In this document: positions 1-64,000 of the stretch, piece after piece
Position numbering within the stretch: position 1 is the first letter of the stretch
Layout: each line of letters begins with the position of its first letter
NCBI GenBank assembly: GCA_029781975.1
Contig: JAKOVQ010000016.1
Coordinates: 530,086-594,085, forward strand
Direction: 5' to 3'
Origin: Acidobacteriota bacterium
Lineage (GTDB): Bacteria > Acidobacteriota > Thermoanaerobaculia > UBA5066
DNA: 64,000 nucleotides
Made by a program: the position numbers and the translations under genes
The notes under the pieces: generated by a model
Database searches by the model: none
What the model was told of the DNA's origin: nothing
What the model saw: only the letters and a program-made list of their open reading frames with translations

Positions 1-206
1 GTCTCATCGCAGACGCCTTTCCGGCGGCTCCGCCGGCGGACGCGCCGTCCGTCGGGCTCGCCTGGGACTGTCGGGGCTGGCACGCGAGGGAGCCGAGGAG
101 CGCCGCCGCGGGGAGGAGGGCGGCAGCGAGCGCGGCGAGGAGCGTGGCCCGGCGCCCGGTGCGTGCGGGGAGAGAGCGAGCCGAGGGAGCGAGAGGGGTC
201 TTCATC
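1..206 (-). CDS. N-terminal part of a lipoprotein gene that continues beyond the window start (5' partial in window)
   Basis: Reverse-strand ATG at ~206 with GGAGG ~10 nt upstream; translates MKTPLAPSARSLPARTGRRATLLAALAAALLPAAALLGSLAC... = signal peptide + lipobox (L-G-S-L-A-C); runs off position 1. Not in ORF track because truncated by window edge. Confidence 0.4.
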
Positions 207-345
207 GGTGGGGCCTCCGTCCGGCGTGCGGGTCGGTCCGCCCCCGCCGCTCGCAAGGAGAGATGCCCGGCGCCCGGAGGAGGTTACCAGCGGCGGCCCG
301 ACCCGGAGGCATACTGGCCGCGGGCCGTCGCCCCGGAGGTGAGCC

Positions 346-1428
346 ATGACGAACGAGACGCCCGACGTCGACCGGGAACGCCGCGAGCTCCTGCGGCTCG
401 GCGCGGCGGCCACCGCGGGGCTGGTCGCCGGCGGCCTCGGCGCCTCCGCCCTCGGCGCCCCCGCCCTTCCGGCCGAAGGAGCGACGCGGACACGGCCCCT
501 TCCGGAGAACGCGAAGACCCCGGCGGCGATGCCGACCCGGAACCTGGGGAGGACGGGGTTCCGCGTCGGGATCTTCAGCCTGGGCGGCCAGGCGGCGGTC
601 GAGAAGCCGGAGAACGAGGCCGTCGCCGTCCCGATCGTCGAGCGGGCGCTCGACCTCGGCGTCAACTACGTCGACACCTCGGCCCGCTACGGCGGCGAGG
701 CGCGGTGGAGCGAACGGTACGTCGGGCAGGTGATGAAGCGGCGGCGGAAGGAGGCCTTCCTCGCCACGAAGACCCACGACCGGACGCGCGACGGCTCGCT
801 GAAGCTGCTGGAGAGGTCGCTCGAGCTCCTGCAGACGGACCACGTCGACCTCTGGCAGATCCACAACCTCTCCGAGATGGAGCAGGTGGAGCGGATCTTC
901 GCCCCCGACGGGGCCGTGAAGGCCCTCGTCGAGGCGAGGGAGCAGGGGCTCGTCCGCTTCGTCGGGGTCACGGGGCACGCGGACCCGGCGGTCCTCCTCG
1001 AGGCGGTCCGGCGTTTCCCGTTCGACACCCTCCTCCTCGCGCTGAACGCCGCGGACCGCCACCACCTGAGCTTCCGGCGGGAGCTCCTCCCCCGGGCGGT
1101 CGAGAAGGAGATGGGGATCATCGGGATGAAGGTCCCGGCGCGGGGCCGGATCCTCGCCGGCTGGACGCCTCCCCCTCCGGCGGAGCGGAGCGCCCGGAAC
1201 CCGGGGGATCGCCCCGGGACCCTCACCATGGCCGAGGCGATGCGCTACGTCCTGTCGCTCCCCGTCTCGACGGTCATCGTCGGCTGCGACACGATCGCCC
1301 AGCTCGAGGAGAACGTCGCCCTGGCGCGCTCCTTCAACCCGCTGACCGACGAGCAGATGGCCGCCCTCGAGGAGAAGGCCGCGCCGGTCGCCCGGCAGTC
1401 CCTCTTCTTCCGGAAGTGGAGCGCCTGA
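346..1428 (+). CDS. aldo/keto reductase family oxidoreductase with twin-arginine (Tat) signal
   Basis: 360 aa; N-terminus ERRELLRLGAAATAGLVAG = RR Tat motif; body (VNYVDTSARYG, GVTGH, IVGCDTIAQLEEN) typical AKR fold; balanced composition unlike overlapping Arg/Gly-rich frames. Confidence 0.9.
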   Translation: MTNETPDVDRERRELLRLGAAATAGLVAGGLGASALGAPALPAEGATRTRPLPENAKTPAAMPTRNLGRTGFRVGIFSLGGQAAVEKPENEAVAVPIVERALDLGVNYVDTSARYGGEARWSERYVGQVMKRRRKEAFLATKTHDRTRDGSLKLLERSLELLQTDHVDLWQIHNLSEMEQVERIFAPDGAVKALVEAREQGLVRFVGVTGHADPAVLLEAVRRFPFDTLLLALNAADRHHLSFRRELLPRAVEKEMGIIGMKVPARGRILAGWTPPPPAERSARNPGDRPGTLTMAEAMRYVLSLPVSTVIVGCDTIAQLEENVALARSFNPLTDEQMAALEEKAAPVARQSLFFRKWSA

Positions 1429-1514
1429 CGGGGGGACGACGCGCCCGGCGCGGCTGCGGAAGGCCCGCGACCGCCTTCCTCCGCCGGCCCGGATCCCCTT
1501 ACGATTCCCGCTCC

Positions 1515-2441
1515 ATGGCACGCCCCCTCCGCCGCTCGCCGGCCTCGCCCGTCCGCCTCCTGGTCGGGAGCGTCACCTTCCTGATTTTCGCCGCCAACAC
1601 GATCTTCTGGGTGGCCCTCCTCTACGTGGCGACGCTCCTGAAGATCGTGGTCCCGCTCGCGGCGTGGCGACGGCTCCTCTCGCGCGTCCTGACCGTCATC
1701 GCGGAGGCGTGGATCGCCGGCAACTCCCTCGGCCTCGCGCTGACCCAGCCGACGCGCTGGGACGTCGCGGGCCTCGAGGGGCTCCGGAGGGACGCGTCCT
1801 ACCTCGTCCTCTCGAACCACCAGTCGTGGGTCGACATCCCGGTCCTGCAGAAGGTCTTCCTCGGGAAGATCCCGTTCCTCCGCTTCTTCCTCAAGAAGGA
1901 GCTGATCCGGGTGCCGCTCCTCGGCGCCGCCTGGTGGGCGCTCGACTTCCCGTTCATGAAGCGCCACTCGCGCGAGGAGCTGGAGAGACACCCGGAGAAG
2001 AGGGCGGAGGACCTCGAGACGACGCGGAAGGCGTGCGAGAAGTTCCGCCACGCGCCGGTGTCGGTCATCAACTTCGTCGAGGGGACCCGCTTCACCGAGG
2101 AGAAGAGGGCGAGGAGCGGGAGCCCGTTCCGCCACCTCCTCCCGCCGAAGGCCGGGGGGCTCGCGTTCGCGGCCTCCGCGCTCGGGACGACGCTCCGCTC
2201 CCTCGTCGACGTGACGATCGCCTACCCGGACGGGCGGCCGACCTTCTGGGACCTGATCTCGCGCGGCCTTCCCCGGGTCGTCGTGCGGGTGCGCGAGCTC
2301 CCGATCCCCGGGGAGTGGCTCACGGGCGACTACCAGGGGGACGAGGCGTTCCGCGCCCGCGTGCAGGAGCGGATGCGCCTCGTCTGGGAGGAGAAGGACG
2401 CACTCGTCGACCGGCTCGTCGCGGAGGGGCCCGCGGCCTGA
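1515..2441 (+). CDS. lysophospholipid / 1-acyl-glycerol-3-phosphate acyltransferase family membrane protein (PlsC-like, HXXXXD)
   Basis: Internal ATG (MARPLRRSPA...) inside the 765-aa composite ORF; N-terminal TM helix then SNHQSWVDIPVL (HX4D acyltransferase motif) and FVEGTRF motif block; upstream 1370 nt of that composite ORF are a different frame artefact. Confidence 0.85.
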   Translation: MARPLRRSPASPVRLLVGSVTFLIFAANTIFWVALLYVATLLKIVVPLAAWRRLLSRVLTVIAEAWIAGNSLGLALTQPTRWDVAGLEGLRRDASYLVLSNHQSWVDIPVLQKVFLGKIPFLRFFLKKELIRVPLLGAAWWALDFPFMKRHSREELERHPEKRAEDLETTRKACEKFRHAPVSVINFVEGTRFTEEKRARSGSPFRHLLPPKAGGLAFAASALGTTLRSLVDVTIAYPDGRPTFWDLISRGLPRVVVRVRELPIPGEWLTGDYQGDEAFRARVQERMRLVWEEKDALVDRLVAEGPAA

Positions 2442-2475
2442 GACGCCGGGCGGGCGGCCCGGGATCCCGCCCGGG

Positions 2476-3204
2476 TCAGCCGCGCGCGGTCGTCCCGCCC
2501 GCCCGGGCGCGCGTGGCGTCCGCGAGGGCGGCCAGGTCGTCCCCGTCGAGGAGGCTCCGGGCCAGGAGGACGACTCCCGCCAGCGAGTCCGGCCCGGCGG
2601 AGGGCGCCGAGGCGAGCCGGGCCGCCCGCTCCTTCAGGGCGCCTTCGTCGGCGTCCGGGTCGCCGAAGGAGTCGACGAGGGACGCGAGCGGCGGGGGGAA
2701 GCGTCCCCGCGCCGCCTCCTCGAGGAGGTCGCGCGCGACGGGCGTCGTCTCGGGCGCCGCGATGCCCGAGAGCGAGGCGGCGAACGCGGCCCCGGCGCGA
2801 GCCTCCACGAGGCCGGACGCGCTCAGCCGGCGGGCGATCGCGGCGAGCCCGACGAGGAGGCCGTCGCCGGCCAGGACGGAGCCGATCCCGATCCCCGTCA
2901 GCCCGAGGACCTCCCGCCGGTAGGAGACGACGAACCGCTCGCGGCTTCCGAGCTTCGCCACGAGGGCGCGGGCGCGCGCGGCGGCCCAGCGGACGACCGT
3001 CGCCTCGAGCGGGGGGAGGCCGTCGACGTTCGCCGTGACGAGCGTCAGGGTCCGCGCGGGGAGGGGGAGGATCGCGAGATGGCGGGCGAGGCCCGCGAGA
3101 GTCACCTTGGCCGGGCGCGGCCCCTCGGCCGGGGGAGACGGCGGGCGGGGGGCTGGCTTCGCCGGCGCGGCGGGGGTCGGCTCGGGCAACGAGAGGACGG
3201 GCAC
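2476..3204 (-). CDS. hypothetical protein (Pro/Ala-rich N-terminus)
   Basis: 242-aa ORF with non-junk composition in C-terminal 2/3; no family recognised; could be shorter than called. Confidence 0.4.
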   Translation of the reverse strand: MPVLSLPEPTPAAPAKPAPRPPSPPAEGPRPAKVTLAGLARHLAILPLPARTLTLVTANVDGLPPLEATVVRWAAARARALVAKLGSRERFVVSYRREVLGLTGIGIGSVLAGDGLLVGLAAIARRLSASGLVEARAGAAFAASLSGIAAPETTPVARDLLEEAARGRFPPPLASLVDSFGDPDADEGALKERAARLASAPSAGPDSLAGVVLLARSLLDGDDLAALADATRARAGGTTARG

Positions 3205-3392
3205 GGGCTCTCCTTCCTCGAGTCCTCGCCGGCAGGGGAGGCCCGGCCCGAGGCGAGGGACCAGGGAATCCTAGGTTCGATCCCTCGGCGCATCAAGGGA
3301 AAAGGTCCCGCGCCGCCGGGGGAGAAGGGAACGTCCGCCCCGCGCCGGGCGCGGGGCGGACGCGATGGAGACCCGGACGCGAGGGGGCGTGG

Positions 3393-4022
3393 TCAGAAGC
3401 GGAGGCTGAGGCCGACGGAGGCGAGGAAGGGCCTCATGTCGAGCTCGAGCTTCACGCCGGTCGCGTCCGCGGTCGAGTCGGGCCTCAGGTGGACGTACCG
3501 CCCGTCCAGGGTCAGGCCGACGGCGTCCGAGAGGGCGAAGCGGACCCCCGCGCAGGCGGCGAAGGAGAAGGTGTCCTCCAGCGACACCCGGCCGATGCCG
3601 AGGGTGTCGAGGTCGGCGCTGGCGAACGAGTCGAAGAGCGTGTAGGCGCCTCCCGCGCCGACGTAGGGGTCGACGGCCCCGCGCCCGGCGGGATGGAGCT
3701 GGACGAGGAGGAGGAGGGGCGTGATCGTCGCCGACCCGAGCGAGGCGATCTCCTGCCCCCGGAACGTCAGCGCCCCGCGCGACTGGAGGAAGAAGGCGCT
3801 CGCCTCCGCCGAGAGGAGGTGACCGAGGGGGACGTCGAGCGAGACGCCGGGGCGGAAGCTGTCGCGGAAGGCGACCTGGGTCCCGAAGGAGTCGGTGACG
3901 GTCGAGCCGGAGAAGTGGGTGTAAGTCCCCCATGCGGTCAGCTGGAACGGGGCGCGCTGGGCCTCGGCGGCTCCCGCGACGGCGAGGAGGCCGAGGACGA
4001 GGGCGAAGCGGACGGTTCGCAT
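3393..4022 (-). CDS. outer-membrane beta-barrel protein (OmpW/OmpA-like small porin)
   Basis: 209 aa; signal peptide MRTVRFALVLGLLAVAGAAEA|Q; alternating amphipathic beta-strand pattern; C-terminal ...LSLRF (aromatic terminal residue typical of OMPs); 19 nt downstream of acylase stop = same operon. Confidence 0.75.
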   Translation of the reverse strand: MRTVRFALVLGLLAVAGAAEAQRAPFQLTAWGTYTHFSGSTVTDSFGTQVAFRDSFRPGVSLDVPLGHLLSAEASAFFLQSRGALTFRGQEIASLGSATITPLLLLVQLHPAGRGAVDPYVGAGGAYTLFDSFASADLDTLGIGRVSLEDTFSFAACAGVRFALSDAVGLTLDGRYVHLRPDSTADATGVKLELDMRPFLASVGLSLRF

Positions 4023-4041
4023 GCGAATCTGCTCCTCGGTG

Positions 4042-6861
4042 CTACTCGGTCCAGGGGACGACCGGGCCGCCCTGGACGGGGGCCGGGTAGGTGAGGTTCG
4101 TCAGCCACATCGGAAGGAGGTTCACGTAGAGGGGGCTGCCGATCACGCCGCTGACGCCGCCGGGAAGGCTCGACCAGGCCTGGATCCCGTCCGGCGCCGC
4201 GTCGCAGACGTAGCGGCGCGACGGCCCCGAGCCGAACGTGAAGTCGCTCGGCTTCGTCGCCCGGACCCTGTGGTTGGCGACGTCGACGGTCCCGACGCCG
4301 CCCGAGCGCGAGATCCCGGGGAGGCCGGGGACGCTGGGTGGGAAGGCCCCGCCGGCCGGCGGGACGCTGAAGGGGGAGCCGAGCGGGTGGGCGAAGGTGA
4401 TCCGGTGGAGCGTCCCCCACCGGTAGTCGTCGAGGTTCGTCGAATGGCCGAACGCGGGGGCGAAGGCGTCGCCCGCGAGGAGCGCGAGGGTGTCCGAGAG
4501 GCTCTGGAGGATGAAGTAGTCGCGCCGGTCCTCGGGAGCCTGGATGCCGCGGACGGCGAAGAAGTCGAGGCCGGACGCTCCGACGCCGTGGCTCGTCGGG
4601 AAGGTCTCGAGGAGGTGCCTCAGCGCCGGGAGGGTCCCGTTGTGGTCGTTCGACGGGATCGGGAGGTCGAAGGGCGCGAGCGTCCGGTCGATGACCGCGG
4701 AGGCGAAGACGCCCCGCCAGGTCGAGTAGACCGTCGCGGCGACGCTCGCCGCGGCCTGCGCGTCGGTGGGCTCGGTCCCCGCCGGCTTGCCGGGGTCCCA
4801 CCCGTTCGTCAGGCCGCTCGGCGTCGAGAAGTCCCACGTCCTGAGCCGGGCGACCGCGGCGGCGACGCCGGGGTCGGCGGCCAGCGCGGCCAGAGCGGGG
4901 TCCGCGCCGGCCGCCGACCCGCGGTCGAACGCCGCGAGGATGTACGGGACGAAGACCTGCGCGTCGAGGAGGACGTTGTCGGCCTGGATCGCCTTCATGT
5001 CGGCGAGCGAGAGCTTCCCCGCCGAGGCGATCTTCGCCTTGATCAGCTGCGTGATCCGCGCGCAGCGGAAGCCGTCGTAGCCGTAGTTCAGGTAGTAGAA
5101 CCCGCCCGTCGCGCGCCTCTTCGAGAGCGGGTTGTTCGTGAGGGTGACGCCGACCGGGTCGTTGTTCGCGTTCGCGAACCACCCCTGCGCCGGGTCGACG
5201 GCGTGCGGCCGCTCGTCGGGCGGGAGGATCTCGAACGGGAGGGCCTGGTTGGTGTAGACGTTCTTCCGCGGGAGCCACTCGTTGCCGCCCGAGCCGTCCC
5301 GGATGAACCAGGGCGGGAGGCCGTTCACCGTCCCCGCCTCGAGGTCCTCGCGCAGCGGCTGCTCGCCGCTCGTCAGGTACGCGATGCTCCCGGCGGAGTC
5401 GACGACGCCCCAGTTGAACGAGCCGACGGTGAGGTACGTCAGCCCCCGGCGGAAGTCGTCGAGGCTCTTCGCGGTGTCCCACGTCCGGAAGCCGTCGACC
5501 TCGCGCGTCGGGGAGAAGCCGGAGTACTGGAGGGTGAGCGCGGTGCCGTTCGCCAGGTCGAGCGCGATGATCGGCCCGAAGTTGCGGCGCGGGGAGAGGA
5601 GCGTGGCGGGGGGGATCGGCCCGCCGGCGGGGACGACGGAGAGGTCGTCGGGGACCCCGTTGCCGACGTTGTTCTGCCGGAAGACCTCCGGGACGGCGAC
5701 GAGCTGCTCGGGCTTGCCGTCGTGGAGGAGGGCGAAGCCGGCGGGCGACCCCGGGGACGGGACGACCGTCTCGAGGTAGACGTCGGTGACGTCGGTCGGG
5801 TTGTTGGTCGCGCCCCAGGCGACGGAGTCGGTGTTGCCGAGGAGGACGAACGGGACCCCGGCCGCTCCCATCCCGGCGGCGTCGATCGGACCGCCCCGGA
5901 GAGACATCGGGTACCACGTGGAGGGGGTCCCGAGCGAGAGGTGCGGGTCGCTCGCCAGGAGCGGGTGCCCGGTGGTGCTGTACCGGCCGCTCACGGCCCA
6001 CTCGTTCGAGCCGTGGTCCCGGTCGCGGTTCAGGGCCTCGAGGTAGTAGGGGGCGGCGGCCGCGCGATCGCGGTACTCCCGCAGGAGGTCGAGCGCGCCG
6101 CGCTCCCGGAGCGCGGTGAGAGCCGCGGCCGCCCCGGCCCCGAGCCGCGCGGAGCGACGCTGCCAGGCCGACGGGACGCGCCCGGCCGCGGCGGCGGCGC
6201 CGGAGGGCGGCAGGGTCGTCGTCGGGTCGAACGGCTGGGTCCTGACGAGGTCCTCGGCGAAGAGGGCCTCGCCGTCGAAGCCCGCGACCGCCCCCGTCGC
6301 CTCGTACGTCAGGAGGAGCGTCGTCCGGTCGATGTCCGAGTCGTCGAAGAACTGGCCGAGGAGGAAGAGGTTCGCGAAGGAGAGGCTGTCGACCGCCGTC
6401 CACGGCTGGAACTTCGTGATCTCGAGCGCCCCGTACTCGGGCGGGAGCGGGTGGCTCGAGACGTACGCGTTGACGCCGAGCGCGTAGGCGTCCATGGCCT
6501 CGCGCCCCTCCTTCGAGATCAGGCCGTAGGCGGTGCTGGCCGTCCGGCGGAGGCCGAGCGTCCGGAGGAGGACGTCGCTCGAGAGGGCGGCGGGGCCGAC
6601 GAGCTCGGCGAGCGTCCCGCTGGCCTGCCGCCTGAAGTAGTCCATCTGGAAGAGCCGGTCCTCGGCCTGGACCCAGCCGGTCAGGAAGTGGAGGTCCCAC
6701 TCCGTGAAGCCGAAGACCTGGGGGATGCCGTTGGCGTCCCGTGTGATGGTGCCGCCGATCCGCATCCCGGGAAGGCGGATCAGGTCCCCCTTCTCCGAGA
6801 CCTGCGCGGCCGCGGGAGCCGCGAGCGCGAGGACGACGGCCAGGACCAGGCTGCGACGCAT
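4042..6861 (-). CDS. penicillin amidase / acyl-homoserine-lactone acylase family Ntn-hydrolase (S45), secreted
   Basis: Start taken at internal ATG 6861 (MRRSLVLAVVLALAAPAAAQ signal peptide; GAGGAGGAGG SD 6 nt upstream); autoproteolytic nucleophile motif ...DHG|SNEWAVSGRYSTTGHPLLASDPHL; ~939 aa. The annotated 1060-aa ORF upstream extension (6862-7224) is not protein-like. Confidence 0.9.
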   Translation of the reverse strand: MRRSLVLAVVLALAAPAAAQVSEKGDLIRLPGMRIGGTITRDANGIPQVFGFTEWDLHFLTGWVQAEDRLFQMDYFRRQASGTLAELVGPAALSSDVLLRTLGLRRTASTAYGLISKEGREAMDAYALGVNAYVSSHPLPPEYGALEITKFQPWTAVDSLSFANLFLLGQFFDDSDIDRTTLLLTYEATGAVAGFDGEALFAEDLVRTQPFDPTTTLPPSGAAAAAGRVPSAWQRRSARLGAGAAAALTALRERGALDLLREYRDRAAAAPYYLEALNRDRDHGSNEWAVSGRYSTTGHPLLASDPHLSLGTPSTWYPMSLRGGPIDAAGMGAAGVPFVLLGNTDSVAWGATNNPTDVTDVYLETVVPSPGSPAGFALLHDGKPEQLVAVPEVFRQNNVGNGVPDDLSVVPAGGPIPPATLLSPRRNFGPIIALDLANGTALTLQYSGFSPTREVDGFRTWDTAKSLDDFRRGLTYLTVGSFNWGVVDSAGSIAYLTSGEQPLREDLEAGTVNGLPPWFIRDGSGGNEWLPRKNVYTNQALPFEILPPDERPHAVDPAQGWFANANNDPVGVTLTNNPLSKRRATGGFYYLNYGYDGFRCARITQLIKAKIASAGKLSLADMKAIQADNVLLDAQVFVPYILAAFDRGSAAGADPALAALAADPGVAAAVARLRTWDFSTPSGLTNGWDPGKPAGTEPTDAQAAASVAATVYSTWRGVFASAVIDRTLAPFDLPIPSNDHNGTLPALRHLLETFPTSHGVGASGLDFFAVRGIQAPEDRRDYFILQSLSDTLALLAGDAFAPAFGHSTNLDDYRWGTLHRITFAHPLGSPFSVPPAGGAFPPSVPGLPGISRSGGVGTVDVANHRVRATKPSDFTFGSGPSRRYVCDAAPDGIQAWSSLPGGVSGVIGSPLYVNLLPMWLTNLTYPAPVQGGPVVPWTE

Positions 6862-7424
6862 CGATGCCTCCTCCTCGCCGGAACGGAGGCGAGCCCTGCC
6901 CGCCGGCCGCACCGGGCGTTCGTGGGTGTGACGAGAACGGCCCCGACTATGCGAGCGGGCGAACCCGTGGTCAAGGACGGGCCGCGCGTTAGCGCGGTCC
7001 CGCCCCGAAACCCGCGACGCGGCGGAGCCACGGGACGACCGCCGCCGCGGCGTCGTCACGAGGCGGGCGTCGAGCGCGCCCCCCGCCCGGGGATCGGCGC
7101 CCGGCGCCGGGCGGAGGGTCAGCGGGAGGAAGCGGCGACGGTCCGTCCGCTCGGTGTCGTCGTCGCCCTGCACGAGCGTCAGGATGGTGCGTGACCCGTC
7201 GTCGTTCCGGCTGACGTAGACCACGCTGACCCCGAGCCGGGCGTCGAGGTAGGGGCGGAACCGCGGGACCGCTCCCCAGGGAATGGCGATCTCGTAGCGG
7301 GCCGCCCCGGCGCCTCGAGCGCGAACGCGAGGATGGCCCCCTCGTCGAGGACGGCGCCGCGGGCGCCGGACGCCAGGAGGACGGCACCGAAGGCCGCGAC
7401 TCGGAGAAGGGTCCTCGCTCTCAC
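6862..7424 (-). pseudogene. possible frameshifted small secreted-protein gene (or mis-sequenced G-run) between EmrB and the acylase
   Basis: ORF 7179..7424 begins with a good signal peptide (MRARTLLRVAAFGAVLLASGARG) but turns to junk after ~40 aa at a GGGGCGGCCCGC run (~7285); a -1 frame then reads as real protein (RYEIAIPWGAVPRFRPYLDARLGVSVVYVSRNDDGSRTILTLVQGDDDTERTD...) with no stop before the acylase ATG. Confidence 0.25.
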
Positions 7425-7488
7425 GCCCGGTCCCCCGCCCGGAGGGCCGAGGGATTCTAGGCTCCGGCGAGCGGCTCCTGCGACCCGG

Positions 7489-9042
7489 TCAATGGAGCGC
7501 CTCGACCGGGACCTTCCCTCCCTTGCCCTTCTTGAAGAGGACGAGGAGCGGGATGCAGACGAGGAAGAACCCGCCCACGAGGCGGAAGGCGTCCATGTAG
7601 GTGAGGAGCGCCGTCTGCCGGGCGACCACTCCCTCCAGCGCCCCGAAGGCCTTCTGCTGCGCGGCGAGCGGCGGGACGCCGCGGCCGACGAACCCGAGGG
7701 TCACCTTGTGGAGCCATTCCGTCGCGTTCGTGCTGTACGGGGTGAGGTGCCGGATGAGGAGGTCGCGGTGGGTCCAGGAGCGCCGCTCGATGAAGGTGGC
7801 GACGATCGCGATGCCGAAGGAGCCGCCCAGCTGCCGCGCCATGTTGGTCAGCCCGGTCCCCTGCGCGATGTCGGCCCCCTTCAGGTTCGAGAGGGCGATC
7901 GTGGTCAGCGGGACGAAGAGGCACGCCAGGCCGACGCCGCGGAGGACGAGGGGCCAGAAGAAGTCCATCTGGTCCGAGCCGAGGTTCGAGCGCGAGAGCA
8001 TCAGGCAGAAGACGAAGAAGACGACGAAGCCGATCGCGTTGAGGAGCTGGGGCGGGAAGCCGCGCTGCAGGAGCTTGCCGATGAGCGGCATCATCAGCGC
8101 GGTCGCGAGCCCGCCGGGGAGGAGGATCAGGCCGGTCTGCGTGGCGGTGAACCCGAGGATCCTCTGGACGAAGAGCGGGAAGATGAGGACCGACGAGTAG
8201 AGGCCGAACCCGAGGATGAAGGTGAAGACCGTCCCCATCGCGAGCGACCGGTCCTTCAGGACGCGCAGGTCGACGATGGGGTGCTCCGTCCTCAGCTCGT
8301 GCCAGACGAAGAGCGGCAGGACGATCGCGGCGACGGCGGCCAGGACCGTGATGTAGGTCGAGGCGAACCAGTCCTCGCGGTCGCCCCGCTCGAGGACGAC
8401 CTGCAGGCTCCCGATCCCGACGGCGAGGAGGGCGATCCCGAGCTTGTCGATCGAGCCGACGCGCCGCTTGTGCTGCGGCTCCCTGATGAAGGCCAGCGTC
8501 AGGACGGTGGCGGCGATCCCGATCGGGAGGTTGACGTAGAAGATCCAGGGCCAGGCGAAGTTGTCGGTGATCCAGCCGCCGAGCGTCGGGCCGATCGTGG
8601 GGCCGACGACGACGCCGAGGCCGAAGAGGGCGTTCGCGAGCCCGAGCTCCTGCGGCGGGAAGGTCTCGACGAGGATCGCCTGCGAGGTGGAGAGGAGCGC
8701 GCCCCCGCCCATCCCCTGGACGAACCGGAAGATCACGAGCTCCCAGATGTTGCTGGCGTGCCCGCAGAAGAACGAGGCGACGGTGAAGAGGACGATCGAC
8801 CCGGCGAAGTAGCGCCGCCGGCCGAGGACCGAGGAGAGCCATCCGGTCATCGGGAGGACGATGACGTTCGCGACCACGTACGCGACGACGACCCACGCCA
8901 CCTCGTCGAGCGTCGCCCCGAGGTTCCCCATCATGTCGGGGAGGGCGACGTTGACGATCGAGGTGTCGATCAGCTCGATCACCGACGCCGTGATGACCGT
9001 CAGGGTGATGAGCCACTTGCGGAGGGGGTTCGTCTCGACCAC
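7489..9042 (-). CDS. MFS drug:H+ antiporter, DHA2 (EmrB/QacA) family, 14-TMS type
   Basis: 517 aa, GTG start; motifs GWLSSVLGRRR, FRFVQGMGGG, multiple TM segments; typical EmrB architecture. Confidence 0.92.
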   Translation of the reverse strand: MVETNPLRKWLITLTVITASVIELIDTSIVNVALPDMMGNLGATLDEVAWVVVAYVVANVIVLPMTGWLSSVLGRRRYFAGSIVLFTVASFFCGHASNIWELVIFRFVQGMGGGALLSTSQAILVETFPPQELGLANALFGLGVVVGPTIGPTLGGWITDNFAWPWIFYVNLPIGIAATVLTLAFIREPQHKRRVGSIDKLGIALLAVGIGSLQVVLERGDREDWFASTYITVLAAVAAIVLPLFVWHELRTEHPIVDLRVLKDRSLAMGTVFTFILGFGLYSSVLIFPLFVQRILGFTATQTGLILLPGGLATALMMPLIGKLLQRGFPPQLLNAIGFVVFFVFCLMLSRSNLGSDQMDFFWPLVLRGVGLACLFVPLTTIALSNLKGADIAQGTGLTNMARQLGGSFGIAIVATFIERRSWTHRDLLIRHLTPYSTNATEWLHKVTLGFVGRGVPPLAAQQKAFGALEGVVARQTALLTYMDAFRLVGGFFLVCIPLLVLFKKGKGGKVPVEALH

Positions 9043-9122
9043 GGCTGGGGCTTCCTCTGCCGGCGCCTCAGGCGGCGCCGCGCGGACGGCGGTGCGGAGG
9101 GGACGGGGCGGGCGTCAACGCG

Positions 9123-10247
9123 TCAGTCGAGGTGGACGACCGCGTTGACGCTCATCCCCGCGCGGAGCGGGCGCCGGGGGTCGGGCGGGTCGGTCAGGAC
9201 GATCTTCACGGGGACGCGCTGGACCACCTTGACGAAGTTGCCGGTCGCGTTGTCGGGAGGGAGGAGGGCGAACTTCGCCCCCGTCGCCCCGGAGAACGAG
9301 TCGACCTTCCCGTGGAACGAGCGGCCCGGGTAGGCGTCGACGTCGACCTCCACCTCCTGGCCGGCGCGCATCTTCCGGAGCTGGGTCTCCTTGAAGTTCG
9401 CCACCACCCAGGGCGTCGCGTCGTCGACGACGGCGAGGAGCGGCTGCCCCATCTGGACGAACTGCCCGACCTCGACGTTCTTCTTGGAGACGAGGCCGGT
9501 CATCGGGGCGGCGACGACGGCGTACGAGAGCTGGAGCTCGGCCTCGGCGAGGGAGGCCTTCCGCTGCGCCACCTGCGCCTCGGCGGCCGAGACCTGCCGG
9601 AGGGCGCTCTGCGCCTGGGCCCGGGCCGACTCGATCTGGGCGGCGGCCGCCTCGACCTGCGCGGCGGCGGCGTCCCGGGCGGCGACGACCGCGTCGTACT
9701 GCTGCCGCGAGACCTCCTCCTTCTTCACGAGGGGGGAGAGCTTCTCGACGTCCCCCTTCGCCTTCTCGAACGCGACCTTCGCGGCGGCCAGGTGCGCCTG
9801 GGCGACGGCCACGGCGGCGTTCGCGGCCGGGACCGCCGCGTGGGCGACGGAGACCGCGGCGGTGGCGTTCTCGACGGCGGCCTGCGCGGTGTCGACCTTC
9901 GTCTTCAGCTCGCGGTCGTCGATCCTCACCACCGGCTGGCCGGCGGTCACCTTCTGGTTGTCGTCGACGAGGACCGCCGTGACGTAGCCGGAGACCTTCG
10001 GGAGGACCGGGGCGATCCGCGCCTCCACCTGCGCGTCGTCGGTGACGGCGTTGTGGAGGTAGAAGTGGACCGTGTGCACCCCCCAGGCGGCCGCAGCCAG
10101 GAGCGCGAGGACCCCCGCCGTCCGGCCGACGAGGGCGCCGATGCCAGGGCGCCTCCGGTGCGGAGGCGGGGCGGAGCGCTGCTCCTCCGGCTCCGGGGCG
10201 GGGGAGGTGGTGAGCTTCAGGGGCTGCGTGTCGGCCATTCTGGTCAC
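9123..10247 (-). CDS. HlyD/EmrA-family membrane fusion (periplasmic adaptor) protein
   Basis: 374 aa; single N-terminal TM, long Ala/Gln-rich coiled coil, C-terminal beta domain (NFVKVVQRVPVKI); GTG start with in-frame ATG 3 codons in. Confidence 0.9.
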   Translation of the reverse strand: MTRMADTQPLKLTTSPAPEPEEQRSAPPPHRRRPGIGALVGRTAGVLALLAAAAWGVHTVHFYLHNAVTDDAQVEARIAPVLPKVSGYVTAVLVDDNQKVTAGQPVVRIDDRELKTKVDTAQAAVENATAAVSVAHAAVPAANAAVAVAQAHLAAAKVAFEKAKGDVEKLSPLVKKEEVSRQQYDAVVAARDAAAAQVEAAAAQIESARAQAQSALRQVSAAEAQVAQRKASLAEAELQLSYAVVAAPMTGLVSKKNVEVGQFVQMGQPLLAVVDDATPWVVANFKETQLRKMRAGQEVEVDVDAYPGRSFHGKVDSFSGATGAKFALLPPDNATGNFVKVVQRVPVKIVLTDPPDPRRPLRAGMSVNAVVHLD

Positions 10248-10269
10248 TCCTGCGAGGGCGGCGTAGGGG

Positions 10270-11877
10270 TCAGTCCTCGCGGCCGGGGACGAGCTCCCCG
10301 ATCCGCCCGGTGGCGCGCGCGAGGTCGATCGCCGCCTGGGCGGCGCGGGCGATCGCCGCGACGCGGTCCTCCGTGGCGGCGGCGAAGGAGGTCTGGGCGT
10401 TGTCGACCTCGATGCTCGAGGCGACGCCGTTCGAGAAGCGGTCGCGCGCCACGTCCAGCTCCTCGGCGGCGAGCTTCAGGTTGTCCTCGGCGAGCTCCAC
10501 CCGGCTCCGGGCGGTGGCGACGGAGAGGAGCGCCCGCCGGACCTCCTCCTCCACCTGGCGTCCGGCCTCGGTCCGCCGGGTCTCGAGCTCGCGGCGCCGG
10601 ATCCCGGCCTCGGAGCGGCGCGCCTTCAGGAGCCCGCCCGTGAAGACGGGGACCGTGACGCCCGCGTAGATCCCGCGCGTCCACCTCAGGTCGCCGAGGT
10701 CGTTCCCGCTGTAGCCCCCCTGGAGCTGGACGCCGAGGACGGGAAGCCGCTCGGCGTCTGCGGCCTCGACGGCGAGGCCGGCCGCCGACACCCGCTCGTC
10801 GGCGAGCCTCAGCTCGGGCCGGCTCCGCCGGGCGTCGGCGAGGGCCGTGGCGATGTCGGGCGGGGCCGGGGGGACGGCGAGCGCGTCCGTCAGCTCGACG
10901 TCCGAGGCCTGGTCGAGACCGGCCGCGTGGAGGAGGGCGAGGCGGGCCGCGTCGCGCGCCTCCTCCGCCGCGGCCAGCGCCTGCTCCTGGCGCGAAAGCT
11001 GGACGAGCGCCCGCGTCGTGTCGAGCCTCGTCCCGACGCCGGCCTTCCGCTGGTCCTCGGCGAGGTCGGCGAGCTTCTCGAAGAGCTCGACGTTGCTCTT
11101 CAGCGCGTCGACGCTCGCCTGCGCCTGGAGGACCGACGTGTAGAGGGTCGAGACGGCGGCCGCGACGTCGTTCTCCGTCGTCTCCCGCTCCGCGACCCCC
11201 ACCGCGACGCCGGCCCGGGCGGCGTGCCAGCGCGCCCGGGCGGCGAGGTCGATCACGTTCATCGCCGCCGAGACCCGGGCGTCGGTCACGTTGAACGGGG
11301 GGATGACCCTCTGGCCGGGGATCGTGAAGCCGAACGTCTCCAGGTCGATCGACTGGTTCGACTGGGCCAGCTTCGCCTCGACGTGCGGCAGGAGGGCGGC
11401 ACGGGCCTGATCGGCCCGCGCGGTCGCCTCCTCCACGCGTTGTCCCGCGAGGGCGGTCGCCGCGCCCTGGGTCAGCGCCAGCCGAACGGCCTCGGACCGC
11501 GAGAGCCGGACGGTCTCGGCGGAGGCGGGGGCGGCGGCCGACCCGAGGCCCGCGAGGGCCGCCAGCGCCGTGAGGAGAGCCGCGGCCAGGGCCTTCCCTC
11601 CCGGCCGGGTCGCGCGCTCGTCGGCCGCGAGCCACTCCTCGACGTATCCGGGGAGGTTCCGGAGCGCGACCGAGCGCCCCTTCCACGCCGCCAGGGCGGC
11701 CAGCGCCTCGCGGCAGACCGACGAGACCTCGGCGAGGTCGAGGACGACGGAGTCGCCCCGCCCCAGGGCGCCCGTGACGAGGCCGTCCACCTCAGGGAGG
11801 GACGTCGGGCAGAGCCGGCCGGCCAGCGAAATCTCGAAGGAACGGGGGGTCGGGCTGGACGTCTCGATCCGGAGCAT
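10270..11877 (-). CDS. TolC-family outer-membrane efflux factor (OMF) with in-frame N-terminal STAS (anti-sigma-factor-antagonist-like) domain
   Basis: ATG at 11877 (MLRIETSS...). Residues 1-95 look like a STAS fold (ISLAGRL...SVVLDLAEVSSVCREALAALAAWKGRSVALRNLPGYVEEWL), then ALAAALLTALAALAGLGSAAAPASA (signal peptide-like), then two OMF repeats (TolC). No ATG/GTG/TTG between STAS and signal peptide; only GGAGGG-N6-CTG. 22 nt upstream of emrA-like gene. Confidence 0.8.
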   Translation of the reverse strand: MLRIETSSPTPRSFEISLAGRLCPTSLPEVDGLVTGALGRGDSVVLDLAEVSSVCREALAALAAWKGRSVALRNLPGYVEEWLAADERATRPGGKALAAALLTALAALAGLGSAAAPASAETVRLSRSEAVRLALTQGAATALAGQRVEEATARADQARAALLPHVEAKLAQSNQSIDLETFGFTIPGQRVIPPFNVTDARVSAAMNVIDLAARARWHAARAGVAVGVAERETTENDVAAAVSTLYTSVLQAQASVDALKSNVELFEKLADLAEDQRKAGVGTRLDTTRALVQLSRQEQALAAAEEARDAARLALLHAAGLDQASDVELTDALAVPPAPPDIATALADARRSRPELRLADERVSAAGLAVEAADAERLPVLGVQLQGGYSGNDLGDLRWTRGIYAGVTVPVFTGGLLKARRSEAGIRRRELETRRTEAGRQVEEEVRRALLSVATARSRVELAEDNLKLAAEELDVARDRFSNGVASSIEVDNAQTSFAAATEDRVAAIARAAQAAIDLARATGRIGELVPGRED

Positions 11878-12048
11878 CGTGCCTCTCTCGGGAGAATCGA
11901 TTTCAAGTTCGAGGCCATTCGATCGGTGCCGGTAACCCTTGGTTGCGCAACCTTTTCCCGGGGCGGGGTGGGTCCCGGTATTTCGTGAGTCACGACATGT
12001 CGTCACGCTATTTCGGGACTGACCGCCTGCGGGCCATAGAATCGACCT

Positions 12049-13674
12049 GTGGCCGCCCCCGAGGACCGGTACCGGGCTCTCCTCCTCGTCTCCGAGGCCG
12101 CGAACGCCGAGCGGGCGCTCGACGCCGTCCTCTCGGCCGCGAGCGCGGCCCTGAACCGGATCCTGAGGGTCGACTCGGTCGGGATCTTCGAGCTCAGGGG
12201 GGAGACGCTCACCGTCCGCGCGGTCCACGTCCACGGGATCGAGGCGCGCCCCGGAGAGTCGATCGTCGAGGCCATCCGGCGCGCGGCCGGCCTCCCCCAC
12301 GACCTCGACCTCCCCCTCACGCGGAGCCTCCCCCTCGCCGGGACGGGGACGGAGCACGTGATGCGGACTCGCCGGGCGCACCTCTGCCCGAGGCTGGGGG
12401 AGGGGGAGAGCTTCGCCGAGGACGAGCGGCTGCGCCTCCTCGGCGTGCAGACGTACGTCCGCGCGCCGATGCTCGTCCGCGAGAGGTTCATCGGGTCGAT
12501 CTCCTTCTCGAGGACCGAGAAGCTCGCGAGGGGCCCGATCGAGGCCTTCACCGAGGAGGACCGCGACTTCCTGGAGGCCGTGGCCCGGCCGATCGCCGGC
12601 GCCGTCGCGAACGCCCTCGCCTTCGAGGAGATCGCCCGGCTGAAGACGCTCGTCGAGAACGAGAACGTCGCCCTGAGGGAGGACCTCGACGCGGTCGCGC
12701 TCTACGGCGACATCGTCGGCGCCTCCGGGGCGATCCGCGACGTCCTCGCGCAGGTCGAGAGGGTGGCGAGGACCGACTCGACCGTCCTGATCACCGGGGA
12801 GACCGGGACCGGCAAGGAGCTGATCGCGCGCGCCATCCACCGCCGGTCGCCGCGCGCCGAGCGGGCGCTCGTGAAGGTGAACTGCGCGGCGCTCCCCGCC
12901 TCGCTGATCGCGTCGGAGCTCTTCGGCCACGAGCGCGGGGCGTTCACCGGGGCGGTCCAGCGCCGGCTCGGGAGGTTCGAGCTGGCGTCGAACGGGACCC
13001 TCTTCCTCGACGAGGTGGGGGACCTCCCGCCCGAGACGCAGAGCGCCCTCCTGCGCGTCCTGCAGGAGGGGGAGTTCGAGCGGGTCGGAGGGACCCAGAC
13101 GCTCCGGACCGACGCGCGCGTCATCGCCGCGACGAACCGCGACCTCCACGGGGAGGCGGAGCGGGGGAGCTTCCGCCGCGACCTCTTCTACCGCCTCAAC
13201 GTCTTCCCGATCGAGGTCCCACCCCTCCGGGAACGGCGCGAGGACGTGCCGATCCTCGTCCAGTACTTCGCCGCGCAGCACGGGGCGCGGCTGGGGAAGA
13301 GGGTGAGGCGCGTCGACCGGGCGAGCCTGGAGAGGCTGGTCGCCTACTCGTGGCCCGGGAACATCCGCGAGCTGGAGAACGTCGTGGAGCGGTCGATCAT
13401 CCTCGCGGAGGGGGAGACGCTCGTCGTCCCGGAGTCGCTCCCCGGCCGGGAGAAGGCGCCGGCCGAGGGGCCCGGCCCGGTCCCGACGCTCCGCGAGGCG
13501 GAGCGCCGGGCGATCGAGGCCGCCCTGTCGGCCGCGGCGGGGCGGGTCGCCGGGGCCTCGGGCGCGGCGGCGCGCCTCGGCGTCCCGCCGAGCACGCTCG
13601 ACTCGCGGATCAGGAAGCTGGGGATCGAGAAGGGGAGATTCCGCACGGGAGCGCGCGGGGCGGCGAGGAGCTGA
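12049..13674 (+). CDS. sigma-54-dependent transcriptional activator (enhancer-binding protein) with N-terminal GAF sensor domain, no receiver domain (FhlA/NifA-type)
   Basis: GTG start; GAF-like N-terminus, AAA+ sigma54-interaction domain (GETGTGKE Walker A, GAFTGA motif as [14 protein letters not shown] Walker B), C-terminal Fis-type HTH. Confidence 0.92.
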
Positions 13675-13736
13675 GGCGAGCGCCCCCCGTCGGGCCGTGG
13701 ACGGAGCCGCGGACGCCCGTACTAAACTCGCCGCGC

Positions 13737-15698
13737 TTGAGCCAAGACCCCAGCGGCTCCTCGCTCCCCGGCCCCGGCGAGCGAGGGTCGTCCGACTCCT
13801 CCACCGGTGTCACCAGGCACGCCCCCGGGCCTCCGCACGGGAAGTACCTGCTGTTCCTCTCCCTCGGCGCCCTCGGGGTCGTCTTCGGCGACATCGGGAC
13901 GAGCCCCCTCTACGCGCTCCGCGAGTGTTTCTGGGGGCCGCACGCCCTCCCGGTGACCGAGGCCAACGTCCTCGGGATCCTCTCCCTCATCTTCTGGAGC
14001 CTCGTCCTGGTCATCTCCGTGAAGTACCTCGCCTTCGTCCTCCGGGCGGACAACCGGGGGGAGGGCGGGATCCTGGTCCTGATGGCGCTCCTGAGGCCGA
14101 GCCCGAAGGAGCGGTCGCTCCGGACGATGACGCTCGTCGCGATCGGGCTCTTCGGGGCGGCGCTCCTCTACGGCGACGGCATCATCACCCCCGCCATCAC
14201 GGTCCTCTCCGCCGTCGAGGGGCTGGAGATCGTCACCCCGGCGTTCCGCCCGTACGTCGTCCCGCTGACGGTCGTCATCCTGATCGTCCTCTTCTTCTTC
14301 CAGAAGCACGGGACGGCGCGCGTCGGCGCGGTCTTCGGCCCGGTGATGCTCGTCTGGTTCGTGGTCCTCGCGGCGCTCGGCGTGACCCACATCTTCGCGG
14401 TCCCCCGCGTCCTCCTGGCGCTCAGCCCGCACCTCGGCGCCGCCTTCTTCCTCCGGAACGGCCTGCACGGCTTCCTCGTCCTCGGCTCGGTCTTCCTCGT
14501 CGTGACGGGCGGCGAGGCGCTGTACGCCGACATGGGGCACTTCGGGCGGCGGCCCATCCGCGCCACCTGGTTCGCCCTCGTCCTCCCCGCCCTGGTCCTG
14601 AACTACTTCGGCCAGGGGGCCCTCCTCGTCGCCCGCCCCGCGGCCGCCGAGAACCCCCTCTACCGGATGACGCCCTCCTGGGGGCTCGTCCCGATGGTCG
14701 TCCTGGCGACCGCGGCCTCGGTCATCGCGTCGCAGGCGGTCATCTCCGGCGCCTACTCCCTGACGCGGCAGGCGATCCAGCTCGGCTACATGCCGCGCCT
14801 GAAGATCGACCACACCTCGGCGCGGGAGATCGGCCAGATCTACCTCCCCACCATCAACTGGCTCCTGATGGTCCTCTGCATCTGGCTCGTCCTGGCCTTC
14901 GGCTCCTCGAGCCGGCTCGCGGCCGCCTACGGCGTGGCGGTGACCACGACGATGGTCATCACGACCGTCCTCCTCTTCGTCTACGCGCGCCAGGCCTGGA
15001 ACGTGAAGCTCGCGCCGGCCCTCCTGGGGGCCGGCGCGTTCCTGGTGGTGGACCTCGCCTTCTTCGGGGCCAACATCGTCAAGATCGGTCACGGCGGCTG
15101 GTTCCCGCTCGTGGTCGCCCTGGCCGTCTTCACCCTGATGACGACGTGGAAGCGGGGGAGGCGGATCCTCGCCGACCGCCTCCGCGAGGCGACGATGCCG
15201 GTCGACCTCTTCCTCACCGACATCGCCGCCCGCCACCCGCAGCGGGTGAAGGGGACGGCGGTCTACATGGACCGGATCCCGGAGGGGGTCCCGCCGGCGT
15301 GCCTGCACAACCTCAAGCACAACAAGGTCCTGCACGAGCGGATCGTCTTCCTGACGATCGTCACCGACGAGGTGCCGCTCGTCAGGCCGCGCGAGCGGGT
15401 CCAGTCGGAGAGCCTGGGGCACGGCGTCTGGCGGATGACGCTCCGCTACGGCTTCATGCAGGACCCCGACGTCCCCAAGGCGCTCGAGCGGGTGAAGCTC
15501 GACGGGATCCCGATCGAGCCGATGGCGACGACCTTCTTCCTGGGGCGCGAGTCGCTCATCGCGAGCGAGCGGCCCGGGATGGCGAAGTGGCGCGAGCACC
15601 TCTTCGCCTGGATGGCGCGGTCGGAGGGGCGTGCGACGGCCTTCTTCAACATCCCGCCGGGCCGCGTCGTCGAGCTCGGCCTGCAGGTCGAGCTCTGA
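13737..15698 (+). CDS. kup: KUP/HAK/KT-family potassium uptake transporter
   Basis: Real part of the 1251-aa ORF begins near [23 protein letters not shown] (Kup signature N-terminus) and continues with 12 TM helices plus cytoplasmic C-domain; start codon uncertain (no ATG/GTG in frame nearby; TTG at ~13737 proposed). Confidence 0.85.
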
Positions 15699-15702
15699 GG
15701 CG

Positions 15703-18392
<2,690 letters not shown>

Positions 18393-18396
<4 letters not shown>

Positions 18397-20624
18397 GGCT
18401 CGGGCGGCAGACGCGGCGGCTCGAGGCCGCGGGGCGCGCCTTCGACCTGGGGCGCGCCGCGAACGGCGTCGTGACGATCGCCGCCGCCGACGACCTCGCC
18501 TTCGCCGCCGCCCTCGGCTTCGCGCACGCCCTCGACCGCCCTCTCCAGCTCCTCCTCGTCCGCGCGATCGGCCAGGGGCGGCTGGCGGAGCTGGTCGACG
18601 ACACGGACGAGGCGCTCGCCGTCGACCTCTTCTTCCGCCACCTCGGCTTCGCGGCCGGCGCCCGGGCCGAGGCCGCCCGTCTCGCGGGCGCCGCGCCGGC
18701 TGCCGCCGAGGCGTGCCGCTGCTACGCCGCCGGCGTGAACGAGGGGCTCCGGCGCGGCGGCCTGCCGTGGGAGCTTCGCCTCGTCGGCTTCCGCGCCGAA
18801 GGCTGGGAGCCGGCGGACACGCTCCTGACGCTGAAGCTGATGTCGTTCGTCGGGCTCGCCCAGACGCAGCTCGACGCCGAGACGCTGATCGTCCAGGCGG
18901 TGAAGGAGGGCGTGGCGCTCGGCAAGCTCCGGGCGCTCTTCGCCCCGCACCTCGACTCCCTCACCGAGGAGCGGGCCGCGCTGCTGCGCTCCGTCCGCCT
19001 CGAGAAGCCGTTCCTTCCGGGCGGGGTCCGCTTCGACGGCCTCCTCGCGGGGCCCGGTACGGCCCTGCCGTCGCTCCACGCCAGCAACAACGTCGCCGTC
19101 GCCGCCGCGCGCTCGGCGACGGGCGGGGCGCTCGCGGCCTCCGACCCGCACCTCGAGGTAAACCGCCTGCCGGCCGTCTGGGCCGAGGTGGCCGCGCGCG
19201 TGGGGGGCGAGCCGCGGATCGGCGTCACCGTCCCGGGGGTCCCCGGTCTCGTCATGGGGAGGACGGGCCGGATCGCGGCGACCTTCACCTACGGCTTCAT
19301 GGACCAGGCCGACCTCTTCGTCGAGGAGGTGCGCGGCGGCGCCTGCCGGCGAGGCGACGGGTGGGAGCCGCTGGCCGCCCGGCGCGAGACGATCCTGAGG
19401 AAGAAGCACCCGCCCCTCGCGCTCTCGGCGTTCGAGACGGACGCCGGGACCCTCGAGACGCCGCTCAGGGCCGACCCGCCGCCGGACGGCCTCCACCTCG
19501 CGCGGGCCTTCGCCCTCGACGGGCGGGGCGGCGCGGAGACGCTGACGGCCCTCCTCGCCCTCTGGCGGGCGGGGGACGTCCCCGGGGCGCAACGCGCCCT
19601 CCACGACTGCGCCGTCTCGGCCAACTGGCTCCTCGCCGACTCGGGGGGACGGATCGGCTACCAGCAGACCGGCCTCCTCCCGCGGCGCGCCTCGGCGGAC
19701 CTCGCGCCCCTTCCCGCGTGGGAGCCGCGGAGCCGCTGGGACGGGTTCGTCCCCGGAGGCGAGCTGGCGTCGGTCCTCGACCCGCCCGACGGCCTCCTCG
19801 TCACCGCCAACGACGCCTGGAACCCGCCCGGCGGCCCCGCCGCCGTGACGCTCGACATGGGGGACGACCGCGCGTCGCGCATCCGGGCCCTCCTGGCGGG
19901 GAAGGCGAAGGTCTCCCCGGACGACCTGAAAGGGGTCCAGCGGGACCTCGTCTCCCGCCAGGCCCAGCGGCTCCGCCCGCTCTTCGCGCCGCACGTCCCC
20001 GCCGGGCCGCTGCGCGACCTCCTCCTCTCGTGGGACCTCTCCTACGACGCGGCCTCGCGCGGCGCCGTCCTCTTCGAGCGGATCTGGGCGGCGGTCCTGG
20101 CCGAGGTCTTCGGGGCGCGGACCTTCGGCGCGGACGCCTGGCGGACGCTGGTCGAGCGGACCAGCCTCGTCGGCTACTACTTCCGCCGGCTCGACGACGT
20201 CCTGGCGGACGGCGACGAGGAGCTCTGGTTCGGTCCGGAGGGGAGGACGGCCCTCCTCGCGCGCGTCGTGCCGGGCGCGCTGGAAGGGCTCGACGCGGCG
20301 AGCGTCCCGACCTGGGGCGAGACGCGCCGGGTCGTCATGGCGAACCTCCTCCTCGGCGGGAAGCTCCCGCGCTTCCTCGGCTTCGACCGCGAGATCGTCC
20401 TCGTCGGGAGCCGCGCGACGGTCGTCCAGGGGCAGGTCCTGTCGGCCGGCGGCCGGACGACGACCTTCGCGCCGTCGTGGCGGATGGTGGCCGACCTCTC
20501 CCGCGACGACGCCGAGACCGTCCTGGCGGGCGGCCCCTCCGACCGGCGCTTCTCCGGGTGGTACGCGACCGACCTCGCCCGGTGGCTCGGCTTCGCGTAC
20601 AAGACGGTCCGCCCGCCCGCCTGA
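18393..20624 (+). CDS. penicillin amidase / AHL-acylase family Ntn-hydrolase, no detectable signal peptide
   Basis: GTG overlapping GH63 stop (GTGA); real part of the 1210-aa composite ORF; nucleophile motif LHA|[24 protein letters not shown] at ~residue 229; ~744 aa; N-terminus [20 protein letters not shown]... lacks hydrophobic signal. Confidence 0.85.
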
Positions 20625-20645
20625 CCGCGGCCCGGCGGGGCGGCC

Positions 20646-21977
20646 TCAGACCTTCAGGTCGTAGCCTTCCTTCCTCGAGACGTAGACGGCGCAGGTGGCG
20701 TCGCCGATCACGTTGGGGACGGTCCGGGCCATGTCGAGGAGCCGGTCGACCCCGATGATGACCGCGATCCCCTCCGCGGGGACGCCGACGGAGGTGAGGA
20801 CGAGGACGAGGAGGGGGATGGAGCCGCCGGGGACGCCGGCGGTGCCGATGGCGGTCAGGACCGCGAGGAGGATGACGAAGAGCTGCTGGCCGACGCTCAG
20901 GTGGATCCCGAAGACCTGCGCGAGGAAGACGCACGCGACCCCCTCGAAGAGGGCCGTCCCGTTCATGTTCATCGTCGCGCCGAGCGGGAGGACGAACCCG
21001 GCGATCTGCGGCGGGACGCCCAGGTCGCGCTCGGAGACCTCGATCGTCGTCGGGAGCGTGGCGCTCGAGGAGCTGGTGGAGAAGGCGGTGACCATGACCG
21101 GTCGGACCTTCCGCAGGAACGCACCCGGGCTCACCTTCGCCAGGAAGCGGAGGAGGATCGGGTAGACGCCGAGGACGAGGAGCGTGAGCCCCGCGAGGAC
21201 GGTGACGACGAAGAGGAGGAGCTGCTTGAGGATGTCGAAGCCGAAGCGGGACGTCACGGAGAAGATGAGGCCGAAGACGCCGTACGGAGCGAGCCGCAGC
21301 GCGAACTCGATGATGACGACCGTGACGTCCGCGAGCCCCTCGAGGAGCCTCATCCAGAAGCTCTTCTTCTCGGCCGAGAGCTTCGTCACGCCGATGCCGA
21401 ACATCAGGGCGAAGAAGATGACGGCGAGCATGTCCCCCTTCGCCGCTGCCTCGACGGGGTTCCGGGGGATGACGTTCACGAGGAGAGACGGCCCGAACTC
21501 GGCCTTGCCGGCGGTGCCGATGCGGGAGGCCGCCTCGCCGCGGTAGGTCTCGAGGAGCTTCTCCCGCGTCGCCTGCGGCAGCCCCTCGCCGGGGCGGAGC
21601 GTGTTGACGAGGACGAGGCCGATCGCGACGGAGCAGGCGGTCACGAGGACGAAGTACCCCATCGTCCGGGCGCCGATCCGGCCGAGCCGCTTCAGGTCGC
21701 CGAGGCTCGCCACGCCGAGGGCGAGCGAGCTGAAGACGAGGGGGATCACGACCATGAAGAGCATCCGGAGGAAGAGCTGCCCCACCGGGACGAAGAGCCA
21801 CCGGTTCGCGGCCTCGACGAGCTCGGGGGCCCGCGGGACGACCAGGAGGTTCGCGGCGACCCCGCAGACCGCCCCGAGGAGGAGGCCGAGGAGGATGCGA
21901 TTGGAGAGCGCGCCCTCGGCCGGAGGCGTGGAAGGCGTTGCGCCGTCGGGGGATGTCATGGCGCGACAGGATGCCAT
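20646..21977 (-). CDS. dicarboxylate/amino acid:cation symporter (DAACS, GltP/DctA family)
   Basis: Start set at ATG 21977 (MASCRAMTSPDG...; alternative ATG 21959); 8+ TM helices and re-entrant-loop motifs typical of EAAT/GltP fold. The 47 upstream codons of the annotated ORF are the antisense of tRNA-His (GERRGSNPRPSEPQSDALPTEL) and are not coding. Confidence 0.9.
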   Translation of the reverse strand: MASCRAMTSPDGATPSTPPAEGALSNRILLGLLLGAVCGVAANLLVVPRAPELVEAANRWLFVPVGQLFLRMLFMVVIPLVFSSLALGVASLGDLKRLGRIGARTMGYFVLVTACSVAIGLVLVNTLRPGEGLPQATREKLLETYRGEAASRIGTAGKAEFGPSLLVNVIPRNPVEAAAKGDMLAVIFFALMFGIGVTKLSAEKKSFWMRLLEGLADVTVVIIEFALRLAPYGVFGLIFSVTSRFGFDILKQLLLFVVTVLAGLTLLVLGVYPILLRFLAKVSPGAFLRKVRPVMVTAFSTSSSSATLPTTIEVSERDLGVPPQIAGFVLPLGATMNMNGTALFEGVACVFLAQVFGIHLSVGQQLFVILLAVLTAIGTAGVPGGSIPLLVLVLTSVGVPAEGIAVIIGVDRLLDMARTVPNVIGDATCAVYVSRKEGYDLKV

Positions 21978-22035
21978 CCCCGGGGGGATGCCGGGTGGGG
22001 GCTTTTCTGATACCCTCCCCCGTCCGAATGAGCGC

Positions 22036-22112
22036 GGTGAGAGTAGCTCAGTCGGTAGAGCATCGGACTGTGGCTCCGACGGTCGCGGGTTCGAACCCCG
22101 TCTCTCACCCCA
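22036..22112 (+). tRNA. tRNA-His (anticodon GTG)
   Basis: Manual fold: G-1 + acceptor GTGAGAG/CTCTCAC, D-arm GCTC/GAGC, anticodon stem TCGGA/TCCGA with loop CTGTGGC (GTG), T-arm GCGGG-TTCGAAC-CCCGT, discriminator C pairing G-1 (His identity), CCA encoded. Confidence 0.9.
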
Positions 22113-22134
22113 CTTCACCGGCTCTTTCCCAGAT

Positions 22135-22212
22135 GCGCCCGTAGCTCAGCCCGGATAGAGCGTCAGACTCCGGATCTGAAGGTCCCGCGTTCGAATCGCG
22201 GCGGGCGCACCA
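22135..22212 (+). tRNA. tRNA-Arg (anticodon CCG)
   Basis: Acceptor GCGCCCG/CGGGCGC, D-arm GCTC-AGCCCGGATA-GAGC, anticodon stem TCAGA/TCTGA loop CTCCGGA (CCG), T-arm CCGCG-TTCGAAT-CGCGG, discriminator A, CCA encoded. Confidence 0.9.
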
Positions 22213-22470
22213 CCTCTCGACCGAAGGCCACCCCGCGGGGTGGCCTTTTTCTCGGGCCGCGGAGGGGCTCGGGGAACCCGGGCTCGGGTTCCCCGGGACG
22301 GGTCGCCGTCCGTCAGACGGAGGGGATGAAGGTCCCGCGTTCGAATCGCGGCGGGCGCACCACCTCTCGACCGAAGGCCACCCCGCGGGGTGGCCTTTTT
22401 CTCGGGCCGCGGAGGGGCTCGGGGAACCCGGGCGCGGGTTCCCCGGGACGGGTCGCCGTCCGTCAGACGG
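22177..22470 (+). repeat. tandem direct duplication (2 x ~144 bp, period 150 bp, 1 mismatch) comprising the 3' 36 nt of tRNA-Arg + its terminator + ~75 bp
   Basis: 22177-22320 vs 22327-22470 identical except t/g at 22283/22433; second copy carries a partial tRNA-Arg (TGAAGGTCCCGCGTTCGAATCGCGGCGGGCGCACCA). Confidence 0.9.
22226..22252 (+). terminator. rho-independent terminator after tRNA-Arg (second identical copy at 22376..22402)
   Basis: Perfect palindrome GGCCACCCCG/CGGGGTGGCC followed by TTTTTCTC; duplicated 150 bp downstream within the tandem repeat. Confidence 0.8.
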
Positions 22471-22533
22471 GTCCCGCAGAGGTTTGGGCCGCGGGACCCG
22501 GCGCAACTACGATGCGGCCTGCAGGAGGTCCCG

Positions 22534-23076
22534 ATGCGCCACGTCCTGACTCTCGCAGCCGCCGGTTTCCTGGTCCTGGCCCCGCTCCAGGCGGCCGAGA
22601 CCCCCAAGCCCCTCGCCGCCGGGGACCCGGCTCCCGCCTTCTCGCTCCCGGGGTCCGACGGGAAGACCCACAGCCTCTCCGACTTCCTCGGGAAGGAGGT
22701 CGTCGTCCTCGCCTGGTTCCCGAAGGCCTTCACCGGCGGGTGAACGCTGGAGTGCAAGTCGCTCCGTGAGAGCGGCGACGAGCTCCGGGGGTTCCAGGTG
22801 GCCTACTTCGCGGCGAGCGTCGACCCGGTCGACCTGATCACGAAGTTCGCGAAGTCCCTCGAGGCGGACTACCCGATGCTGGCCGACCCCGACGGGACGG
22901 TGGCAAGGGCCTACGGCGTCGTCGCGCCGGACCGGGCGCGCCCGCAGCGCTGGACGTTCTACATCGGAAAGGACGGCAAGCTCCTCTACGTCGACCGCGA
23001 CGTGAAGGTGGGGACGGCCGGGGCCGACGTGGCGAAGCGGCTCGCCGAGCTCGGGGTGGCAAAGCGGAAGGGCTGA
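22534..23076 (+). CDS. secreted Bcp/PrxQ-type peroxiredoxin with in-frame TGA at the peroxidatic-Cys position (candidate selenocysteine-containing peroxiredoxin; alternatively nonsense-mutated pseudogene)
   Basis: ATG 22534 with GGAGG 8 nt upstream; ORFs 22390..22743 and 22798..23076 are the same frame split only by TGA 22741-22743; the 180-aa product is a signal peptide plus full Bcp fold. FPKAFTGG-[TGA]-TLECKSLRE aligns with E. coli Bcp YPKAMTPG-C-TVQACGLRD (recalled from memory). Confidence 0.65.
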
Positions 23077-23082
23077 CGCCGT

Positions 23083-24129
23083 TCAGCGGCGGGGCGTGAG
23101 CTCCTCGGCGACCCAGCCGCGGACGAGCTCCAGGGCCTCCCGGTCGGGGACCTTCGTCCCGAGCGGCGGCATCTGCGAGGCGGGGCGCCGCGAGGCCATC
23201 CTGTAGACCAGGGCGCTCCCGTCCGGGTCGCCGGGGGCGACGCGCAGGCTCCCGTGCCCCGACGCACCCGGGATGAGCCATCCCCCCTCGACCCCGACCG
23301 TGGTGGCCCGCGCGGGAGGGACGCTCCCTTCGCGCGACCCGACCAGCTGCCGGAGGAGGAGGCCGGTCGTCCCCGCCGGGTTGTCGGCGTTGTGGCAGGC
23401 GCCGCAGTTGCCGGAGAGGTAGCCGAGGACGGCCCGCTCGCGCGGCGTCGCCGCGGGGATCCTCGGCGGGCGCGCGACCCACTCGGGCCGCGCGGGCGAC
23501 AGGAGGCCCCGCTCCTCGAGCGCCGCGAGGGTCACCGCCCCCGGCCGGAGAGTCTCGGCGTGCGGGGCCAGCGGGTCGCGGTCGTCGGAGAGCTGCAGGG
23601 CGGAGAAGCCGAGGACCTCGACGCGCGCGCTCTCGTGGCAGGCGCGGCAGTCGAGGCGGCCGGGAAGATCGTGGCGGAGACCCGGGGCGATCTCGGCGGC
23701 TCCGGCGACGCCGTCGACGGGCGCGAGGATTGCCGCGGTTCCCGCGTCGTTCCAGACGTAGGTGGCGAAGACCCAGTCGTTCGCCGTGGCGCGCCAGAGG
23801 AAGCGGGTCTCGACGCGCCGCCCGCCGAAGGCGAACTCCTTCCAGAGCTTCGTCCCGACCGGGAACTCCCATGCGTCGGGGTCCGAGACGTCGATCGCCG
23901 AGCCGGGGGGGAGGAAGATCCAGCGCGCCTTGGCGGCGCCGTCGGTCCAGAGCGGGTACTGGGGCTGGTAGAAGAGGACGGACGGGGCGAGGCGGAGCGT
24001 CGCCGGGTCGGCGTAGAGCCCGGTCTCGGCGAGCGTCGGCGGGGGCTCCGGCGGGGCGCTCCCCGCCCCCGCCGCGCCCAGGGCGAGGAGTCCGAGGAGA
24101 AGCGCGGCGGGGCGGAGGGGCGTCGGCAC
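23083..24129 (-). CDS. secreted di-heme c-type cytochrome family protein (two CXXCH motifs)
   Basis: 348 aa; signal peptide [25 protein letters not shown]; heme-binding motifs CRACHE and CGACHN; convergent with the peroxiredoxin gene, ends 6 nt from its stop. Confidence 0.8.
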
Positions 24130-24142
24130 CGGAGGCTCCCCG

Positions 24143-24709
24143 TCACTTCGCCGGAGCGGCCGGCTCGGGCGGGTCGACCGGCTGCGGGACGCGGTTCCTC
24201 ACGGCCGGGATCGTCCTGAGGTAGGCGTAGATCGCCTTCAGGTCGTCATCGGTCGCCTGGGAGATCCAGTAGACCGGCATCGGCGGGCGGACCGGGCGGC
24301 CGTGACCCATGTGGCGGCCCGTCCGGAAGGTCTCGAGGAAGGTCTTCTCCGTCCACTTGCCCAGGCCGGTCTCGGGGTCCGGGGTCAGGTTCGCGGTGAA
24401 GGTGATCCCCCAGGGCCCGGCGAAGGCGGTGTTCGTCCCGGTCCCCGACCAGACCCAGGCCCCGTCCCCGTGCGACGGGGCGGCGGGGACCCCGAACGAC
24501 TCGGGGTGGCCCGAGAGCATCCGGCCCATGTCGGGCTCGGGGCCCTTCGGTCCCATCTTCAGGGGGGTGTGGCAGTCGTTGCACGACATGATCCGCACCA
24601 GGTAGCCCCCGCGCTCCTCGGGAGACGCTCCGGGCGCCGGGGGGGCGGCGGAGGCCCCCGCTGACAGGGCGAGGAGGATCGGGAGGGTCAGGGTCGTCGT
24701 CGTTCTCAT
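24143..24709 (-). CDS. secreted mono-heme cytochrome c
   Basis: 188 aa; signal peptide MRTTTTLTLPILLALSAGASA; CNDCH heme motif; 13 nt upstream of the di-heme cytochrome gene (operon); AGGTGA RBS 5 nt before ATG. Confidence 0.85.
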   Translation of the reverse strand: MRTTTTLTLPILLALSAGASAAPPAPGASPEERGGYLVRIMSCNDCHTPLKMGPKGPEPDMGRMLSGHPESFGVPAAPSHGDGAWVWSGTGTNTAFAGPWGITFTANLTPDPETGLGKWTEKTFLETFRTGRHMGHGRPVRPPMPVYWISQATDDDLKAIYAYLRTIPAVRNRVPQPVDPPEPAAPAK

Positions 24710-24794
24710 CGCGTCACCTCGTGGCTCCTTCGACGCGTTGATACGGACGACGTTTCGCCCCTCTTCCTAAGGGGCGCCTACGCTCTCCCTAAGA

Positions 24795-24818
24795 GTTGCC
24801 TAAGCGCCGCCGGTGCGG
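24795..24818 (-). terminator. GC-rich hairpin downstream of malic-enzyme gene (candidate terminator, no T-tract)
   Basis: GCGGGCGCC-GGCGAC-GGCGCCCGC, 9-bp stem, 35 nt past the malic enzyme stop on the minus strand. Confidence 0.3.
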
Positions 24819-24852
24819 GCGCCGGCGACGGCGCCCGCACGGATTCCGACCG

Positions 24853-26649
24853 TCAGCGGCGGAGGAGGACCTCCTCCTCCAGGCGCGCGCCGACCCCGTC
24901 GATCGCGCGCTGCTGCCGCCGGACCTCGGCCTCGCCCCGCGGCTCGTACCGGATGGGGAGGTACTCGGGGAACCACATCGACCGCCGGACCGTCTCCTCG
25001 AGGTTGGCCAGGACCCCCGCGTCCGCGTGCCCCTCGGCCACGGCGCGCCGGACGACGGCGCAGGCGACGGCGTGGGAGCAGTCGCGGATCCGCGAGAGCT
25101 GCGGGTAGACGGCGTGCTCGGCGAGGTCGTCCGGGGTGACGCACGCCGCGAGCGCCTTGGCCGCGTCGAGGAACATCCCGTCGCTGACGTGGCGGGCCCG
25201 CGAGACGCAGGCGCCGAGGCCGACCCCGGGGAAGATGAAGGAGTTGTTGCACTGCCCGATCCGGTAGGTCGTCCCTCCGAGGGTCACCGGCGCGAACGGG
25301 CTCCCGGTCGCCACGATCGCCCGGCCGTCGCTCCAGGCGAGGGCGTCGGCGGCCGTGCACTCGGTCTTCGACGTCGGGTTCGAGAGCGGGAAGATCAGGG
25401 GCCTTTCGTTGAGCTTCGCCATCAGCCGGACGACGGCCTCGGAGAAGGTCCCCGGCGCCGCCGAGACGCCGACGAGGATCGTGGGGCGCGCGTTCGCGAC
25501 GGTCTCCTCGAGGGAGATCCGCGACCCGTCCCGGCACGTCCAGCCGGCGACCTCCTCGGGGTCGCGCGCGTAGAGCGCCTTGAAGTCCTCGAGCGCGGGG
25601 CGGTCCCGCGTCACGAGGCCCTTCGTGTCGACGGTGTAGACGCGCCGCCGCGCCTCCTCGGGCGTCAGCCCGTCCTCGACGAGCGCCGAGACGAAGAGGG
25701 CCGCGATGCCGTGGGTCGAGGCCCCCGCCCCGGCGAAGACGAGCCGCTGGTCCCGCATCGCGTGGCCGGTCATCCTCATCGCCCCGTAGATCCCCGCGAG
25801 GACGACGGCGGCGGTCCCCTGGATGTCGTCGTTGAACGTCGGCAGGGTGTGGCGGAAGCGGTCGAGCTGCTTGATCGCGTTCCCCTTCAGGAAGTCCTCC
25901 CACTGGAAGAGGACGTTGGGGTAGACCCTCCGGACGGCGGAGACGAACCGGTCGATGAAGTCCTGGTACTCCTGCCCGCGGATCCGCTCGTGCCGGAGCC
26001 CCAGGTAGAGCGGGTCCTTCAGCCTCTCCTCGTTGTCCGTCCCGACGTCGAGGGTGACGGGGAGGGTGGAGTAAGGGGAGATGCCCGCGCAGAGCGTGTA
26101 GAGGCAGAGCTTGCCGATGGGGATCCCCATCCCCCCGGCCCCCTGGTCGCCGAGGCCGAGGATCCGCTCGCCGTCGGTGACGACCATCACCGAGGGGTCG
26201 GTCGTGTGGTAGTTCCGGAGGACCCTCTCGATGTCGTTCCGCTGGTCGTAGCCGACGTAGAGGCCGCGGCCCCGGCGGTAGATGTGCGAGAACTTCTGAC
26301 AGGCCTCGCCGACCACGGGCGTGTAGACGACCGGCATCATCTCGTCGATCCGCTCGAGGCAGATCCGGTAGAAGAGGGTCTCGTTCCGGTCCTGGAGGCT
26401 CGTCATGTAGACGAACTTCTCGAGCGGCGTCGGCTTGGCGACGAAGTTCTCGTAGACGCGCTCGAGCTGCTGCTCGATGGTGCAGACGGCCGGCGGGAGG
26501 AGTCCGTGGAGGTCGAGCTCGTCCCGCTCGCGCGTGGTGAAGGCGCTCCCCTTGTTGGTGAAGGGATCCAGCAGCAGGGCCTTCCCCTTGACGGGGGTCG
26601 AGATGTATCGCTGCCATGTGGACGGGTCGACCTTGATCGAGAAGCTCAT
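24853..26649 (-). CDS. NAD(P)-dependent malic enzyme (large, MaeA/SfcA-type)
   Basis: 598 aa; hallmark blocks FTTRERDELDLHGLLPP, VYTPVVGEACQ, GLGDQGAGGMGIPIGKLCLYT, FNDDIQGTAAV, GAGASTHGIA. Confidence 0.95.
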   Translation of the reverse strand: MSFSIKVDPSTWQRYISTPVKGKALLLDPFTNKGSAFTTRERDELDLHGLLPPAVCTIEQQLERVYENFVAKPTPLEKFVYMTSLQDRNETLFYRICLERIDEMMPVVYTPVVGEACQKFSHIYRRGRGLYVGYDQRNDIERVLRNYHTTDPSVMVVTDGERILGLGDQGAGGMGIPIGKLCLYTLCAGISPYSTLPVTLDVGTDNEERLKDPLYLGLRHERIRGQEYQDFIDRFVSAVRRVYPNVLFQWEDFLKGNAIKQLDRFRHTLPTFNDDIQGTAAVVLAGIYGAMRMTGHAMRDQRLVFAGAGASTHGIAALFVSALVEDGLTPEEARRRVYTVDTKGLVTRDRPALEDFKALYARDPEEVAGWTCRDGSRISLEETVANARPTILVGVSAAPGTFSEAVVRLMAKLNERPLIFPLSNPTSKTECTAADALAWSDGRAIVATGSPFAPVTLGGTTYRIGQCNNSFIFPGVGLGACVSRARHVSDGMFLDAAKALAACVTPDDLAEHAVYPQLSRIRDCSHAVACAVVRRAVAEGHADAGVLANLEETVRRSMWFPEYLPIRYEPRGEAEVRRQQRAIDGVGARLEEEVLLRR

Positions 26650-26887
26650 GGGTCCTCCTGCCGGGCCGGGCGGAGCGGGCGGCCCGAGTCGAGACGGGGT
26701 GGCTCGTCGACTGCGGATTCCGGAGGCAGCCGGCTCGACGGGGGTCGGCGGGGTCCGCCCTCCTCCGGGTGCGGCGCGATTCCCACCGGAGCGGTTCTCC
26801 TCGAATCCAATCTGTGACCCGGCCCCGCGCCTGTCAACGAAGGCGGCGAGATGCGCGTAATCTGGCGAGGGCGATCGGAGCGCGGTC

Positions 26888-27251
26888 GTGGTGCGTCGCG
26901 TGGAGGGCTCGTTCGACGTGGTCGTCGCCGGCGCCGGGCCGGCCGGGGCGTGCGCCGCGCTCGTCTGCGCCCGGGCGGGTCGGCGCCCTTGAAGGGGGTT
27001 ACGGCTGGGTCTTCCCGAAGGCCGACCACCTGAACGTCGGGCTCTACCGGTACCGGAGGACCCGGGGGAACCGCGACCTCCGGCGTCTCCTCGCGGCGTT
27101 CCTCGCGGGTCACCCCCTCCTCCGGGGCGGGACGGTCCGGGAGGTGCGCGGCGGCCTCGTCCCCGTCGCCGCGGTCTCCCGGACCCTTGCCCTCCTCGCG
27201 GGCCGCGCGGACGCCGTCGGGCCCCTGCCGGCTCCTGACCCGGGGGCGTGA
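26888..27251 (+). pseudogene. remnant of a geranylgeranyl-reductase-family FAD-dependent oxidoreductase (internal deletion + frameshift)
   Basis: Frame A 26888-26992: VVRRVEGSFDVVVAGAGPAGACAALVCARAGRRP* (Rossmann GxGxxG N-terminus) joins directly, in another frame, to ...EGGYGWVFPKADHLNVGLYRY... (the GGYGW[VI]FP block that normally lies ~150 residues into GGR/ChlP proteins) through 27251. Confidence 0.55.
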
Positions 27252-27406
27252 CCCGGGTCTATGATGCTGTTGCCGCGACCGCGTCCCCCGCCCGGATGCG
27301 CGCGGCCCCGTCCGTCGCGGTGGCCGATCCCTCGGCCGGCTCCCCGCGGCCCCCGGTCGGACGGGCCCTTCCGCCCGGCAGAGCCGGAGAGACCGGGAGG
27401 TGCTTC

Positions 27407-27841
27407 ATGACCGCTGGGGGTCACTTCCGCTTCTACTCCATCACCCTGGGGCTCCTCGTCTGCGCCCTCGCCTCGTACCGCGTCTGGCAGCTCTGGACCC
27501 GGCCCGCGGTGGACACCTGGACGCCGGCGTCCTTCGCCCAGCCGCTCGAGACCGTCGCCGACCGCTTCGAGGTGCGCGTGGCGGGCGAGCCGATGACGAA
27601 GGTCGTCGCCGACGGAAAGCTGACGCGGCAGGCGGAGGTCGGAACCGCGCCCGTGCGGGCGGAGGATGTCACCGTCCGGGTCAACAACGCCGACCGGCAG
27701 AAGGCCGAGACCATCCCGCCGATGCTGGCGTTCGCGGCCGTCGCGGGAGGGGCGTTCGTCCTCTTCGTGATCGGCCTCTTCACGCCGGTCATCGGCTCCT
27801 TCCACCCGCGCGGCCTCGTCGACCTCCACCTCGAGACCTGA
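27407..27841 (+). CDS. small membrane protein (two TM helices), hypothetical
   Basis: ATG 27407 with GGGAGGTG 6 nt upstream; 144 aa; N-terminal TM (FYSITLGLLVCALASY) and C-terminal TM (MLAFAAVAGGAFVLFVIGLF). Confidence 0.6.
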   Translation: MTAGGHFRFYSITLGLLVCALASYRVWQLWTRPAVDTWTPASFAQPLETVADRFEVRVAGEPMTKVVADGKLTRQAEVGTAPVRAEDVTVRVNNADRQKAETIPPMLAFAAVAGGAFVLFVIGLFTPVIGSFHPRGLVDLHLET

Positions 27842-27961
27842 GCCGGACCGGTCCCCGGGGGCGGTGCGGGGCGGCCCGCCCCCGGCGCGCCGCCGGGCCC
27901 ATCCGCCGGGCCCGGACCGTCGGAAAGACTCCGTCGTCAGGGAGACGAAAGGAGCGGAGCC

Positions 27962-28909
27962 ATGAGCGGAAAGAAGGTCATCGCCGTCGTCGGGGCGACC
28001 GGGGCGCAGGGGGGCGGGCTGGTCCGCGCCATCCTCGAGGACCCTCAGGGCGGGTTCGCGGTGCGGGCGGTCACGCGGAAGGCGGGGTCGGAGAAGGCCC
28101 GGGCGCTGGCGGCCCGGGGCGCGGAGGTGGTCGCGGCCGACCTCGACGACGAGGCGAGCCTCGAGGCCGCCTTCCGCGGCGCGCACGGCGCCTTCTGCGT
28201 CACCAACTACTGGGAGCACTTCTCGCCGGAGAAGGAGCTGGCGCAGGTCCGGGGGATGGCGGGAGCGGCGAAGGCCGGGGGGGTGGCGCACGTCGTCTGG
28301 TCGACGCTGGAGGACTCGCGGAAGTGGGTCCCGCTCTCCGACGACCGGATGCCCACGCTGATGGGGAAGTACAAGGTCCCGCACTTCGACGCCAAGGGGG
28401 AGGCGAACGCCTTCTGGGCCGAGGCGGGCGTCCCCACCACCTACTTCCACACCTCGTTCTACTGGGACAACCTGGTCCACTTCGGGATGGGGCCGAAGAG
28501 GGGGGCCGACGGCGTCCTCGCCTTCGCCCTCCCGATGGCCGACCAGAAGCTCCCGGGGATCGCCGCCGAGGACATCGGCCGCTGCGCCTACGGCGTCCTG
28601 AAGAGGCCCGACCTCGTCGGGAAGACGGTCGGCGTGGCCGGCGAGCACCTGACGGGGCAGGAGATGGCGGACGCCCTGGGGGCGGCCCTCGGCGAGAAGG
28701 TCGTCTACTCCTACGTCCCGCCGGAGGTCTATCGCGGGCTGGGGTTCCCCGGGGCGGACGACCTCGGGAACATGTTCCAGCTCAAGCGGGACTTCAACGA
28801 GAAGTTCTGCGGCCTGCGGGACCTGGCCTTCAGCCGGTCGCTGAACCCGAAGCTCCAGACCTTCGCGGCCTGGCTCTCGGCGAACGCCGCCAGCATCCCG
28901 AAGGGCTGA
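27962..28909 (+). CDS. NmrA-family NAD(P)-binding protein
   Basis: 315 aa; AAGGAG RBS; N-terminal VIAVVGATGAQGGGLVRAIL Rossmann motif; NmrA-like fold signature. Confidence 0.88.
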   Translation: MSGKKVIAVVGATGAQGGGLVRAILEDPQGGFAVRAVTRKAGSEKARALAARGAEVVAADLDDEASLEAAFRGAHGAFCVTNYWEHFSPEKELAQVRGMAGAAKAGGVAHVVWSTLEDSRKWVPLSDDRMPTLMGKYKVPHFDAKGEANAFWAEAGVPTTYFHTSFYWDNLVHFGMGPKRGADGVLAFALPMADQKLPGIAAEDIGRCAYGVLKRPDLVGKTVGVAGEHLTGQEMADALGAALGEKVVYSYVPPEVYRGLGFPGADDLGNMFQLKRDFNEKFCGLRDLAFSRSLNPKLQTFAAWLSANAASIPKG

Positions 28910-28981
28910 CCGGGAGCTTCTCCGCAGACCTCGTCCCGCCGCCCGGTCTCTCCCGCGTCCCGGTCGCGGCGGCTGCCGCGC

Positions 28982-29836
28982 TCAGCCGGCGAGCGGGCCC
29001 GTCAGGTGCCGCTCGAACCAGTCGATCGCGGCCCGGGCCGCCTCCTCGAGGTGGGGCGTGGGGCCGGCCCACGGGTGGACGGCGCCGAAGGTGTGGCTCC
29101 CCCCTTCCACCGGGACGAGGTCGGAGACGGCGCCGGTGGCTGCCGCCAGGAGGGCCCGGCCCTCCTCGAACGGGACGGTCTCGTCCGCGGTGCCGTGGAC
29201 GATCCGCCACGGGGCCGGGACGCGGCGCGCCGCGGAGAGGACGTCGAGGCGGCCGCGGTTCGCCTCGACGTCCTCGAGGAGCTCGACGCCGAGGGGGAGC
29301 ATCTGCCCCGTCCGGGCGTTCAGGACCTCGTGGACGCCGGTCCGCCTCCAGCGCGCCAGGACGTCGTCCCCCGAGATCCGCTCGAAGGTCGAGACTGCCG
29401 AGAAGGTGACGAGCGCCCGGACGTCGGGCCTCTCGGACGCGGCGATGATCGTGGTCCCGCCGCCGCGGCTGTGGCCGAGGAGGCCGACGCGGGCGGCGTC
29501 GAGGGGCGCGCCCGGGAACGCGGTCGCGAGGGAGTCGAGGACGGTCGCCAGGTCGCCCAGCTCGATCGAGAGGGTGTTCCGGCGGAAGGCGTCGAGGTCG
29601 GTGATGTCCGGGACGTCGCCCCGGACCCCGTTGCGCGAGAAGTCGAAGTGGGCGGCGGCGAGGCCGGCGCCGGCGAGGCGCTCGCCGAGCCAGGGGTGGA
29701 AGCCCCAGTCCTTGAACCCCTTGAAGCCGTGGCAGACGACGACGACGGGGAACGGCCCGGCGCCGTCGGGGAGGCGGAGGTCCCCCCGGATCGGCTCGCC
29801 GAGAGGGCTCGTGAGGACGAAGGGCCGATGGATCAC
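28982..29836 (-). CDS. alpha/beta-hydrolase fold protein
   Basis: 284 aa; nucleophile elbow GHSRGG; HG oxyanion motif VVVCHGFKG; catalytic His near C-terminus. Confidence 0.85.
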   Translation of the reverse strand: MIHRPFVLTSPLGEPIRGDLRLPDGAGPFPVVVVCHGFKGFKDWGFHPWLGERLAGAGLAAAHFDFSRNGVRGDVPDITDLDAFRRNTLSIELGDLATVLDSLATAFPGAPLDAARVGLLGHSRGGGTTIIAASERPDVRALVTFSAVSTFERISGDDVLARWRRTGVHEVLNARTGQMLPLGVELLEDVEANRGRLDVLSAARRVPAPWRIVHGTADETVPFEEGRALLAAATGAVSDLVPVEGGSHTFGAVHPWAGPTPHLEEAARAAIDWFERHLTGPLAG

Positions 29837-29840
29837 GTCC

Positions 29841-32800
29841 CTACTCCGCGGCGGCGGAAGGAGCGGCGGCGGCCGCGGCCGGCCGCAGCGCCGGGACGAA
29901 GCGCCCGAGGAAGCTCCGGAGGGGCTTCTTCCGGTTCCAGTCGTCGAAGAGGCTGTAGGCGATCGGGGTCCCGACGAGGGTCAGGAGGAGCGCGAGCGTC
30001 TGGCCGCCGATGATGACGCTCGCGATGGCGCGGTTCGTCCCCGCGCCGGTCCCCGAGGAGGCGACCAGCGGGAGCATGCCGGCGACGAACGCGAGCGTCG
30101 TCATCAGGATCGGCCGGAGCCGGTCGCGGTTGGCGCGGCGGATCGCCTCGTCGCGCGGGACCCCCTGGTTGCGCAGGGCGATCATGTTGTCGATCTGCAG
30201 GATGCCGTTCTTCTTCACGATCCCGAAGAGGACGAGGATGCCGAGCGACGAGAAGATGTTGATCGACTGGTTGAGGGCGACGATCGACAGGAGCGCGAAC
30301 GGCACCGTGAGCGGCAGCGCGAGGAGGATCGAGACGGGGTGGACCCAGCTCTCGAACTGCGCGGCGAGGATGAGGTACATGAAGACGATCGAGAGGACGA
30401 ACGCCGTCAGGAACGCGGCGGCGGCCTTCCCCTGCTCGCGCGACTTGCCGGTGAGCCCCGAGGTGTAGCCGGGGGGCATGTCCAGCTCCCGCGCCTTCGC
30501 CTGGAGCGCGTCGATGATCGTCTGCGAGGAGAAGCCGGGGAGGACGTTGCACGAGAGGAGCACCTGCCGCTGGCGGGCGATCCGGTTGACGAGCGACAGC
30601 CCGGTCCCCTCCTCAAGCTGCACGACGTCGCGGAGCGAGACGGTCCCCTTCGCGGAGGGGATCCGCGCCTGGGCGATCGCCCCGGCGCTCTCGCGGTCGC
30701 GGGGCTCCGCCCGCACGCGGACCTCGTACTGCTCGCCCCCCTCGTAGTAGTCGCTCACCTTCTGCCCGCCGACGAGGACGTTCAGGGTGGTGGCGACGTC
30801 CTGGACCCTCACGCCGAGGTCGGCCGACTTGGCGCGGTCGATGCGGGCTCCCAGCTCCGGCTTCCCCTCGATGAGGTTCGTGTCGGCGTCGACGACGCCG
30901 GGGGTGGCCTTCAGCGTCTCCATCAGGGCGCGGGAGTAGTCGCCGAGCTTCTTCAGGTCGGGCCCGCCGATCCAGAACTGGATCTCGGCGTTCGACCCGC
31001 CGCGGAAGGCGTTGACCGGCGTCACCTGGGCTCTCAGGCCCAGCGAGGCGTAGAGCGGCAGGATCTCCTTCCGGATCCGGTCCATCAGGACGAACTGGTC
31101 GTCCTTCCGCTCCTTCACCGGGGCGAGCTTGACGTAGAGGCTCCCGAGGTTCTGGGTCTGCTGCGGGTCGTCGCCGATCGTCAGGAGCGTGGCCGTCACG
31201 CCGGGGAGCTTCCTCACGCGCGTCCCGATCGACTCCAGGACCTGCCGCGTCGTGTCGACGCTCGCCCCTTCGGGGGCCCTCACGATGACGTCGAACTGCG
31301 ACTCGTCGTCGAGGGGGAGGAAGTTCTTGTTCGCGATCTTCCCGAGCGGGACGGTCGAGAAGAGGACGAGGACGAGGATCCCGACGACGGCGGCCCGGTG
31401 GCGCATCGCCAGGTCGAGGACGGCCATGTAGGCGCGCTCGACGTACGGGTAGAACCCCCTGGCGCGCGAGTGCTCCTCCCCCTCGATGTCGGCCGCCTTC
31501 AGCCAGCGCGAGGCGAGCATCGGGGTGAGGGTGAAGGCGACGACGATCGAGACGGCGATGGCGAACGCCATCGTCACGCCGAACGACGCCATGAAGCGCC
31601 CGACGATCCCCCCCATGAACGCCACGGGGAGGAAGACCGCGATCAGCGAGAGGCTCATCGCGACGACCGCCAGGCCGATCTCGCGGGTGCCGTCGACGGC
31701 GGCCTGGATCGCCGAGACCCCCTTCTCCTCCATGTGGCGGAAGATGATCTCCAGGACGACCACGGCGTCGTCGACGACGATCCCGACCGCGAGCGTCAGC
31801 GCGAGGAGCGTGATGACGTTGAGCGTGTAGCCCATCCAGTCGAGGGCGGAGAAGGTGGCGATGAGCGAGGCCGGGATCGAGACGGCGGCGATGAGGGTGG
31901 GGCGGAGCTTCCTGAGGAAGAGCCAGACGACGAGCGCGGCGAAGATCGACCCGAGGACGAGGTGCTCCTTCACGGCGTCGACGGCGGAGACGACGTACTC
32001 GGACTGGTCCCTCACGAGGTCGACCTTCCAGCCGGCCGGGAGCTGCTTCGTCAGGGCGTCGACCCTCTCCTTGATCCTCTCGACGACCTCGATCGTGTTG
32101 GTCCCCGACTGCTTGCGGACCTGGAGGACGACCGCCGGCTCCCCGTTCAGGCTGGCCATCGTCTCGACCTCGGCCTGCGAGTCCTCCACGCGGGCGACGT
32201 CGGAGACGTGGACCGGCTGGCCCGAGCGAACGGCGATCGGGATCGAGCCGAGCTCGGACGGCGTCGAGACGCGCCCGTAGGTCCGGAGCGTCAGGTCGCG
32301 GGCCCCCTGCTCGACCTTCCCGCCGGGGACCTGGACGTTCTGGGTCTGGAGGGCGCGGACCACGTCGGCGACGGTGAGGTCGAGGCCGGAGAGGCGGGCG
32401 CCGTCGACGACGACGTTCACCTGCCGCGCCCGCCCGCCGACGAGCCGGACCTGGCCGACCCCGAGGACCGACTCGAGGGACCTGCGGTACTTCTTGTCGG
32501 CGAACTCGGTCAGCTCGCGGATCGGCGCGGGGCCGGAGAGGACGACGGAGACGACCGGCGTGGCGTCGGGGTCGATCTTCTCGATCACCGGCGGGTCGGC
32601 GTCGCGCGGCAGGTCGGCGAGGACGGCGTTGACGCGGTCGCGCACCTCCTGGGCGGCGACGTCGCCGTCCTTCTCCAGGACGAACTGGACCGTGACGACG
32701 GAGACCCCCTCGGCCGAGACCGAGATCAGCTGGTCGATGCCGCTGATGGTGTTGACCGCCTCCTCGATCTTGTCCGAGACCTCCGTCTCGATCTCCTCCG

Positions 32801-32969
32801 GGGCGGCGCCGACGAGCCGGGTCGTGATCGTGACGAACGGGAAGTCGATGTTGGGGAAGCGGTCGACGCCGAGCCTCCGGTAGGAGAAGAGGCCGACGAC
32901 GACGAGCGCCAGGACGAGGACGGCGGCGAAGACGGGGCGGCGGACGCAGATCTCGGCGAGCTTGTTCAC
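29841..32969 (-). CDS. RND efflux pump inner-membrane transporter (AcrB/HAE1 family)
   Basis: 1042 aa; MNKLAEICVRRPVFAAVLV... canonical RND N-terminus, 12 TM + two large periplasmic loops. Confidence 0.95.
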   Translation of the reverse strand: MNKLAEICVRRPVFAAVLVLALVVVGLFSYRRLGVDRFPNIDFPFVTITTRLVGAAPEEIETEVSDKIEEAVNTISGIDQLISVSAEGVSVVTVQFVLEKDGDVAAQEVRDRVNAVLADLPRDADPPVIEKIDPDATPVVSVVLSGPAPIRELTEFADKKYRRSLESVLGVGQVRLVGGRARQVNVVVDGARLSGLDLTVADVVRALQTQNVQVPGGKVEQGARDLTLRTYGRVSTPSELGSIPIAVRSGQPVHVSDVARVEDSQAEVETMASLNGEPAVVLQVRKQSGTNTIEVVERIKERVDALTKQLPAGWKVDLVRDQSEYVVSAVDAVKEHLVLGSIFAALVVWLFLRKLRPTLIAAVSIPASLIATFSALDWMGYTLNVITLLALTLAVGIVVDDAVVVLEIIFRHMEEKGVSAIQAAVDGTREIGLAVVAMSLSLIAVFLPVAFMGGIVGRFMASFGVTMAFAIAVSIVVAFTLTPMLASRWLKAADIEGEEHSRARGFYPYVERAYMAVLDLAMRHRAAVVGILVLVLFSTVPLGKIANKNFLPLDDESQFDVIVRAPEGASVDTTRQVLESIGTRVRKLPGVTATLLTIGDDPQQTQNLGSLYVKLAPVKERKDDQFVLMDRIRKEILPLYASLGLRAQVTPVNAFRGGSNAEIQFWIGGPDLKKLGDYSRALMETLKATPGVVDADTNLIEGKPELGARIDRAKSADLGVRVQDVATTLNVLVGGQKVSDYYEGGEQYEVRVRAEPRDRESAGAIAQARIPSAKGTVSLRDVVQLEEGTGLSLVNRIARQRQVLLSCNVLPGFSSQTIIDALQAKARELDMPPGYTSGLTGKSREQGKAAAAFLTAFVLSIVFMYLILAAQFESWVHPVSILLALPLTVPFALLSIVALNQSINIFSSLGILVLFGIVKKNGILQIDNMIALRNQGVPRDEAIRRANRDRLRPILMTTLAFVAGMLPLVASSGTGAGTNRAIASVIIGGQTLALLLTLVGTPIAYSLFDDWNRKKPLRSFLGRFVPALRPAAAAAAPSAAAE

Positions 32970-32987
32970 GGCGGCTCCGCGGGCGGC

Positions 32988-33893
32988 TCAGCGCGTCCCG
33001 CGCCCGGTGAGGTCGAGCGCCACGCGCGCGAAGAGGCCGGGACGGAGCCGGCCGTCGCGGTTCTCGAAGAGGGCCTCGACGATGAAGGTCCGGCTCGCGG
33101 GGTCGATCGCCGGGACGACGACCGACACCTTTCCGGAGAACGTCTCGCCGGGGTAGGGGTCGACCTGGGCACGGACCGGGGCTCCGGCGGCCGCGGCGCC
33201 GACGTAGCGCTCCGGGACGCGGAAGCGGAGCTTCAAGGGCGCGGTCTGGACGACGACGAAGGCCACCGTCCCCTCGCTCAGCCGCTCGCCGACGTCGACG
33301 CGCCTCTCGAGGACGACGCCGTCGATCGGTGCCGCCAGGACGGCGTCGGCGAGCCGCTGGCGGGCCAGGTCGAGGGAGGCCTTCGCCCCCTGCTGCGCGG
33401 CGCGGGCCCCGTCGTAGGCGGCCTGCGACCGGTCGAAGGCGGCCTGGGCCACCGACTCGCGTCCGACGAGCTCCTTCTTCCGGGCGAAGTCCCGCTCCGC
33501 CTCGGCGAAGGCGGCCGCGGCCCGGGCGGCCTCGGCCTCGGCGCGCGCGACGTCGAGCTTCAGGTAGTCGGTCTCCAGGTCGAGGAGCGGCTGGCCCTTC
33601 GCGACGCGCGCCCCCTCGTCCACGAGGATCCGGGCGACGCGCCCCGTCACCTTCGAGACGAGCTCGGAGCGGACGGGGGGGACGAACTCGCCGGTGGCGT
33701 CGAGGACGTCCGGCGCGGACGAGGCCTTCGCCTGCGGGGCGGCCACGCTCCTCTCGAGCGCCTTCACGTCGTCCGGAAGCGGGGCCTTCGGGTCGGCCTT
33801 CTTCTCGGCGACGGCCGTGGGGCGGGCGCAGCCGGCGAGGGCGAGGCCGAGGGCCAGGGCGGGAGCGAGGGCCGAGAGGGCTCGGACGTTCAT
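32988..33893 (-). CDS. RND efflux periplasmic adaptor (membrane fusion) lipoprotein
   Basis: ATG 33893 (MNVRALSALAPALALGLALAGC lipobox) with AGGAGA RBS; start ATG overlaps OMF stop (ATGA); coiled coil + beta-barrel/MP domains. Confidence 0.9.
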   Translation of the reverse strand: MNVRALSALAPALALGLALAGCARPTAVAEKKADPKAPLPDDVKALERSVAAPQAKASSAPDVLDATGEFVPPVRSELVSKVTGRVARILVDEGARVAKGQPLLDLETDYLKLDVARAEAEAARAAAAFAEAERDFARKKELVGRESVAQAAFDRSQAAYDGARAAQQGAKASLDLARQRLADAVLAAPIDGVVLERRVDVGERLSEGTVAFVVVQTAPLKLRFRVPERYVGAAAAGAPVRAQVDPYPGETFSGKVSVVVPAIDPASRTFIVEALFENRDGRLRPGLFARVALDLTGRGTR

Positions 33894-35316
33894 CGGGAGG
33901 TCTCCTTGAGGGCGGCGGGGGCGAGGCTGCCGGCGGCGTACCAGGCGTCGACCTCGGCGAGGAAGACGCCGAGCCTCGCGACCACCTGGCCGCGCCGGGC
34001 GTCGGCGAGGGAGGTCTCGGCGGACTGCAGCTCGACGGCGGTGAGGAGCTGGTTCCGGTACTGGTCGAAGCTCTGGTCGTACTCGGCCTGGGCGGCCTGG
34101 AGCCGCTCGTCGGCGAGGCGCACCTTCGCCCGCGCCGCCTCGAGGGAGACGAGGGAGATCCGGACGTCCTCGCCGGCCCGCCGCCTGAGGTCGTCGAGCG
34201 TCAGGGCGGCCTGGGCCTCGCGCTCGCCGGCTCCGGCGACCCGGGCGGAGATCTCGCCGCCGCGGAAGAGGTCGAAGCTCAGGCGGAGCGCGCCGTAGCC
34301 GTAGGCGTCGACGGGGAAGGCGCGCTTCTGCTGGATCCACCCCGCCTCGGCGAAGAGGACGGGGAGGTGCGCCCCCTTCTGCTTCTTCACCTCGAGCGTC
34401 GCCGAGGCGAGCGCGATCTCGGCCTGCGCCACGTCGGGGCGCCGGAGGGCCCGCGCGGAGAGCTCCGCCTCGTCGGGAAGGGGAGGGAGGGCGGAGTCGG
34501 GGAGGGCCAGCTCGACCGGGCCGTCCAGGGCGAGCTCCACGCGGAGCTGGCCGAGGAGCCGGTCGTACGCCTCTCGCGCGCTGATCACCCGCTCCTCGGC
34601 GGCCTTCTGGTCCGCCTCGGCGCGCAGGAGGTCGACGCGCGTCGTCTCTCCCGCCTCGAAGAGGTCCCGCGCCTGCTTCAGGCGCCGCCCGACGAGCTCC
34701 CGGTTCATCGTCTCCACGTCGACGAGCGAGCGGGCGCCGAGGGCAGACGCGTAGAGGGAGGCGACCCGCGAGAGGACGCCCTCCTCGGCCGCGCGGCCCG
34801 TCTGGAGGGCGCTCTGGACCCCGAGCTTCGCCTGGTCGTACGACCGCTTCTCGCGCAGCCCCGCGAAGAGGGGCTGCGTGGCGACGATCCTGTAGTCCCA
34901 GTCCTCGCGCGGGAGGACGAGCCTCGTGTCGGGCGGGTCGCCGAAGGAGACCTCGGTGCTGTTGAGCGCGAGGTTCCCCTGCGCGCTGATCCTGGGGAGG
35001 ATCTGGGCGAGCGCCGTGCGGCGCTGCGCGTCGGCGGCCGGCACCTCGCGACGGGCCCGCTGGAGGTTCCGGCTGGCCTCCATCGCGCGGGCGAACGCCC
35101 CGGGGAGCGTCAGGACCGGAGGAGCGGCCGTGGCGGCCGGAGCGGAGCCTTCGGACGCCTCGGGGGCTGCCGGCGTGGCGGAGGACGCCGGCTGGCCGGG
35201 CGGGGCCTGCGCCGGGGCCGCAGCGAGGGCCGGGCCGGCGGGTGCTGCGAGGAGCGCCGCGAGGGCCGCGGCGCCCAGCGCGGCCGGAGGCCGGCCGGGG
35301 GGGCGTGAGGTCACGT
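33890..35316 (-). CDS. TolC-family outer-membrane efflux protein
   Basis: GTG 35316 preceded by GGAGGA-N4; signal peptide VTSRPPGRPPAALGAAALAALLAAPAGPALAAA; two OMF repeats; overlaps tetR stop by 6 nt. Confidence 0.85.
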
Positions 35317-35943
35317 GATCCTCCTGTCGGCCCCGACGCCGCCGAGGACGGCGTCGAGGACCAGCTGGACGTCCGCCTCCGGAGGGGGCGGCTCCTTCTC
35401 GTTGAGGCGCCTGAGGACGAGGCCGTTCATCCCCTCGGCCAGGAAGAGGGCGAGGCGGCCGGGGCGGTCGCAGAGGAGCTCGCCGCGCGCGCGGGCGGCG
35501 TCGAAGAAGGCCGCGAGCTTCTCGAGGTAGGCGTCGTAGAGGGGATGGGTGCCGCGCTCCCGGCAGGCGCTCGCGCTCGCGTCGCCCGGGTGGGCGACGT
35601 CGAGGTAGATCCGGAAGAACTCCCGGCGGGCCTCGAAGAAGTCGACCTGTTTCCGGAGCGCCTCCCCGAGGACCTCCCGGACGGGCCCCGGCCGGGAGAG
35701 GACGTCCGATTGCCCGGCGAGGAGCTCCTCGAACGCCGCCTCGGCGAGGTGCCGGACCAGCTCGTCCCTCCCCTGGAAGTAGAGGTAGAGGGTCCCCTTG
35801 GCCAGTCCCGCCTCGGTTGCGATCTCCTGCATCGTCGCTGCCGAAAGGCCCCTCCGCGCGATGACGCGCAGGGCGGCGGCCTCGATCTCCAGAACCCTCA
35901 CGGGCCCGAGGACGTCGCGGAGCTTTCGGGCGCTGGTGGGCAT
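35311..35943 (-). CDS. TetR/AcrR-family transcriptional repressor
   Basis: 210 aa; N-terminal HTH TMQEIATEAGLAKGTLYLYF; first gene of the tetR-OMF-MFP-RND operon. Confidence 0.9.
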   Translation of the reverse strand: MPTSARKLRDVLGPVRVLEIEAAALRVIARRGLSAATMQEIATEAGLAKGTLYLYFQGRDELVRHLAEAAFEELLAGQSDVLSRPGPVREVLGEALRKQVDFFEARREFFRIYLDVAHPGDASASACRERGTHPLYDAYLEKLAAFFDAARARGELLCDRPGRLALFLAEGMNGLVLRRLNEKEPPPPEADVQLVLDAVLGGVGADRRIT

Positions 35944-35953
35944 CGTCTCCTCT

Positions 35954-35973
35954 CGCTGACCGGTCGGTCAGCG
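35954..35973. promoter_or_regulatory. inverted-repeat candidate TetR operator
   Basis: CGCTGACCG-gt-CGGTCAGCG (9-bp arms, 2-bp spacer) 11 nt upstream of the tetR ATG in the operon promoter region. Confidence 0.5.
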
Positions 35974-36093
35974 AACCAGCAGGATACGCGACGGCGTCTC
36001 GTTTGGTTTCATCGATCACCGGATCGGGCGATCCCGCCCGGACGCCTGGCCGGGCTGGCGGCCCTTTCGGGCGGTGTGACACCATGCCCGGGC

Positions 36094-36495
36094 GTGGCCC
36101 GGTCGCTCACCCTCACGCTCCTCGAGACGCCCCTCGCCCTCGTCCGCCTCGGCGCGGACGCGGAGGTCCCCGGCTGGGCGACCGCCGGGCCCTTCTCGTC
36201 GGTGACGCGGACGGTGGAGGAGCTCTCGATCGTCTGCGCCGAGTCGCTCGTCCCGGAGGGCTTCGCCCGCGAGCCCGGATTCCGCGCGCTCAAGCTCGAG
36301 GGACCGTTCCCCCTCGACGAGGTGGGGATCCTGGCCTCGGTCGCCTCTCCCCTCGCGGCCGCAGGGGTCGCGCTCTTCGTCCTCGCCACGTTCGACACCG
36401 ACTACGTCCTCGTGAAGGCCGACCGGGTCGGCGCCGCCTCCCGCGCGCTCGAGGCCGCGGGGCACCGCGTCGTCCGGGCGGCCGGCCCGAGCTGA
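36094..36495 (+). CDS. small ACT-domain-containing protein
   Basis: Real C-terminal 133 aa of the 417-aa composite ORF (GTG 36094 or 36076); ...VALFVLATFDTDYVLVKADRVGAASRALEAAGHRV typical of stand-alone ACT domain proteins. Confidence 0.65.
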   Translation: MARSLTLTLLETPLALVRLGADAEVPGWATAGPFSSVTRTVEELSIVCAESLVPEGFAREPGFRALKLEGPFPLDEVGILASVASPLAAAGVALFVLATFDTDYVLVKADRVGAASRALEAAGHRVVRAAGPS

Positions 36496-36505
36496 AGGGG
36501 GACCC

Positions 36506-37276
36506 ATGCCGCTCCGTCTCGTCGCCTTCCACGCCTATCCGCTCGGCTCCGGGATGTGGGGCTTCGTCTCCGGCGCGGCCGCGTCGGGAGCCCTCGGAGC
36601 CGACGTCGAGGTGGTGGCGCCGGACTACCGGGGGCGGGGCGCCTCGGCGCTGCCGGCCGCGGCCGAGCACACGATGCCGCTCCTCGCGAAGGACGCCCTC
36701 CCGCTCCTCTCGGGCGACGACCCGTTCGTCCTGATGGGCCTCTCGATGGGGGGATACGTCGCCCTCGAGCTCCTCGCGCGGCTCGACCCGGCGCACCGCG
36801 CGCGCCTCCGCGGCGTCGTCCTCTGCGACACGAGGGCGGGCGCGGACGACGAGGCGGGGAGGAAGAAGCGCACCGACTCGGCCGCGGCGATCGAGCGCGA
36901 CGGGATGGGACCCGTCGCCGAGGCGATGCTCCCGCAGTTCCTCGCCCCCGGCTCGCGGGGCGGGGCGCTGGAGGCGCTCGTCCGCGGCATGGTCCTGGCG
37001 ACGCCCCCCGCCGCGGCCGCGGCCGACCAGCGCGGCATGGCGCAGCGCGCCGACCGGTTCGACGTCCTCGGGTCCCTTTCGGTCCCGCTCCTCCTCGCCG
37101 TCGGGGAGGGCGACGCGCTCACGCCGCCGGCCGAGAGCGAGAGGATGGCCGAGGCGGCGGGGAACGCCCCGTCGGTCTCCTTCGTCTCGATCCCCGACGC
37201 GGCGCACCTCGCCCCGCTGGAGAGGCCGGAGCTCTTCCTCCCGGCCCTCGGGACCTTCCTCGACCGCTGCCGCTAG
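36506..37276 (+). CDS. alpha/beta-hydrolase fold protein
   Basis: 256 aa; GLSMGG nucleophile elbow; 10 nt after ACT-protein stop. Confidence 0.85.
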   Translation: MPLRLVAFHAYPLGSGMWGFVSGAAASGALGADVEVVAPDYRGRGASALPAAAEHTMPLLAKDALPLLSGDDPFVLMGLSMGGYVALELLARLDPAHRARLRGVVLCDTRAGADDEAGRKKRTDSAAAIERDGMGPVAEAMLPQFLAPGSRGGALEALVRGMVLATPPAAAAADQRGMAQRADRFDVLGSLSVPLLLAVGEGDALTPPAESERMAEAAGNAPSVSFVSIPDAAHLAPLERPELFLPALGTFLDRCR

Positions 37277-37298
37277 GACGCGCCTCGCCGGGCGTGCG

Positions 37299-37886
37299 CT
37301 ACTTCGGGGCCGTCTTCTCGGCCGCGACCGGCTTCAGCGCCGGGTCGAGGTGCATCAGGACCGCCTGCCGGTCCCAGTTGTCGACGCCGAAGATCCGGAA
37401 GACGACGACGTACTCCCCCTTCTTGAGCGGCTTCTCCGTCGTGAGCCTCCAGGTGCCGTTCGGGTCGCCGTCGGCCACCAGCCGGGGTCCGCTGAGCGAG
37501 TTGATCCGCGTCCCCGGCGCCACGCCGTCCAGGGGGTAGACGTTCACGCTGAGCGACTCGATCTTCCCGACGAACTTCGGGAAGATCCCGCCGGCCTTCG
37601 CGATCGCCCGGAAGCCCGTCGAGACCGGCTTGTCGAGCATCCAGCAGACGTCCTCGCCGTGCCTGATCGCGTGGACGCGGGCGGCCAGCTCCTCGTCCGT
37701 CAGGGGGACCGTCTTCTGGCCGTCGATCGAGAGCTCGGCGCAGTGGCCGTTCCGGTCGACGCACTTCATCTCGCCTTCCGCCTCGTTCGGCGCGCACCGC
37801 TCGCGCTGCGGCTTGTCCGCGGCGGCGACCGGGCCCGCCAGGAGCAGCGCCGCCACGAGCGGCGCGATCCGTGCCGTGATCCTCAT
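37299..37886 (-). CDS. secreted hypothetical protein (4 Cys)
   Basis: ATG 37886 with AGGAGG 6 nt upstream; MRITARIAPLVAALLLAGPVAAA signal peptide; 195 aa; the 300 upstream codons of the annotated 504-aa ORF are Arg/Gly junk. Confidence 0.65.
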   Translation of the reverse strand: MRITARIAPLVAALLLAGPVAAADKPQRERCAPNEAEGEMKCVDRNGHCAELSIDGQKTVPLTDEELAARVHAIRHGEDVCWMLDKPVSTGFRAIAKAGGIFPKFVGKIESLSVNVYPLDGVAPGTRINSLSGPRLVADGDPNGTWRLTTEKPLKKGEYVVVFRIFGVDNWDRQAVLMHLDPALKPVAAEKTAPK

Positions 37887-37957
37887 CTGAACCTCCTCGG
37901 GAATCTTCCCGGGGATTCTCTCGCGACTCCCGCCGAACGGGTGGGTCCCCGAGAGGA

Positions 37958-39205
37958 TCATCCTTTGACGCAGACGACCTGCCGCAGCGTGTGGACCACC
38001 TCCACCAGGTCCCTCTGCGCCCGCATCACCGCCTCGATCGGCTTGTAGGCGGCGGGGGTCTCGTCGAGGACCCCCTCGTCCTTGCGGCATTCGACCCCCA
38101 CGGTCGCGGCCGCGTGGTCGGCGACGGTGAAGAGCCGCCGGGCCTGGTTGCGCGAGAAGGCCCGCCCGGCGCCGTGGCTGCAGCTTTCGAAGCTCTCGGG
38201 GTTGCCGAGGCCGCGGACGATGAAGGAGCGCGCCCCCATGCTCCCGGGGACGATCCCGAGCTCCCCCCGGCCGGCGCGGACGGCTCCCTTGCGCGTCACG
38301 AAGAGCTCCCGCCCGTAGTGGGTCTCGCGGGCGACGTAGTTGTGGTGGCAGTTGACCGCCTCCACGGCCGCCGCGAAGGGGGGGAGCCCCGCGTCGCGCG
38401 CCAGCGCCTCGACGACGGCGGTCATCATCAGCTCGCGGTTGACGAAGGCGTACCGCTGCGCCCAGCCGACGGCGTGGACGTACTCCCCGAAGTGAAGGGT
38501 CCCTTCGGAGAGGTAGGCGAGGTCGGCGTCGGGGAGGTTCGAGAGGTGCGCGCGCATGTCCTCCTTCGCCAGCTCGCTGAAGCGGGTCCCGATCCGGTTG
38601 CCGACGCCGCGCGACCCGGAGTGGAGGAGGACCCAGACCGCGTCGGCCTCGTCGAGGCAGAGCTCGATGAAGTGGTTCCCCGTCCCGAGCGTCCCGAGGT
38701 GCCGGGCCGGGTGGTTGCCGCGGTCGAGGTCGGGGTGGGCCTCGAGGATCCGCCGGTACCCCGGCTCCAGCTCGCGCCACGCCGCCAGGGCCCGCTCGGG
38801 CGGATGCCCCCACGCCCCGCGGTCGTTGCGTCCGCCGTGGTCGGTCCTCCCGACCGGGACGGCGCCCTCGATGGCCGAGCGGACGGGACGGAGGTCGGAC
38901 GGGAGGTCGCCCGCGGTCAGCGACGTGCGCGAGGCGATCATCCCGCAGCCGATGTCGACGCCGACCGCGGCCGGGATGATGGCGCCGATCGTCGGGATGA
39001 CGCTCCCGACGGTCGCGCCGATCCCGACGTGGACGTCGGGCATCGCCGCGACCCAGCCCCAGACCACCGGGAGGCGCGCCGCGTTGGCGAGCTGCTTCTC
39101 GGCCTGGGGGTCACACGGGACGCCGAGGGTCCACGCCTTGATCGGGACCCCCCCCGTCTCGAGGAGGCGATAGGCGGGTGCGGCCCTCTCCCGCTGCTTC
39201 TTCAC
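37958..39205 (-). CDS. rtcB: RtcB RNA-splicing ligase (3'-phosphate/5'-OH RNA ligase)
   Basis: 415 aa; metal/GTP-binding motifs [29 protein letters not shown]. Confidence 0.93.
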
Positions 39206-39290
39206 GTCCGAGGCTCTCCCGTCGCCCGATCGTCTCCCGGCGGGCGCGTCCGAGGAAGAGGGGAGGCGCCGGCGGTCCTATCATCGGCCG

Positions 39291-42200
39291 ATGCGGAGGA
39301 CGGTCGCCGGGAGCCTGGCGTTGGCGGTGTCGCTCTGCGCCCGGCCCGCGCCGGCGCTGGACCGGGACAAGGCGCTCACCCAGTACCACCTCGACGTCTG
39401 GGGAACCGAGCAGGGCCTCCCCCAGAACACCGTCCAGGTCGTCCTCCAGGGGCGCGAGGGGTACCTCTGGCTCGGGACGCAGGAGGGGCTCGTCCGCTTC
39501 GACGGGGCCCGCTTCACGGTCTTCGACAGGGCCGGGGCTCCCGCCCTGAGGCACAACTCCGTCGTCTCCCTCCTCGAGGACCGCGACGGGACGCTCTGGG
39601 CGGGGACCCATGGCGGGGGCCTGGTGACGGTGAGGGACGGCGTCGTCTCGGCCGTCCCGGGCACCGAGCCGCTCGGCTCCACGAGCGTCTGGGCCCTCGC
39701 GCAGGACCGCGAGGGGTCGATCTGGATCGGGACCGACCCGGACGGCCTCTTCCGCCTCCGAAAGGGCCGGCTCACGCGCTTCACGACGGAGGACGGGCTG
39801 ACGAGCAACCTGGTCCGGACGGTGGTGGAGGACGGCGCCGGCCGCCTCTGGATCGGGACCTCCGGGGGCGGCATCACGATCCGGGAGGGCGAGAGGTTCC
39901 GTCCGCTCACGACGCGCGAGGGGCTCTCGGACGACCTCGTCCGCGGCATGACCGTCGGGCCGGACGGGACCGTCTGGGTCGCGACCTCCGGAGGGGGGCT
40001 CGACTCCTTCCGCGGGAGCGAGCGCCGCGTCTACACGACGAAGGACGGCCTTCCGACGAACCAGCTGACGGCGCTCCACGCCGACCACGACGGCACGCTC
40101 TGGATCGGGACCTGGGGGAAGGGGGTCGTCCGGCTCCGCGACGGCCGCTTCTCCGTCCTCTCCTCGCACGAGGGGCTCCCGAACGACGAGATCTGGAGCA
40201 TCACGACCGATCGCGAGGAGAGCGTCTGGATCGGGACCTGGGCGGCCGGGCTCGCGCGGCTGCGCGACGGGAAGTTCACGACCTACACCCGGCGCGAGGG
40301 GCTCGCCCACGACAACGTCCGGGCGGTCCTCGCGGCCCGCGACGGGTCGGTCTGGATGGGGACGGCGGGAGGGGGCGTCAGCCGGCTGAAGGACGGCGCC
40401 TTCACGACGTGGTCGGAGAAGGACGGCCTGTCGAGCAACCTCGTCTCGGCCCTCTGCGAGGACCGGTCGGGCGCGATCTGGGTCGGGACGAACCTGGCGG
40501 GGCTGAACCGGCTGAAGGACGGGAGGGTCACGGTCCTCGGGGAGGCCCAGGGCCTCCCGCACCACGACGTCCGGGCGATCGTCGAGGGGCCGGACGGCGC
40601 GCTCTGGGTCGGCATGGTCGGGGGTGGCCTGGCTCGCATCGCCGACGGGAAGGTCTGGCCCTTCGGTCCCGCCGACGGCCTGACGTCGAGCCGGGTCCTG
40701 ACGCTGCTCTTCGACCGGTCGGGGACCCTTTGGCTCGGGACCGCCGGGGCGGGGGTCGTCCGCTTCCGGGACGGGCGCTTCACGACGTACGGCACCGCGC
40801 AGGGGCTGGCGAGCGACAGGGTCCTCGCCCTCTGGGAGGACGAGGCAGGGGCCCTCTGGGCCGGGACCTCCGGCGGGGGGCTTTCCCGGTTGAAGGACGG
40901 CCGCGCGTCGACGATCACCGTCCGCCAGGGGCTCGCGGACGACCTCGTCCAGACGCTCCTCCCCGACGGCGCCGGCAACGTCTGGATGACCAGCAACAAG
41001 GGGGTCTTCCGGGTCCGGAAGGCCGAGCTCGACGCCGTCGCGGACGGGCGGCTGCAGAAGCTCTCGTCGGTCCTCTACGGCACCGCCGACGGGATGCGGA
41101 GCGCGGGGTGCGCCGGGGGGCAGCAGCCGTCGGGCGCCCGGACCGCGGACGGCCGGCTCTGGTTCCCGACGCTGGGCGGCGTGTCGGTCCTCGACCCGGC
41201 GCGGATCCCGACGAACCCGCTCCCGCCCCCCGTCGTCATCGAGGAGCTCGTCGTCGACGGCGCAGCGGTCGACCGGACCGGGCCGGTCGTCCTCCCCCCG
41301 GGCCGGGAGAAGCTCGAGATCCACTACACCGGGCTCTCCCTCCTCGTCCCCGAGAAGGTCCGGTTCCGGGTGAAGCTGGACGGGCTGGACCGCGACTTCG
41401 CCGACGTCGGGGGACGGCGGACGGCCTACTACACGAACGTGCCGCCCGGGAGCTACACCTTCCGGGTCCAGGCTGCGAACGCGGACGGCGTCTGGAACGA
41501 GGAGGGGGCGAGCCTCTCGTTCCGCCTCCGCCCGCGGTTCACGCAGACGCCGTGGTTCTACGTCGTGGCCGGGCTCGGCCTGGTCTTCGCCGGGGCCGCG
41601 GCCGCGCGCTGGCGGGTGACGGCCCTGAAGGCGCGGGAGCGCGAGCTGGTCGGGCTCGTCGCGCGGCGGACCGAGAGCCTGGCGGCCGAGAAGGCGCGGG
41701 CCGAGGAGGCGCTGCGGGCGGCCGAGGACGCCCGGCGCGAGGCCGAGCGGCAGCGGGAGGCGGCGCAGCGGGCGAGCGGCCGGGCGGAGGAGGCGAGCCA
41801 GGCCAAGAGCCAGTTCCTGGCGAGCATGAGCCACGAGCTCCGGACGCCGCTCAACGCCATCATCGGGTACAGCGAGATGCTGGCCGAGGAGCTCGTCGAC
41901 GTCGGGCGTCCCGGGGTGATCCGCGACCTGCAGAAGATCCAGCGCGCGGCCCGGCACCAGCTGGAGCTGGTCAGCGGCGTCCTCGACCTCGCGAAGATCG
42001 AGGCGGGCCGGATGGACGTCTCCTCTTCCACCTTCGACGTCTCGACCCTCGCCTCGGAGACGGCGGACCTGATCCGCCCCCTCCTCGAGAAGAACGGGAA
42101 CGTCCTCGTCCTCGACTGCCCGGGTCTCGTCGGCGCGCTGACGGCCGACGAGACGAAGGTGAGGCAGAGCCTCTTCAACCTCCTGTCGAACGCCTGCAAG

Positions 42201-42530
42201 TTCACGCGGGGCGGGACGGTGACCCTCCGCGTCCAGCGGGTCGAGGAGGCGGGCCGCCCCTTCCTGAGCTTCGAGGTCTCCGACACGGGGATCGGCATCG
42301 ACCCCGAGCAGCTGGGCCGCCTCTTCCGCCCCTTCACCCAGGCCGACTCGGGGACCTCCCGCCGCTTCGGCGGGACGGGGCTGGGGCTCTCGATCACGAA
42401 GAGGTTCGTCGAGATGATGGGGGGGACGGTCTCGGCTGCCAGCGTCCCCGGCAAGGGATCGACCTTCGCGTTCCGGCTCCCGGCGGAGGGGGCCGCCGCC
42501 GGGCCGGCCGGACCGCGCTCCGCGACCTGA
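39291..42530 (+). CDS. sensor histidine kinase with periplasmic two-component-regulator beta-propeller repeats + Y_Y_Y domain, TM, HisKA and HATPase domains (no receiver)
   Basis: 1079 aa; signal peptide; ~14 repeats of (G)xLW(I/V)GT; TM helix [17 protein letters not shown]; coiled coil; H-box [18 protein letters not shown]; G1/G2 boxes [15 protein letters not shown]. Confidence 0.92.
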
Positions 42531-42557
42531 GGCGCGGGCGGGGGCGGCAGCGGGCGG

Positions 42558-43688
42558 TCAGCGCGACTCGGTCAGCGGGACGGCGACGGTCCGCTGCCGC
42601 CCGTCGCGCTCCACCACGAGGGGGATCGTCTCGCCCGGCTTGAAGCCGTCGAGGGCGGCCAGGACGTCCTCGACCCTCCGGACGTCGCGCGGGCCGGCCT
42701 TCACGATCACGTCCCCCAGGACGAGCGAGCCGTCGTCGTCGCGCGAGGTGCCGACGAGGCCCGCCCGCGCGGCCCCCGAGCCCTCCTCCACCCTCAGGAC
42801 GAGGGCTCCCTTCAGGCCGAACCGGCGGGCGATGGCGTCGTCGGCCAGGACCACGCCGAGCTGGGGGCGGACGACGCGCCCGTGGCCGATCAGCTGCGGG
42901 ACGATCCGGTTGACGATGTCGACCGGGACGGCGAAGCCGATCCCCGCGCTCGAGCCGCTCGTGGAGGCGATGGCGGTGTTGATCCCGATGAGCCGCCCCG
43001 CGCTGTCGAGGAGCGGGCCGCCCGAGTTGCCGGGGTTGATGGCGGCGTCGGTCTGGATGGCCCCCTCGATCTCGCGCGACCCGACCGACTGGATCGTCCG
43101 CCCGAGCGCGCTGACGATTCCCGTCGTCAGGGTCTGGTCGAGGCCGAACGGGTTCCCGATGGCGAAGACCTTCTGTCCGACCTGGAGCCCTTCGCTCGTC
43201 CCGACGAGGATCGGCCGGAGGGTCCGGCCGGTGGGCGAGATCTTCAGGACGGCGAGGTCCTTGTCGGGGGCCCCCCCGACGAAGGCCGCGCGCCAGGTGG
43301 AGTGGTCCGCGAGCGTCACCCGCGCCGAGGCGGCCCCCTGGATGACGTGGTAGTTCGTCACGACGTGACCGTCCGCGTCCCAGATGAACCCCGTCCCCTC
43401 GCCCTGGGGGACGTCCCCCATCTCGAAGAAGCCGAAGCGGGGGCGGGCGAGGCTCGTGATGAAGACGACGGAGGGGCTCGCCTCCTTGAAGAGGGCGATC
43501 GTCGCCTTCTCGTCGGCGGCGAGGTCCCCGCGCGCCACGACCGGGCGGGGCTGCGCGTCGGGGTCGCCTCCCCGGGAGGTCGCGCTCCGGAGGGCCTGGC
43601 GGCATCCGCTCCCGCCCGCCAGCGCCGCGGCGAGCGCGAGGACGGCCGCGAGGAAGCGGCGGTTGCGGGGAAGCGGGGGAAGCGGCAT
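42558..43688 (-). CDS. HtrA/DegP-family trypsin-like serine protease with PDZ domain (lipoprotein)
   Basis: 376 aa; lipobox LAGGSGC; catalytic triad context TNYHVI, DLAVLK, GNSGGPL; C-terminal PDZ. Confidence 0.92.
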   Translation of the reverse strand: MPLPPLPRNRRFLAAVLALAAALAGGSGCRQALRSATSRGGDPDAQPRPVVARGDLAADEKATIALFKEASPSVVFITSLARPRFGFFEMGDVPQGEGTGFIWDADGHVVTNYHVIQGAASARVTLADHSTWRAAFVGGAPDKDLAVLKISPTGRTLRPILVGTSEGLQVGQKVFAIGNPFGLDQTLTTGIVSALGRTIQSVGSREIEGAIQTDAAINPGNSGGPLLDSAGRLIGINTAIASTSGSSAGIGFAVPVDIVNRIVPQLIGHGRVVRPQLGVVLADDAIARRFGLKGALVLRVEEGSGAARAGLVGTSRDDDGSLVLGDVIVKAGPRDVRRVEDVLAALDGFKPGETIPLVVERDGRQRTVAVPLTESR

Positions 43689-43806
43689 CCGGCGGGCCTC
43701 GGCAGGCCAGTATAGGGGGAGGCCCGGCGGTTTAAGATGCGGGAACTGGAGGGAGAGAAGGACCTGGACCCGCCCGGGCCCCCGGGCAGGGACCGACCGG
43801 CCCGCG

Positions 43807-46614
43807 ATGACTGACGATCCGCAGCAAGCGATCGCCCCGGGCGTCCTCGTCGGGCGCTACAGGATCCTCTCCCTGGTCGGGACCGGGGCGATGGGGGAGG
43901 TCTTCCGCGCGGAGGACACGGCCCTCGGCCGCGCCGTCGCCCTGAAGACCCTCCCGCGGGAGTACGTCGCCACCGCCGAGCGGCTCGGACGGTTCGAGAA
44001 CGAGGGCCGGGTGATGGCGTCCCTCTCGCACCCGAACCTCGTCCACATCTACGACGTGGGCGAGTTCGGCGGGGTCCCCTACCTCGTCCAGGAGTTCATC
44101 GACGGCGACACCCTCGAGGAGGTCCTGCTGGGGGGCGCGGTCCCCGTCGCGAAGGCGGCCCGATGGATCTGCCAGGCCGCCGAGGGGCTCGCGGCCGCGC
44201 ACGCGGCCGGGATCCTCCACCGCGACATCAAGCCGGCGAACATCATGGTCGGGCGCGACGGGAGGGTCCGGGTCCTCGACTTCGGCCTCGCCAAGGTCCG
44301 CCTCGGCTCGGCGGGCGCGTCCTCTCCTGGCCCGTCCCCGCGCCGCGCCTCCCTGACGACCGACGGCCTCGTGGTCGGCACGGCCCACTACATGTCGCCG
44401 GAGCAGGCGATGGGCAAGCCCGTCGACCAGGCGAGCGACGTCTTCTCCCTGGGCGTCGTCCTCTACGAGCTCCTGGCGGGGAAGCCCCCGTTCGAGGGGG
44501 AGAGCGCGGTCGACGTGATGTACTCGATCATCCACCGCCCGCACCCGCCGCTCGCCGGCTTCGGCAGCGGCGTCCTCGCCCCCTTCTCGGACGTCGTCGA
44601 GCGGGCCCTCGCCAAGGAGCCGGCGGATCGCTACGCGACGATGGGCGACTTCGCCCGAGCCCTGGCCGCCGCCCTGCGCGACGGCGGGTACGACGAGGAG
44701 GCCGGGGCGACGCAGCCCCATCCTCCCGTGTCGGAGAAGACGCCGAGGGCCGGGGTCCCGACCTCCCGGATGCGTCCCCGCCCGCCCCACGCCCGGCGCC
44801 GCCTCCTCCTCGCGGGCGTGGCGGCCGTGGCCGTGGCCGGGACGGTGGCGGCGCTCCTCCTTCTGCGGACCGGGAGCAGACCGGTGCCGGTGCCGCTCAC
44901 CTTCTCGCGGCCGATCCAGCTGACGTCGTCGCGGGGGCTCGACGTCTTCCCGACGTTCGCGCCGGACGGCCGGTCGATCGCCTACTCGAGCGACCGGAGC
45001 GGGAACTTCGAGATCTACCGCCGGCCGCTGGGGGTGGGAGGGCGCGAGATCGCCCTGACGAGCGACGGCCTCCAGAACGTCGAGCCCGCCTGGTCCCCCG
45101 ACGGCGAGACGATCGCGTACCACGCCCGGAAGGTCGGCGGCGTCTGGGTCATCCCGTCGCTGGGAGGGACCCCTCGCCAGCTCTCGACCTTCGGGTCGCG
45201 CCCGGCCTACTCCCCGGACGGCTCGACGATCGTCTTCGAGTCGGGCCCGCTCTTCGACCTCGCGGCGAACTCCCTCGGCGCGCTCCCCCCCTCGATCCTC
45301 TGGACGATCCCGGCGAACGGCGGGCCGGCGCGTCCCCTCACCCAGGTCGGCAAGCCCGCGGGGGGACACGGGGCCCCTTCCTTCTCGCCGGACGGCAAGC
45401 GGATCACCTTCGCCAGCTACAACAGGACGGCGGCGGAGATCTGGTCGATGGCCGCGAACGGGAGCGACCTCGTCAGGCTCAGCGAGGGGACCTGGTACTG
45501 CTACGACCCGGTCTACGCGGTCGACGGGGCCTCGGTCCTCTACCCCTGCTGGTCGGAGACGTGGAGCGTCGGCCTCTTCCGCCGTCCGGTGTCGCCGACC
45601 ACGGGCCGTCCGACCGGACCTCAGTCGGAGGTGACGAGCTTCGGCGTGAACGGGATGGGGTCGGTCAAGCACGTGGCCCTCTCGCGGGACGGCAGCCGCG
45701 CCGCGTACGCGAGCCTCGCGATGAGCAGCAACCTCTGGGCGGTCCCGGTCGACCCGGCCACCGGCGAGCCGACGGGGCCCATCCGCCAGGTCACGCGCGA
45801 GACCGGACGCAACTCCCGCCCCGCCGTCTCGCGCGACGGGACGAAGGTCGCCTTCTCGCGCTGGCGGCCCGGCGCGAACCAGGACATCTGGGTCGTCGAC
45901 GCCGACGGCTCGAACGCCGTGCAGAGGACGACCGATCCCTCGGACGACGACTACCCGGGCTGGATGCCCGACGGCCGGCACCTCTCCTTCATGTCGCAGC
46001 GCCTCGGCCGCAGGACCCTCTTCCTCCTCGACCTCGTCACCGGCCGCGACGAGAAGCTGGCCGACTTCGGCCCCGGGCTCGACGCGATCCGGGTGTCGCC
46101 CGACGGCCGGCGGGCCGCCTTCCACGCGGCGGGCGGAAGGAAGACCCTCAACGTCTTCGTCGCCGACCTCCCGTCCGGGAAGCCGCGGGCCCTGACGGAC
46201 GATCCCGAGCTGGCCGCCTTCCCCTGCTGGTCCCCGGACGGCAGGACCCTCGCGTTCGAGGTCAAGCGGGGGGGCGACACCCACGTGGCGGTGGTCCCCT
46301 CCGCCGGAGGGGAGGTCCGGGAGCTGACCGGGGGAAGCGGGCAGGCGTGGCCCTACTCGTGGTCTCCCGACGGCCGGCGGATCGCGTTCGTGGGGCTGCG
46401 CGACGGGCTCTGGGACGTCTGGTGGGTCGACGCGCAGAGCGGGGCGGAGCGGCAGGTGACGAAGACCGGCCGCCTCAACACCTACGTCCGCTACCCGGAC
46501 TGGTCGCCCACGGGGACCGAGATCGTCTTCGAGTTCGCCGAGACGACGGGGAACATCTGGCTCGTCGAGGAATCGGGCGACAAGGCCTCGCCCGCGCGCG
46601 CCTCCCTCCGGTAG
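43807..46614 (+). CDS. Ser/Thr protein kinase with TM segment and C-terminal TolB-like (PD40) beta-propeller
   Basis: ATG 43807 (MTDDPQQAIAPGVLVGRYRIL...); Hanks kinase motifs GTGAMGEV, VALK, HRDIKPANIM, DFGLA, SPE; TM LLLAGVAAVAVAGTVAALLLL; repeated ...SPDG...AF/Y... PD40 blades. Confidence 0.9.
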   Translation: MTDDPQQAIAPGVLVGRYRILSLVGTGAMGEVFRAEDTALGRAVALKTLPREYVATAERLGRFENEGRVMASLSHPNLVHIYDVGEFGGVPYLVQEFIDGDTLEEVLLGGAVPVAKAARWICQAAEGLAAAHAAGILHRDIKPANIMVGRDGRVRVLDFGLAKVRLGSAGASSPGPSPRRASLTTDGLVVGTAHYMSPEQAMGKPVDQASDVFSLGVVLYELLAGKPPFEGESAVDVMYSIIHRPHPPLAGFGSGVLAPFSDVVERALAKEPADRYATMGDFARALAAALRDGGYDEEAGATQPHPPVSEKTPRAGVPTSRMRPRPPHARRRLLLAGVAAVAVAGTVAALLLLRTGSRPVPVPLTFSRPIQLTSSRGLDVFPTFAPDGRSIAYSSDRSGNFEIYRRPLGVGGREIALTSDGLQNVEPAWSPDGETIAYHARKVGGVWVIPSLGGTPRQLSTFGSRPAYSPDGSTIVFESGPLFDLAANSLGALPPSILWTIPANGGPARPLTQVGKPAGGHGAPSFSPDGKRITFASYNRTAAEIWSMAANGSDLVRLSEGTWYCYDPVYAVDGASVLYPCWSETWSVGLFRRPVSPTTGRPTGPQSEVTSFGVNGMGSVKHVALSRDGSRAAYASLAMSSNLWAVPVDPATGEPTGPIRQVTRETGRNSRPAVSRDGTKVAFSRWRPGANQDIWVVDADGSNAVQRTTDPSDDDYPGWMPDGRHLSFMSQRLGRRTLFLLDLVTGRDEKLADFGPGLDAIRVSPDGRRAAFHAAGGRKTLNVFVADLPSGKPRALTDDPELAAFPCWSPDGRTLAFEVKRGGDTHVAVVPSAGGEVRELTGGSGQAWPYSWSPDGRRIAFVGLRDGLWDVWWVDAQSGAERQVTKTGRLNTYVRYPDWSPTGTEIVFEFAETTGNIWLVEESGDKASPARASLR

Positions 46615-46623
46615 GCTCCCGGC

Positions 46624-47046
46624 ATGAGCGAGAGCGTCTTCGCGAAGATCATCCGGGGCGAGATCCCCTGCCATCGCGTCTACGAGGACGAGAAGGTCCT
46701 CGCCTTCCTCGACGTCGGGCCGCTCAGCCCGGGCCACACCCTCGTCATCCCGAAGGAGCCTGCGGTGACGCTCGACCGGCTGTCGGACGAGTCGGCGGCG
46801 GCGATCGGGCGGGTCCTGCCGCGGATCGCGCGGGCGGTCATGGCCGCCACGGGGAGCCCGGACTTCAACGTCCTCCAGAACAACGGGACGGCCGCCCACC
46901 AGGCGGTCCCGCACGTCCACTTCCACGTGATCCCGAAGCCCTCCGCCGAGGCCGGCCTCGGGATCCGGTGGCCGGCCGGACGGCTGGACGCCGAGGAGGG
47001 GAGGCGCCTCGCGGCCGCCATCGCGGGAGAGCTCGAGAAGGGCTGA
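46624..47046 (+). CDS. HIT-family (histidine triad) nucleotide hydrolase
   Basis: 140 aa; HVHFHVIP histidine-triad motif. Confidence 0.9.
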   Translation: MSESVFAKIIRGEIPCHRVYEDEKVLAFLDVGPLSPGHTLVIPKEPAVTLDRLSDESAAAIGRVLPRIARAVMAATGSPDFNVLQNNGTAAHQAVPHVHFHVIPKPSAEAGLGIRWPAGRLDAEEGRRLAAAIAGELEKG

Positions 47047-47081
47047 CGCGAGGCGTCGCACGGGGCCCCGCGGGACGAGCG

Positions 47082-48080
47082 TCAGCTCCTTTCCCGCCGC
47101 GCGGCCCCGAGGAGGAACCCGAAGGCGGTCTCGAGGAGGACGAGCGCGGGAAGGCTCGCCCGGTACGCGGCGAAGGCCGGGTCGCCGTAGGCGAAGAGGA
47201 GATACGCGGCGGTCCCGAACCCGGCGACGAGCGCCCGCACCGCCTCCACGGGACGCTTCCGGAGGCTCGCGAGGCCGTCTCCCACGAGGACGAGCGCCGT
47301 GGCGGCCAGCGCCGCAAGCGGGTAGTGCCGGAGGGCGAGGGCGCCTCCGGGCCACACCCCCGCGGCGACCTCGCCGGGCGCGAGCGCCGCGGCGAGAGGG
47401 AGGAGGAGCCAGGCCGCGAGGAGGAGCCCCTTGAGCGCTCCCGCGGCGGCGGCCGAGAGGCGCCTCGCGGGGCGGACCCGCCGTCCGGCACCCGCGGCCT
47501 TGCGCGCGTCCTTCAGGGCGCTCCGGGAGAGGCCGGTGGCCGACGCCAGGCGGGACGGGTCGAGGAGGTCGGAGACCGACAGGCGGAGGAGGAAGAGCGC
47601 CCAGAAGGCGAGGCGGATCGGGACCGGCCGGTCCGAGGCGAGGAGGGCGACGCCCGAGGCGAAGAGGAGGAGCCCGGCGGTCTCGACCGCCCAGCGCGCC
47701 CGCTCGATGGCGCGGGACGCGGCCCCCGGACGCCTGCGCGTCGCGAGGAACCGGTGGGCGAGCCCCGAACCGGTGGCGACCAGGATCAAGCACCCGCCGA
47801 ACGCCGGCGCCCCGGCGGTCCCGGCGAACCGGAGGGCGGCGAGCGGGAGCGCGAGGCCCGACAGGAGCGTCAGGGCGCGAAACGAACGGACCCACGGGTC
47901 GCTCCCTGCGGCGAGCACGGCGTAGAGGAGGAGGACGACCGAGGTCCCGGCCACGAGGAGAGCCAGGGGCCGGCCGGCGGGCGGCACCGGCAGCGGCCAG
48001 GCCGCGAGGCGGGAGGCCGCCCCCGTCCGGACGAGGACGTAAAGGTAGAGCTCGTAGACGCGCGCGCAGGCGACGTTCAC
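47082..48080 (-). CDS. hypothetical polytopic membrane protein
   Basis: 332 aa, ~8 hydrophobic Ala/Leu-rich segments; no family recognised; composition could partly reflect GC bias. Confidence 0.45.
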   Translation of the reverse strand: MNVACARVYELYLYVLVRTGAASRLAAWPLPVPPAGRPLALLVAGTSVVLLLYAVLAAGSDPWVRSFRALTLLSGLALPLAALRFAGTAGAPAFGGCLILVATGSGLAHRFLATRRRPGAASRAIERARWAVETAGLLLFASGVALLASDRPVPIRLAFWALFLLRLSVSDLLDPSRLASATGLSRSALKDARKAAGAGRRVRPARRLSAAAAGALKGLLLAAWLLLPLAAALAPGEVAAGVWPGGALALRHYPLAALAATALVLVGDGLASLRKRPVEAVRALVAGFGTAAYLLFAYGDPAFAAYRASLPALVLLETAFGFLLGAARRERS

Positions 48081-48093
48081 CGGCGGAGGTTAG

Positions 48094-50076
<1,983 letters not shown>

Positions 50077-50171
50077 TTTTCGGCGGGGGCTTCTCGGTCC
50101 CGACAGCAATTCTCGGCGGGGGTTTCTCGATCCCCCCGCGCCCCCCCGACGGAGAGCGCCCGTGAGGTGGG

Positions 50172-51047
50172 CTACCGCACGGCCGGGCGCGGCAGGAGCT
50201 TCTTCTCCACCTTCACGAGGACCGTGTACTCGGGGTCGACCAACTCCGTGACCGGCGCCCGCGCGGCCTGCGAGACGAACTGGTAGGCGTCCATCGCTCC
50301 CTCGACCGCCGTCCCGATGATCTCCCCGTCCCCCATCGCGTAGTGCCCGTCCCCGAACGACAGGAGCGCCCCCGGCACCCTCACCCCGAGGTAGACCGTG
50401 TTCCCGGCCCGCAACTCGGGACAGTCCATGTTCCCGCCGAAGTCGAACGGGACGATGGTGGAGCGAGCCTCTCCCCCCGCCGGTGCCACGCCGAGGCACC
50501 CGAGAAAGGGCGCCAGCGGCAGCTCCCACCGCTGCTTCCCGTCCCCCGACGTCGTCGCGACGACTCCCTTCGCCTTGTCTACCTCGTAGAACCAGACCGT
50601 CTCCGGCAGGTCGCCCGCCAGCATCGCCGTCCGGTCGGTCGGGTTGAGCGCGCCGAATCCGGGGAACGACGACGAGAGCCCGTGATCCCGGGCGGGCGCG
50701 AGCTTCAGGATCCGGATCGCCAGCGTGTCCCCAGGCTCGGCCCCTTCCACGAAGAACGGCCCCGTCTGCGGGTTGTCGTGCCCCGGCGCGACCACCTTCG
50801 ACGGCAGCTGCCCCTGCCTCGTCACCGCCCCGTCGAAGCAGTCCTCCGTCCAGGTGACGATCCGCGTCCCGGGCCTGATCCGCGCGACCGGCGCGTTCCC
50901 GCCGAACGTGTAGGTCAGCTGCTCGTGCTTCGGCACCCAGCGGAGGACGAGGGGCTCCTCGCCGTGCAAGACCGCCGTGGCGAGGAGCAAGGAGAAGACT
51001 CCAGGCACAACCTGCCTCCACCGTTGGACCCTCGAGATGGTCTTCAT
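50172..51047 (-). CDS. acetamidase/formamidase (FmdA_AmdA) family amidohydrolase, with signal peptide
   Basis: 291 aa; N-terminal VFSLLLATAVLHG hydrophobic segment; FmdA-type conserved blocks (PGDTLAIRIL, VPFDFGGNMDC, GDGHYAMGDGE). Confidence 0.88.
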   Translation of the reverse strand: MKTISRVQRWRQVVPGVFSLLLATAVLHGEEPLVLRWVPKHEQLTYTFGGNAPVARIRPGTRIVTWTEDCFDGAVTRQGQLPSKVVAPGHDNPQTGPFFVEGAEPGDTLAIRILKLAPARDHGLSSSFPGFGALNPTDRTAMLAGDLPETVWFYEVDKAKGVVATTSGDGKQRWELPLAPFLGCLGVAPAGGEARSTIVPFDFGGNMDCPELRAGNTVYLGVRVPGALLSFGDGHYAMGDGEIIGTAVEGAMDAYQFVSQAARAPVTELVDPEYTVLVKVEKKLLPRPAVR

Positions 51048-51426
51048 GAGTCACAACTCTGACGGAACGACCGGAACGACCCTCCGGGTTCCTGGTCCGC
51101 CGTACACCCAGAGGCGCAAAGCACCTCGCCCCGGTCTCTCGCGCCCGGAGGGCGCGAGGGCGGGCGGCGGATGCCCCCGCGCGAGTCCGTCCGAGCACGG
51201 GCCGGGACCCGCTCGCCCGCCGGCGCGGCCCCGGAGGAAAAGGCGGGCCTGCTGTCCGACGAGCGGAGCGAGGAGTACAGGCCCGCCCCGGAGGGGACGC
51301 GCCGCCGGGCGCCAGCGGGTGGCCCGCGCGCAGCGGACCGCGTGGGGGCGTCCGTCGCCCGCCCCCCGGGCTCGCACGGATCTTTCCGGCCCGAAACGGA
51401 TACGATCCCCGTTCCGGAGGATCCCG

Positions 51427-53250
51427 ATGCAGAAACGAACGGCCCCCGTCGTTCTCGTCGCCCTCGCCGTCCTCGCCTTCGTCGCGCTTCCTCTCGCGAC
51501 GCTCCCCGCTTCCGCCGCTCCCCCGACAGTCGAGGAGGCGAAGGCGTGGGTCGCGAAGGCCGAGGAGAGGTACCTCGCGCTCAGCATCGACACGGAGCGG
51601 GCCAACTGGGTCCAGGCGAACTTCATCACCGACGACACGGAGGCCATCGCCGCCAACGCGGGGGAGCGGCGCGCCCGCGCGGTCGCCGAGATGGCCCAGG
51701 AGGCGACCCGCTTCGACGGCCTCGCGCTCCCCGAGGACGTCGCGCGCAAGCTGAAGCTCCTCAAGCTCTCGCTCACCCTCGCCGCCCCCGCCGACCCGAA
51801 GAAGAGCGAGGAGCTCGCCCGGATCGTCGCCGGGATGGAGGGGACCTACGGCAAGGGGAAGTGGTGCCCGTCCGGCCCCGAGAGCTGCATGGACCTCGAG
51901 ACGATCTCCAGGAAGCTCGCCACGAGCCGCGACCCGAAGGAGCTCCAGGCCCTCTGGCTCGGGTGGCACTCCATCGCGCCGCCGATGAAGGCCGACTTCG
52001 TGAGGTACGTCGCCCTCGGCAACGAGGGGGCGAAGGAGCTCGGCTTCGCCGACACCGGCGCGCTCTGGCGGTCGAAGTACGACATGCCGCCCGACCGGTA
52101 CGGCAGGGAGCTCGACCGGCTCTGGGAGCAGGTGAAGCCGCTCTACGTCTCGCTCCACGCCTACGTCCGCTGGAAGCTGCGCGAGGTGTACGGCAAGGAC
52201 GTCGTCCCCGAGAAGGGGCCGATCCCGGCGCACCTCCTCGGGAACATGTGGGCGCAGACGTGGGGCTACGTCTACCCGCTCGTCGCCCCGAAGGAGACGG
52301 ATCCGGGCTACGACCTGACGGCGATCCTGAAGGAGCGGAAGTTCGACGAGCGGAAGATGGTGCGGACCGGCGAGGCCTTCTTCACCTCGCTCGGCTTCGC
52401 GCCCCTCCCGAAGACGTTCTGGGAGCGGTCGCTCTTCGCCCGGCCGAGGGACCGGGACGTCGTCTGCCACGCGAGCGCCTGGGACGTCGACTGGAAGGAC
52501 GACCTGCGCCTCAAGATGTGCATCGAGATCAACGCGGAGGACTTCGCGACGGTCCACCACGAGCTCGGGCACAACTTCTACCAGCGCGCCTACTCCGACC
52601 AGCCCCCCCTCTTCCGCGACAGCGCCAACGACGGCTTCCACGAGGCGATCGGCGACACCATCGCCCTCTCGATCACCCCCGACTACCTTGTGAAGATCGG
52701 CCTCCTCGACGAGGTCCCGCCGCCGTCGAAGGACATCGGCTACCTCCTGAACATGGCGCTCGACAAGATCGCCTTCCTCCCCTTCGGCCTCCTCATCGAC
52801 AAGTGGCGCTGGGAGGTCTTCTCGGGGCAGGTGACGCCCGACCACTACAACCAGGCGTGGTGGGACCTCAAGCTGAAGTACCAGGGGGTCGCCCCGCCCG
52901 TCCCGCGGACCGAGGCCGACTTCGACCCGGGCGCGAAGTACCACGTCGCCGCCAACGTCCCCTACTCGCGCTACTACCTCGCCGCCATCCTCCAGTTCCA
53001 GCTCGACCGGGCCCTCGCGAAGACGGCCGGCTGCACCCAGCCCCTCCACCGCTGCTCGATCTACGGCAACAAGGAGGCCGGGGCGAAGCTGATGAAGATG
53101 CTCGAGATGGGGCAGAGCAAGCCGTGGCCCGACGCCCTCCAGGCGGTCACGGGCCAGCGGCAGATGGATGCCACGGCCATCCTCGAGTACTTCGCTCCGC
53201 TCCAGAAGTGGCTCGACGAGCAGAACAAGGGGAAGCCGGTCGGCTGGTGA
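51427..53250 (+). CDS. M2-family peptidyl-dipeptidase (angiotensin-converting-enzyme-like), secreted
   Basis: ATG 51427; signal peptide MQKRTAPVVLVALAVLAFVALPLATLPASAA; zincin motif HHELGHNFYQ + downstream EAIGD (Glu ligand); ~607 aa. Confidence 0.9.
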   Translation: MQKRTAPVVLVALAVLAFVALPLATLPASAAPPTVEEAKAWVAKAEERYLALSIDTERANWVQANFITDDTEAIAANAGERRARAVAEMAQEATRFDGLALPEDVARKLKLLKLSLTLAAPADPKKSEELARIVAGMEGTYGKGKWCPSGPESCMDLETISRKLATSRDPKELQALWLGWHSIAPPMKADFVRYVALGNEGAKELGFADTGALWRSKYDMPPDRYGRELDRLWEQVKPLYVSLHAYVRWKLREVYGKDVVPEKGPIPAHLLGNMWAQTWGYVYPLVAPKETDPGYDLTAILKERKFDERKMVRTGEAFFTSLGFAPLPKTFWERSLFARPRDRDVVCHASAWDVDWKDDLRLKMCIEINAEDFATVHHELGHNFYQRAYSDQPPLFRDSANDGFHEAIGDTIALSITPDYLVKIGLLDEVPPPSKDIGYLLNMALDKIAFLPFGLLIDKWRWEVFSGQVTPDHYNQAWWDLKLKYQGVAPPVPRTEADFDPGAKYHVAANVPYSRYYLAAILQFQLDRALAKTAGCTQPLHRCSIYGNKEAGAKLMKMLEMGQSKPWPDALQAVTGQRQMDATAILEYFAPLQKWLDEQNKGKPVGW

Positions 53251-53254
53251 GCCG

Positions 53255-54622
53255 GTGACGGGAGGGCGTGCGAGGCTCGACGTCGCGGTCGTCAGCCGGA
53301 ACACCGACTCGTTCCTCCACGCCCTCCTCGCCTCCCTCGCCGTGCGCCTCCCGCCGGAGGCGCCCGGCGAGGTCCACGTCCTGGACAACGGCTCGACCGA
53401 CCGGAGCCGCGAGCTCCTCGCCCGCTGGGCCACGCGCGTCCCGTGGCTGAGGATCCACCTCTCGCCGACGAACCTCGGCCACGGCCCCGCCCTCGACCGG
53501 CTCCTGCGCCGTCACGCCCGAGGCGCGTGGGCCCTTCTCCTCGACTCGGACGCCGTCGTCCTCTCGGACCCCGTCCCGGCGCTCGAGCCGCTCCTCGAGG
53601 GGACCCGGGCGACGACGGAGCCCACCGAGCCCTTCGCGTTCCCCGGAGCGGGGACGCCGCCCGCCTTCGTCGGCCAGGTCCACCCCGAGCCCGACCAGCT
53701 CTACGCCTACCTCTGCCACCTCGTCGTCCACCGGCCGACGTACCTGACGCTCCCTCCGTTCGAGGACGCCGGCGCGCCGGGGCTCGCCTTCTTCCGCTCG
53801 GTCGAGGAGCGGGGCCTCCCCTGGACGCGGTTCCGCTGGTCCGACCACGTCCTCCACTTCGGGCAGGCCTCGCTCCGGAGCGTCCTCGAGCGGGGCGAGG
53901 CGAGCCACCCCTTCTTCCGCTTCGCGCGCGACGAGAGCCGCCGCTACCCGAAGGGCCCGCAAAGGCTGGAGGCGGAGAGGCGGCTCGATCGCGCGCGCGA
54001 CGCCTTTCTCGCAGGAACGGACGGGCCGGGAGGGGCGCTCCGTGCCCTGGAAGGCCTCGAGCTCGCTCCCGCGGCGCCGCCGGCGCCACGGGAGTCGAAG
54101 CGCCCGCCGCGGCTCCTCCCCCTCCCCTGGCGCGGCGCGCACGCGCGGCGGGCCGGCGCAGCGGCCGGCCGCGACGCCCTCCTCGCCCTCGCCCGCGCGG
54201 TCCGGCGGAGCGCGCCGGCGCGGGTCCTCGAGATCGGCAGCGGCCGCGGCGCAACGCTCGGACTCTGGGCCCAGCTCGCGCGGGAGGACGCCCTCCTCGT
54301 CAGCGTCGACCTTCCGCCGTGGGAGCTCGACGACCCGGGGGAGCCGGCGCGCCGGCTCCTCCTGCAACGTCTCGCGCGGGGGAGGCAGAGGGTCGAGGTC
54401 GTGCGGGGCAATCCCCTCGCGGACGAGACGCGCTCGTGCGTACGCGAGCTCCTATCCGGAGCGCCCGTCGACCTCCTCTACATCGCGGCGGGGGCCGGCG
54501 GTGGTCGCGCGGGCCGGGGCCTCGAGCCGGCGGAGCCGGCGCGGCTCCTGGAGGCCTATCGCCCCTTCGTCCGTCCGGGCGGCCTCCTCGCCATGACCGG
54601 GGCGCCGCCGATCGCCGGCTGA
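53255..54622 (+). CDS. GT2-family glycosyltransferase fused to a class-I SAM-methyltransferase-like C-terminal domain
   Basis: GTG 53255, 4 nt after M2 peptidase stop; N-terminus LDVAVVSRNT...VHVLDNGSTD...LLDSDAVV (GT-A DxD); C-terminus ARVLEIGSGRGATLGLWAQL...LVSVDL (GxGxG MTase fold). Confidence 0.75.
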   Translation: MTGGRARLDVAVVSRNTDSFLHALLASLAVRLPPEAPGEVHVLDNGSTDRSRELLARWATRVPWLRIHLSPTNLGHGPALDRLLRRHARGAWALLLDSDAVVLSDPVPALEPLLEGTRATTEPTEPFAFPGAGTPPAFVGQVHPEPDQLYAYLCHLVVHRPTYLTLPPFEDAGAPGLAFFRSVEERGLPWTRFRWSDHVLHFGQASLRSVLERGEASHPFFRFARDESRRYPKGPQRLEAERRLDRARDAFLAGTDGPGGALRALEGLELAPAAPPAPRESKRPPRLLPLPWRGAHARRAGAAAGRDALLALARAVRRSAPARVLEIGSGRGATLGLWAQLAREDALLVSVDLPPWELDDPGEPARRLLLQRLARGRQRVEVVRGNPLADETRSCVRELLSGAPVDLLYIAAGAGGGRAGRGLEPAEPARLLEAYRPFVRPGGLLAMTGAPPIAG

Positions 54623-54698
54623 AAGAGAAAGGAGCCGGGGACGTCCCCGGCTCCCGATCTCGGCCCGCTCGCCCGAGCGGGCGCCGGGAAGGCGCCGG

Positions 54699-56054
54699 TC
54701 AGCTCCCGGCGAACTGGACCCCCTCGAAGACGAGGGTCGGCGTCAGCATCGAAGAATACGGGTAGGGGTCGTTGCCGACCGCGGCCAGCTTCTTCCAGAG
54801 CTCGAGGTGGTTCCCGGAGATGTTCATCTCGCCGATCGGCTCGGCGAGCTTCCCGCCGCGGACCCGGAACCCCTGGACGCCGAGGGAGAAGTCCCCGGTC
54901 GTCCCGTTGGAGTTCCCGCCGAGGAAGCCGGTGACGAAGATGCCGTCCTTCATCGCGGCCACGAGCGGGTCGCGGCCGGAGTCGCCCAGCTTCCAGACGA
55001 GGTTCGAGGGGCGGGCCGTCGTCGGGGCCACCTTCAGCTTCTTGCCGTAGTAGGTGTCGATGAAGTAGGTCCTCAGGGTCCCTTCCTCGAAGACGGGGAT
55101 CCGCTTCGCGGCGATCCCCTCGCCGTCGAAGAGGCGCGACCCGAAGCCCTTCGGGACGAGCGGGTCGTCGAGAAGGGTGAGGTGCGGGCTGCCGATCGTC
55201 TGCCCCAGCTTCCCCTCGAGGAACGACCGCTTCTGCTGGAGCGCCCCGCCCGAGAGCGGCCCGAGGAGGAACGCCACGAGGCGGCTGGCCGCGCGGTTCT
55301 CGACCGCCATCGTCAGGACGGCGGATTCCCCCTTCTTCGCCCCGACGCGGGAGAGCGCGCGCTCCGCCGCCTCGCGGCCGACCGCCTCGGGAGAGGGGAC
55401 CTCGCCGCGGAATCGGGCGCCGGCGTAGGCGTAGTCCTCGGGCTTACGGCCGTCGGGGTCCTTGACGCTCACCTCGGCGGAGAGCCAGAAGGAGGTGTCG
55501 CGCCGGCTGCCGGTGAAGCCGTTGGAGTGGACCTGCCAGCTCTCGGAAAGGGAGTCGCTGAAGCTCGTCGTCACGGAGAGGATCGAGCCGGCGCCCTGAA
55601 CCGCGCGGGCGGCCTTCTCGGCCTCCCTGGCCAGCGTCCGGCGCTCCTCGGCCGAGACGGCGGCGTACTTCGGGTCCTCGAGCTTCAGGTCGACGCTGGC
55701 CTGCCCCTCGTAGAGCTTCGGCTCGGGGAGCGAGCGGAACGGGTCCTTCGCCAGGGCGCGGGTGAGGGCGACCGAGTCGCCGACGAAGGTGTCGAGCGCC
55801 TCGGGACGGAGGTCGCTCGTCGAGACGGCGGCGTAGCGGCCGTCGACGTAGAGGGAGAGGCCGAGGCCGCGAGTCGTCGCCTCGTGGATCTTCTCCACGG
55901 CGCCGTCGCGCCAGCGGACCTCCACCTCGCGGACCCGGTAGGCGCGGACGCCCGCCTCCCGGGCCCCCTTCTTCAGGGCGAGCTTCACGGCGTCGTGGGC
56001 GGCGGCGAGCATGTCGGTGGCGGTCGGGGCGGCGGGGGTGGTGGTCGTCGTCAT
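54699..56054 (-). CDS. pmbA: PmbA/TldE-family metalloprotease partner protein (peptidase U62)
   Basis: 451 aa; TldD/PmbA fold blocks; 13 nt downstream of tldD. Confidence 0.9.
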   Translation of the reverse strand: MTTTTTPAAPTATDMLAAAHDAVKLALKKGAREAGVRAYRVREVEVRWRDGAVEKIHEATTRGLGLSLYVDGRYAAVSTSDLRPEALDTFVGDSVALTRALAKDPFRSLPEPKLYEGQASVDLKLEDPKYAAVSAEERRTLAREAEKAARAVQGAGSILSVTTSFSDSLSESWQVHSNGFTGSRRDTSFWLSAEVSVKDPDGRKPEDYAYAGARFRGEVPSPEAVGREAAERALSRVGAKKGESAVLTMAVENRAASRLVAFLLGPLSGGALQQKRSFLEGKLGQTIGSPHLTLLDDPLVPKGFGSRLFDGEGIAAKRIPVFEEGTLRTYFIDTYYGKKLKVAPTTARPSNLVWKLGDSGRDPLVAAMKDGIFVTGFLGGNSNGTTGDFSLGVQGFRVRGGKLAEPIGEMNISGNHLELWKKLAAVGNDPYPYSSMLTPTLVFEGVQFAGS

Positions 56055-56067
56055 GGCGGTCCCCTCC

Positions 56068-57624
56068 TCACGCCTTCTTCCCGCGGCCGCCGACGGTGAT
56101 CGAGGCGACGCGGACGGTCGGGATCCCCTGCGAGACCGGGACGCTCTGGCCGTCCTTGCCGCAGGTCCACCCCCCCTCGTCGATGACGAGGTCGTCGGAG
56201 ACCATGTCGACGAGCTCGAGGACCTTCGGGCCGTTGCCGATGATGTTGACGTCCTTGATCGGGCGGGTGAGCCTGCCGTCCTCGATCAGGTAGCCGTTCT
56301 TGACGTAGAAGGTGAAGTCGCCGGCGCCGATCTGGACCTGGCCGTTGGTGAAGTTCGAGCAGAAGATCCCGCTCTTCACCGAGGCGATGATCTCCTCCTT
56401 CTTGTGCGGCCCCGGGAGCATGTAGGTGGCCCGCATCCGCGGCATCGGCGCGTACTGGTAGCTCTCGCGGCGCCCGTTGCCGGTCGGCTTCACCTTGTAG
56501 TGCTTCGCCGAGATCGAGTCGTGGAGGTAGGTCGTCAGGACCCCCTTCTCGACGAGCATCGTCTTGCCGACGGGGTTCCCCTCGTCGTCCACGTTGATCG
56601 AGCCGCGGGCGGCCTCGAGCGTCCCCTCGTCGACGATGTTGACGAACGGCTTCGCGATCGGCTTGCCGATCTTGTCGGAGTAGATCGAGATCCCCTTCCG
56701 GTTGAAGTCGGCCTCCATCCCGTGGCCGATCGCCTCGTGGAGGAGGATCCCGGAGGCGCCCGCGCCGAGGACGACCGGCATCTCCCCGGCGGGCGGGGTC
56801 ACCGCCTCGAAGAGGATCGTCGTCCGGGCGACGGCCTCCTTCACGATCCTCTCGAGCTTCCCGGGCGTGTAGAAGCCGATGTCGGCCCGCCCCGCCACGT
56901 TGTACCCCCCCGTCTCCTTCTTGCCGCCCTGCTCGGCGACGCAGGAGAGGGAGAGGCTCGTCATCGGCTGGACGTCCGAGACGATCCGGCCGGTGGAGTC
57001 GGCGATCAGGATGGCCCCCGCCTGGTCCATGAAGCCGACGTTCACCTTCGTGATCCGCTTGTCGGCGGCGAAGACTTTCTCGTTCAGGCCCGTCAGGAAG
57101 GGGAGCTTCTGCTGCGGTCTCACCTCGTCCCACCGCACCTTGACGGGGTAGCGCGCCGGGAGGCCCGCGTCGGCCTTGAAGCCCTTCGGCCCCTGCTTCG
57201 CCGGGCCGTCGGCGATGGCGGCCGCGGTCTTCGCCGCCCGGACGACGGCCTCGAGGGTCAGGTCCTCGGTGTAGGCGTAGCCGGTCTGGTCCCCCTTCAC
57301 CGCCCGGACGCCGACGCCCAGCTCCACCGAGGCGTAGGCACGGTTCACCTCGCCGTCCTCGAGCGCCAGGCTGTTGCCGATCCGGTGCTGGAAGAAGAGG
57401 TCGGCGTAGTCCGCCCCCCTGGAGAGGGCGGCCCCGAGGGCGTCGCGGAGCATCTGCTCCGTGACGCCGAAGCGGGCGAAGGGGCCGATCCCCTCCGCGG
57501 GGCCCGCCTGGGCCGCCAGGGCGGTGCCCAGGTCCGAGAAGAGGTCGGGGACCGCGCCCGCCGCGAGGGCGGCGGCCCCGAGGCCGATCACGTTGCGTCT
57601 CGACATGCCGGGATTCTCTGTCAT
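56068..57624 (-). CDS. tldD: TldD-family zinc metalloprotease (peptidase U62) with N-terminal twin-arginine signal
   Basis: Start at ATG 57624 (MTENPGMSRRNVIGLGAAALAAGAVPDLFSDLGTALAAQA = S-R-R-x-[VF]-[IL] Tat motif + h-region + AxA); HExxxH variant HEAIGHGME present. Confidence 0.9.
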   Translation of the reverse strand: MTENPGMSRRNVIGLGAAALAAGAVPDLFSDLGTALAAQAGPAEGIGPFARFGVTEQMLRDALGAALSRGADYADLFFQHRIGNSLALEDGEVNRAYASVELGVGVRAVKGDQTGYAYTEDLTLEAVVRAAKTAAAIADGPAKQGPKGFKADAGLPARYPVKVRWDEVRPQQKLPFLTGLNEKVFAADKRITKVNVGFMDQAGAILIADSTGRIVSDVQPMTSLSLSCVAEQGGKKETGGYNVAGRADIGFYTPGKLERIVKEAVARTTILFEAVTPPAGEMPVVLGAGASGILLHEAIGHGMEADFNRKGISIYSDKIGKPIAKPFVNIVDEGTLEAARGSINVDDEGNPVGKTMLVEKGVLTTYLHDSISAKHYKVKPTGNGRRESYQYAPMPRMRATYMLPGPHKKEEIIASVKSGIFCSNFTNGQVQIGAGDFTFYVKNGYLIEDGRLTRPIKDVNIIGNGPKVLELVDMVSDDLVIDEGGWTCGKDGQSVPVSQGIPTVRVASITVGGRGKKA

Positions 57625-57763
57625 CGGGCGAATCCTCCGCTTCTCCCTGTGGCGAGAGGCCACAGACCGTCCTCGAACCCGAGGGACCTCAATCGGCTAC
57701 GGCCGGGTTGTCGAAAGGTTTCATCTGGATCGCGTCGCTCCCCGGACCGGCAGCCTCCTTCGG

Positions 57764-58069
57764 CTAGTGGAGGATCGCCTCGTAGCGCATGTGCCCCCCC
57801 TGCGGGCCCAGCGGTGCCAGGAAGAGCTCGAGGCCCGGGAAGGCCAGGTGCTGGAGCAGGTAGATCCTCTGCGGCACGACCGGGGTCATCGGCCCGAGGA
57901 AGATCAGGGAGAACCGCTGCGTCCGCGCCACGCCGGGCCGGGCGGGCCGCTCCGGGCCGCGAACGATCTCGGAGAGCTCGAGCTCGACGGTCCCGCGGGT
58001 GCCGACGGAGACGGAGAAGCGGTTCCCGATGTAGGGCGAGAAGCTCTGCGGCGTGAGCGGTTCCGGCAT
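57764..58069 (-). CDS. small hypothetical protein (101 aa)
   Basis: Balanced composition (MPEPLTPQSFSPYIGNRFSVSVGTRGTVELELSEIVRG...), upstream of tldD on the same strand; no family recognised. Confidence 0.45.
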   Translation of the reverse strand: MPEPLTPQSFSPYIGNRFSVSVGTRGTVELELSEIVRGPERPARPGVARTQRFSLIFLGPMTPVVPQRIYLLQHLAFPGLELFLAPLGPQGGHMRYEAILH

Positions 58070-58144
58070 CCGGCGTCCCCTTCCCGGGAGCGAGGATCGA
58101 CGGGATACCGGGGAAAGTAAAGGAGGGCGCGCGGTGCCGCGATC

Positions 58145-60319
58145 GTGGGATCATCGCTCCCGCGCACGTCCGTGACCGCCCGAGCCGCCGAAGAGCCCGC
58201 TGCCTCCGTTCGCCCGGAGTACCCGCCGTCGCGGACCGTCGACGCCGCGGAGACGCTCCATGGCGAGACGGTCGCCGACCCGTACCGCTGGCTGGAGGAA
58301 GGGAAGTCCCCCGAGGTCCAGGCCTGGATGGAGGCGCAGGACGGCGTGACGCGCCGGTTCCTCGCGCGGCTGCCCGAGCGCGAGCCCCTGGCGAGGCGGC
58401 TCCGCGAGCTCTTCTACGTCGACTCGGTGTCCGCCCCGCTCCGCCGCGGGGGGCGCACCTTCCTGACCCGCCGGAAGGGGAGCCAGGAGAAGGCGATCGT
58501 CTGCTGGAAGGAGGGGAAGGCGGGGGAAGAGAAGGTCCTCTTCGACCCCAACGCGTGGTCCGACGACGGGAACGTCTCGCTCGGCGACTGGAGCCCCTCC
58601 TGGGACGGGACGAAGGTCGCGTACCAGGTCCACCGGAACAACTCGGACGAGGCGACCCTCCACGTGATCGACGTGGCGAGCGGGAGGGTCTCGGCCGTCG
58701 ACGTCATCGAGGGGGCCAAGTACGCGAGCGCCTCGTGGACCCCGTCCGGCGACGGCTTCTACTACACGTGGCTGCCGCCCCTCGGGAAGGTCCCCGAGGC
58801 GGAACGCCCCGGCTGGGCGGAGGTGCGATTCCACCGTCTCGGGGAGGAGCCCGCCAGGGACCGGGTCGTCCACGCCCGGACGGGCGACCCGACGGCCTTC
58901 CTCGGCGCGTCGCTCTCCAGGGACGGCCGCTGGCTCGTCCTCTCGGTCCAGCACGGCTGGACCTCGACCGACGTCCTCTTCCGGGACCTCCACGACCCCG
59001 CGCACGAGGACCGCTGGACGCCGCTCGTCGTCGGGATCCTCGCGCACTTCTCGGTCGACGTCTTCCGCGACCGGTTCTACGTCACGACGGACGACGGCGC
59101 GCCGCGCGGCCGCGTCTGGGAGGTCGACCCCCTCCACCCGGCGCGGAAGGCATGGAGGGAGGTCGTCCCCGAAAGAGCCGACGCCACCCTCGCCGGGGCC
59201 GCGGTCCTCGGCGGCAGGCTGGTCGTCGGCCTCCTCCGGAACGCCTCGAGCCGCGTGGAGGTCCGCGAGCGCGACGGGCGCCTCCTGCGCGAGCTCCCGC
59301 TCCCCGGGCTCGGGTCGGTCGGGGGTCCGACGGGCGATCCGGAAGACGACGAGGCCTTTTACTCCTTCGAGTCGTACACCACGCCGCGCGAGATCTGGTC
59401 CTTCTCGGTCGCGACCGGAAGGCAGGAGCTCTTCGCCCGCCTCCCGGTCCCGGTCGAGACGGAACCCTACGTCGTCGAGCAGGTCTTCTACCCCTCGAAG
59501 GACGGGACGAGGGTCTCGATGTTCCTCGTCCACCGGAAGGACCTCGTGAAGGACGGCTCCGCCCGCTGCCTCCTCTACGGCTACGGGGGGTTCCAGGCGA
59601 GCGAGACCCCGGTCTTCGCCGCGAGCCTCTTCCCGTGGCTCGAGCGGGGGGGCGTCTTCGCGGCGCCGAACCTGCGCGGGGGGGGAGAGTACGGCGAGGC
59701 GTGGCACCGGGACGGGATGCTCCTCGCGAAGCAGAACGTCTTCGACGACTTCGTCGCCGCCGCCGGGTGGCTGGTGGAGGAGCGCTACACGCGGCCGTCG
59801 CGCCTCGTCATCCGCGGCGGCTCCAACGGCGGCCTCCTCGTCGGGGCGGCGATGACGCAGCGCCCGGACCTCTTCGCCGCCGTCCTCTGCGGCGTCCCGC
59901 TCCTCGACATGGTCCGCTACCCGCTCTTCGGGTCGGGGAAGACCTGGGTCAGCGAGTACGGCTCGCCGGACGACCCGGCGCCATTCAAAGCCCTCCTCGC
60001 CTACTCGCCCTACCACCACGTAACGAGGGGGACCCGCTACCCGGCGCTCCTCCTCCTCTCGGCGGACAGCGACGACCGCGTCGACCCGATGCACGCGAGG
60101 AAGTTCGCCGCCGCGGTGCAGGCCGCCTCGACGGGAGGCCCCGTCCTCCTCCGGATCGAGAGGAACGCCGGCCACGGCGGCGCCGACATGATCAAGGCCT
60201 CGGTGGAGAGCCGGGCCGACGAGTACGCCTTCGCCCTCGCCCTGACGCCGGACCTCCCGGCGCCGCGGCGGAAGGGACCATCAGGCCCCGACACCCTTCG
60301 CAGACCGGAGGAACGATGA
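58145..60319 (+). CDS. prolyl oligopeptidase (S9A family)
   Basis: 724 aa; N-terminal ADPYRWLEE motif, beta-propeller, catalytic GGSNGGLL (Ser), D and H in C-terminal alpha/beta domain; start codon (GTG 58145 vs 58172) uncertain. Confidence 0.9.
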   Translation: MGSSLPRTSVTARAAEEPAASVRPEYPPSRTVDAAETLHGETVADPYRWLEEGKSPEVQAWMEAQDGVTRRFLARLPEREPLARRLRELFYVDSVSAPLRRGGRTFLTRRKGSQEKAIVCWKEGKAGEEKVLFDPNAWSDDGNVSLGDWSPSWDGTKVAYQVHRNNSDEATLHVIDVASGRVSAVDVIEGAKYASASWTPSGDGFYYTWLPPLGKVPEAERPGWAEVRFHRLGEEPARDRVVHARTGDPTAFLGASLSRDGRWLVLSVQHGWTSTDVLFRDLHDPAHEDRWTPLVVGILAHFSVDVFRDRFYVTTDDGAPRGRVWEVDPLHPARKAWREVVPERADATLAGAAVLGGRLVVGLLRNASSRVEVRERDGRLLRELPLPGLGSVGGPTGDPEDDEAFYSFESYTTPREIWSFSVATGRQELFARLPVPVETEPYVVEQVFYPSKDGTRVSMFLVHRKDLVKDGSARCLLYGYGGFQASETPVFAASLFPWLERGGVFAAPNLRGGGEYGEAWHRDGMLLAKQNVFDDFVAAAGWLVEERYTRPSRLVIRGGSNGGLLVGAAMTQRPDLFAAVLCGVPLLDMVRYPLFGSGKTWVSEYGSPDDPAPFKALLAYSPYHHVTRGTRYPALLLLSADSDDRVDPMHARKFAAAVQAASTGGPVLLRIERNAGHGGADMIKASVESRADEYAFALALTPDLPAPRRKGPSGPDTLRRPEER

Positions 60320-63300
60320 CCCAGACCCCCCGCTTCCGCTCCCTCCTCGTCCCCGCGCTCGCCGCCTCGCTCGCGCTCTGTGCGCAGCTCTCCGCCGCCC
60401 CGGCGAAGGGGGGCGAGAAGCCCGCGGCTCCCGAGAAGAAGGAGCTCCTCTCGTCGAAGACCCTCGCGGGGCTCGCCTTCCGCGGGATCGGCCCCGCCCT
60501 CACCTCGGGCCGGATCGTCGACATCGCGGTCCGCCCCGACCGGCCGAAGACCTGGTACGTCGCCTCGGCGTCCGGCGGCGTCTGGATGACCGAGACCGCG
60601 GGGACGAGCTTCACCCCCGTCTTCGACGCGGAGGGCTCCTACTCCATCGGCTGCGTCGCCCTCGACCCGACGAACCCGCTGGTCGTCTGGGTGGGGACGG
60701 GGGAGAACAACGGGCAGCGGAGCGTCTCGTACGGCGACGGCGTCTACCGCTCGCTCGACGGCGGCAAGAGCTGGGAGAACATGGGGCTCAAGGCCTCCGA
60801 GCACGTCGGGAAGATCGTCGTCGACCCGAAGGACGGGAAGACGGTCTACGTGGCGGCGCAGGGGCCGCTCTGGGCCGACGGCGGCGACCGGGGCCTCTAC
60901 AAGACGACCGACGGCGGCAAGAGCTGGAAGAAGGTCCTCGACGTCTCGCCGAGGACGGGGGTCTCCGACCTCTGGATGGACCCGCGGAACCCGGACGTCC
61001 TCCTCGCCGCCGCGTGGCAGCGGCGGCGGCACGTCTGGACCCTGATCGACGGCGGTCCGGAGTCGGCGGTCTACAAGTCGACCGACGCCGGGGCGACCTG
61101 GCGCAAGCTCGAGAAGGGGCTCCCGAAGGGGGACCTGGGGCGGATCGGCCTCGCGATCTCGCCGGCCGACCCGGACGTCGTCTACGCCATCGTGGAGGCC
61201 TCGGACAAGAAGGCCGCCGGGACCTACCGCTCGACCGACGGCGGGGAGTCGTGGGAGCGGCGCGCCGACTACACGCCGGGCGGGCCGCAGTACTACCAGG
61301 AGCTGATCCCCGACCCGAAGAGGTCCGACCGGGTCTACTCGATGGACGTCTTCCTCCAGGTGACCGAGGACGGCGGGAAGAGCTGGCACGACCTCGGCGA
61401 GAAGTGGAAGCACGTGGACAACCACGCGCTCTGGGTCGACCCGGCCGACACGGACCACCTCCTGAACGGCAACGACGGCGGGCTCTACGAGAGCTGGGAC
61501 CGGGGGATCTCCTGGGCCTTCAAGGCCAACCTCCCCGTGACCCAGTTCTATCGCGTGGCCGTCGACGAGTCGAAGCCCTTCTACTTCGTCTACGGCGGCA
61601 CCCAGGACAACTTCTCGCTCGGTGGCCCCTCCCGGACGCGGACCGTCAACGGCATCCGGAACGACGACTGGTTCGTGACGCAGGGGGGCGACGGCTTCGT
61701 GTCGCAGGTCGACCCGACGAACCCCGACATCGTCTACGCGGAGTCGCAGTACGCGGGCCTCGTGAGGTTCGACCGGAGGACGGGGGAGACGATCGACATC
61801 CAGCCCCAGCCGGGGCCCGACGACCCGCCCCTGCGCTGGAACTGGGACTCGCCGCTGATCATCAGCCCCCACTCCCCGGCGCGGCTCTACTTCGCCGCGC
61901 AGCGGCTCTTCAGGAGCGACGACCGCGGCGACACCTGGAAGCCCGTGAGCCCGGACCTGACGGCCGGAATCGACCGCAACGCGCTCAAGGTGATGGGGAG
62001 GGTCTGGAGCGTCGACGCGGTGGCCAAGAACACCTCGACGTCGTTCTACGGGAACATCGTCTCCCTCGCGGAGTCGCCCGTGAAGGAGGGGCTCCTCTAC
62101 GTCGGGACGGACGACGGCCTCGTCCAGGTGAGCGAGGACGGCGGCGGCGCCTGGCGGAAGGACGCGTCGTTCCCCGGGGTCCCCGAGCGGAGCTACGTCT
62201 CCGACCTCTTCGCCTCCCCGCACGCGGAGGGGACCGTCTTCGCCGCGTTCGACAACCACAAGATGGGCGACTTCAAGCCCTACCTCCTGAAGAGCACGGA
62301 CCGCGGCAGGAGCTGGACCTCGGTCGCCGGCGACCTCCCCACGCGCGGGACGGTCTACACGGTGGCCGAGGACCCGGTGAAGCCGGACCTCCTCTTCGCG
62401 GGAACCGAGTTTGGTCTCTTCGTGACGGTCGACGGCGGGAAGAAGTGGGTCCAGATGAAGGGCGGCCTCCCGACGATCGCCGTCCGGGACATCGCGATCC
62501 AGAAACGCGAGGGGGACCTCGTCCTCGCCACCTTCGGCCGAGGCTTCTACGTCCTCGACGACTACTCGCCCCTCCGGCAGGTCACGCCGGCCGCCCTCGA
62601 GAAGGAGGGCTTCCTCTTCCCGGTGAAGGCCGCCTGGATGTACGTCCCGAGCGCGCCGCTGGGCCTGCCGGGGAAGGCGTTCCAGGGCGAGGCCTATTTC
62701 ATGGCCCCGAACCCGCCGTTCGGAGCGGTCTTCACCTACTACCTGAAGGACGAGCCGAAGACGCGGAAGAAGGCGAGGCACGAGGCGGAGAAGGAGCTGG
62801 AGAAGAAGGGGGCCGACACGCCGTACCCGCCCTTCGACGCGCTCCGCGCCGAGGCCCGCGAGGAGGAGCCGAAGGTCCTCCTGACGGTGACCGACGAGAC
62901 CGGGGCCGTCGTCCGGCGGCTCACCGGACCCGCGAAGGCCGGGTTCAACAGGGTCGCGTGGGACCTCCGCTATCCCGCGCCCAACCCGACGAGCCTGAAG
63001 CCGCCGTCGACAGACAACCCCTTCCGCCAGCCGCCCGAGGGGCCGCTGGCGATGCCGGGAGCCTACAAGGTGGAGCTCGCGCTCGCGGCCGACGGGAAGA
63101 CGACCCCGCTGGGCGAGGCGCAGCCCTTCCAGGCCGTCGTCCTGGGGACGGCGAGCCTGCCGCCGGCCGATCGCGCCGCGCTCCTGGCGTTCGAGCAGAA
63201 GACCGCGCGCCTCTACCGCGCCGTCCTGGGGAGCGTCCAGGCCGCCAGGGAGGCGAAGGACCGGGTCGACCACCTGCAGAAGGCGCTCCTCGACACGCCG

Positions 63301-63642
63301 GGGGCCGCGCCGCAGCTCCTCGCCGACGCCCGGGCCCTCGAGCTGCGGCTCGCGGACCTCGACGTCGCGCTGAACGGCGACCGCGTGATCGCGGCGATCC
63401 AGGAGCCGGTCTCGCCCGGGATCGTGGAGCGGGTCCGGACCATCGTGAGCGGACACTGGCAGAGCACCTCCGCCCCGACGGCCACCCAGAGGCGCGACTA
63501 CGACGTCGCGGCCGCGCAGTTCGGGAAGGCGCTGGCGACGCTGAAGGGGATCGGCGCGGAGCTGACGGCGCTCGAGGGGAAGGCCGAGGCGGCCGGGGCG
63601 CCCTGGACGCCGGGGCGGATCCCCGACTGGAAGCCGGAGTAG
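60316..63642 (+). CDS. secreted BNR/Asp-box repeat protein (sortilin/VPS10-like or glycosidase-like beta-propeller)
   Basis: ATG 60316 overlapping POP stop (ATGA), GGAGGA RBS; signal peptide MTQTPRFRSLLVPALAASLALCAQLSAA; >=9 Asp-box repeats S/TxDxGxxW; 1108 aa; upstream 587 codons of composite 1695-aa ORF are antisense junk. Confidence 0.88.
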   Translation: MTQTPRFRSLLVPALAASLALCAQLSAAPAKGGEKPAAPEKKELLSSKTLAGLAFRGIGPALTSGRIVDIAVRPDRPKTWYVASASGGVWMTETAGTSFTPVFDAEGSYSIGCVALDPTNPLVVWVGTGENNGQRSVSYGDGVYRSLDGGKSWENMGLKASEHVGKIVVDPKDGKTVYVAAQGPLWADGGDRGLYKTTDGGKSWKKVLDVSPRTGVSDLWMDPRNPDVLLAAAWQRRRHVWTLIDGGPESAVYKSTDAGATWRKLEKGLPKGDLGRIGLAISPADPDVVYAIVEASDKKAAGTYRSTDGGESWERRADYTPGGPQYYQELIPDPKRSDRVYSMDVFLQVTEDGGKSWHDLGEKWKHVDNHALWVDPADTDHLLNGNDGGLYESWDRGISWAFKANLPVTQFYRVAVDESKPFYFVYGGTQDNFSLGGPSRTRTVNGIRNDDWFVTQGGDGFVSQVDPTNPDIVYAESQYAGLVRFDRRTGETIDIQPQPGPDDPPLRWNWDSPLIISPHSPARLYFAAQRLFRSDDRGDTWKPVSPDLTAGIDRNALKVMGRVWSVDAVAKNTSTSFYGNIVSLAESPVKEGLLYVGTDDGLVQVSEDGGGAWRKDASFPGVPERSYVSDLFASPHAEGTVFAAFDNHKMGDFKPYLLKSTDRGRSWTSVAGDLPTRGTVYTVAEDPVKPDLLFAGTEFGLFVTVDGGKKWVQMKGGLPTIAVRDIAIQKREGDLVLATFGRGFYVLDDYSPLRQVTPAALEKEGFLFPVKAAWMYVPSAPLGLPGKAFQGEAYFMAPNPPFGAVFTYYLKDEPKTRKKARHEAEKELEKKGADTPYPPFDALRAEAREEEPKVLLTVTDETGAVVRRLTGPAKAGFNRVAWDLRYPAPNPTSLKPPSTDNPFRQPPEGPLAMPGAYKVELALAADGKTTPLGEAQPFQAVVLGTASLPPADRAALLAFEQKTARLYRAVLGSVQAAREAKDRVDHLQKALLDTPGAAPQLLADARALELRLADLDVALNGDRVIAAIQEPVSPGIVERVRTIVSGHWQSTSAPTATQRRDYDVAAAQFGKALATLKGIGAELTALEGKAEAAGAPWTPGRIPDWKPE

Positions 63643-63670
63643 AGGCCCGAGGGCGGTCCGAGCGGAGACG

Positions 63671-63706
63671 AAAAAGGGGGGGAGGGCTGGACGGCGCTCC
63701 CCCGGG
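63671..63706 (-). terminator. rho-independent terminator on the minus strand
   Basis: Minus strand reads GGGGGAG-CGCCGTCCAGCC-CTCCCCC followed by TTTTT (plus-strand AAAAA 63671-63675). Confidence 0.4.
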
Positions 63707-63902
63707 AGGAGTTGGTAGGAACGCGTCGAGCGTTCGCTTTCGGTTGAGGAATCTGAGCCGCGCGAGCCGGGCACGCCACCTGCGAGGGACGAAGCGCACG
63801 GACGCCGGGACGAGGGCCGCCACGAGCCCGGGACGAACGGGACAACGAGGCGGAGGAGGCGTCCTTTCGGGTCCGCCCGCCCACCTCGCGCCCTGGCTCC
63901 CG

Positions 63903-64000
63903 GTCAGTCGGCAACCGGCAGTCCGAGCCTCGCCTCGCCCGTCTCGGGGACGCCGTCGCGACGCCTCGGCACCGCCTCGAGCCTGCGGAAGCTCTTGAGG
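63903..64000 (-). CDS. 3' end of a minus-strand gene entering from beyond the window end (partial)
   Basis: Open frame ...LKSFRRLEAVPRRRDGVPETGEARLGLPVAD* with strong GC3 bias (28/31 codons) ending TGA ~63903; matches the downstream minus-strand terminator. Confidence 0.3.

Follow-up and report, generated by a model that had tools for sequence, protein, structure and literature searches.

Outer membrane factors (OMFs) have no cytoplasmic part, and to our knowledge no cytoplasmic protein besides general chaperones is dedicated to them. In the 64,000-nucleotide stretch of Acidobacteriota DNA analyzed here (the window), a minus-strand open reading frame running from ATG 11877 to a stop codon at 10270-10272 (535 amino acids by translation) reads as a STAS domain joined in frame to a TolC-family channel. 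An earlier sequence-only reading of this locus had left three explanations: a fusion protein held by a signal anchor, a STAS gene whose stop codon has been lost, or a channel initiated at a non-canonical CTG behind an unusually structured leader. Here, we ask which of these applies and what a STAS module would do for a channel.

A STAS fold, a cleavable signal, and a complete channel in one gene

The gene starting at ATG 11877 was confirmed to encode a STAS fold, a Sec signal of the cleavable type, and a complete TolC-family channel. The STAS-fold domain occupies codons 1 to 88 (11614 to 11877, minus strand), as judged from Pfam STAS_2, a family-specific HMM, AlphaFold2 (AF2), and Foldseek. 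PF13466 (STAS_2) matches residues 16 to 83 of the 535-residue protein; the first 95 residues alone score 31.4 bits (cut-off 29.2; E = 2e-7), and the same model matches 18 of 18 fused N-terminal domains (best E = 2.9e-10). Against the family-specific HMM the domain scores 81 bits (E = 1e-24), and this HMM found no second copy of the family in the window. The domain follows the pattern MLRIE...GRL...LDL..V..V.RE...PxYVxxW. Its AF2 model (pLDDT 95.3) has the order beta-beta-alpha-beta-alpha-beta-alpha, and the best Foldseek match in the PDB is RsbV (TM 0.81), followed by MlaB and SpoIIAA; the Foldseek probability is also 1.00 for SpoIIAA, MlaB, and RsbS. The model thus has the SpoIIAA-like alpha/beta fold, a four-stranded sheet with packing helices. 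We found no solved structure of any member of this STAS family, only weak SpoIIAA matches at most. The domain is predicted to be cytoplasmic. It stands at the N terminus, ahead of a signal peptide and an OMF, a layout different from the C-terminal STAS domain of SulP/SLC26 proteins.

A short linker and an internal Sec-type signal peptide follow in codons 89 to 120 (11518 to 11613, minus strand). Hydropathy and sequence delimit a positively charged n-region (R88, R91, and K95), an h-region from A96 to L111, and a c-region ending in A118-S-A120, which together give the charged n-region, the hydrophobic core of 10 to 16 residues, and the small residues at -3 and -1 expected of a Sec signal. Cleavage by signal peptidase I is predicted between A120 and E121. 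The same n/h/c layout and the same AxA-E[TP] site, with the predicted cut after AxA, are present in unfused orthologues, which start at that signal. In an AF2 model of residues 1 to 135, residues 94 to 110 form a helix, followed by a disordered c-region; this model, for which pLDDT was the sole output, gave no sign of the signal helix docking on the STAS domain. We rejected a signal anchor, given the short h-region, the conserved AxA motif, and the absence of a linker ahead of the conserved mature N terminus.

The mature channel spans codons 121 to 535 (10273 to 11517, minus strand) and is followed by the stop codon at 10270-10272. Two Pfam OEP matches (E = 1.7e-48) behind an export signal place it in the TolC family. 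Its NCBIfam scores fall under the curated cut-offs of both TIGR01844 (114.6; cut-off 225) and TIGR01845 (82.1; cut-off 210), and the channel therefore lies outside the named subfamilies. PADLOC returned no match, and a role as an anti-phage defence component was rejected. These results bear out the sequence-only reading in its placement of a STAS domain in the first 95 codons with a signal-like stretch and a complete TolC-type OMF behind it; of its first option the fusion stands, and the anchor gives way to a short cleavable AxA signal.

ATG 11877 is the usable start of the channel

Between the STAS domain and the channel the frame is as open as had been reported, and between codons 31 and 147 it has no stop and no in-frame ATG, GTG, or TTG. 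The sole in-frame GTG is codon 30, within the STAS domain. The start-like signal noticed near 11589 is also there, as GGGAGGG-N6-CTG. Initiation at this CTG would begin the protein at L97, removing the charged n-region, and the CTG is not conserved in fused genes. Among 11 fused genes no internal start is conserved; 3 of the 11 lack any in codons 61 to 125, whereas in one of the fused relatives, L007, codon 88 is an in-frame ATG. A Shine-Dalgarno-like GAGAGG, read from the sequence, lies 4 nt before ATG 11877 (11882 to 11887, minus strand), and relatives carry purine-rich, GGAG-like sites at the same position. We therefore reject the CTG and with it the idea of a structured leader, because the N-terminal domain is conserved as protein, the n-region would be lost, no internal start is conserved, and both a promoter and a Shine-Dalgarno sequence precede 11877. 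An upstream in-frame GTG at 12006 was rejected as well, as all homologues begin MLRIE or MLKIE and the promoter lies downstream of this codon. These data show ATG 11877 to be the channel's sole usable start.

The fusion is old and under purifying selection

About 25 fused homologues, annotated as TolC family, share 45 to 63% identity with the protein and cover 99% of it; an architecture found in so many independent homologues is beyond chance. The fused set was assembled from a homologue search and a genome scan (the search with the family profile did not list the fused proteins behind the profile). Across the 25 homologues the STAS domain has a fixed length of 88 residues, with no indels and with invariant positions, and among fused relatives its dN/dS is 0.05 to 0.14, indicating purifying selection. 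This selection, together with OMF parts that are just 45 to 63% identical, makes the merger old. The fusion is thus shown to be genuine, ancient, and selectively maintained, neither an artefact nor a recent loss of a stop codon. By the channel tree, the STAS domain was joined to the channel's signal peptide a single time, although up to three such events are possible.

Orthologous channels without a STAS part occur in MarR-regulated lineages and in one deletion remnant. Since these channels persist, the STAS module is not essential for channel export. The two MarR loci have nearly identical operator regions and may represent a single event. In the one lineage with a truncated STAS domain (P0036) the conserved C, Y, and W residues have decayed, as expected under relaxed selection; such decay is absent from the window gene.

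This comparison bears on the possibility that the extension is non-functional, an accidental read-through or over-long ORF with the channel made from CTG 11589 or otherwise. Stops are rare in this GC-rich DNA, the open frame continues upstream to 13281, and the GGGAGGG-N6-CTG and the L007 ATG could be taken as channel starts. Nevertheless, we regard this explanation as highly improbable: the domain is constrained in all the fused homologues and predicted to fold with high confidence, ATG 11877 has a promoter and a Shine-Dalgarno sequence immediately upstream, the CTG is unconserved and costs the n-region, and relaxed-selection decay of the P0036 kind is not seen in the window gene.

Relatives encode the STAS domain and the channel as separate, coupled genes

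The STAS part belongs to a large family of stand-alone proteins about 90 residues long, found almost exclusively in Acidobacteriota; grouping at 50% identity gives at least 1,300 clusters. Scanning genomes with a degenerate DNA pattern yielded 66 family loci. The OMF-linked members all fall into a single superclade of the STAS tree, with 24 unfused and 9 fused members (8 loci plus the window). The stop codon overlaps the next start as A/GTGA in 24 of 24 unfused OMF-linked members, compared to 2 of 34 in the other clade; the overlapped start opens a long ORF, or one running off the locus, in 23 of the 24, and the next gene is a channel gene wherever it is identifiable. Relatives thus carry both arrangements that the earlier reading had suggested looking for, the same N-terminal extension (the roughly 25 fused homologues) and a separate upstream STAS gene, with its TGA stop and the OMF start codon sharing the sequence ATGA. 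The window gene is shown by this comparison to be an in-frame fusion of two normally separate, translationally coupled genes. The loss of a stop codon is accordingly right as history, given the split ATGA-coupled relatives, and wrong as a recent event, given the age and constraint of the merger.

The linkage of STAS and OMF genes is not confined to one kind of operon. It is found in operons with sigma54, an enhancer-binding protein (EBP), and an MFS permease, and in two-component-regulated operons of the order MFP-RND-RND-STAS-OMF, where the OMF is a NodT-like lipoprotein; it extends to one further OMF type. In RND operons of Bryobacterales, the ATGA-coupled STAS-OMF pair is kept with neither an EBP nor a sigma54 motif. 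The second clade makes up half of the wider family; its members lack a neighboring channel gene and sit at sigma54 promoters beside EBPs. The notion that the STAS gene belongs to the sigma54 activator alone, and not to TolC, is weakened by the EBP-less Bryobacterales operons, the STAS tree, and the ATGA census. The earlier statement that TolC is not a normal associate of STAS domains is right as a rule, but not for Acidobacteriota. Searchable literature on STAS with sigma54/EBP, TolC, Acidobacteria, and efflux/OMF yielded no description of such coupling or fusion.

The fused gene heads an efflux operon with a predicted sigma54-type promoter

As proposed from the sequence, the gene stands at the head of an EmrAB-type (MFS) tripartite pump operon and is divergent from a GAF-sigma54 activator. 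Directly downstream, an EmrA-family periplasmic adaptor (membrane fusion protein) is encoded at 9123 to 10247 (minus strand; Pfam HlyD_D23/HlyD_3); its best match, TIGR00998 (EmrA/EmrK), scores 254.6 bits, under the cut-off of 390.8. A DHA2/EmrB-family MFS efflux permease follows at 7489 to 9042 (minus strand; Pfam MFS_1), with 453.8 bits against TIGR00711, over the cut-off of 230.2. On the plus strand, an EBP with GAF, Sigma54_activat, and HTH_8 domains (Pfam and NCBIfam; Sigma54_activat E = 1e-70) is encoded at 12049 to 13674 and is most similar to FhlA. An orthologous EBP lies directly upstream of every fused gene for which context was fetched, and in the genome scan an EBP is upstream of fused genes wherever the locus extends far enough. 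This EBP is the probable activator of the STAS-OMF operon.

A predicted sigma54-type -24/-12 promoter, TGGCCTcgaacTTGAA, begins 40 nt upstream of the ATG (11902 to 11917, minus strand). With TGGCCT-N5-TTGAA it agrees with 8 of 11 consensus positions and has A for C at -12. A sigma54 element is present at -36 to -44 in 20 of 20 scorable MFS-type loci, split or fused, and across the family a score of at least 8 is reached in 43 of 62 upstream regions versus 4.3% of background windows. No sigma70-like site was found in 7200 to 12100. Further upstream, a repeat search identified overlapping inverted repeats, GTGACGACA/TGTCGTGAC and TCACGAAAT (11980 to 12006), which may serve the divergent activator as an enhancer (UAS); orthologous promoters have similar ACGA-N4-TCGT palindromes upstream. 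Judged from these elements, the operon appears to be controlled by sigma54 and the GAF-EBP rather than by a MarR-type repressor.

Possible roles of the STAS module

We see about an even chance that the STAS domain of the fused gene is a dedicated cytoplasmic partner, produced one to one with the channel precursor, from which signal peptidase would release it. The domain would fold in the cytoplasm while the chain is still emerging; residues 89 to 120, the internal signal peptide, would then insert into SecYEG as a hairpin, and the channel part would be translocated. Signal peptidase I would cut after A120, the mature channel would go to the outer membrane to serve the EmrAB-like pump, and the STAS domain with its signal-peptide stub would remain at the cytoplasmic face. 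The partner module would act in trans in split operons and in cis in the window gene. By analogy with known escorts, its most likely task would be to escort or hold the precursor, or to gate its signal peptide, before export, and this is the weakest step of the argument; afterwards, the module may report export to the operon regulator. The STAS-OMF link survives across pump types and regulators, which makes the OMF the constant partner. Several observations count against an escort: channels persist where the STAS part was lost, the AF2 model shows no docking of the signal helix on the STAS domain, STAS loss coincides with activator loss in the window gene's lineage, and the second clade, at sigma54 promoters beside EBPs and without a channel, points to a regulatory role. 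We also know of no STAS domain that acts as a chaperone. A fuller version, which we hold to be doubtful, is that the OMF-dedicated STAS clade is an undescribed cytoplasmic accessory of tripartite efflux systems in Acidobacteriota, matched one to one to the channel by ATGA overlap or fusion, whose fused form escorts the channel or gates its export and then signals export to the sigma54 activator. The fused form would in that case be a bacterial "long signal peptide with a post-targeting function," its STAS domain left at the membrane or released after cleavage.

Regulatory feedback is the next explanation, and we consider it possible, if on balance somewhat unlikely. Here the STAS protein would be a trans-acting anti- or co-activator of the sigma54 EBP, encoded by the first cistron of the operon that the EBP activates, and fusion to the channel would be a by-product of adjacency, at most tying release of the regulator to export and cleavage. 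Besides the enrichment of sigma54 elements upstream of family members, 35 of 66 loci have the AAA+ domain of an EBP no more than 1.3 kb away (the density in distant flanks is 0.022 per kb). The EBP stop and the STAS start are typically separated by 130 to 220 nt, and in about 10 loci the STAS gene is followed directly by an EBP that is PspF-like and sensor-less. A GAF-EBP accompanies every fused gene of known context, and at the same syntenic site MarR-regulated or regulator-less lineages have no STAS part or a decayed remnant. However, that last pattern may be less telling than it looks, since the STAS gene adjoins the EBP gene and one deletion or replacement can remove both. The coupled pair is retained in Bryobacterales operons that lack both EBP and sigma54 motif, the invariant neighbor in the OMF-linked clade is the OMF and not the EBP, and no STAS-EBP interaction is known. 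An improbable third role is that of a pump regulator, with the STAS domain binding the cytoplasmic N-terminal tail of the adaptor, or the permease, and controlling pump assembly or activity as MlaB acts on MlaF or as STAS domains do in SulP/SLC26 proteins. In favor of this role, MlaB ranks high among the structural matches, the JGI name of several family members is "MlaB component," the OMF-linked clade is always inside an efflux operon, and the EmrA-like adaptor has a predicted cytoplasmic N-terminal tail of about 45 residues before its membrane helix. Yet the inner-membrane partner varies (an MFS permease or two RND permeases) while the STAS domain stays with the OMF gene, the operon has no ABC ATPase, and the family's second clade lies outside efflux operons. 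Export escort and regulatory feedback are the main alternatives for a molecular role that we infer.

Whichever applies, STAS-channel coupling across pump types, regulators, and channel subfamilies hints at an unknown step in channel biogenesis or pump regulation, and it concerns a major soil phylum. The fusion offers a natural case of a folded domain ahead of a Sec signal, useful for the study of internal signal recognition; we know of no bacterial Sec substrate with an 88-residue folded domain before its signal. The STAS family itself is a large, unannotated family of small proteins whose other branch marks sigma54/EBP operons.

Comparison with known systems

RsbV and SpoIIAA, which are among the closest structural matches, are single-domain cytoplasmic proteins of about 90 to 115 residues with a fold like that of the window STAS domain, to which they show weak sequence similarity (E = 0.003). 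In the HMM alignment, M-D-S-S of SpoIIAA aligns with V-D-R-E of the family, so that an arginine (R56, invariant in the fused set) takes the position of the phosphorylatable serine, which belongs to the DSS motif at the beginning of helix 2. Neither an anti-sigma kinase (HATPase_c_2) nor a PP2C phosphatase was found in the operon or its orthologues, which contain only EBP, OMF, MFP, and MFS genes. With neither a phospho-serine nor a kinase or phosphatase alongside, a partner-switching antagonist was rejected. At one orthologous locus a SpoIIE-type gene lies beyond the operon, at a distance of about 4 kb. A further difference from RsbV and SpoIIAA is the coupling or fusion of the window-type STAS domain to the gene of an outer-membrane channel. 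MlaB resembles it as a small, non-phosphorylated STAS_2 protein and cytoplasmic accessory of an envelope transport system. However, MlaB binds the ABC ATPase MlaF, whereas the window STAS domain is coupled to an outer-membrane component with no cytoplasmic part, and none of the contexts examined has an ABC_tran gene in the operon.

In PspA/PspF and HycA/FhlA, the first cistron of an operon encodes a regulator of its sigma54 activator. The STAS gene resembles pspA and hycA as the small first gene of a sigma54-promoter operon beside its EBP, and in one branch of the family sensor-less EBPs of the PspF-like kind come after it; their folds, those of PspA and HycA, are unrelated to STAS, and the OMF-linked clade also occurs without an EBP. 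Cytoplasmic escorts include the Tat REMPs TorD and DmsD, type III secretion chaperones, and SecB for TolC, and MMTV Rem is a long signal peptide with a post-targeting function. The likeness to escorts would lie in a small cytoplasmic protein encoded beside, and made together with, one exported substrate; none of TorD/DmsD, the type III chaperones, or SecB has a STAS fold, and the comparison is one of analogy. By a similar analogy, the fused form may resemble Rem in that a functional folded domain precedes the hydrophobic core of a signal that can be cleaved.

A large 2021 review of tripartite pumps does not mention a STAS domain (PMC8277102). The window operon is like EmrAB-TolC-type pumps in combining an OMF, an EmrA-family adaptor, and a DHA2/EmrB permease. 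A MarR-type regulator is a feature of the STAS-less orthologous loci, whereas the window has a GAF-EBP and a sigma54-type promoter. In contrast to EmrAB-TolC pumps, the OMF is encoded within the operon itself and carries an N-terminal STAS domain.

A STAS-channel fusion read from a single start

A 535-codon frame on the minus strand, opened by ATG 11877 and closed by a stop at 10270 to 10272, encodes both a STAS domain and a TolC-family outer-membrane channel (OMF). In the fused protein, Pfam matched STAS_2 (PF13466) at residues 16 to 83 together with two OEP repeats (E = 1.7e-48), and residues 1 to 95 alone scored 31.4 bits (cut-off, 29.2). Residues 89 to 120 form a textbook Sec signal (n-region R88/R91/K95; hydrophobic core A96 to L111; c-region ending in A-S-A120, then E121). 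The sequence-only reading, which had placed a STAS domain, a signal, and an OMF in one frame over 10270 to 11877, was right in every detail. Its EmrAB-type operon and divergent GAF-sigma54 activator were likewise recovered: an EmrA-family adaptor (MFP; 9123 to 10247) and a DHA2/EmrB permease (7489 to 9042) lie downstream, and a gene for GAF, Sigma54_activat, and HTH_8 domains (12049 to 13674), that is, a sigma54 enhancer-binding protein (EBP), is divergent from the fused gene. A penicillin-amidase gene (4042 to 7224, minus strand) occupies the place where the closest genome-resolved relative, L002, has genes for a SpoIIE/PP2C phosphatase and a GGDEF protein (11660 to 13416 of that locus, outside the operon and ∼4 kb downstream of its fused ortholog). 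An ORF 3′ of the EBP gene (∼13900 to 15698, plus strand) has a Kup-type potassium transporter signature in its translation, recognized by eye.

No in-frame ATG, GTG, or TTG occurs from codon 31 to codon 147, as had been claimed, and CTG 11589 is preceded by GGGAGGG-N6, matching the start-like signal proposed near that position. Initiation of the OMF at this CTG (L97), one of the options raised earlier, was rejected: it would delete the charged n-region, and no internal start is conserved among 11 fused genes, 3 of which, including that of the window, lack any ATG, GTG, or TTG over codons 61 to 125. Upstream, a purine-rich Shine-Dalgarno sequence lies immediately 5′ of ATG 11877, preceded by a putative sigma54-type promoter (TGGCCTcgaacTTGAA; 11917 to 11902) and, further upstream, by ACGA-N4-TCGT-type palindromes that may act as an enhancer (11980 to 12006). 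A sigma54-type element is present 36 to 44 nt upstream of the ATG in every MFS-type gene examined, fused or split (a separate STAS gene whose stop overlaps the OMF start), and no sigma70-like site was found across 7200 to 12100. Given these conserved upstream signals, the lack of a conserved internal start, and the loss of the n-region at the CTG, we conclude that the channel can only be produced as a fusion initiated at 11877.

Conservation and history of the STAS domain

The N-terminal extension is shared by relatives. A database search returned ∼25 proteins, of Thermoanaerobaculia as well as other Acidobacteriota, at 45 to 63% identity over 99% of the query, many already carrying a precomputed PF13466 match although publicly annotated simply as "TolC family protein." In all of these aligned homologues the N-domain is exactly 88 residues long, with zero indels and invariant M1, I4, G20, D47, L48, R56, R68, P76, Y78, and W82. 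STAS_2 was matched by 18/18 fused members tested, and the STAS codons are under purifying selection (dN/dS of 0.05 to 0.14 in three pairs of close relatives among the fused genes). AlphaFold2 modeled the window's domain with high confidence (pLDDT 95.3; order β-β-α-β-α-β-α), and its top Foldseek PDB matches were RsbV (TM 0.81), MlaB, and SpoIIAA. However, where SpoIIAA has a phosphorylatable serine, the aligned position here is occupied by an arginine that is invariant in the fused set, and no kinase or phosphatase is encoded among the genes of the operon. Therefore, the domain has the STAS fold without being a partner-switching antagonist.

A neighbor-joining tree built on the mature channel separates split operons from fused genes as two clades, suggesting that fusion happened once, long ago; the short STAS tree lacks the resolution to fix the number and would allow up to three. 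Some channels that branch within the fused group lack STAS; their genes share its syntenic position, flanked by nadB-nadC on one side and sodA/nadA on the other. Two such lineages have a divergent MarR gene and an AT-rich sigma70-type region but no EBP, while one without a regulator retains only the final ∼20 residues of STAS as a remnant, with the conserved C, Y, and W mutated and the signal peptide intact. Because channels persist in these lineages, the channel as such can do without the STAS module, whose loss accompanied that of the activator. Because STAS and EBP adjoin and one event could account for both MarR loci, we count at least two independent losses. Comparison of L008 and L009 with L004 and L006 and with L010/L011 (gene at 6001 in each) shows three versions of this efflux operon's regulation at the nadB-nadC...sodA/nadA/E1 dehydrogenase site: some lineages have a GAF-EBP, sigma54 promoter, and STAS, others have MarR divergently oriented beside an AT-rich operator, and a third group has no regulatory module apart from the decayed STAS remnant.

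A small-protein family with a channel-linked clade

Behind the fusion is an unannotated family of small proteins, one clade of which shows obligate linkage to OMF genes. An N-domain profile retrieved almost solely stand-alone proteins of 85 to 110 residues with common motifs (MLRIE, GR[LIV], LDL, V.L[VI]D, and CP.Y..EW), but its 147 matches omitted the fused source proteins, which the database contains, and architecture counts from this search are biased towards short proteins. An exhaustive HMM search gave 1,322 clusters (50% identity; E ≤ 1e-10), nearly all of 85 to 110 residues. Tandem-repeat architectures occur (P0241 and P0242): the best-scoring representative has 3,923 amino acids with 28 separate STAS-like stretches, and another, of 200 amino acids, has two full copies. 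A separate upstream STAS gene, the other form to be looked for in relatives, was found in one: it encodes 95 amino acids, and its terminal ATGA overlaps the beginning of a distinct OMF-MFP-MFS operon.

When one genome per species was scanned with a degenerate pattern, 66 loci emerged, all true family members and 65 from Acidobacteriota; the census is non-exhaustive, as the pattern demands that genes begin with ATGCT and that motifs keep set distances and was run on stored 8-kb blocks, whose flanks are not always informative. Genes were hand-picked ORFs, checked in part by tblastn or Pfam. In 12 to 14 loci (type A), a sigma54 promoter precedes a STAS gene that overlaps by ATGA into OMF-MFP-MFS; 8 loci and the window share this arrangement with STAS and OMF fused (type B). 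In Bryobacterales (type C; 8 loci plus ∼10 metagenome loci), a two-component system and MFP-RND-RND-STAS lead by ATGA overlap into a NodT-like lipoprotein OMF, with neither EBP nor sigma54 motif, and at two extra loci STAS overlaps another OMF type. Others comprise EBP, sigma54 promoter, STAS, and a sensor-less PspF-like EBP (type D; ∼10 loci), PAS-EBP and STAS followed by SnoaL/OYE genes (type E; 6 loci), and further EBP-adjacent arrangements.

Several loci have individual features. Those of Bryobacterales (L084, L095, L099 to L103, and L105; STAS at 10001) encode a HisKA_3 kinase (Reg_prop/Y_Y_Y), NarL-type regulator, MFP, two RND proteins, STAS, and lipoprotein OMF, with a PIN-domain ORF between regulator and MFP gene in L099. 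In the L058 MAG, the second RND gene is split into two frames, and so is the OMF gene that follows STAS (22 to 2975 and 3261 to 4780); these are either assembly errors or pseudogenes. In Acidobacteriaceae/Terracidiphilus (L027, L042, L046, L061, L075, L080, L082, and L066), a multi-PAS EBP lies upstream of STAS, and a sensor-less, PspF-like EBP of ∼360 amino acids (short N terminus, AAA+ with GAFTGA motif, HTH) begins ∼17 to 60 nt past the STAS stop or overlaps it, which looks like an EBP → STAS → EBP cascade. The sole non-Acidobacteriota member, in a Steroidobacteraceae (Gammaproteobacteria) MAG (L081, 4032 to 4286), is accompanied by a sigma54-type motif and an upstream EBP; it could reflect horizontal transfer or mis-binning.

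Across the family, sigma54 motifs scored ≥8 in 43/62 upstream regions, compared to 4.3% of background windows, and sat at −31 to −84, mostly −36 to −54. An EBP AAA+ domain lay within 1.3 kb in 35/66 loci, compared to 0.022 per kb in distant flanks. A neighbor-joining tree of the STAS domain (like the channel tree, without support values) set the OMF-linked members (types A, B, and C and the two extra loci) apart from all others. All 24 unfused genes of this clade end in A/GTGA, which in 23 opens a long ORF or one running off the locus, an OMF in every testable case; in the other clade, only 2/34 genes have an A/GTGA opening such an ORF. Therefore, the channel gene is the invariant partner in the window's clade. 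This linkage spans MFS and RND permeases, EBP/sigma54 and NarL-type two-component regulation, and channels of the signal peptidase I and lipoprotein types.

Possible roles of the STAS module

STAS domains, TolC-family channels, EmrAB-type pumps, and sigma54/EBP control are each well known. The searchable literature yielded no account of STAS fused to an OMF, of STAS genes coupled to those for OMFs, or of an EBP-tied STAS family, and we found no solved structure of any family member; STAS domains go unmentioned in a large 2021 review on tripartite pumps.

The analyses above show the architecture of the fused gene, its start site, its relation to the split form, purifying selection, and gene linkage; the topology that follows is predicted. 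The fused gene would encode an OMF precursor with a folded cytoplasmic pro-domain. The STAS domain would fold in the cytoplasm, the internal signal would insert as a hairpin, the channel would undergo translocation, and cleavage by signal peptidase I would occur after A120. Known OMF structures place the N terminus against the periplasmic barrel, well away from the inner membrane. Cleavage would be required because the conserved mature N terminus directly follows the signal. In an AlphaFold2 model of residues 1 to 135, the STAS domain is confident, the signal helix (94 to 110) moderately confident, and the c-region disordered; the model carries no information on docking of the helix.

We propose, with modest confidence, that the STAS module serves the channel precursor as a cytoplasmic partner produced in a 1:1 ratio; it would escort, hold, or gate the precursor before export, in trans where the genes are split and in cis in the window. 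As the chief alternative, the module would act as a modulator of the sigma54 activator, a role that agrees with the EBP-adjacent second clade and with the joint loss of STAS and EBP but is at odds with the EBP-less Bryobacterales operons. The two ideas could be combined, the STAS stub left by cleavage reporting export to the activator. Modulation of the activator would liken the STAS module to PspA and HycA, which modulate sigma54 activators. In a third, weaker option, the module would bind some cytoplasmic portion of the pump, in the manner of MlaB.

What the first reader, a model, noticed from the sequence alone, without database searches (positions are those of the whole stretch)
22177..22470. 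150-bp tandem duplication that copies the 3' half of tRNA-Arg(CCG) plus its intrinsic terminator
22177-22320 and 22327-22470 are identical apart from 1 mismatch. The second copy carries the 3' 36 nt of tRNA-Arg and a second complete terminator (GGCCACCCCG/CGGGGTGGCC-TTTTT).

Partial 3' tRNA duplications are the usual scar of integrase-mediated insertion at a tRNA gene (attL/attR), but here the copies are directly adjacent with no cargo between them. Possible explanations:
- remnant of an excised or collapsed integrative element,
- slippage duplication,
- assembly artefact.

A strong 9-bp hairpin (GGGTCCCGC…GCGGGACCC, 22468-22500) follows. The repeat lies immediately upstream of the candidate selenoprotein gene, so it could affect read-through transcription into it.
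Basis: seen in the sequence. Interest (0 to 1): 0.6.

Follow-up and report, generated by a model that had tools for sequence, protein, structure and literature searches.

The report
Integrase scar array beside tRNA-Arg
The 150-bp tandem repeat is real and is this genome's version of a conserved leftover of mobile-element integration at a tRNA-Arg gene, an ordinary kind of scar with one unexplained conserved detail.

Summary
The repeat has period 150, spans 22177-22470 and has one mismatch. An independent k=31 assembly of run SRR15686344 breaks exactly 30 nt inside each repeat border, so the junction is in the reads and is not an artefact.

It is not a fresh slippage event. The same structure occurs in at least nine other loci from related Holophagales/Thermoanaerobaculia genomes and metagenomes. 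Each has a full tRNA-Arg(CCG), a terminator, a conserved GGGCCGCGGARGGG motif, a 24-bp palindrome, and then a truncated tRNA copy. That copy starts in the anticodon stem, carries a replaced anticodon loop and runs to CCA.

Three related genomes lack the structure. In other relatives, 7.6-10.3 kb elements with P4-type tyrosine integrases sit at this tRNA. Their right ends carry the same left half-site (GCCGAC-C) that flanks the truncated copy.

Best reading: an integration scar, a cargo-less micro-remnant of attL/attR whose copy number changes by unequal exchange. In the window the unit was recently re-duplicated, and a third unit is cut off at a synteny break.

Why the replaced loop and the palindrome are conserved is unexplained. 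I found no link to the selenoprotein gene. This is a known kind of feature, of modest interest.

The parts
22037..22112 (+). tRNA-His(GTG), first gene of the tRNA pair
   Evidence: ARAGORN and Rfam tRNA at 69.5 bits. The symporter/tRNA-His/tRNA-Arg order is kept in L003-L009, L083, L089 and L091.
22135..22212 (+). tRNA-Arg(CCG), complete. It is the attachment-site gene and the first member of the array.
   Evidence: ARAGORN and Rfam at 66.2 bits. In L089 and L091 the same tRNA is the left end of an integrated element.
22161..22184 (+). Anticodon arm of the tRNA (CGTCAGAC TCCGGATC TGAAGGTC). This is the presumed recombination core: two stem half-sites around the 7-nt loop.
   Evidence: In complete elements the identity between left and right ends starts at YAGAC and runs to CCA. 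The right ends in L084, L087 and L093 carry a hybrid stem, C28 with A42. That the crossover lies in the loop is inferred, not shown.
22213..22253 (+). Terminator region, copy 1 (hairpin 22226-22245, T run 22246-22250)
   Evidence: Folds at -21.7 kcal/mol, z -3.5, followed by UUUUU. The sequence differs between species but the hairpin is kept.
22254..22267 (+). Conserved motif GGGCCGCGGAGGGG, copy 1
   Evidence: Mean pairwise identity 0.94 over 9 loci, against 0.63 for the adjacent terminator region.
22270..22295 (+). Palindrome H2, copy 1 (GGGGAACCCG-GGCT-CGGGTTCCCC)
   Evidence: Folds at -27.4 kcal/mol, z -4.2. Identity 0.94 over 9 loci, with three pairs changed on both sides at its base. In the window it occurs only at these two places.
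22306..22334 (+). Core of the truncated copy: CCGTC CGTCAGAC GGAGGGGA TGAAGGTC. Both stem half-sites are kept and the anticodon loop is replaced.
   Evidence: The orthologous sites in relatives read CCGAC CGTYAGAC G[C/G]AGGTAC TRAAGGTC.
22327..22362 (+). 3' 36 nt of tRNA-Arg, second copy (variable loop, T arm, acceptor 3' strand, CCA)
   Evidence: Exact match to 22177-22212.
22363..22403 (+). Terminator region, copy 2 (hairpin 22376-22395, T run 22396-22400)
   Evidence: Identical to copy 1.
22404..22417 (+). Conserved motif GGGCCGCGGAGGGG, copy 2
22420..22445 (+). Palindrome H2, copy 2. It carries the only mismatch between the units, G22434 against T22284, in the loop.
22461..22470 (+). Start of a third unit (CGTCAGACGG), cut off after 10 nt. 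The synteny break with relatives lies after 22470.
   Evidence: In register with 22161 and 22311. Homology beyond 22470 is at chance level. Genes to the right are absent from the relatives' loci, and the relatives' cytochrome c gene is absent from the window.
22468..22500 (+). Hairpin GGGTCCCGC...GCGGGACCC, 34 nt upstream of the peroxiredoxin start codon. It is not part of the repeat and its function is unknown.
   Evidence: Folds at -24.8 kcal/mol, z -3.4. No counterpart was found in the relatives' loci.
22534..23076 (+). Context only: secreted AhpC/TSA-type peroxiredoxin with an in-frame TGA at 22741-22743
   Evidence: Translation and Pfam AhpC-TSA.

Best explanation
The repeat is the window's copy of a conserved array of attachment-site remnants on the 3' side of tRNA-Arg(CCG).

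Shown:
- In this lineage the tRNA is the integration site of elements that encode P4-type tyrosine integrases.
- These elements rebuild the tRNA at their left end. At their right end they leave a displaced copy that starts in the anticodon stem and runs to CCA.
- The truncated copy in the window has that form. Its left half-site is of the element type, its right half-site and the rest of the tRNA are intact, and the 7-8 nt between them (the anticodon loop) is replaced.

Inferred:
- An ancestral element integrated here and then lost all its cargo. It left about 110 bp: a terminator, the GGGCCGCGGARGGG motif, the H2 palindrome and the element-side half-site. This is a micro-version of a cis-mobilizable remnant.
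- The crossover lies in the anticodon loop.
- The changed loop no longer matches the tRNA's, so integrases of incoming elements cannot excise the remnant. That would explain why it persists.
- The identical tRNA-derived parts let copies homogenise and let copy number change by unequal homologous exchange. L008 has three copies.
- In the window such an exchange recently re-duplicated the unit (99% identity). A third unit was cut off by a rearrangement that brought in the present right flank.

The array most likely does nothing for the cell beyond supplying tandem terminators after the tRNA operon.
For: The repeat is real:
- See, and the independent contig breaks 30 nt inside both borders.

The structure is shared by relatives:
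- L005, L008, L009, L083-L087, L092 and L102 carry a truncated copy with the same junction CGTYAGAC-G[C/G]AGGTAC-TRAAGG.
- L003, L004, L006 and L089 have the tRNA only.
- In L086 only the tRNA part is repeated, with a 63-nt unrelated spacer. That is the classical scar layout.

Integrase elements use this tRNA:
- L084 and L087 encode proteins with Phage_integrase and Arm-DNA-bind_3 domains next to a partial copy.
- L089 and L091 hold whole elements of 10.3 and 7.6 kb between the complete tRNA and the partial copy, beside the same symporter gene.

The half-sites match:
- The element ends read GCCGAC-C / GCCGGC-C before YAGAC in L084, L089, L091, L092, L093, L099, L101 and L102. L085 and L087 differ.
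- The truncated copies read CCGAC-C in most loci.
- The tRNA reads ATAGAG-C.
- GACC pairs with GGTC of the variable loop and so extends the inverted repeat around the loop. A related integrase clade shows the same symmetry at another tRNA.

Other support:
- In L084, L085, L087, L092 and L102 an integrase element sits in tandem, directly left of the remnant. This is the accretion layout described for cis-mobilizable elements (PMC5704250).
- A tRNA gene plus a displaced 3' fragment is the standard island signature, and anticodon-centred sites are common (PMC4383910).
Against: - The spacer (terminator, motif, H2) shows no detectable homology to the left or right arms of the sampled elements (nhmmer). 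Its origin from an element is therefore inferred only from the half-site.
- Both copies are followed by the same species-specific terminator. That needs either concerted evolution or an element whose arm resembled the host flank.
- The motif, H2 and the replaced loop are 0.90-0.94 identical between species, while the terminator region and the linker are 0.63 and 0.52. That looks like selection and is unexpected for a dead scar.
- In L091 an element end is joined directly to the replaced loop. My model explains this only by a secondary conversion or deletion.
- No related integrase lies in the 64-kb window.
- The crossover position was never shown experimentally.
Confidence: 0.6

Rival explanations
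1. Plain tandem duplication of native DNA by slippage or unequal exchange, unrelated to integrases. It would be ancient, inherited vertically and kept uniform by gene conversion. The replaced loop would be filler or later mutation.
For: - The copies are directly adjacent, with a constant period of about 150 in most loci.
- Copy number varies from 2 to 3.
- The spacer has no homology to element arms.
- In-register microhomology CGTCAGAC is present.
Against: - The left flank of the truncated copy (CCGAC-C) matches element ends and not the tRNA.
- Four to six substitutions cluster in the 8-nt loop, while the 36 nt to the right have none.
- L086 has the same junction with a different 63-nt spacer and no shared flank.
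- A junction made at the 8-nt microhomology would read CGTCAGAC-TCCGGATC, and it does not.
Confidence: 0.15
2. The unit is a selected functional module rather than a scar. It could be an attachment site with its own overlap sequence, which recombines only with partners carrying the same overlap or traps elements. It could instead be a tRNA-like RNA made of GGGCCGCG paired to the acceptor 3' strand, H2, an extended anticodon-like arm, the T arm and CCA.
For: - Conservation is a mosaic. The motif, H2, the half-site and the replaced loop are 0.90-0.94 identical, next to segments at 0.52-0.63.
- RNAalifold gives a four-helix, cloverleaf-like consensus with 98% of cells paired.
- In L091 an element end carries the replaced loop.
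- Stem pair 28:42 of the truncated copy follows the tRNA's own C:G or T:A state in all loci.
Against: - The acceptor-like helix never varies, so it gives no evidence either way.
- There is no room for a promoter, and none was predicted, between the terminator and the unit.
- There is no Rfam family match.
- Nine of ten integrase-bearing contigs show the true loop at the element end.
- No locus shows an element inserted at the replaced-loop site with a matching left junction.
- The window's own copy is the most degenerate one (CCGTC, GGAGGGGA) and has no fold signal (z -0.7).
Confidence: 0.15
3. Assembly or scaffolding artefact: two overlapping contig ends joined without merging. The period equals a common read length.
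For: - The period is exactly 150.
- The copies are 99% identical.
- Arrays in L008 and L009 contain 100-N runs, so assemblers do struggle here.
Against: - The independent k=31 assembly of SRR15686344 breaks at k-1 = 30 nt inside both repeat borders, which requires the junction to be in the reads.
- The same junction type is assembled in many unrelated projects and species.
- The junction octamer is orthologous to the one in relatives.
Confidence: 0.03

Closest known systems
tRNA gene plus displaced 3' tRNA fragment, the signature of tyrosine-integrase genomic islands (Islander principle, PMC4383910; sublocation classes of Williams 2002, recalled from memory)
   Same: A complete tRNA is followed, in the same orientation, by a 3' fragment that runs to the end of the gene. 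The identity block starts in the anticodon stem, as in anticodon-centred sites. Relatives have real islands with an integrase between the two copies.
   Different: In the window only about 114 nt lie between the copies, with no integrase and no cargo, so it fails Islander's integrase and 2-kb filters. The anticodon loop of the fragment is replaced rather than identical.
Cis-mobilizable elements (CIMEs) and tandem accretion at att sites (PMC5704250; Pavlovic 2004 and Bellanger 2011 as cited there)
   Same: It is a decayed element that keeps both att-type ends and has no recombination genes. In L084, L085, L087, L092 and L102 a fresh integrase element sits in tandem with it.
   Different: It is about 150 bp rather than kilobases. 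One end has a changed central region, so it is probably not mobilizable. Mobilisation was not tested. The derivation by deletion is inferred.
Heterospecific recombination sites with altered spacer or overlap, such as lox or FRT spacer variants and lambda att overlap mutants (general knowledge, not tested here)
   Same: Both half-sites are kept and the central 7-8 bp are changed. In those systems this prevents recombination with the wild-type site.
   Different: Those are engineered or laboratory mutants. Here the variant is natural and conserved across species, and its recombination behaviour is unknown.

Membership tests
Genomic island at a tRNA gene (Islander definition) | Complete tRNA gene with a cognate 3' fragment downstream in the same orientation, reaching the gene's 3' end | tested here: met
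   The tRNA is at 22135-22212 and the fragment at 22311-22362, ending in CCA.
Genomic island at a tRNA gene (Islander definition) | Tyrosine integrase gene between the tRNA and the fragment | tested here: not met
   Only 98 nt lie between CCA and the fragment. tblastn with the two relatives' integrases finds nothing in the 64-kb window. The feature is met in relatives L089 and L091.
Genomic island at a tRNA gene (Islander definition) | Length of 2-200 kb | tested here: not met
   The unit is 150 bp.
Cis-mobilizable element (CIME) | No integration or transfer genes | tested here: met
   No credible gene lies in 22213-22470. The only content is a terminator, a motif and a palindrome.
Cis-mobilizable element (CIME) | Retains functional attL and attR sites | tested here: inconclusive
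   The left site is the intact tRNA. The right site keeps both half-sites but its central 8 nt differ at 6 positions in the window and 4 in relatives. Function cannot be tested with these tools.
Cis-mobilizable element (CIME) | Derived from an integrative element by deletion | tested here: inconclusive
   The element-type half-site GCCGAC-C is shared. The spacer has no detectable homology to the sampled element arms.
Cis-mobilizable element (CIME) | Found in tandem (accretion) with an intact element using the same site | tested here: met
   This layout is not in the window. It is seen in relatives L084, L085, L087, L092 and L102 as integrase, element end, true-loop copy, spacer, then replaced-loop copy.
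Simple slippage duplication | Head-to-tail junction made only of the duplicated sequence, and specific to one lineage | tested here: not met
   The junction octamer differs from the source at 6 of 8 positions, and its ortholog is present in at least 9 other loci from different species.
Structured RNA family (Rfam) other than tRNA | Match to a curated covariance model | tested here: not met
   Only the two tRNAs pass. The other matches are far below the gathering score.

The most novel reading that the evidence does not exclude
The truncated copy, its palindrome and the GGGCCGCGG motif may form a selected module rather than debris. One possibility is a natural attachment site with an altered overlap. 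Such a site would be immune to excision by the resident integrase family, and could either serve elements with a matching overlap or trap newly integrated ones by conversion, as L091 may show. The other possibility is a tRNA-Arg-derived tRNA-like RNA. The evidence for selection is the mosaic of 0.90-0.94 identity next to 0.52-0.63 across species.
Probability: 0.15. Interest if true: 0.6.

Novelty: new member of a known kind. Interest (0 to 1): 0.35.

Why it matters
- It settles a quality question. The repeat is genuine sequence and not an assembly error, and it should not be collapsed.
- It marks tRNA-Arg(CCG) as an integration hot spot in an uncultured group of Acidobacteriota (Holophagales/Thermoanaerobaculia).
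- It gives the att core and the integrase clade that use the site. It also shows that the DNA to the right of the array, including the selenocysteine peroxiredoxin gene, is not syntenic with relatives.
- The conserved altered-loop site is a small, testable case of how an attachment-site remnant can escape excision and persist. If that is confirmed, it would be a natural counterpart of engineered heterospecific recombination sites.
- Otherwise it is an ordinary scar.

Tried and rejected
- **A degenerate third tRNA copy after 22470** (GTCCCGC...GCGGGACC resembling the T arm). The local alignment score is at chance level: 413 of 1000 shuffles score as well, and 45% of genomic background does. Only the 10 nt CGTCAGACGG are in register.
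- **Spacer as fused arms of the sampled elements.** An nhmmer profile of nine spacers hits only the arrays themselves, not the element arms of L084, L087, L089, L091 or L092.
- **An integrase in the window.** tblastn with both integrases finds none.
- **A phage or provirus carrying the site.** The viral collection has no exact match to the tRNA 3' part, the H2 palindrome or the altered core. One integrase relative at 30% identity was found and not pursued.
- **An RNA reading.** There is no Rfam hit. A consensus fold exists, but its key helix never varies and only four pairs covary, one of which merely follows the tRNA. The window's truncated copy folds no better than shuffles.
- **Promoter and terminator scan of 21900-22600.** It found nothing. 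Its terminator rule missed the obvious hairpin plus T run, which I confirmed by folding.
- **The ATG-started ORF 22326-22769** that begins in the junction. The ATG is absent in relatives (GGTACTG/A), so it is not a gene.
- **The replaced loop as the usual element allele.** Nine of ten integrase-bearing contigs carry the true loop at the element end.

Full report
**1. The observation**

The window has tRNA-His at 22037-22112 and tRNA-Arg(CCG) at 22135-22212. Tandem Repeats Finder reports one array at 22177-22470 with period 150, two copies, 99% matches and no indels. The 32-nt tRNA 3' part occurs exactly twice, against none in shuffles. The one mismatch is T22284 against G22434.

The octamer CGTCAGAC, which is the 5' strand of the anticodon stem, is in register at 22161, 22311 and 22461. 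The second copy therefore begins in the anticodon stem. Only the next 8 nt differ (TCCGGATC in the tRNA, GGAGGGGA in the copy). A third unit starts at 22461 and stops after 10 nt.

Each unit holds four further parts:
- the tRNA 3' part;
- a terminator hairpin (-21.7 kcal/mol) with a U run;
- the motif GGGCCGCGGAGGGG;
- a 24-bp palindrome that I call H2 (-27.4 kcal/mol).

**2. It is not an artefact**

The flanking proteins were looked up by exact sequence. Both are on Logan contigs of run SRR15686344. One contig ends at window position 22206 and the other at 22441. Each end is exactly 30 nt inside a repeat border.

Logan assemblies use k=31 (from my own knowledge). A contig that stops k-1 bases into a repeat means the graph branches there. 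So the reads contain a second predecessor of TGAAGG... and a second successor of ...CGTCAGACGG. The duplication junction supplies both. A single-copy locus would have given one unbroken contig.

**3. Relatives**

A scan of species-representative genomes with the neighbouring symporter protein found seven Holophagales/Thermoanaerobaculia genome bins at 83-87% protein identity. All have the same symporter/tRNA-His/tRNA-Arg order.

- L003, L004 and L006 have the tRNA alone.
- L005 and L009 have a truncated second copy.
- L008 has at least three tRNA 3' parts.

A metagenome scan for the junction gave five more loci, L083-L087. Integrase look-ups added L092 and L102.

In all of these loci the truncated copy reads CGTYAGAC, then a replaced octamer, then TRAAGG...CCA. 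The octamer is GCAGGTAC in seven loci, GGAGGTAC in L009, L091 and L092, and GGAGGGGA in the window. The window's repeat is therefore the ortholog of an old, shared structure and not a private recent slip.

In L086 only the tRNA part is repeated. The spacer there is an unrelated 63 nt and the flanks differ, which is the textbook scar layout.

**4. Integrases use this tRNA**

L084, L085 and L087 have no complete tRNA. Instead, foreign DNA is joined to a copy with the true anticodon loop, and the replaced-loop copy follows about 150 nt later. The adjacent genes in L084 and L087 encode proteins with Phage_integrase and Arm-DNA-bind_3 domains. These two proteins are 38% identical to each other.

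Homologues of the L084 integrase led to two complete elements, L089 and L091. Their order is symporter, tRNA-His, complete tRNA-Arg, then 10.3 kb (L089) or 7.6 kb (L091) of cargo ending in the integrase gene, then the partial tRNA copy.

Identity between the two ends runs from YAGAC in the anticodon stem to CCA. This fits the anticodon-centred class of sites that Islander counts in 2083 islands (PMC4383910).

Three further observations bear on the core:
- In most of the ten integrase-bearing contigs the element side reads GCCGAC-C or GCCGGC-C just before the stem (L085 and L087 differ), while the tRNA has ATAGAG-C.
- GACC is complementary to GGTC of the variable loop. The element therefore carries a longer inverted repeat around the loop than the tRNA does. 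That is the expected look of two recombinase half-sites around an overlap region.
- A sister integrase clade (P0006) shows the same GACC-stem-loop-stem-GGTC symmetry at a different tRNA-like 3' end.

The right ends in L084, L087, L093 and L101 carry C28 with A42, in loci whose other copies have the T:A pair. This suggests that the crossover lies between those positions, that is, in the loop. It is an inference and was not shown.

**5. What the truncated copy is**

Its left flank is CCGAC-C in most loci (CCGTC-C in the window). That is the element-type half-site and not the tRNA's. It therefore looks like the right end of an integrated element whose cargo has gone.

What remains is a terminator, the motif, H2 and the half-site, about 110 bp between the two tRNA-derived parts. 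This matches the idea of a cis-mobilizable remnant. The tandem layout with a fresh element in L084, L085, L087, L092 and L102 matches the accretion scheme reviewed in PMC5704250.

The central 7-8 nt differ from the tRNA loop at 4 positions in relatives and 6 in the window. Tyrosine recombinases generally need matching overlaps (general knowledge). Such a site should then be refractory to excision, which would explain why this remnant survives while normal ends are removed. That step is inference.

Within a genome the copies share their species-specific terminators, although these differ slightly in L005 and L083. This points to homogenisation and unequal exchange between the identical tRNA parts, and copy number does vary from 2 to 3.

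In the window the two units differ at 1 of 144 positions, and the second unit includes a second H2. The last expansion there is therefore recent.

**6. The right edge**

In L003, L004, L005, L009, L083 and L092 a multihaem cytochrome c gene on the other strand abuts the tRNA or the array. In L008 and L084 a HicA-type gene lies in between. The whole window lacks that cytochrome gene, and the window's genes to the right of 22470 are absent from the relatives' loci.

The last spacer is cut at a different point in each lineage. In nhmmer profile positions, the cut is at 40, 49, 55-57 and 68, and the spacer is complete in the window. So the right border of the array is a recurrent rearrangement point, and the selenocysteine peroxiredoxin gene is not a conserved neighbour. 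I found nothing that ties the repeat to that gene.

**7. What does not fit**

- The spacer has no detectable similarity to the arms of the sampled elements.
- Across species the motif, H2, the half-site and the replaced loop are 0.90-0.94 identical, while the terminator region and the linker are 0.63 and 0.52. A dead scar should not show this mosaic.
- A consensus fold pairs GGGCCGCG with the acceptor 3' strand and gives a cloverleaf-like shape. However, that helix never varies, and only four pairs covary.
- In L091 an element end is joined directly to the replaced loop. The same integrase in L092 has the true loop followed by the remnant. I can explain L091 only by a secondary conversion or deletion.

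These points keep a functional reading alive at about 0.15.

**8. Verdict**

The feature is a new example of a known kind: a tRNA attachment-site remnant in tandem array. It has one small unexplained detail, the conserved altered loop and palindrome. Interest is modest.

Noticed in passing
window 22534-23076: The peroxiredoxin (AhpC/TSA) gene has an in-frame TGA at 22741-22743 in the motif FTGG-TGA-TLEC. It also has a signal-peptide-like N terminus and an AGGAGG ribosome-binding site. The Logan gene calls split it into two ORFs of 69 and 92 aa, and both hit AhpC-TSA.
   Followed up: partly
window 22470 onward, compared with L003-L009, L083 and L092: There is a synteny break exactly at the right edge of the array. 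The multihaem cytochrome c gene that abuts the tRNA or array in relatives is absent from the whole 64-kb window, and the window's genes at 22534-24709 are absent from the relatives' loci.
   Followed up: partly
L089 571-650 and L092 418-497: ARAGORN calls the element's right end, together with the element arm, an 80-nt 'tRNA-Arg(CCG)'. So the elements carry a near-complete, degenerate copy of the whole tRNA at their attachment site, not just the 3' part.
   Followed up: no
L091 1-258 compared with L092 1-638: The integrase protein is identical and the element arm is identical. However, a 19-nt patch differs at 9 positions: GGC CCATAGAC TCCGGATC in L092 against GAC CGTTAGAC GGAGGTAC in L091. 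The L091 version equals the chromosomal remnant site. It looks like conversion from the remnant, or loss of one repeat unit.
   Followed up: partly
L084 3065-3090, L087 1817-1842, L093 and L101 upstream of the integrase: The right-end copies have a mismatched anticodon stem, C28 with A42, in loci whose other copies have the T:A pair. The rebuilt tRNA at the left end would then carry T28-G42, so the elements may drive change in this stem.
   Followed up: no
L095-L098, about 200 nt upstream of the integrase gene: A sister integrase clade (P0006, 71% identical) ends at a different tRNA-like 3' part...CCTAGA ATCGCAC TCTAGAGGTCGGGAGTTCGATCCTCCTCAGCTCCACCA. The loop would read anticodon CGC. It has the same GACC...GGTC extended symmetry. 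ARAGORN does not call it a tRNA.
   Followed up: partly
L008 1181-1280 and L009 3654-3753: Runs of exactly 100 N sit inside the arrays of two co-assembled genome bins. Removing the run in L009 restores an intact tRNA 3' end and a 150-nt period. These are probably scaffold gaps caused by the repeat, although the tool warns that some stretches are masked.
   Followed up: partly
L084 3330-3716, also L087 and L008 right of the array: A HicA-toxin-family gene lies directly right of the array, between it and the cytochrome c gene. This is another sign that this border collects insertions.
   Followed up: no
window 21960-22036 and the same region in L005, L008, L009 and L083: The 78 nt between the symporter start and tRNA-His are 85% identical across species. 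A fully conserved block, TTTCTGATA(T/C)CCTCC(G/C)CCGTCCGAATGAGCGCG, lies just before the tRNA and is probably the tRNA operon promoter. The sigma-70 consensus scan finds nothing there.
   Followed up: no
L092 265-300: The last truncated copy in L092 has a damaged 3' end (CGGGCGACCTA instead of CGGGCGCACCA) and no terminator before the cytochrome c gene. This shows that outer copies do decay.
   Followed up: no

Follow-up and report, generated by a model that had tools for sequence, protein, structure and literature searches.

A likely selenocysteine codon at the peroxidatic position of a predicted exported PrxQ/BCP-like peroxiredoxin from an Acidobacteriota bacterium

Peroxiredoxins that use selenocysteine (Sec) for catalysis, and the SECIS hairpins that bacteria place within the open reading frame itself, are by now textbook matter in the selenoprotein field. 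The Bcp/PrxQ-type thiol peroxidases are generally cytoplasmic, and COG1225 is the COG of these Bcp-type enzymes. Under COG1225 and PF00578, the peroxiredoxins (Prx) with a TxxU motif form an established bacterial selenoprotein family, catalogued by Zhang, Gladyshev and co-workers (PMC1088965, PMC1794560, PMC2398784, PMC5029168), one that has been known as such since 2001-2005. A survey of the Sargasso Sea listed 43 Prx selenoproteins under COG1225, the GOS survey 253, and a 2016 survey of genomes 91 from 78 organisms; repeated Cys-to-Sec conversions have been inferred for the family. PrxU of Eubacterium acidaminophilum is cited as the experimentally characterised Sec-containing peroxiredoxin (Sohling et al., 2001).

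Here we describe a locus within a 64,000-nucleotide stretch of Acidobacteriota DNA (referred to below, at its full length, as the window) that with near certainty is a genuine gene and encodes an exported enzyme for destroying peroxides, whose catalytic residue would be Sec, with a conserved hairpin after the in-frame UGA. Its motif, F-T-G-G-U, places the encoded protein within the definition of the TxxU Prx family (PMC1794560, PMC1088965, PMC2398784).

Gene frame, active site and predicted export

The gene for this PrxQ/BCP-like peroxiredoxin runs from 22534 to 23076 on the plus strand as a single frame of 180 codons plus a stop (TGA, 23074-23076), opening with the ATG at 22534. A Shine-Dalgarno sequence, AGGAGG (22523-22528, plus strand), can be read directly five nucleotides 5' of the ATG. 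The sole internal TGA, codon 70, lies at 22741-22743, where the peptide reads ...AWFPKAFTGG*TLECKSLRESG.... Public gene calls divide the locus into two products of 69 and 92 amino acids, which the initial annotation had held to be one frame interrupted by TGA; the reading of the frame bears this out, and the two short "genes" are to be merged into one selenoprotein.

The G+C content of the 64-kb window is 72.9%, and 3' of the internal TGA the gene has a GC3 of 0.95, similar to that of real genes in the window. TGA terminates 24 of 31 confident window genes, the peroxiredoxin gene among them. UGA is therefore an ordinary stop here and is not reassigned genome-wide, so that codon 70, if it is read as sense, must be recoded locally. 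When the whole window was scanned for in-frame TGA codons with coding-like GC3 on both flanks, no other selenoprotein candidate emerged, and the only other hit besides the peroxiredoxin gene was an ordinary gene junction at 32988-32990. A consensus scan of positions 22000-23300 found no promoter or terminator.

With Cys substituted for the stop, the product matches Pfam AhpC-TSA at E = 8e-30 over profile positions 2-123 of 124, and its PF00578 score of 103.7 bits, against a cutoff of 26, makes it a member of the peroxiredoxin (AhpC/TSA) family. The closest solved relatives are PrxQ/BCP-type peroxiredoxins, and in an alignment to the PrxQ/BCP structure 5epf the TGA coincides with the peroxidatic Cys of PxxxTxxC, exactly where the initial annotation had put it. 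Upstream of it, Pro63 through Thr67 (P-K-A-F-T, 22720-22734, plus strand) make up the first part of the PxxxTxxU motif, as the 5epf alignment also indicates; downstream, the conserved active-site arginine, Arg139, is encoded at 22948-22950 (plus strand), 3' of the UGA, and is followed by W140 and T141. P63, T67, U70 and R139 are all present in the window gene, and in an alignment of 27 sequences each is invariant among the homologs apart from the U/C column itself.

Invariant in the same alignment is Cys74 (TGC, 22753-22755, plus strand), a candidate resolving Cys. The claim that a resolving Cys is retained four residues after the peroxidatic position stands in so far as there is an invariant Cys at +4 (UxxxC); the canonical Bcp position, however, is +5, and in the 5epf alignment C74 falls one residue ahead of the canonical resolving Cys. 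The window protein and its whole family thus have U/C-x-x-x-C, not the CxxxxC of two-Cys Bcp/PrxQ enzymes. The invariant C74 is likely the resolving residue and would then give a selenenylsulfide.

Ahead of the peroxiredoxin fold, residues 1-20 (22534-22593, plus strand) form a predicted Sec-type signal peptide, MRHVLTLAAAGFLVLAPLQA, which ends before the residues AE. Its features are a basic N-terminus, uncharged residues at positions 4-17, and L-Q-A ahead of the predicted cleavage site, the same site, between PLQA and AE, that had been proposed at the outset; the region contains neither a twin-arginine motif nor a lipobox Cys. An N-terminal extension is found across the family, poorly conserved in the 27-sequence alignment and fast-evolving in near relatives. 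Since the signal peptide is of the typical Sec type, with no twin-arginine motif, the product is probably periplasmic, and the N-terminal extensions elsewhere in the family point to the same location for the mature protein.

The surroundings of the gene have features of their own. Just upstream, 150 nt are directly repeated in tandem (22161-22310 and 22311-22460), in copies that are 95% identical and each hold the 3' half of a tRNA-Arg(CCG) and a perfect palindrome, AAGGCCACCCCGCGGGGTGGCCTT, then Ts; the second copy is accordingly a partial tRNA pseudo-copy. A Logan contig ends inside this repeat. A remnant att site, duplication by slippage and an effect of the assembly are all conceivable origins of the repeat. 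Convergent with the peroxiredoxin gene, on the minus strand, are genes for two secreted CxxCH proteins, one of 348 amino acids with two haem-binding motifs (23083-24129) and one of 188 amino acids with a single motif (24143-24709). Neither of these c-type cytochrome-like genes has a Pfam match at E <= 1e-5, and conserved synteny between them and the peroxiredoxin was considered and rejected, as they are adjacent only in close relatives; no functional link is claimed. Farther away, the window encodes a full-length homolog of Peptidase_M2, the angiotensin-converting-enzyme family (50914-53250, plus strand, E = 9e-229), which is to our knowledge uncommon in bacteria, and two paralogs of the penicillin-amidase family at most 16 kb apart (4042-7488, minus strand, and about 18400-20624, plus strand). 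Long ORFs on both strands at 60037-64000 and 13697-15767 have no Pfam match at E <= 1e-5.

Sec/Cys alternation and the hairpin after the UGA

A protein search returned 4898 homologs, the best of which are about 180 amino acids long, are extended by a hydrophobic stretch at the N-terminus, and contain AWFPKAFTGG-C-TxECKS as their motif. A scan of ortholog DNA, taking one genome per species, returned 80 loci. Among these 80 gene copies from species-representative genomes the peroxidatic codon is TGA in 38 and TGC or TGT in 42, a TGA share that is a biased estimate, because one of the two search patterns demanded Cys or Trp at this position and relatives of the query had an advantage in the ranking. 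Three JGI metagenome contigs also have TGA there, and over all gene copies compared, 42 with TGA stand against 44 with TGC/TGT in the same alignment column. The initial annotation had left it to the orthologs whether TGA or TGC belongs at this codon: both are found, and the codons with which TGA alternates are strictly those for Cys.

The TGA carriers are spread over Acidobacteriota (Thermoanaerobaculia, Vicinamibacterales, Terriglobia), Verrucomicrobiota and Planctomycetota, and complete chromosomes (OZ241896.1 and OZ244838.1) are among them. The nearest ortholog overall, from a Thermoanaerobaculia MAG and 77% identical, has TGA, and the frame downstream of the codon is of normal length (106-112 codons) in 38 of 40 TGA genes. 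On a neighbour-joining tree the distribution of Sec and Cys states requires at least nine switches. Two features by which selenoproteins are recognized are found here: a Sec/Cys pair at a conserved catalytic Cys, and UGA-containing homologs in other organisms with conserved downstream sequence.

Several individual loci in this collection call for comment. In two of them (L001, 809-811, P0005; L003, 825-827, P0009) the in-frame TGA has been rendered as Trp by JGI gene calls, with the result that database proteins show a spurious W at the catalytic position; re-annotation of the kind proposed above is due for these calls and for dozens of the MAGs seen. In a Vicinamibacterales MAG (L057), two paralogs follow one another on one strand, the leading one with TGC (Cys, at 2483) and the next with TGA (Sec, at 3208) as its peroxidatic codon, so that both forms occur side by side in one genome. 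In two further Sec orthologs (L040, Sec codon at 3193, and L008, at 3130) the frame runs on for 423 and 621 codons, respectively, past the Sec codon, not the usual ~110, and these long frames may be fusions to downstream domains or the outcome of a lost stop codon. The closest Cys-form ortholog (L004, GCA_964453825.1) is 74% identical to the window protein, is sister to a Sec gene (L006), and has a peroxidatic codon one base away from the TGA of the window. At 1818-1860 of this Cys ortholog the SECIS stem persists with one G-U wobble, its loop being CGCGA, not CGUGA; the gene gives the impression of having gone from Sec to Cys recently, with its SECIS in decay.

Two SECIS-like hairpins had been reported immediately 3' of the UGA. 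Both exist in the window sequence, and the one at 22758-22776 (plus strand) is conserved and co-varies. It is a stem of 7 bp, pairing 22758-22764 (GUCGCUC) with 22770-22776 (GAGCGGC) around the loop CGUGA (22765-22769), that starts 15 nt past the UGA, has its apical loop 21 nt from the UGA, and has an MFE of -11.0 kcal/mol. The bacterial SECIS model describes a loop of 3-9 nt with a G in its first two positions, usually followed by G or U, an upper stem of 4-16 bp, a UGA-to-loop distance of 16-37 nt, and an MFE of -7.5 kcal/mol or lower (PMC13188914). With 5 nt, CGU, 7 bp, 21 nt and -11.0 kcal/mol, the window element lies within all of these bounds, in favour of this hairpin. On the window sequence alone, the folds are only modestly better than those of shuffled sequences (z = -2.0 for 26 nt, z = -2.7 for 50 nt). 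The support beyond chance is comparative, as the TGA recurs in 42 copies and the hairpin at 22758-22776 co-varies.

All seven pairs are formed in 36 of 41 Sec genes versus 2 of 41 Cys genes, and the mean local MFE is -10.3 kcal/mol in the former and -6.2 kcal/mol in the latter (p = 1e-6). Conservation and covariation of the hairpin thus go with the codon, being confined to the TGA forms, as one of the checks originally proposed had envisaged. In the 41 Sec sequences the apical loop is CGUGN 37 times and CGGGN four times. Pairs were counted over 39 distinct Sec sequences, on a structure that we ourselves had named: 94.9% of the cells are paired, and two-sided changes occur at four of the seven pairs, in 16 cells. 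Sliding the 3' arm by one to three columns, as a control, leaves 30-75% paired. The covariation score was matched by none of 500 shuffles, a control whose significance is overstated because the sequences are related to one another. Run on the Sec alignment, RNAalifold gave as its consensus not the hairpin but a weak and different structure at -0.57 kcal/mol, and support is for this reason taken from the pair counting. As read from these sequences, the hairpin at 22758-22776 is the SECIS element, and the only one of the two reported.

Some of the compensatory change is synonymous on both sides of the stem, TCG>TCA (Ser) being matched by AGC>AGT (Ser), and this is not explicable by selection at the level of the protein. 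Elsewhere the compensation couples amino acids, CUC>UUC (Leu>Phe) accompanying AGC>AAC (Ser>Asn). The locus is, in this respect, a clean case of RNA structure shaping protein, with Leu/Phe coupled to Ser/Asn via base pairing, and across the clade the SECIS may constrain the protein sequence to SLRESG or SFRxNG.

Four orthologs (L046, L078, L081 and L083) have a variant of the element some 17-39 nt past the TGA. Only three or four of the seven pairs can be made in the standard register; the 5' arm, GUCGCUG, is unchanged and CAGCGAC, the 3' arm, lies 3 nt farther downstream, which, as read off the sequences, keeps a 7-bp stem and gives an 8-nt loop beginning CGUGA. The peptide encoded in these genes is SLRDSS or SLRENS.

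Two other structures were considered as functional parts and rejected. The first of the reported hairpins (22749-22765) has 75% of its cells paired over the 39 distinct Sec orthologs and does no better than shuffles, 207 of 500 of which match it. A possible lower stem around the SECIS hairpin (22747-22788, plus strand, pairing 22747-22753 with 22782-22788) appears in the minimum-energy fold of this one sequence, where the 50-nt stretch that includes it has an MFE of -24.4 kcal/mol (z = -2.7); across the orthologs only 51.6% of its cells are paired, and it is therefore not a conserved part.

Decoding of UGA-70 and its alternatives

Three ENA metagenome assemblies contain relatives at 90-92% protein identity in which the TGA is kept and the hairpin is identical; their signal-peptide regions are strongly diverged. 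Over the 110 codons past the TGA, comparison with these three near relatives gives 9-10.5 synonymous and 2-4.5 nonsynonymous differences, for a pN/pS of 0.07-0.15, from which it follows that the downstream part is translated in frame. Among near relatives, then, purifying selection on the part 3' of the TGA is strong. Against distant orthologs, pN/pS is only 0.4-0.6 on both sides of the UGA, in what is a very GC-rich gene, and this comparison, unlike that with the near relatives, carries little information.

This selection, together with the Sec/Cys alternation, the retained TGA, and a co-varying hairpin that agrees with the SECIS model, supports the selenocysteine reading advanced in the initial annotation, and we consider it very likely, going by sequence evidence, that UGA-70 is decoded as Sec in a 180-residue exported peroxiredoxin of the PrxQ/BCP type. 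The codon would be read by Sec-tRNA(Sec) brought by SelB, which the 7-bp hairpin with its CGUGA loop would recruit inside the coding sequence with the ribosome positioned at UGA-70; the last UGA of the gene, which has no such hairpin, would act as a stop. The signal peptide would be cleaved upon export by the Sec translocon. Once in the periplasm, the enzyme would reduce peroxides with its U70 selenolate, which T67 and R139 would activate and which would be converted to the selenenic acid. C74 would probably resolve the latter to the selenenylsulfide, and this in turn would be reduced by a periplasmic thiol-disulfide reductant. The locus in this way points to an exported selenoenzyme for the removal of peroxide, and it makes the use of selenium likely in this high-GC organism, for whose gene the closest ortholog comes from a MAG of the Thermoanaerobaculia.

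The alternative that survives best, itself improbable, is that the gene is a relic, in a family that uses Sec and an organism whose own Sec machinery is gone, with no translation past codon 69. Loss of the Sec trait and conversion of Sec to Cys are documented as frequent in bacteria, and selA, selB, selD and tRNA-Sec are all absent from the 64-kb window: tRNA-His and tRNA-Arg were the sole tRNAs that ARAGORN and Rfam detected on it, and Pfam scans of about 40 window ORFs found no SelA, SelB or SelD. Sec genes, however, are commonly dispersed over a genome, so that nothing can be concluded from not finding them in 64 kb, on a contig at least 622,836 bp long; ARAGORN found no nearby tRNA-Sec at 39 Sec loci, nor at the Cys locus L004. 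A relic would, moreover, have to account for a perfect SECIS (7/7 pairs, CGUGA loop), an intact downstream frame with its GC3 of 0.95, and purifying selection on that frame among near relatives.

A nonsense mutation of TGC to TGA, leaving a pseudogene or a truncated product of 69 residues, is more improbable still. The initial annotation had itself cautioned that the change is of a single base; the closest Cys ortholog, L004, differs at the codon by that base only, and the locus is publicly called as two short genes. Yet the same TGA is present in 42 copies from three phyla (38 of the 80 species-representative copies), nearly all with a full-length downstream frame. It is retained in near relatives, for which pN/pS over 110 downstream codons is 0.07-0.15, and the hairpin is specific to TGA forms and co-varies with them.

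We regard as similarly far-fetched the proposal that UGA-70 is decoded as something other than Sec, whether as Trp or Gly by a reassigned code or by near-cognate read-through. The JGI translations of two orthologs do place Trp there, but the TGA that ends 24 of the 31 window genes identifies the code as standard, the alternation is with Cys codons only, and a hairpin of the SECIS type accompanies the TGA. Given the mechanism of PxxxTxxC enzymes, a peroxiredoxin with Trp or Gly as its peroxidatic residue would be inactive. Finally, that the TGA is a sequencing or assembly error is scarcely credible, since nothing specific speaks for it beyond the 150-nt repeat just upstream, within which the Logan contig breaks, and that contig, made by a different assembler (run SRR15686344), is 100% identical over 22441-25836 (3396 nt), TGA included, as the TGA is also found in the three other assemblies of related strains; the possibility of such an error, which had been flagged for checking, can be laid aside.

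Comparison with known systems

Sec decoding of UGA-70 would place the protein closest to the TxxU Prx family, with which it shares the AhpC/TSA fold, a PxxxTxxU motif whose peroxidatic residue is Sec, Cys homologs that are widespread, repeated switching between Sec and Cys, and an in-ORF bacterial SECIS with a G in its small apical loop. The surveyed members of that family come mainly from Deltaproteobacteria, Clostridia and marine metagenomes, whereas the hosts here are Acidobacteriota, Verrucomicrobiota and Planctomycetota. The window clade further differs, as judged from sequence features, in having a signal peptide, by which its members would be exported, and an invariant Cys at +4 (UxxxC), a contrast drawn with the family as surveyed.

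PrxU (NCBIfam NF040737) likewise has its peroxidatic Cys replaced by Sec, but is of another peroxiredoxin subfamily. Against the PrxU model, whose curated cutoff is 270 bits, the window protein reaches 44.2 bits; that model spans 233 positions as opposed to 180 residues. The best structure and curated-model matches are to E. coli Bcp and PrxQ-type thiol peroxidases (NF006960; PDB 5epf, 3drn), which have the same active-site motif and a similar size, but use Cys, not Sec, and have their resolving Cys at +5 (CxxxxC) where the window protein has C74 at +4. The score against NF006960 is 74.3 bits, below the equivalog cutoff of 140, and the window protein is for that reason not an ortholog of Bcp; nor, on the model scores, is it one of PrxU. 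No NCBIfam model reaches its curated cutoff on this protein.

The RNA element can be set beside the fdhF-type SECIS of E. coli and the bSECISearch consensus. Here, too, an in-ORF hairpin just after the UGA presents a small loop with G and then U, at a spacing within 16-37 nt. As compared with the fdhF type, the window element lacks a bulged U, its stem being a simple helix of 7 bp, and its primary sequence is family-specific; in the variant that four orthologs have, the loop is 8 nt long and the 3' arm lies 3 nt farther on.

Because Sec-peroxiredoxins have long been known and are abundant, the novelty of the locus is modest, and no new class of system is opened by it; what is new is one further member of the family, in an exported UxxxC clade for which no curated model scores above cutoff. 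A limited literature search found no report of selenocysteine or Sec-peroxiredoxins in Thermoanaerobaculia, or of this exported UxxxC clade, which is weak evidence given its extent. We offer tentatively, as a proposal that falls a little short of an even chance, that these genes represent a distinct clade of exported, periplasmic PrxQ-like UxxxC enzymes with a SECIS of their own, common among the Acidobacteriota, Verrucomicrobiota and Planctomycetota of soil and fresh water, lacking a curated model and systematically mis-annotated, in forms that may include two short ORFs or an active-site Trp. If this is so, selenium-dependent defence against peroxide in the periplasm would be far more widespread in those phyla than selenoproteome catalogues show.
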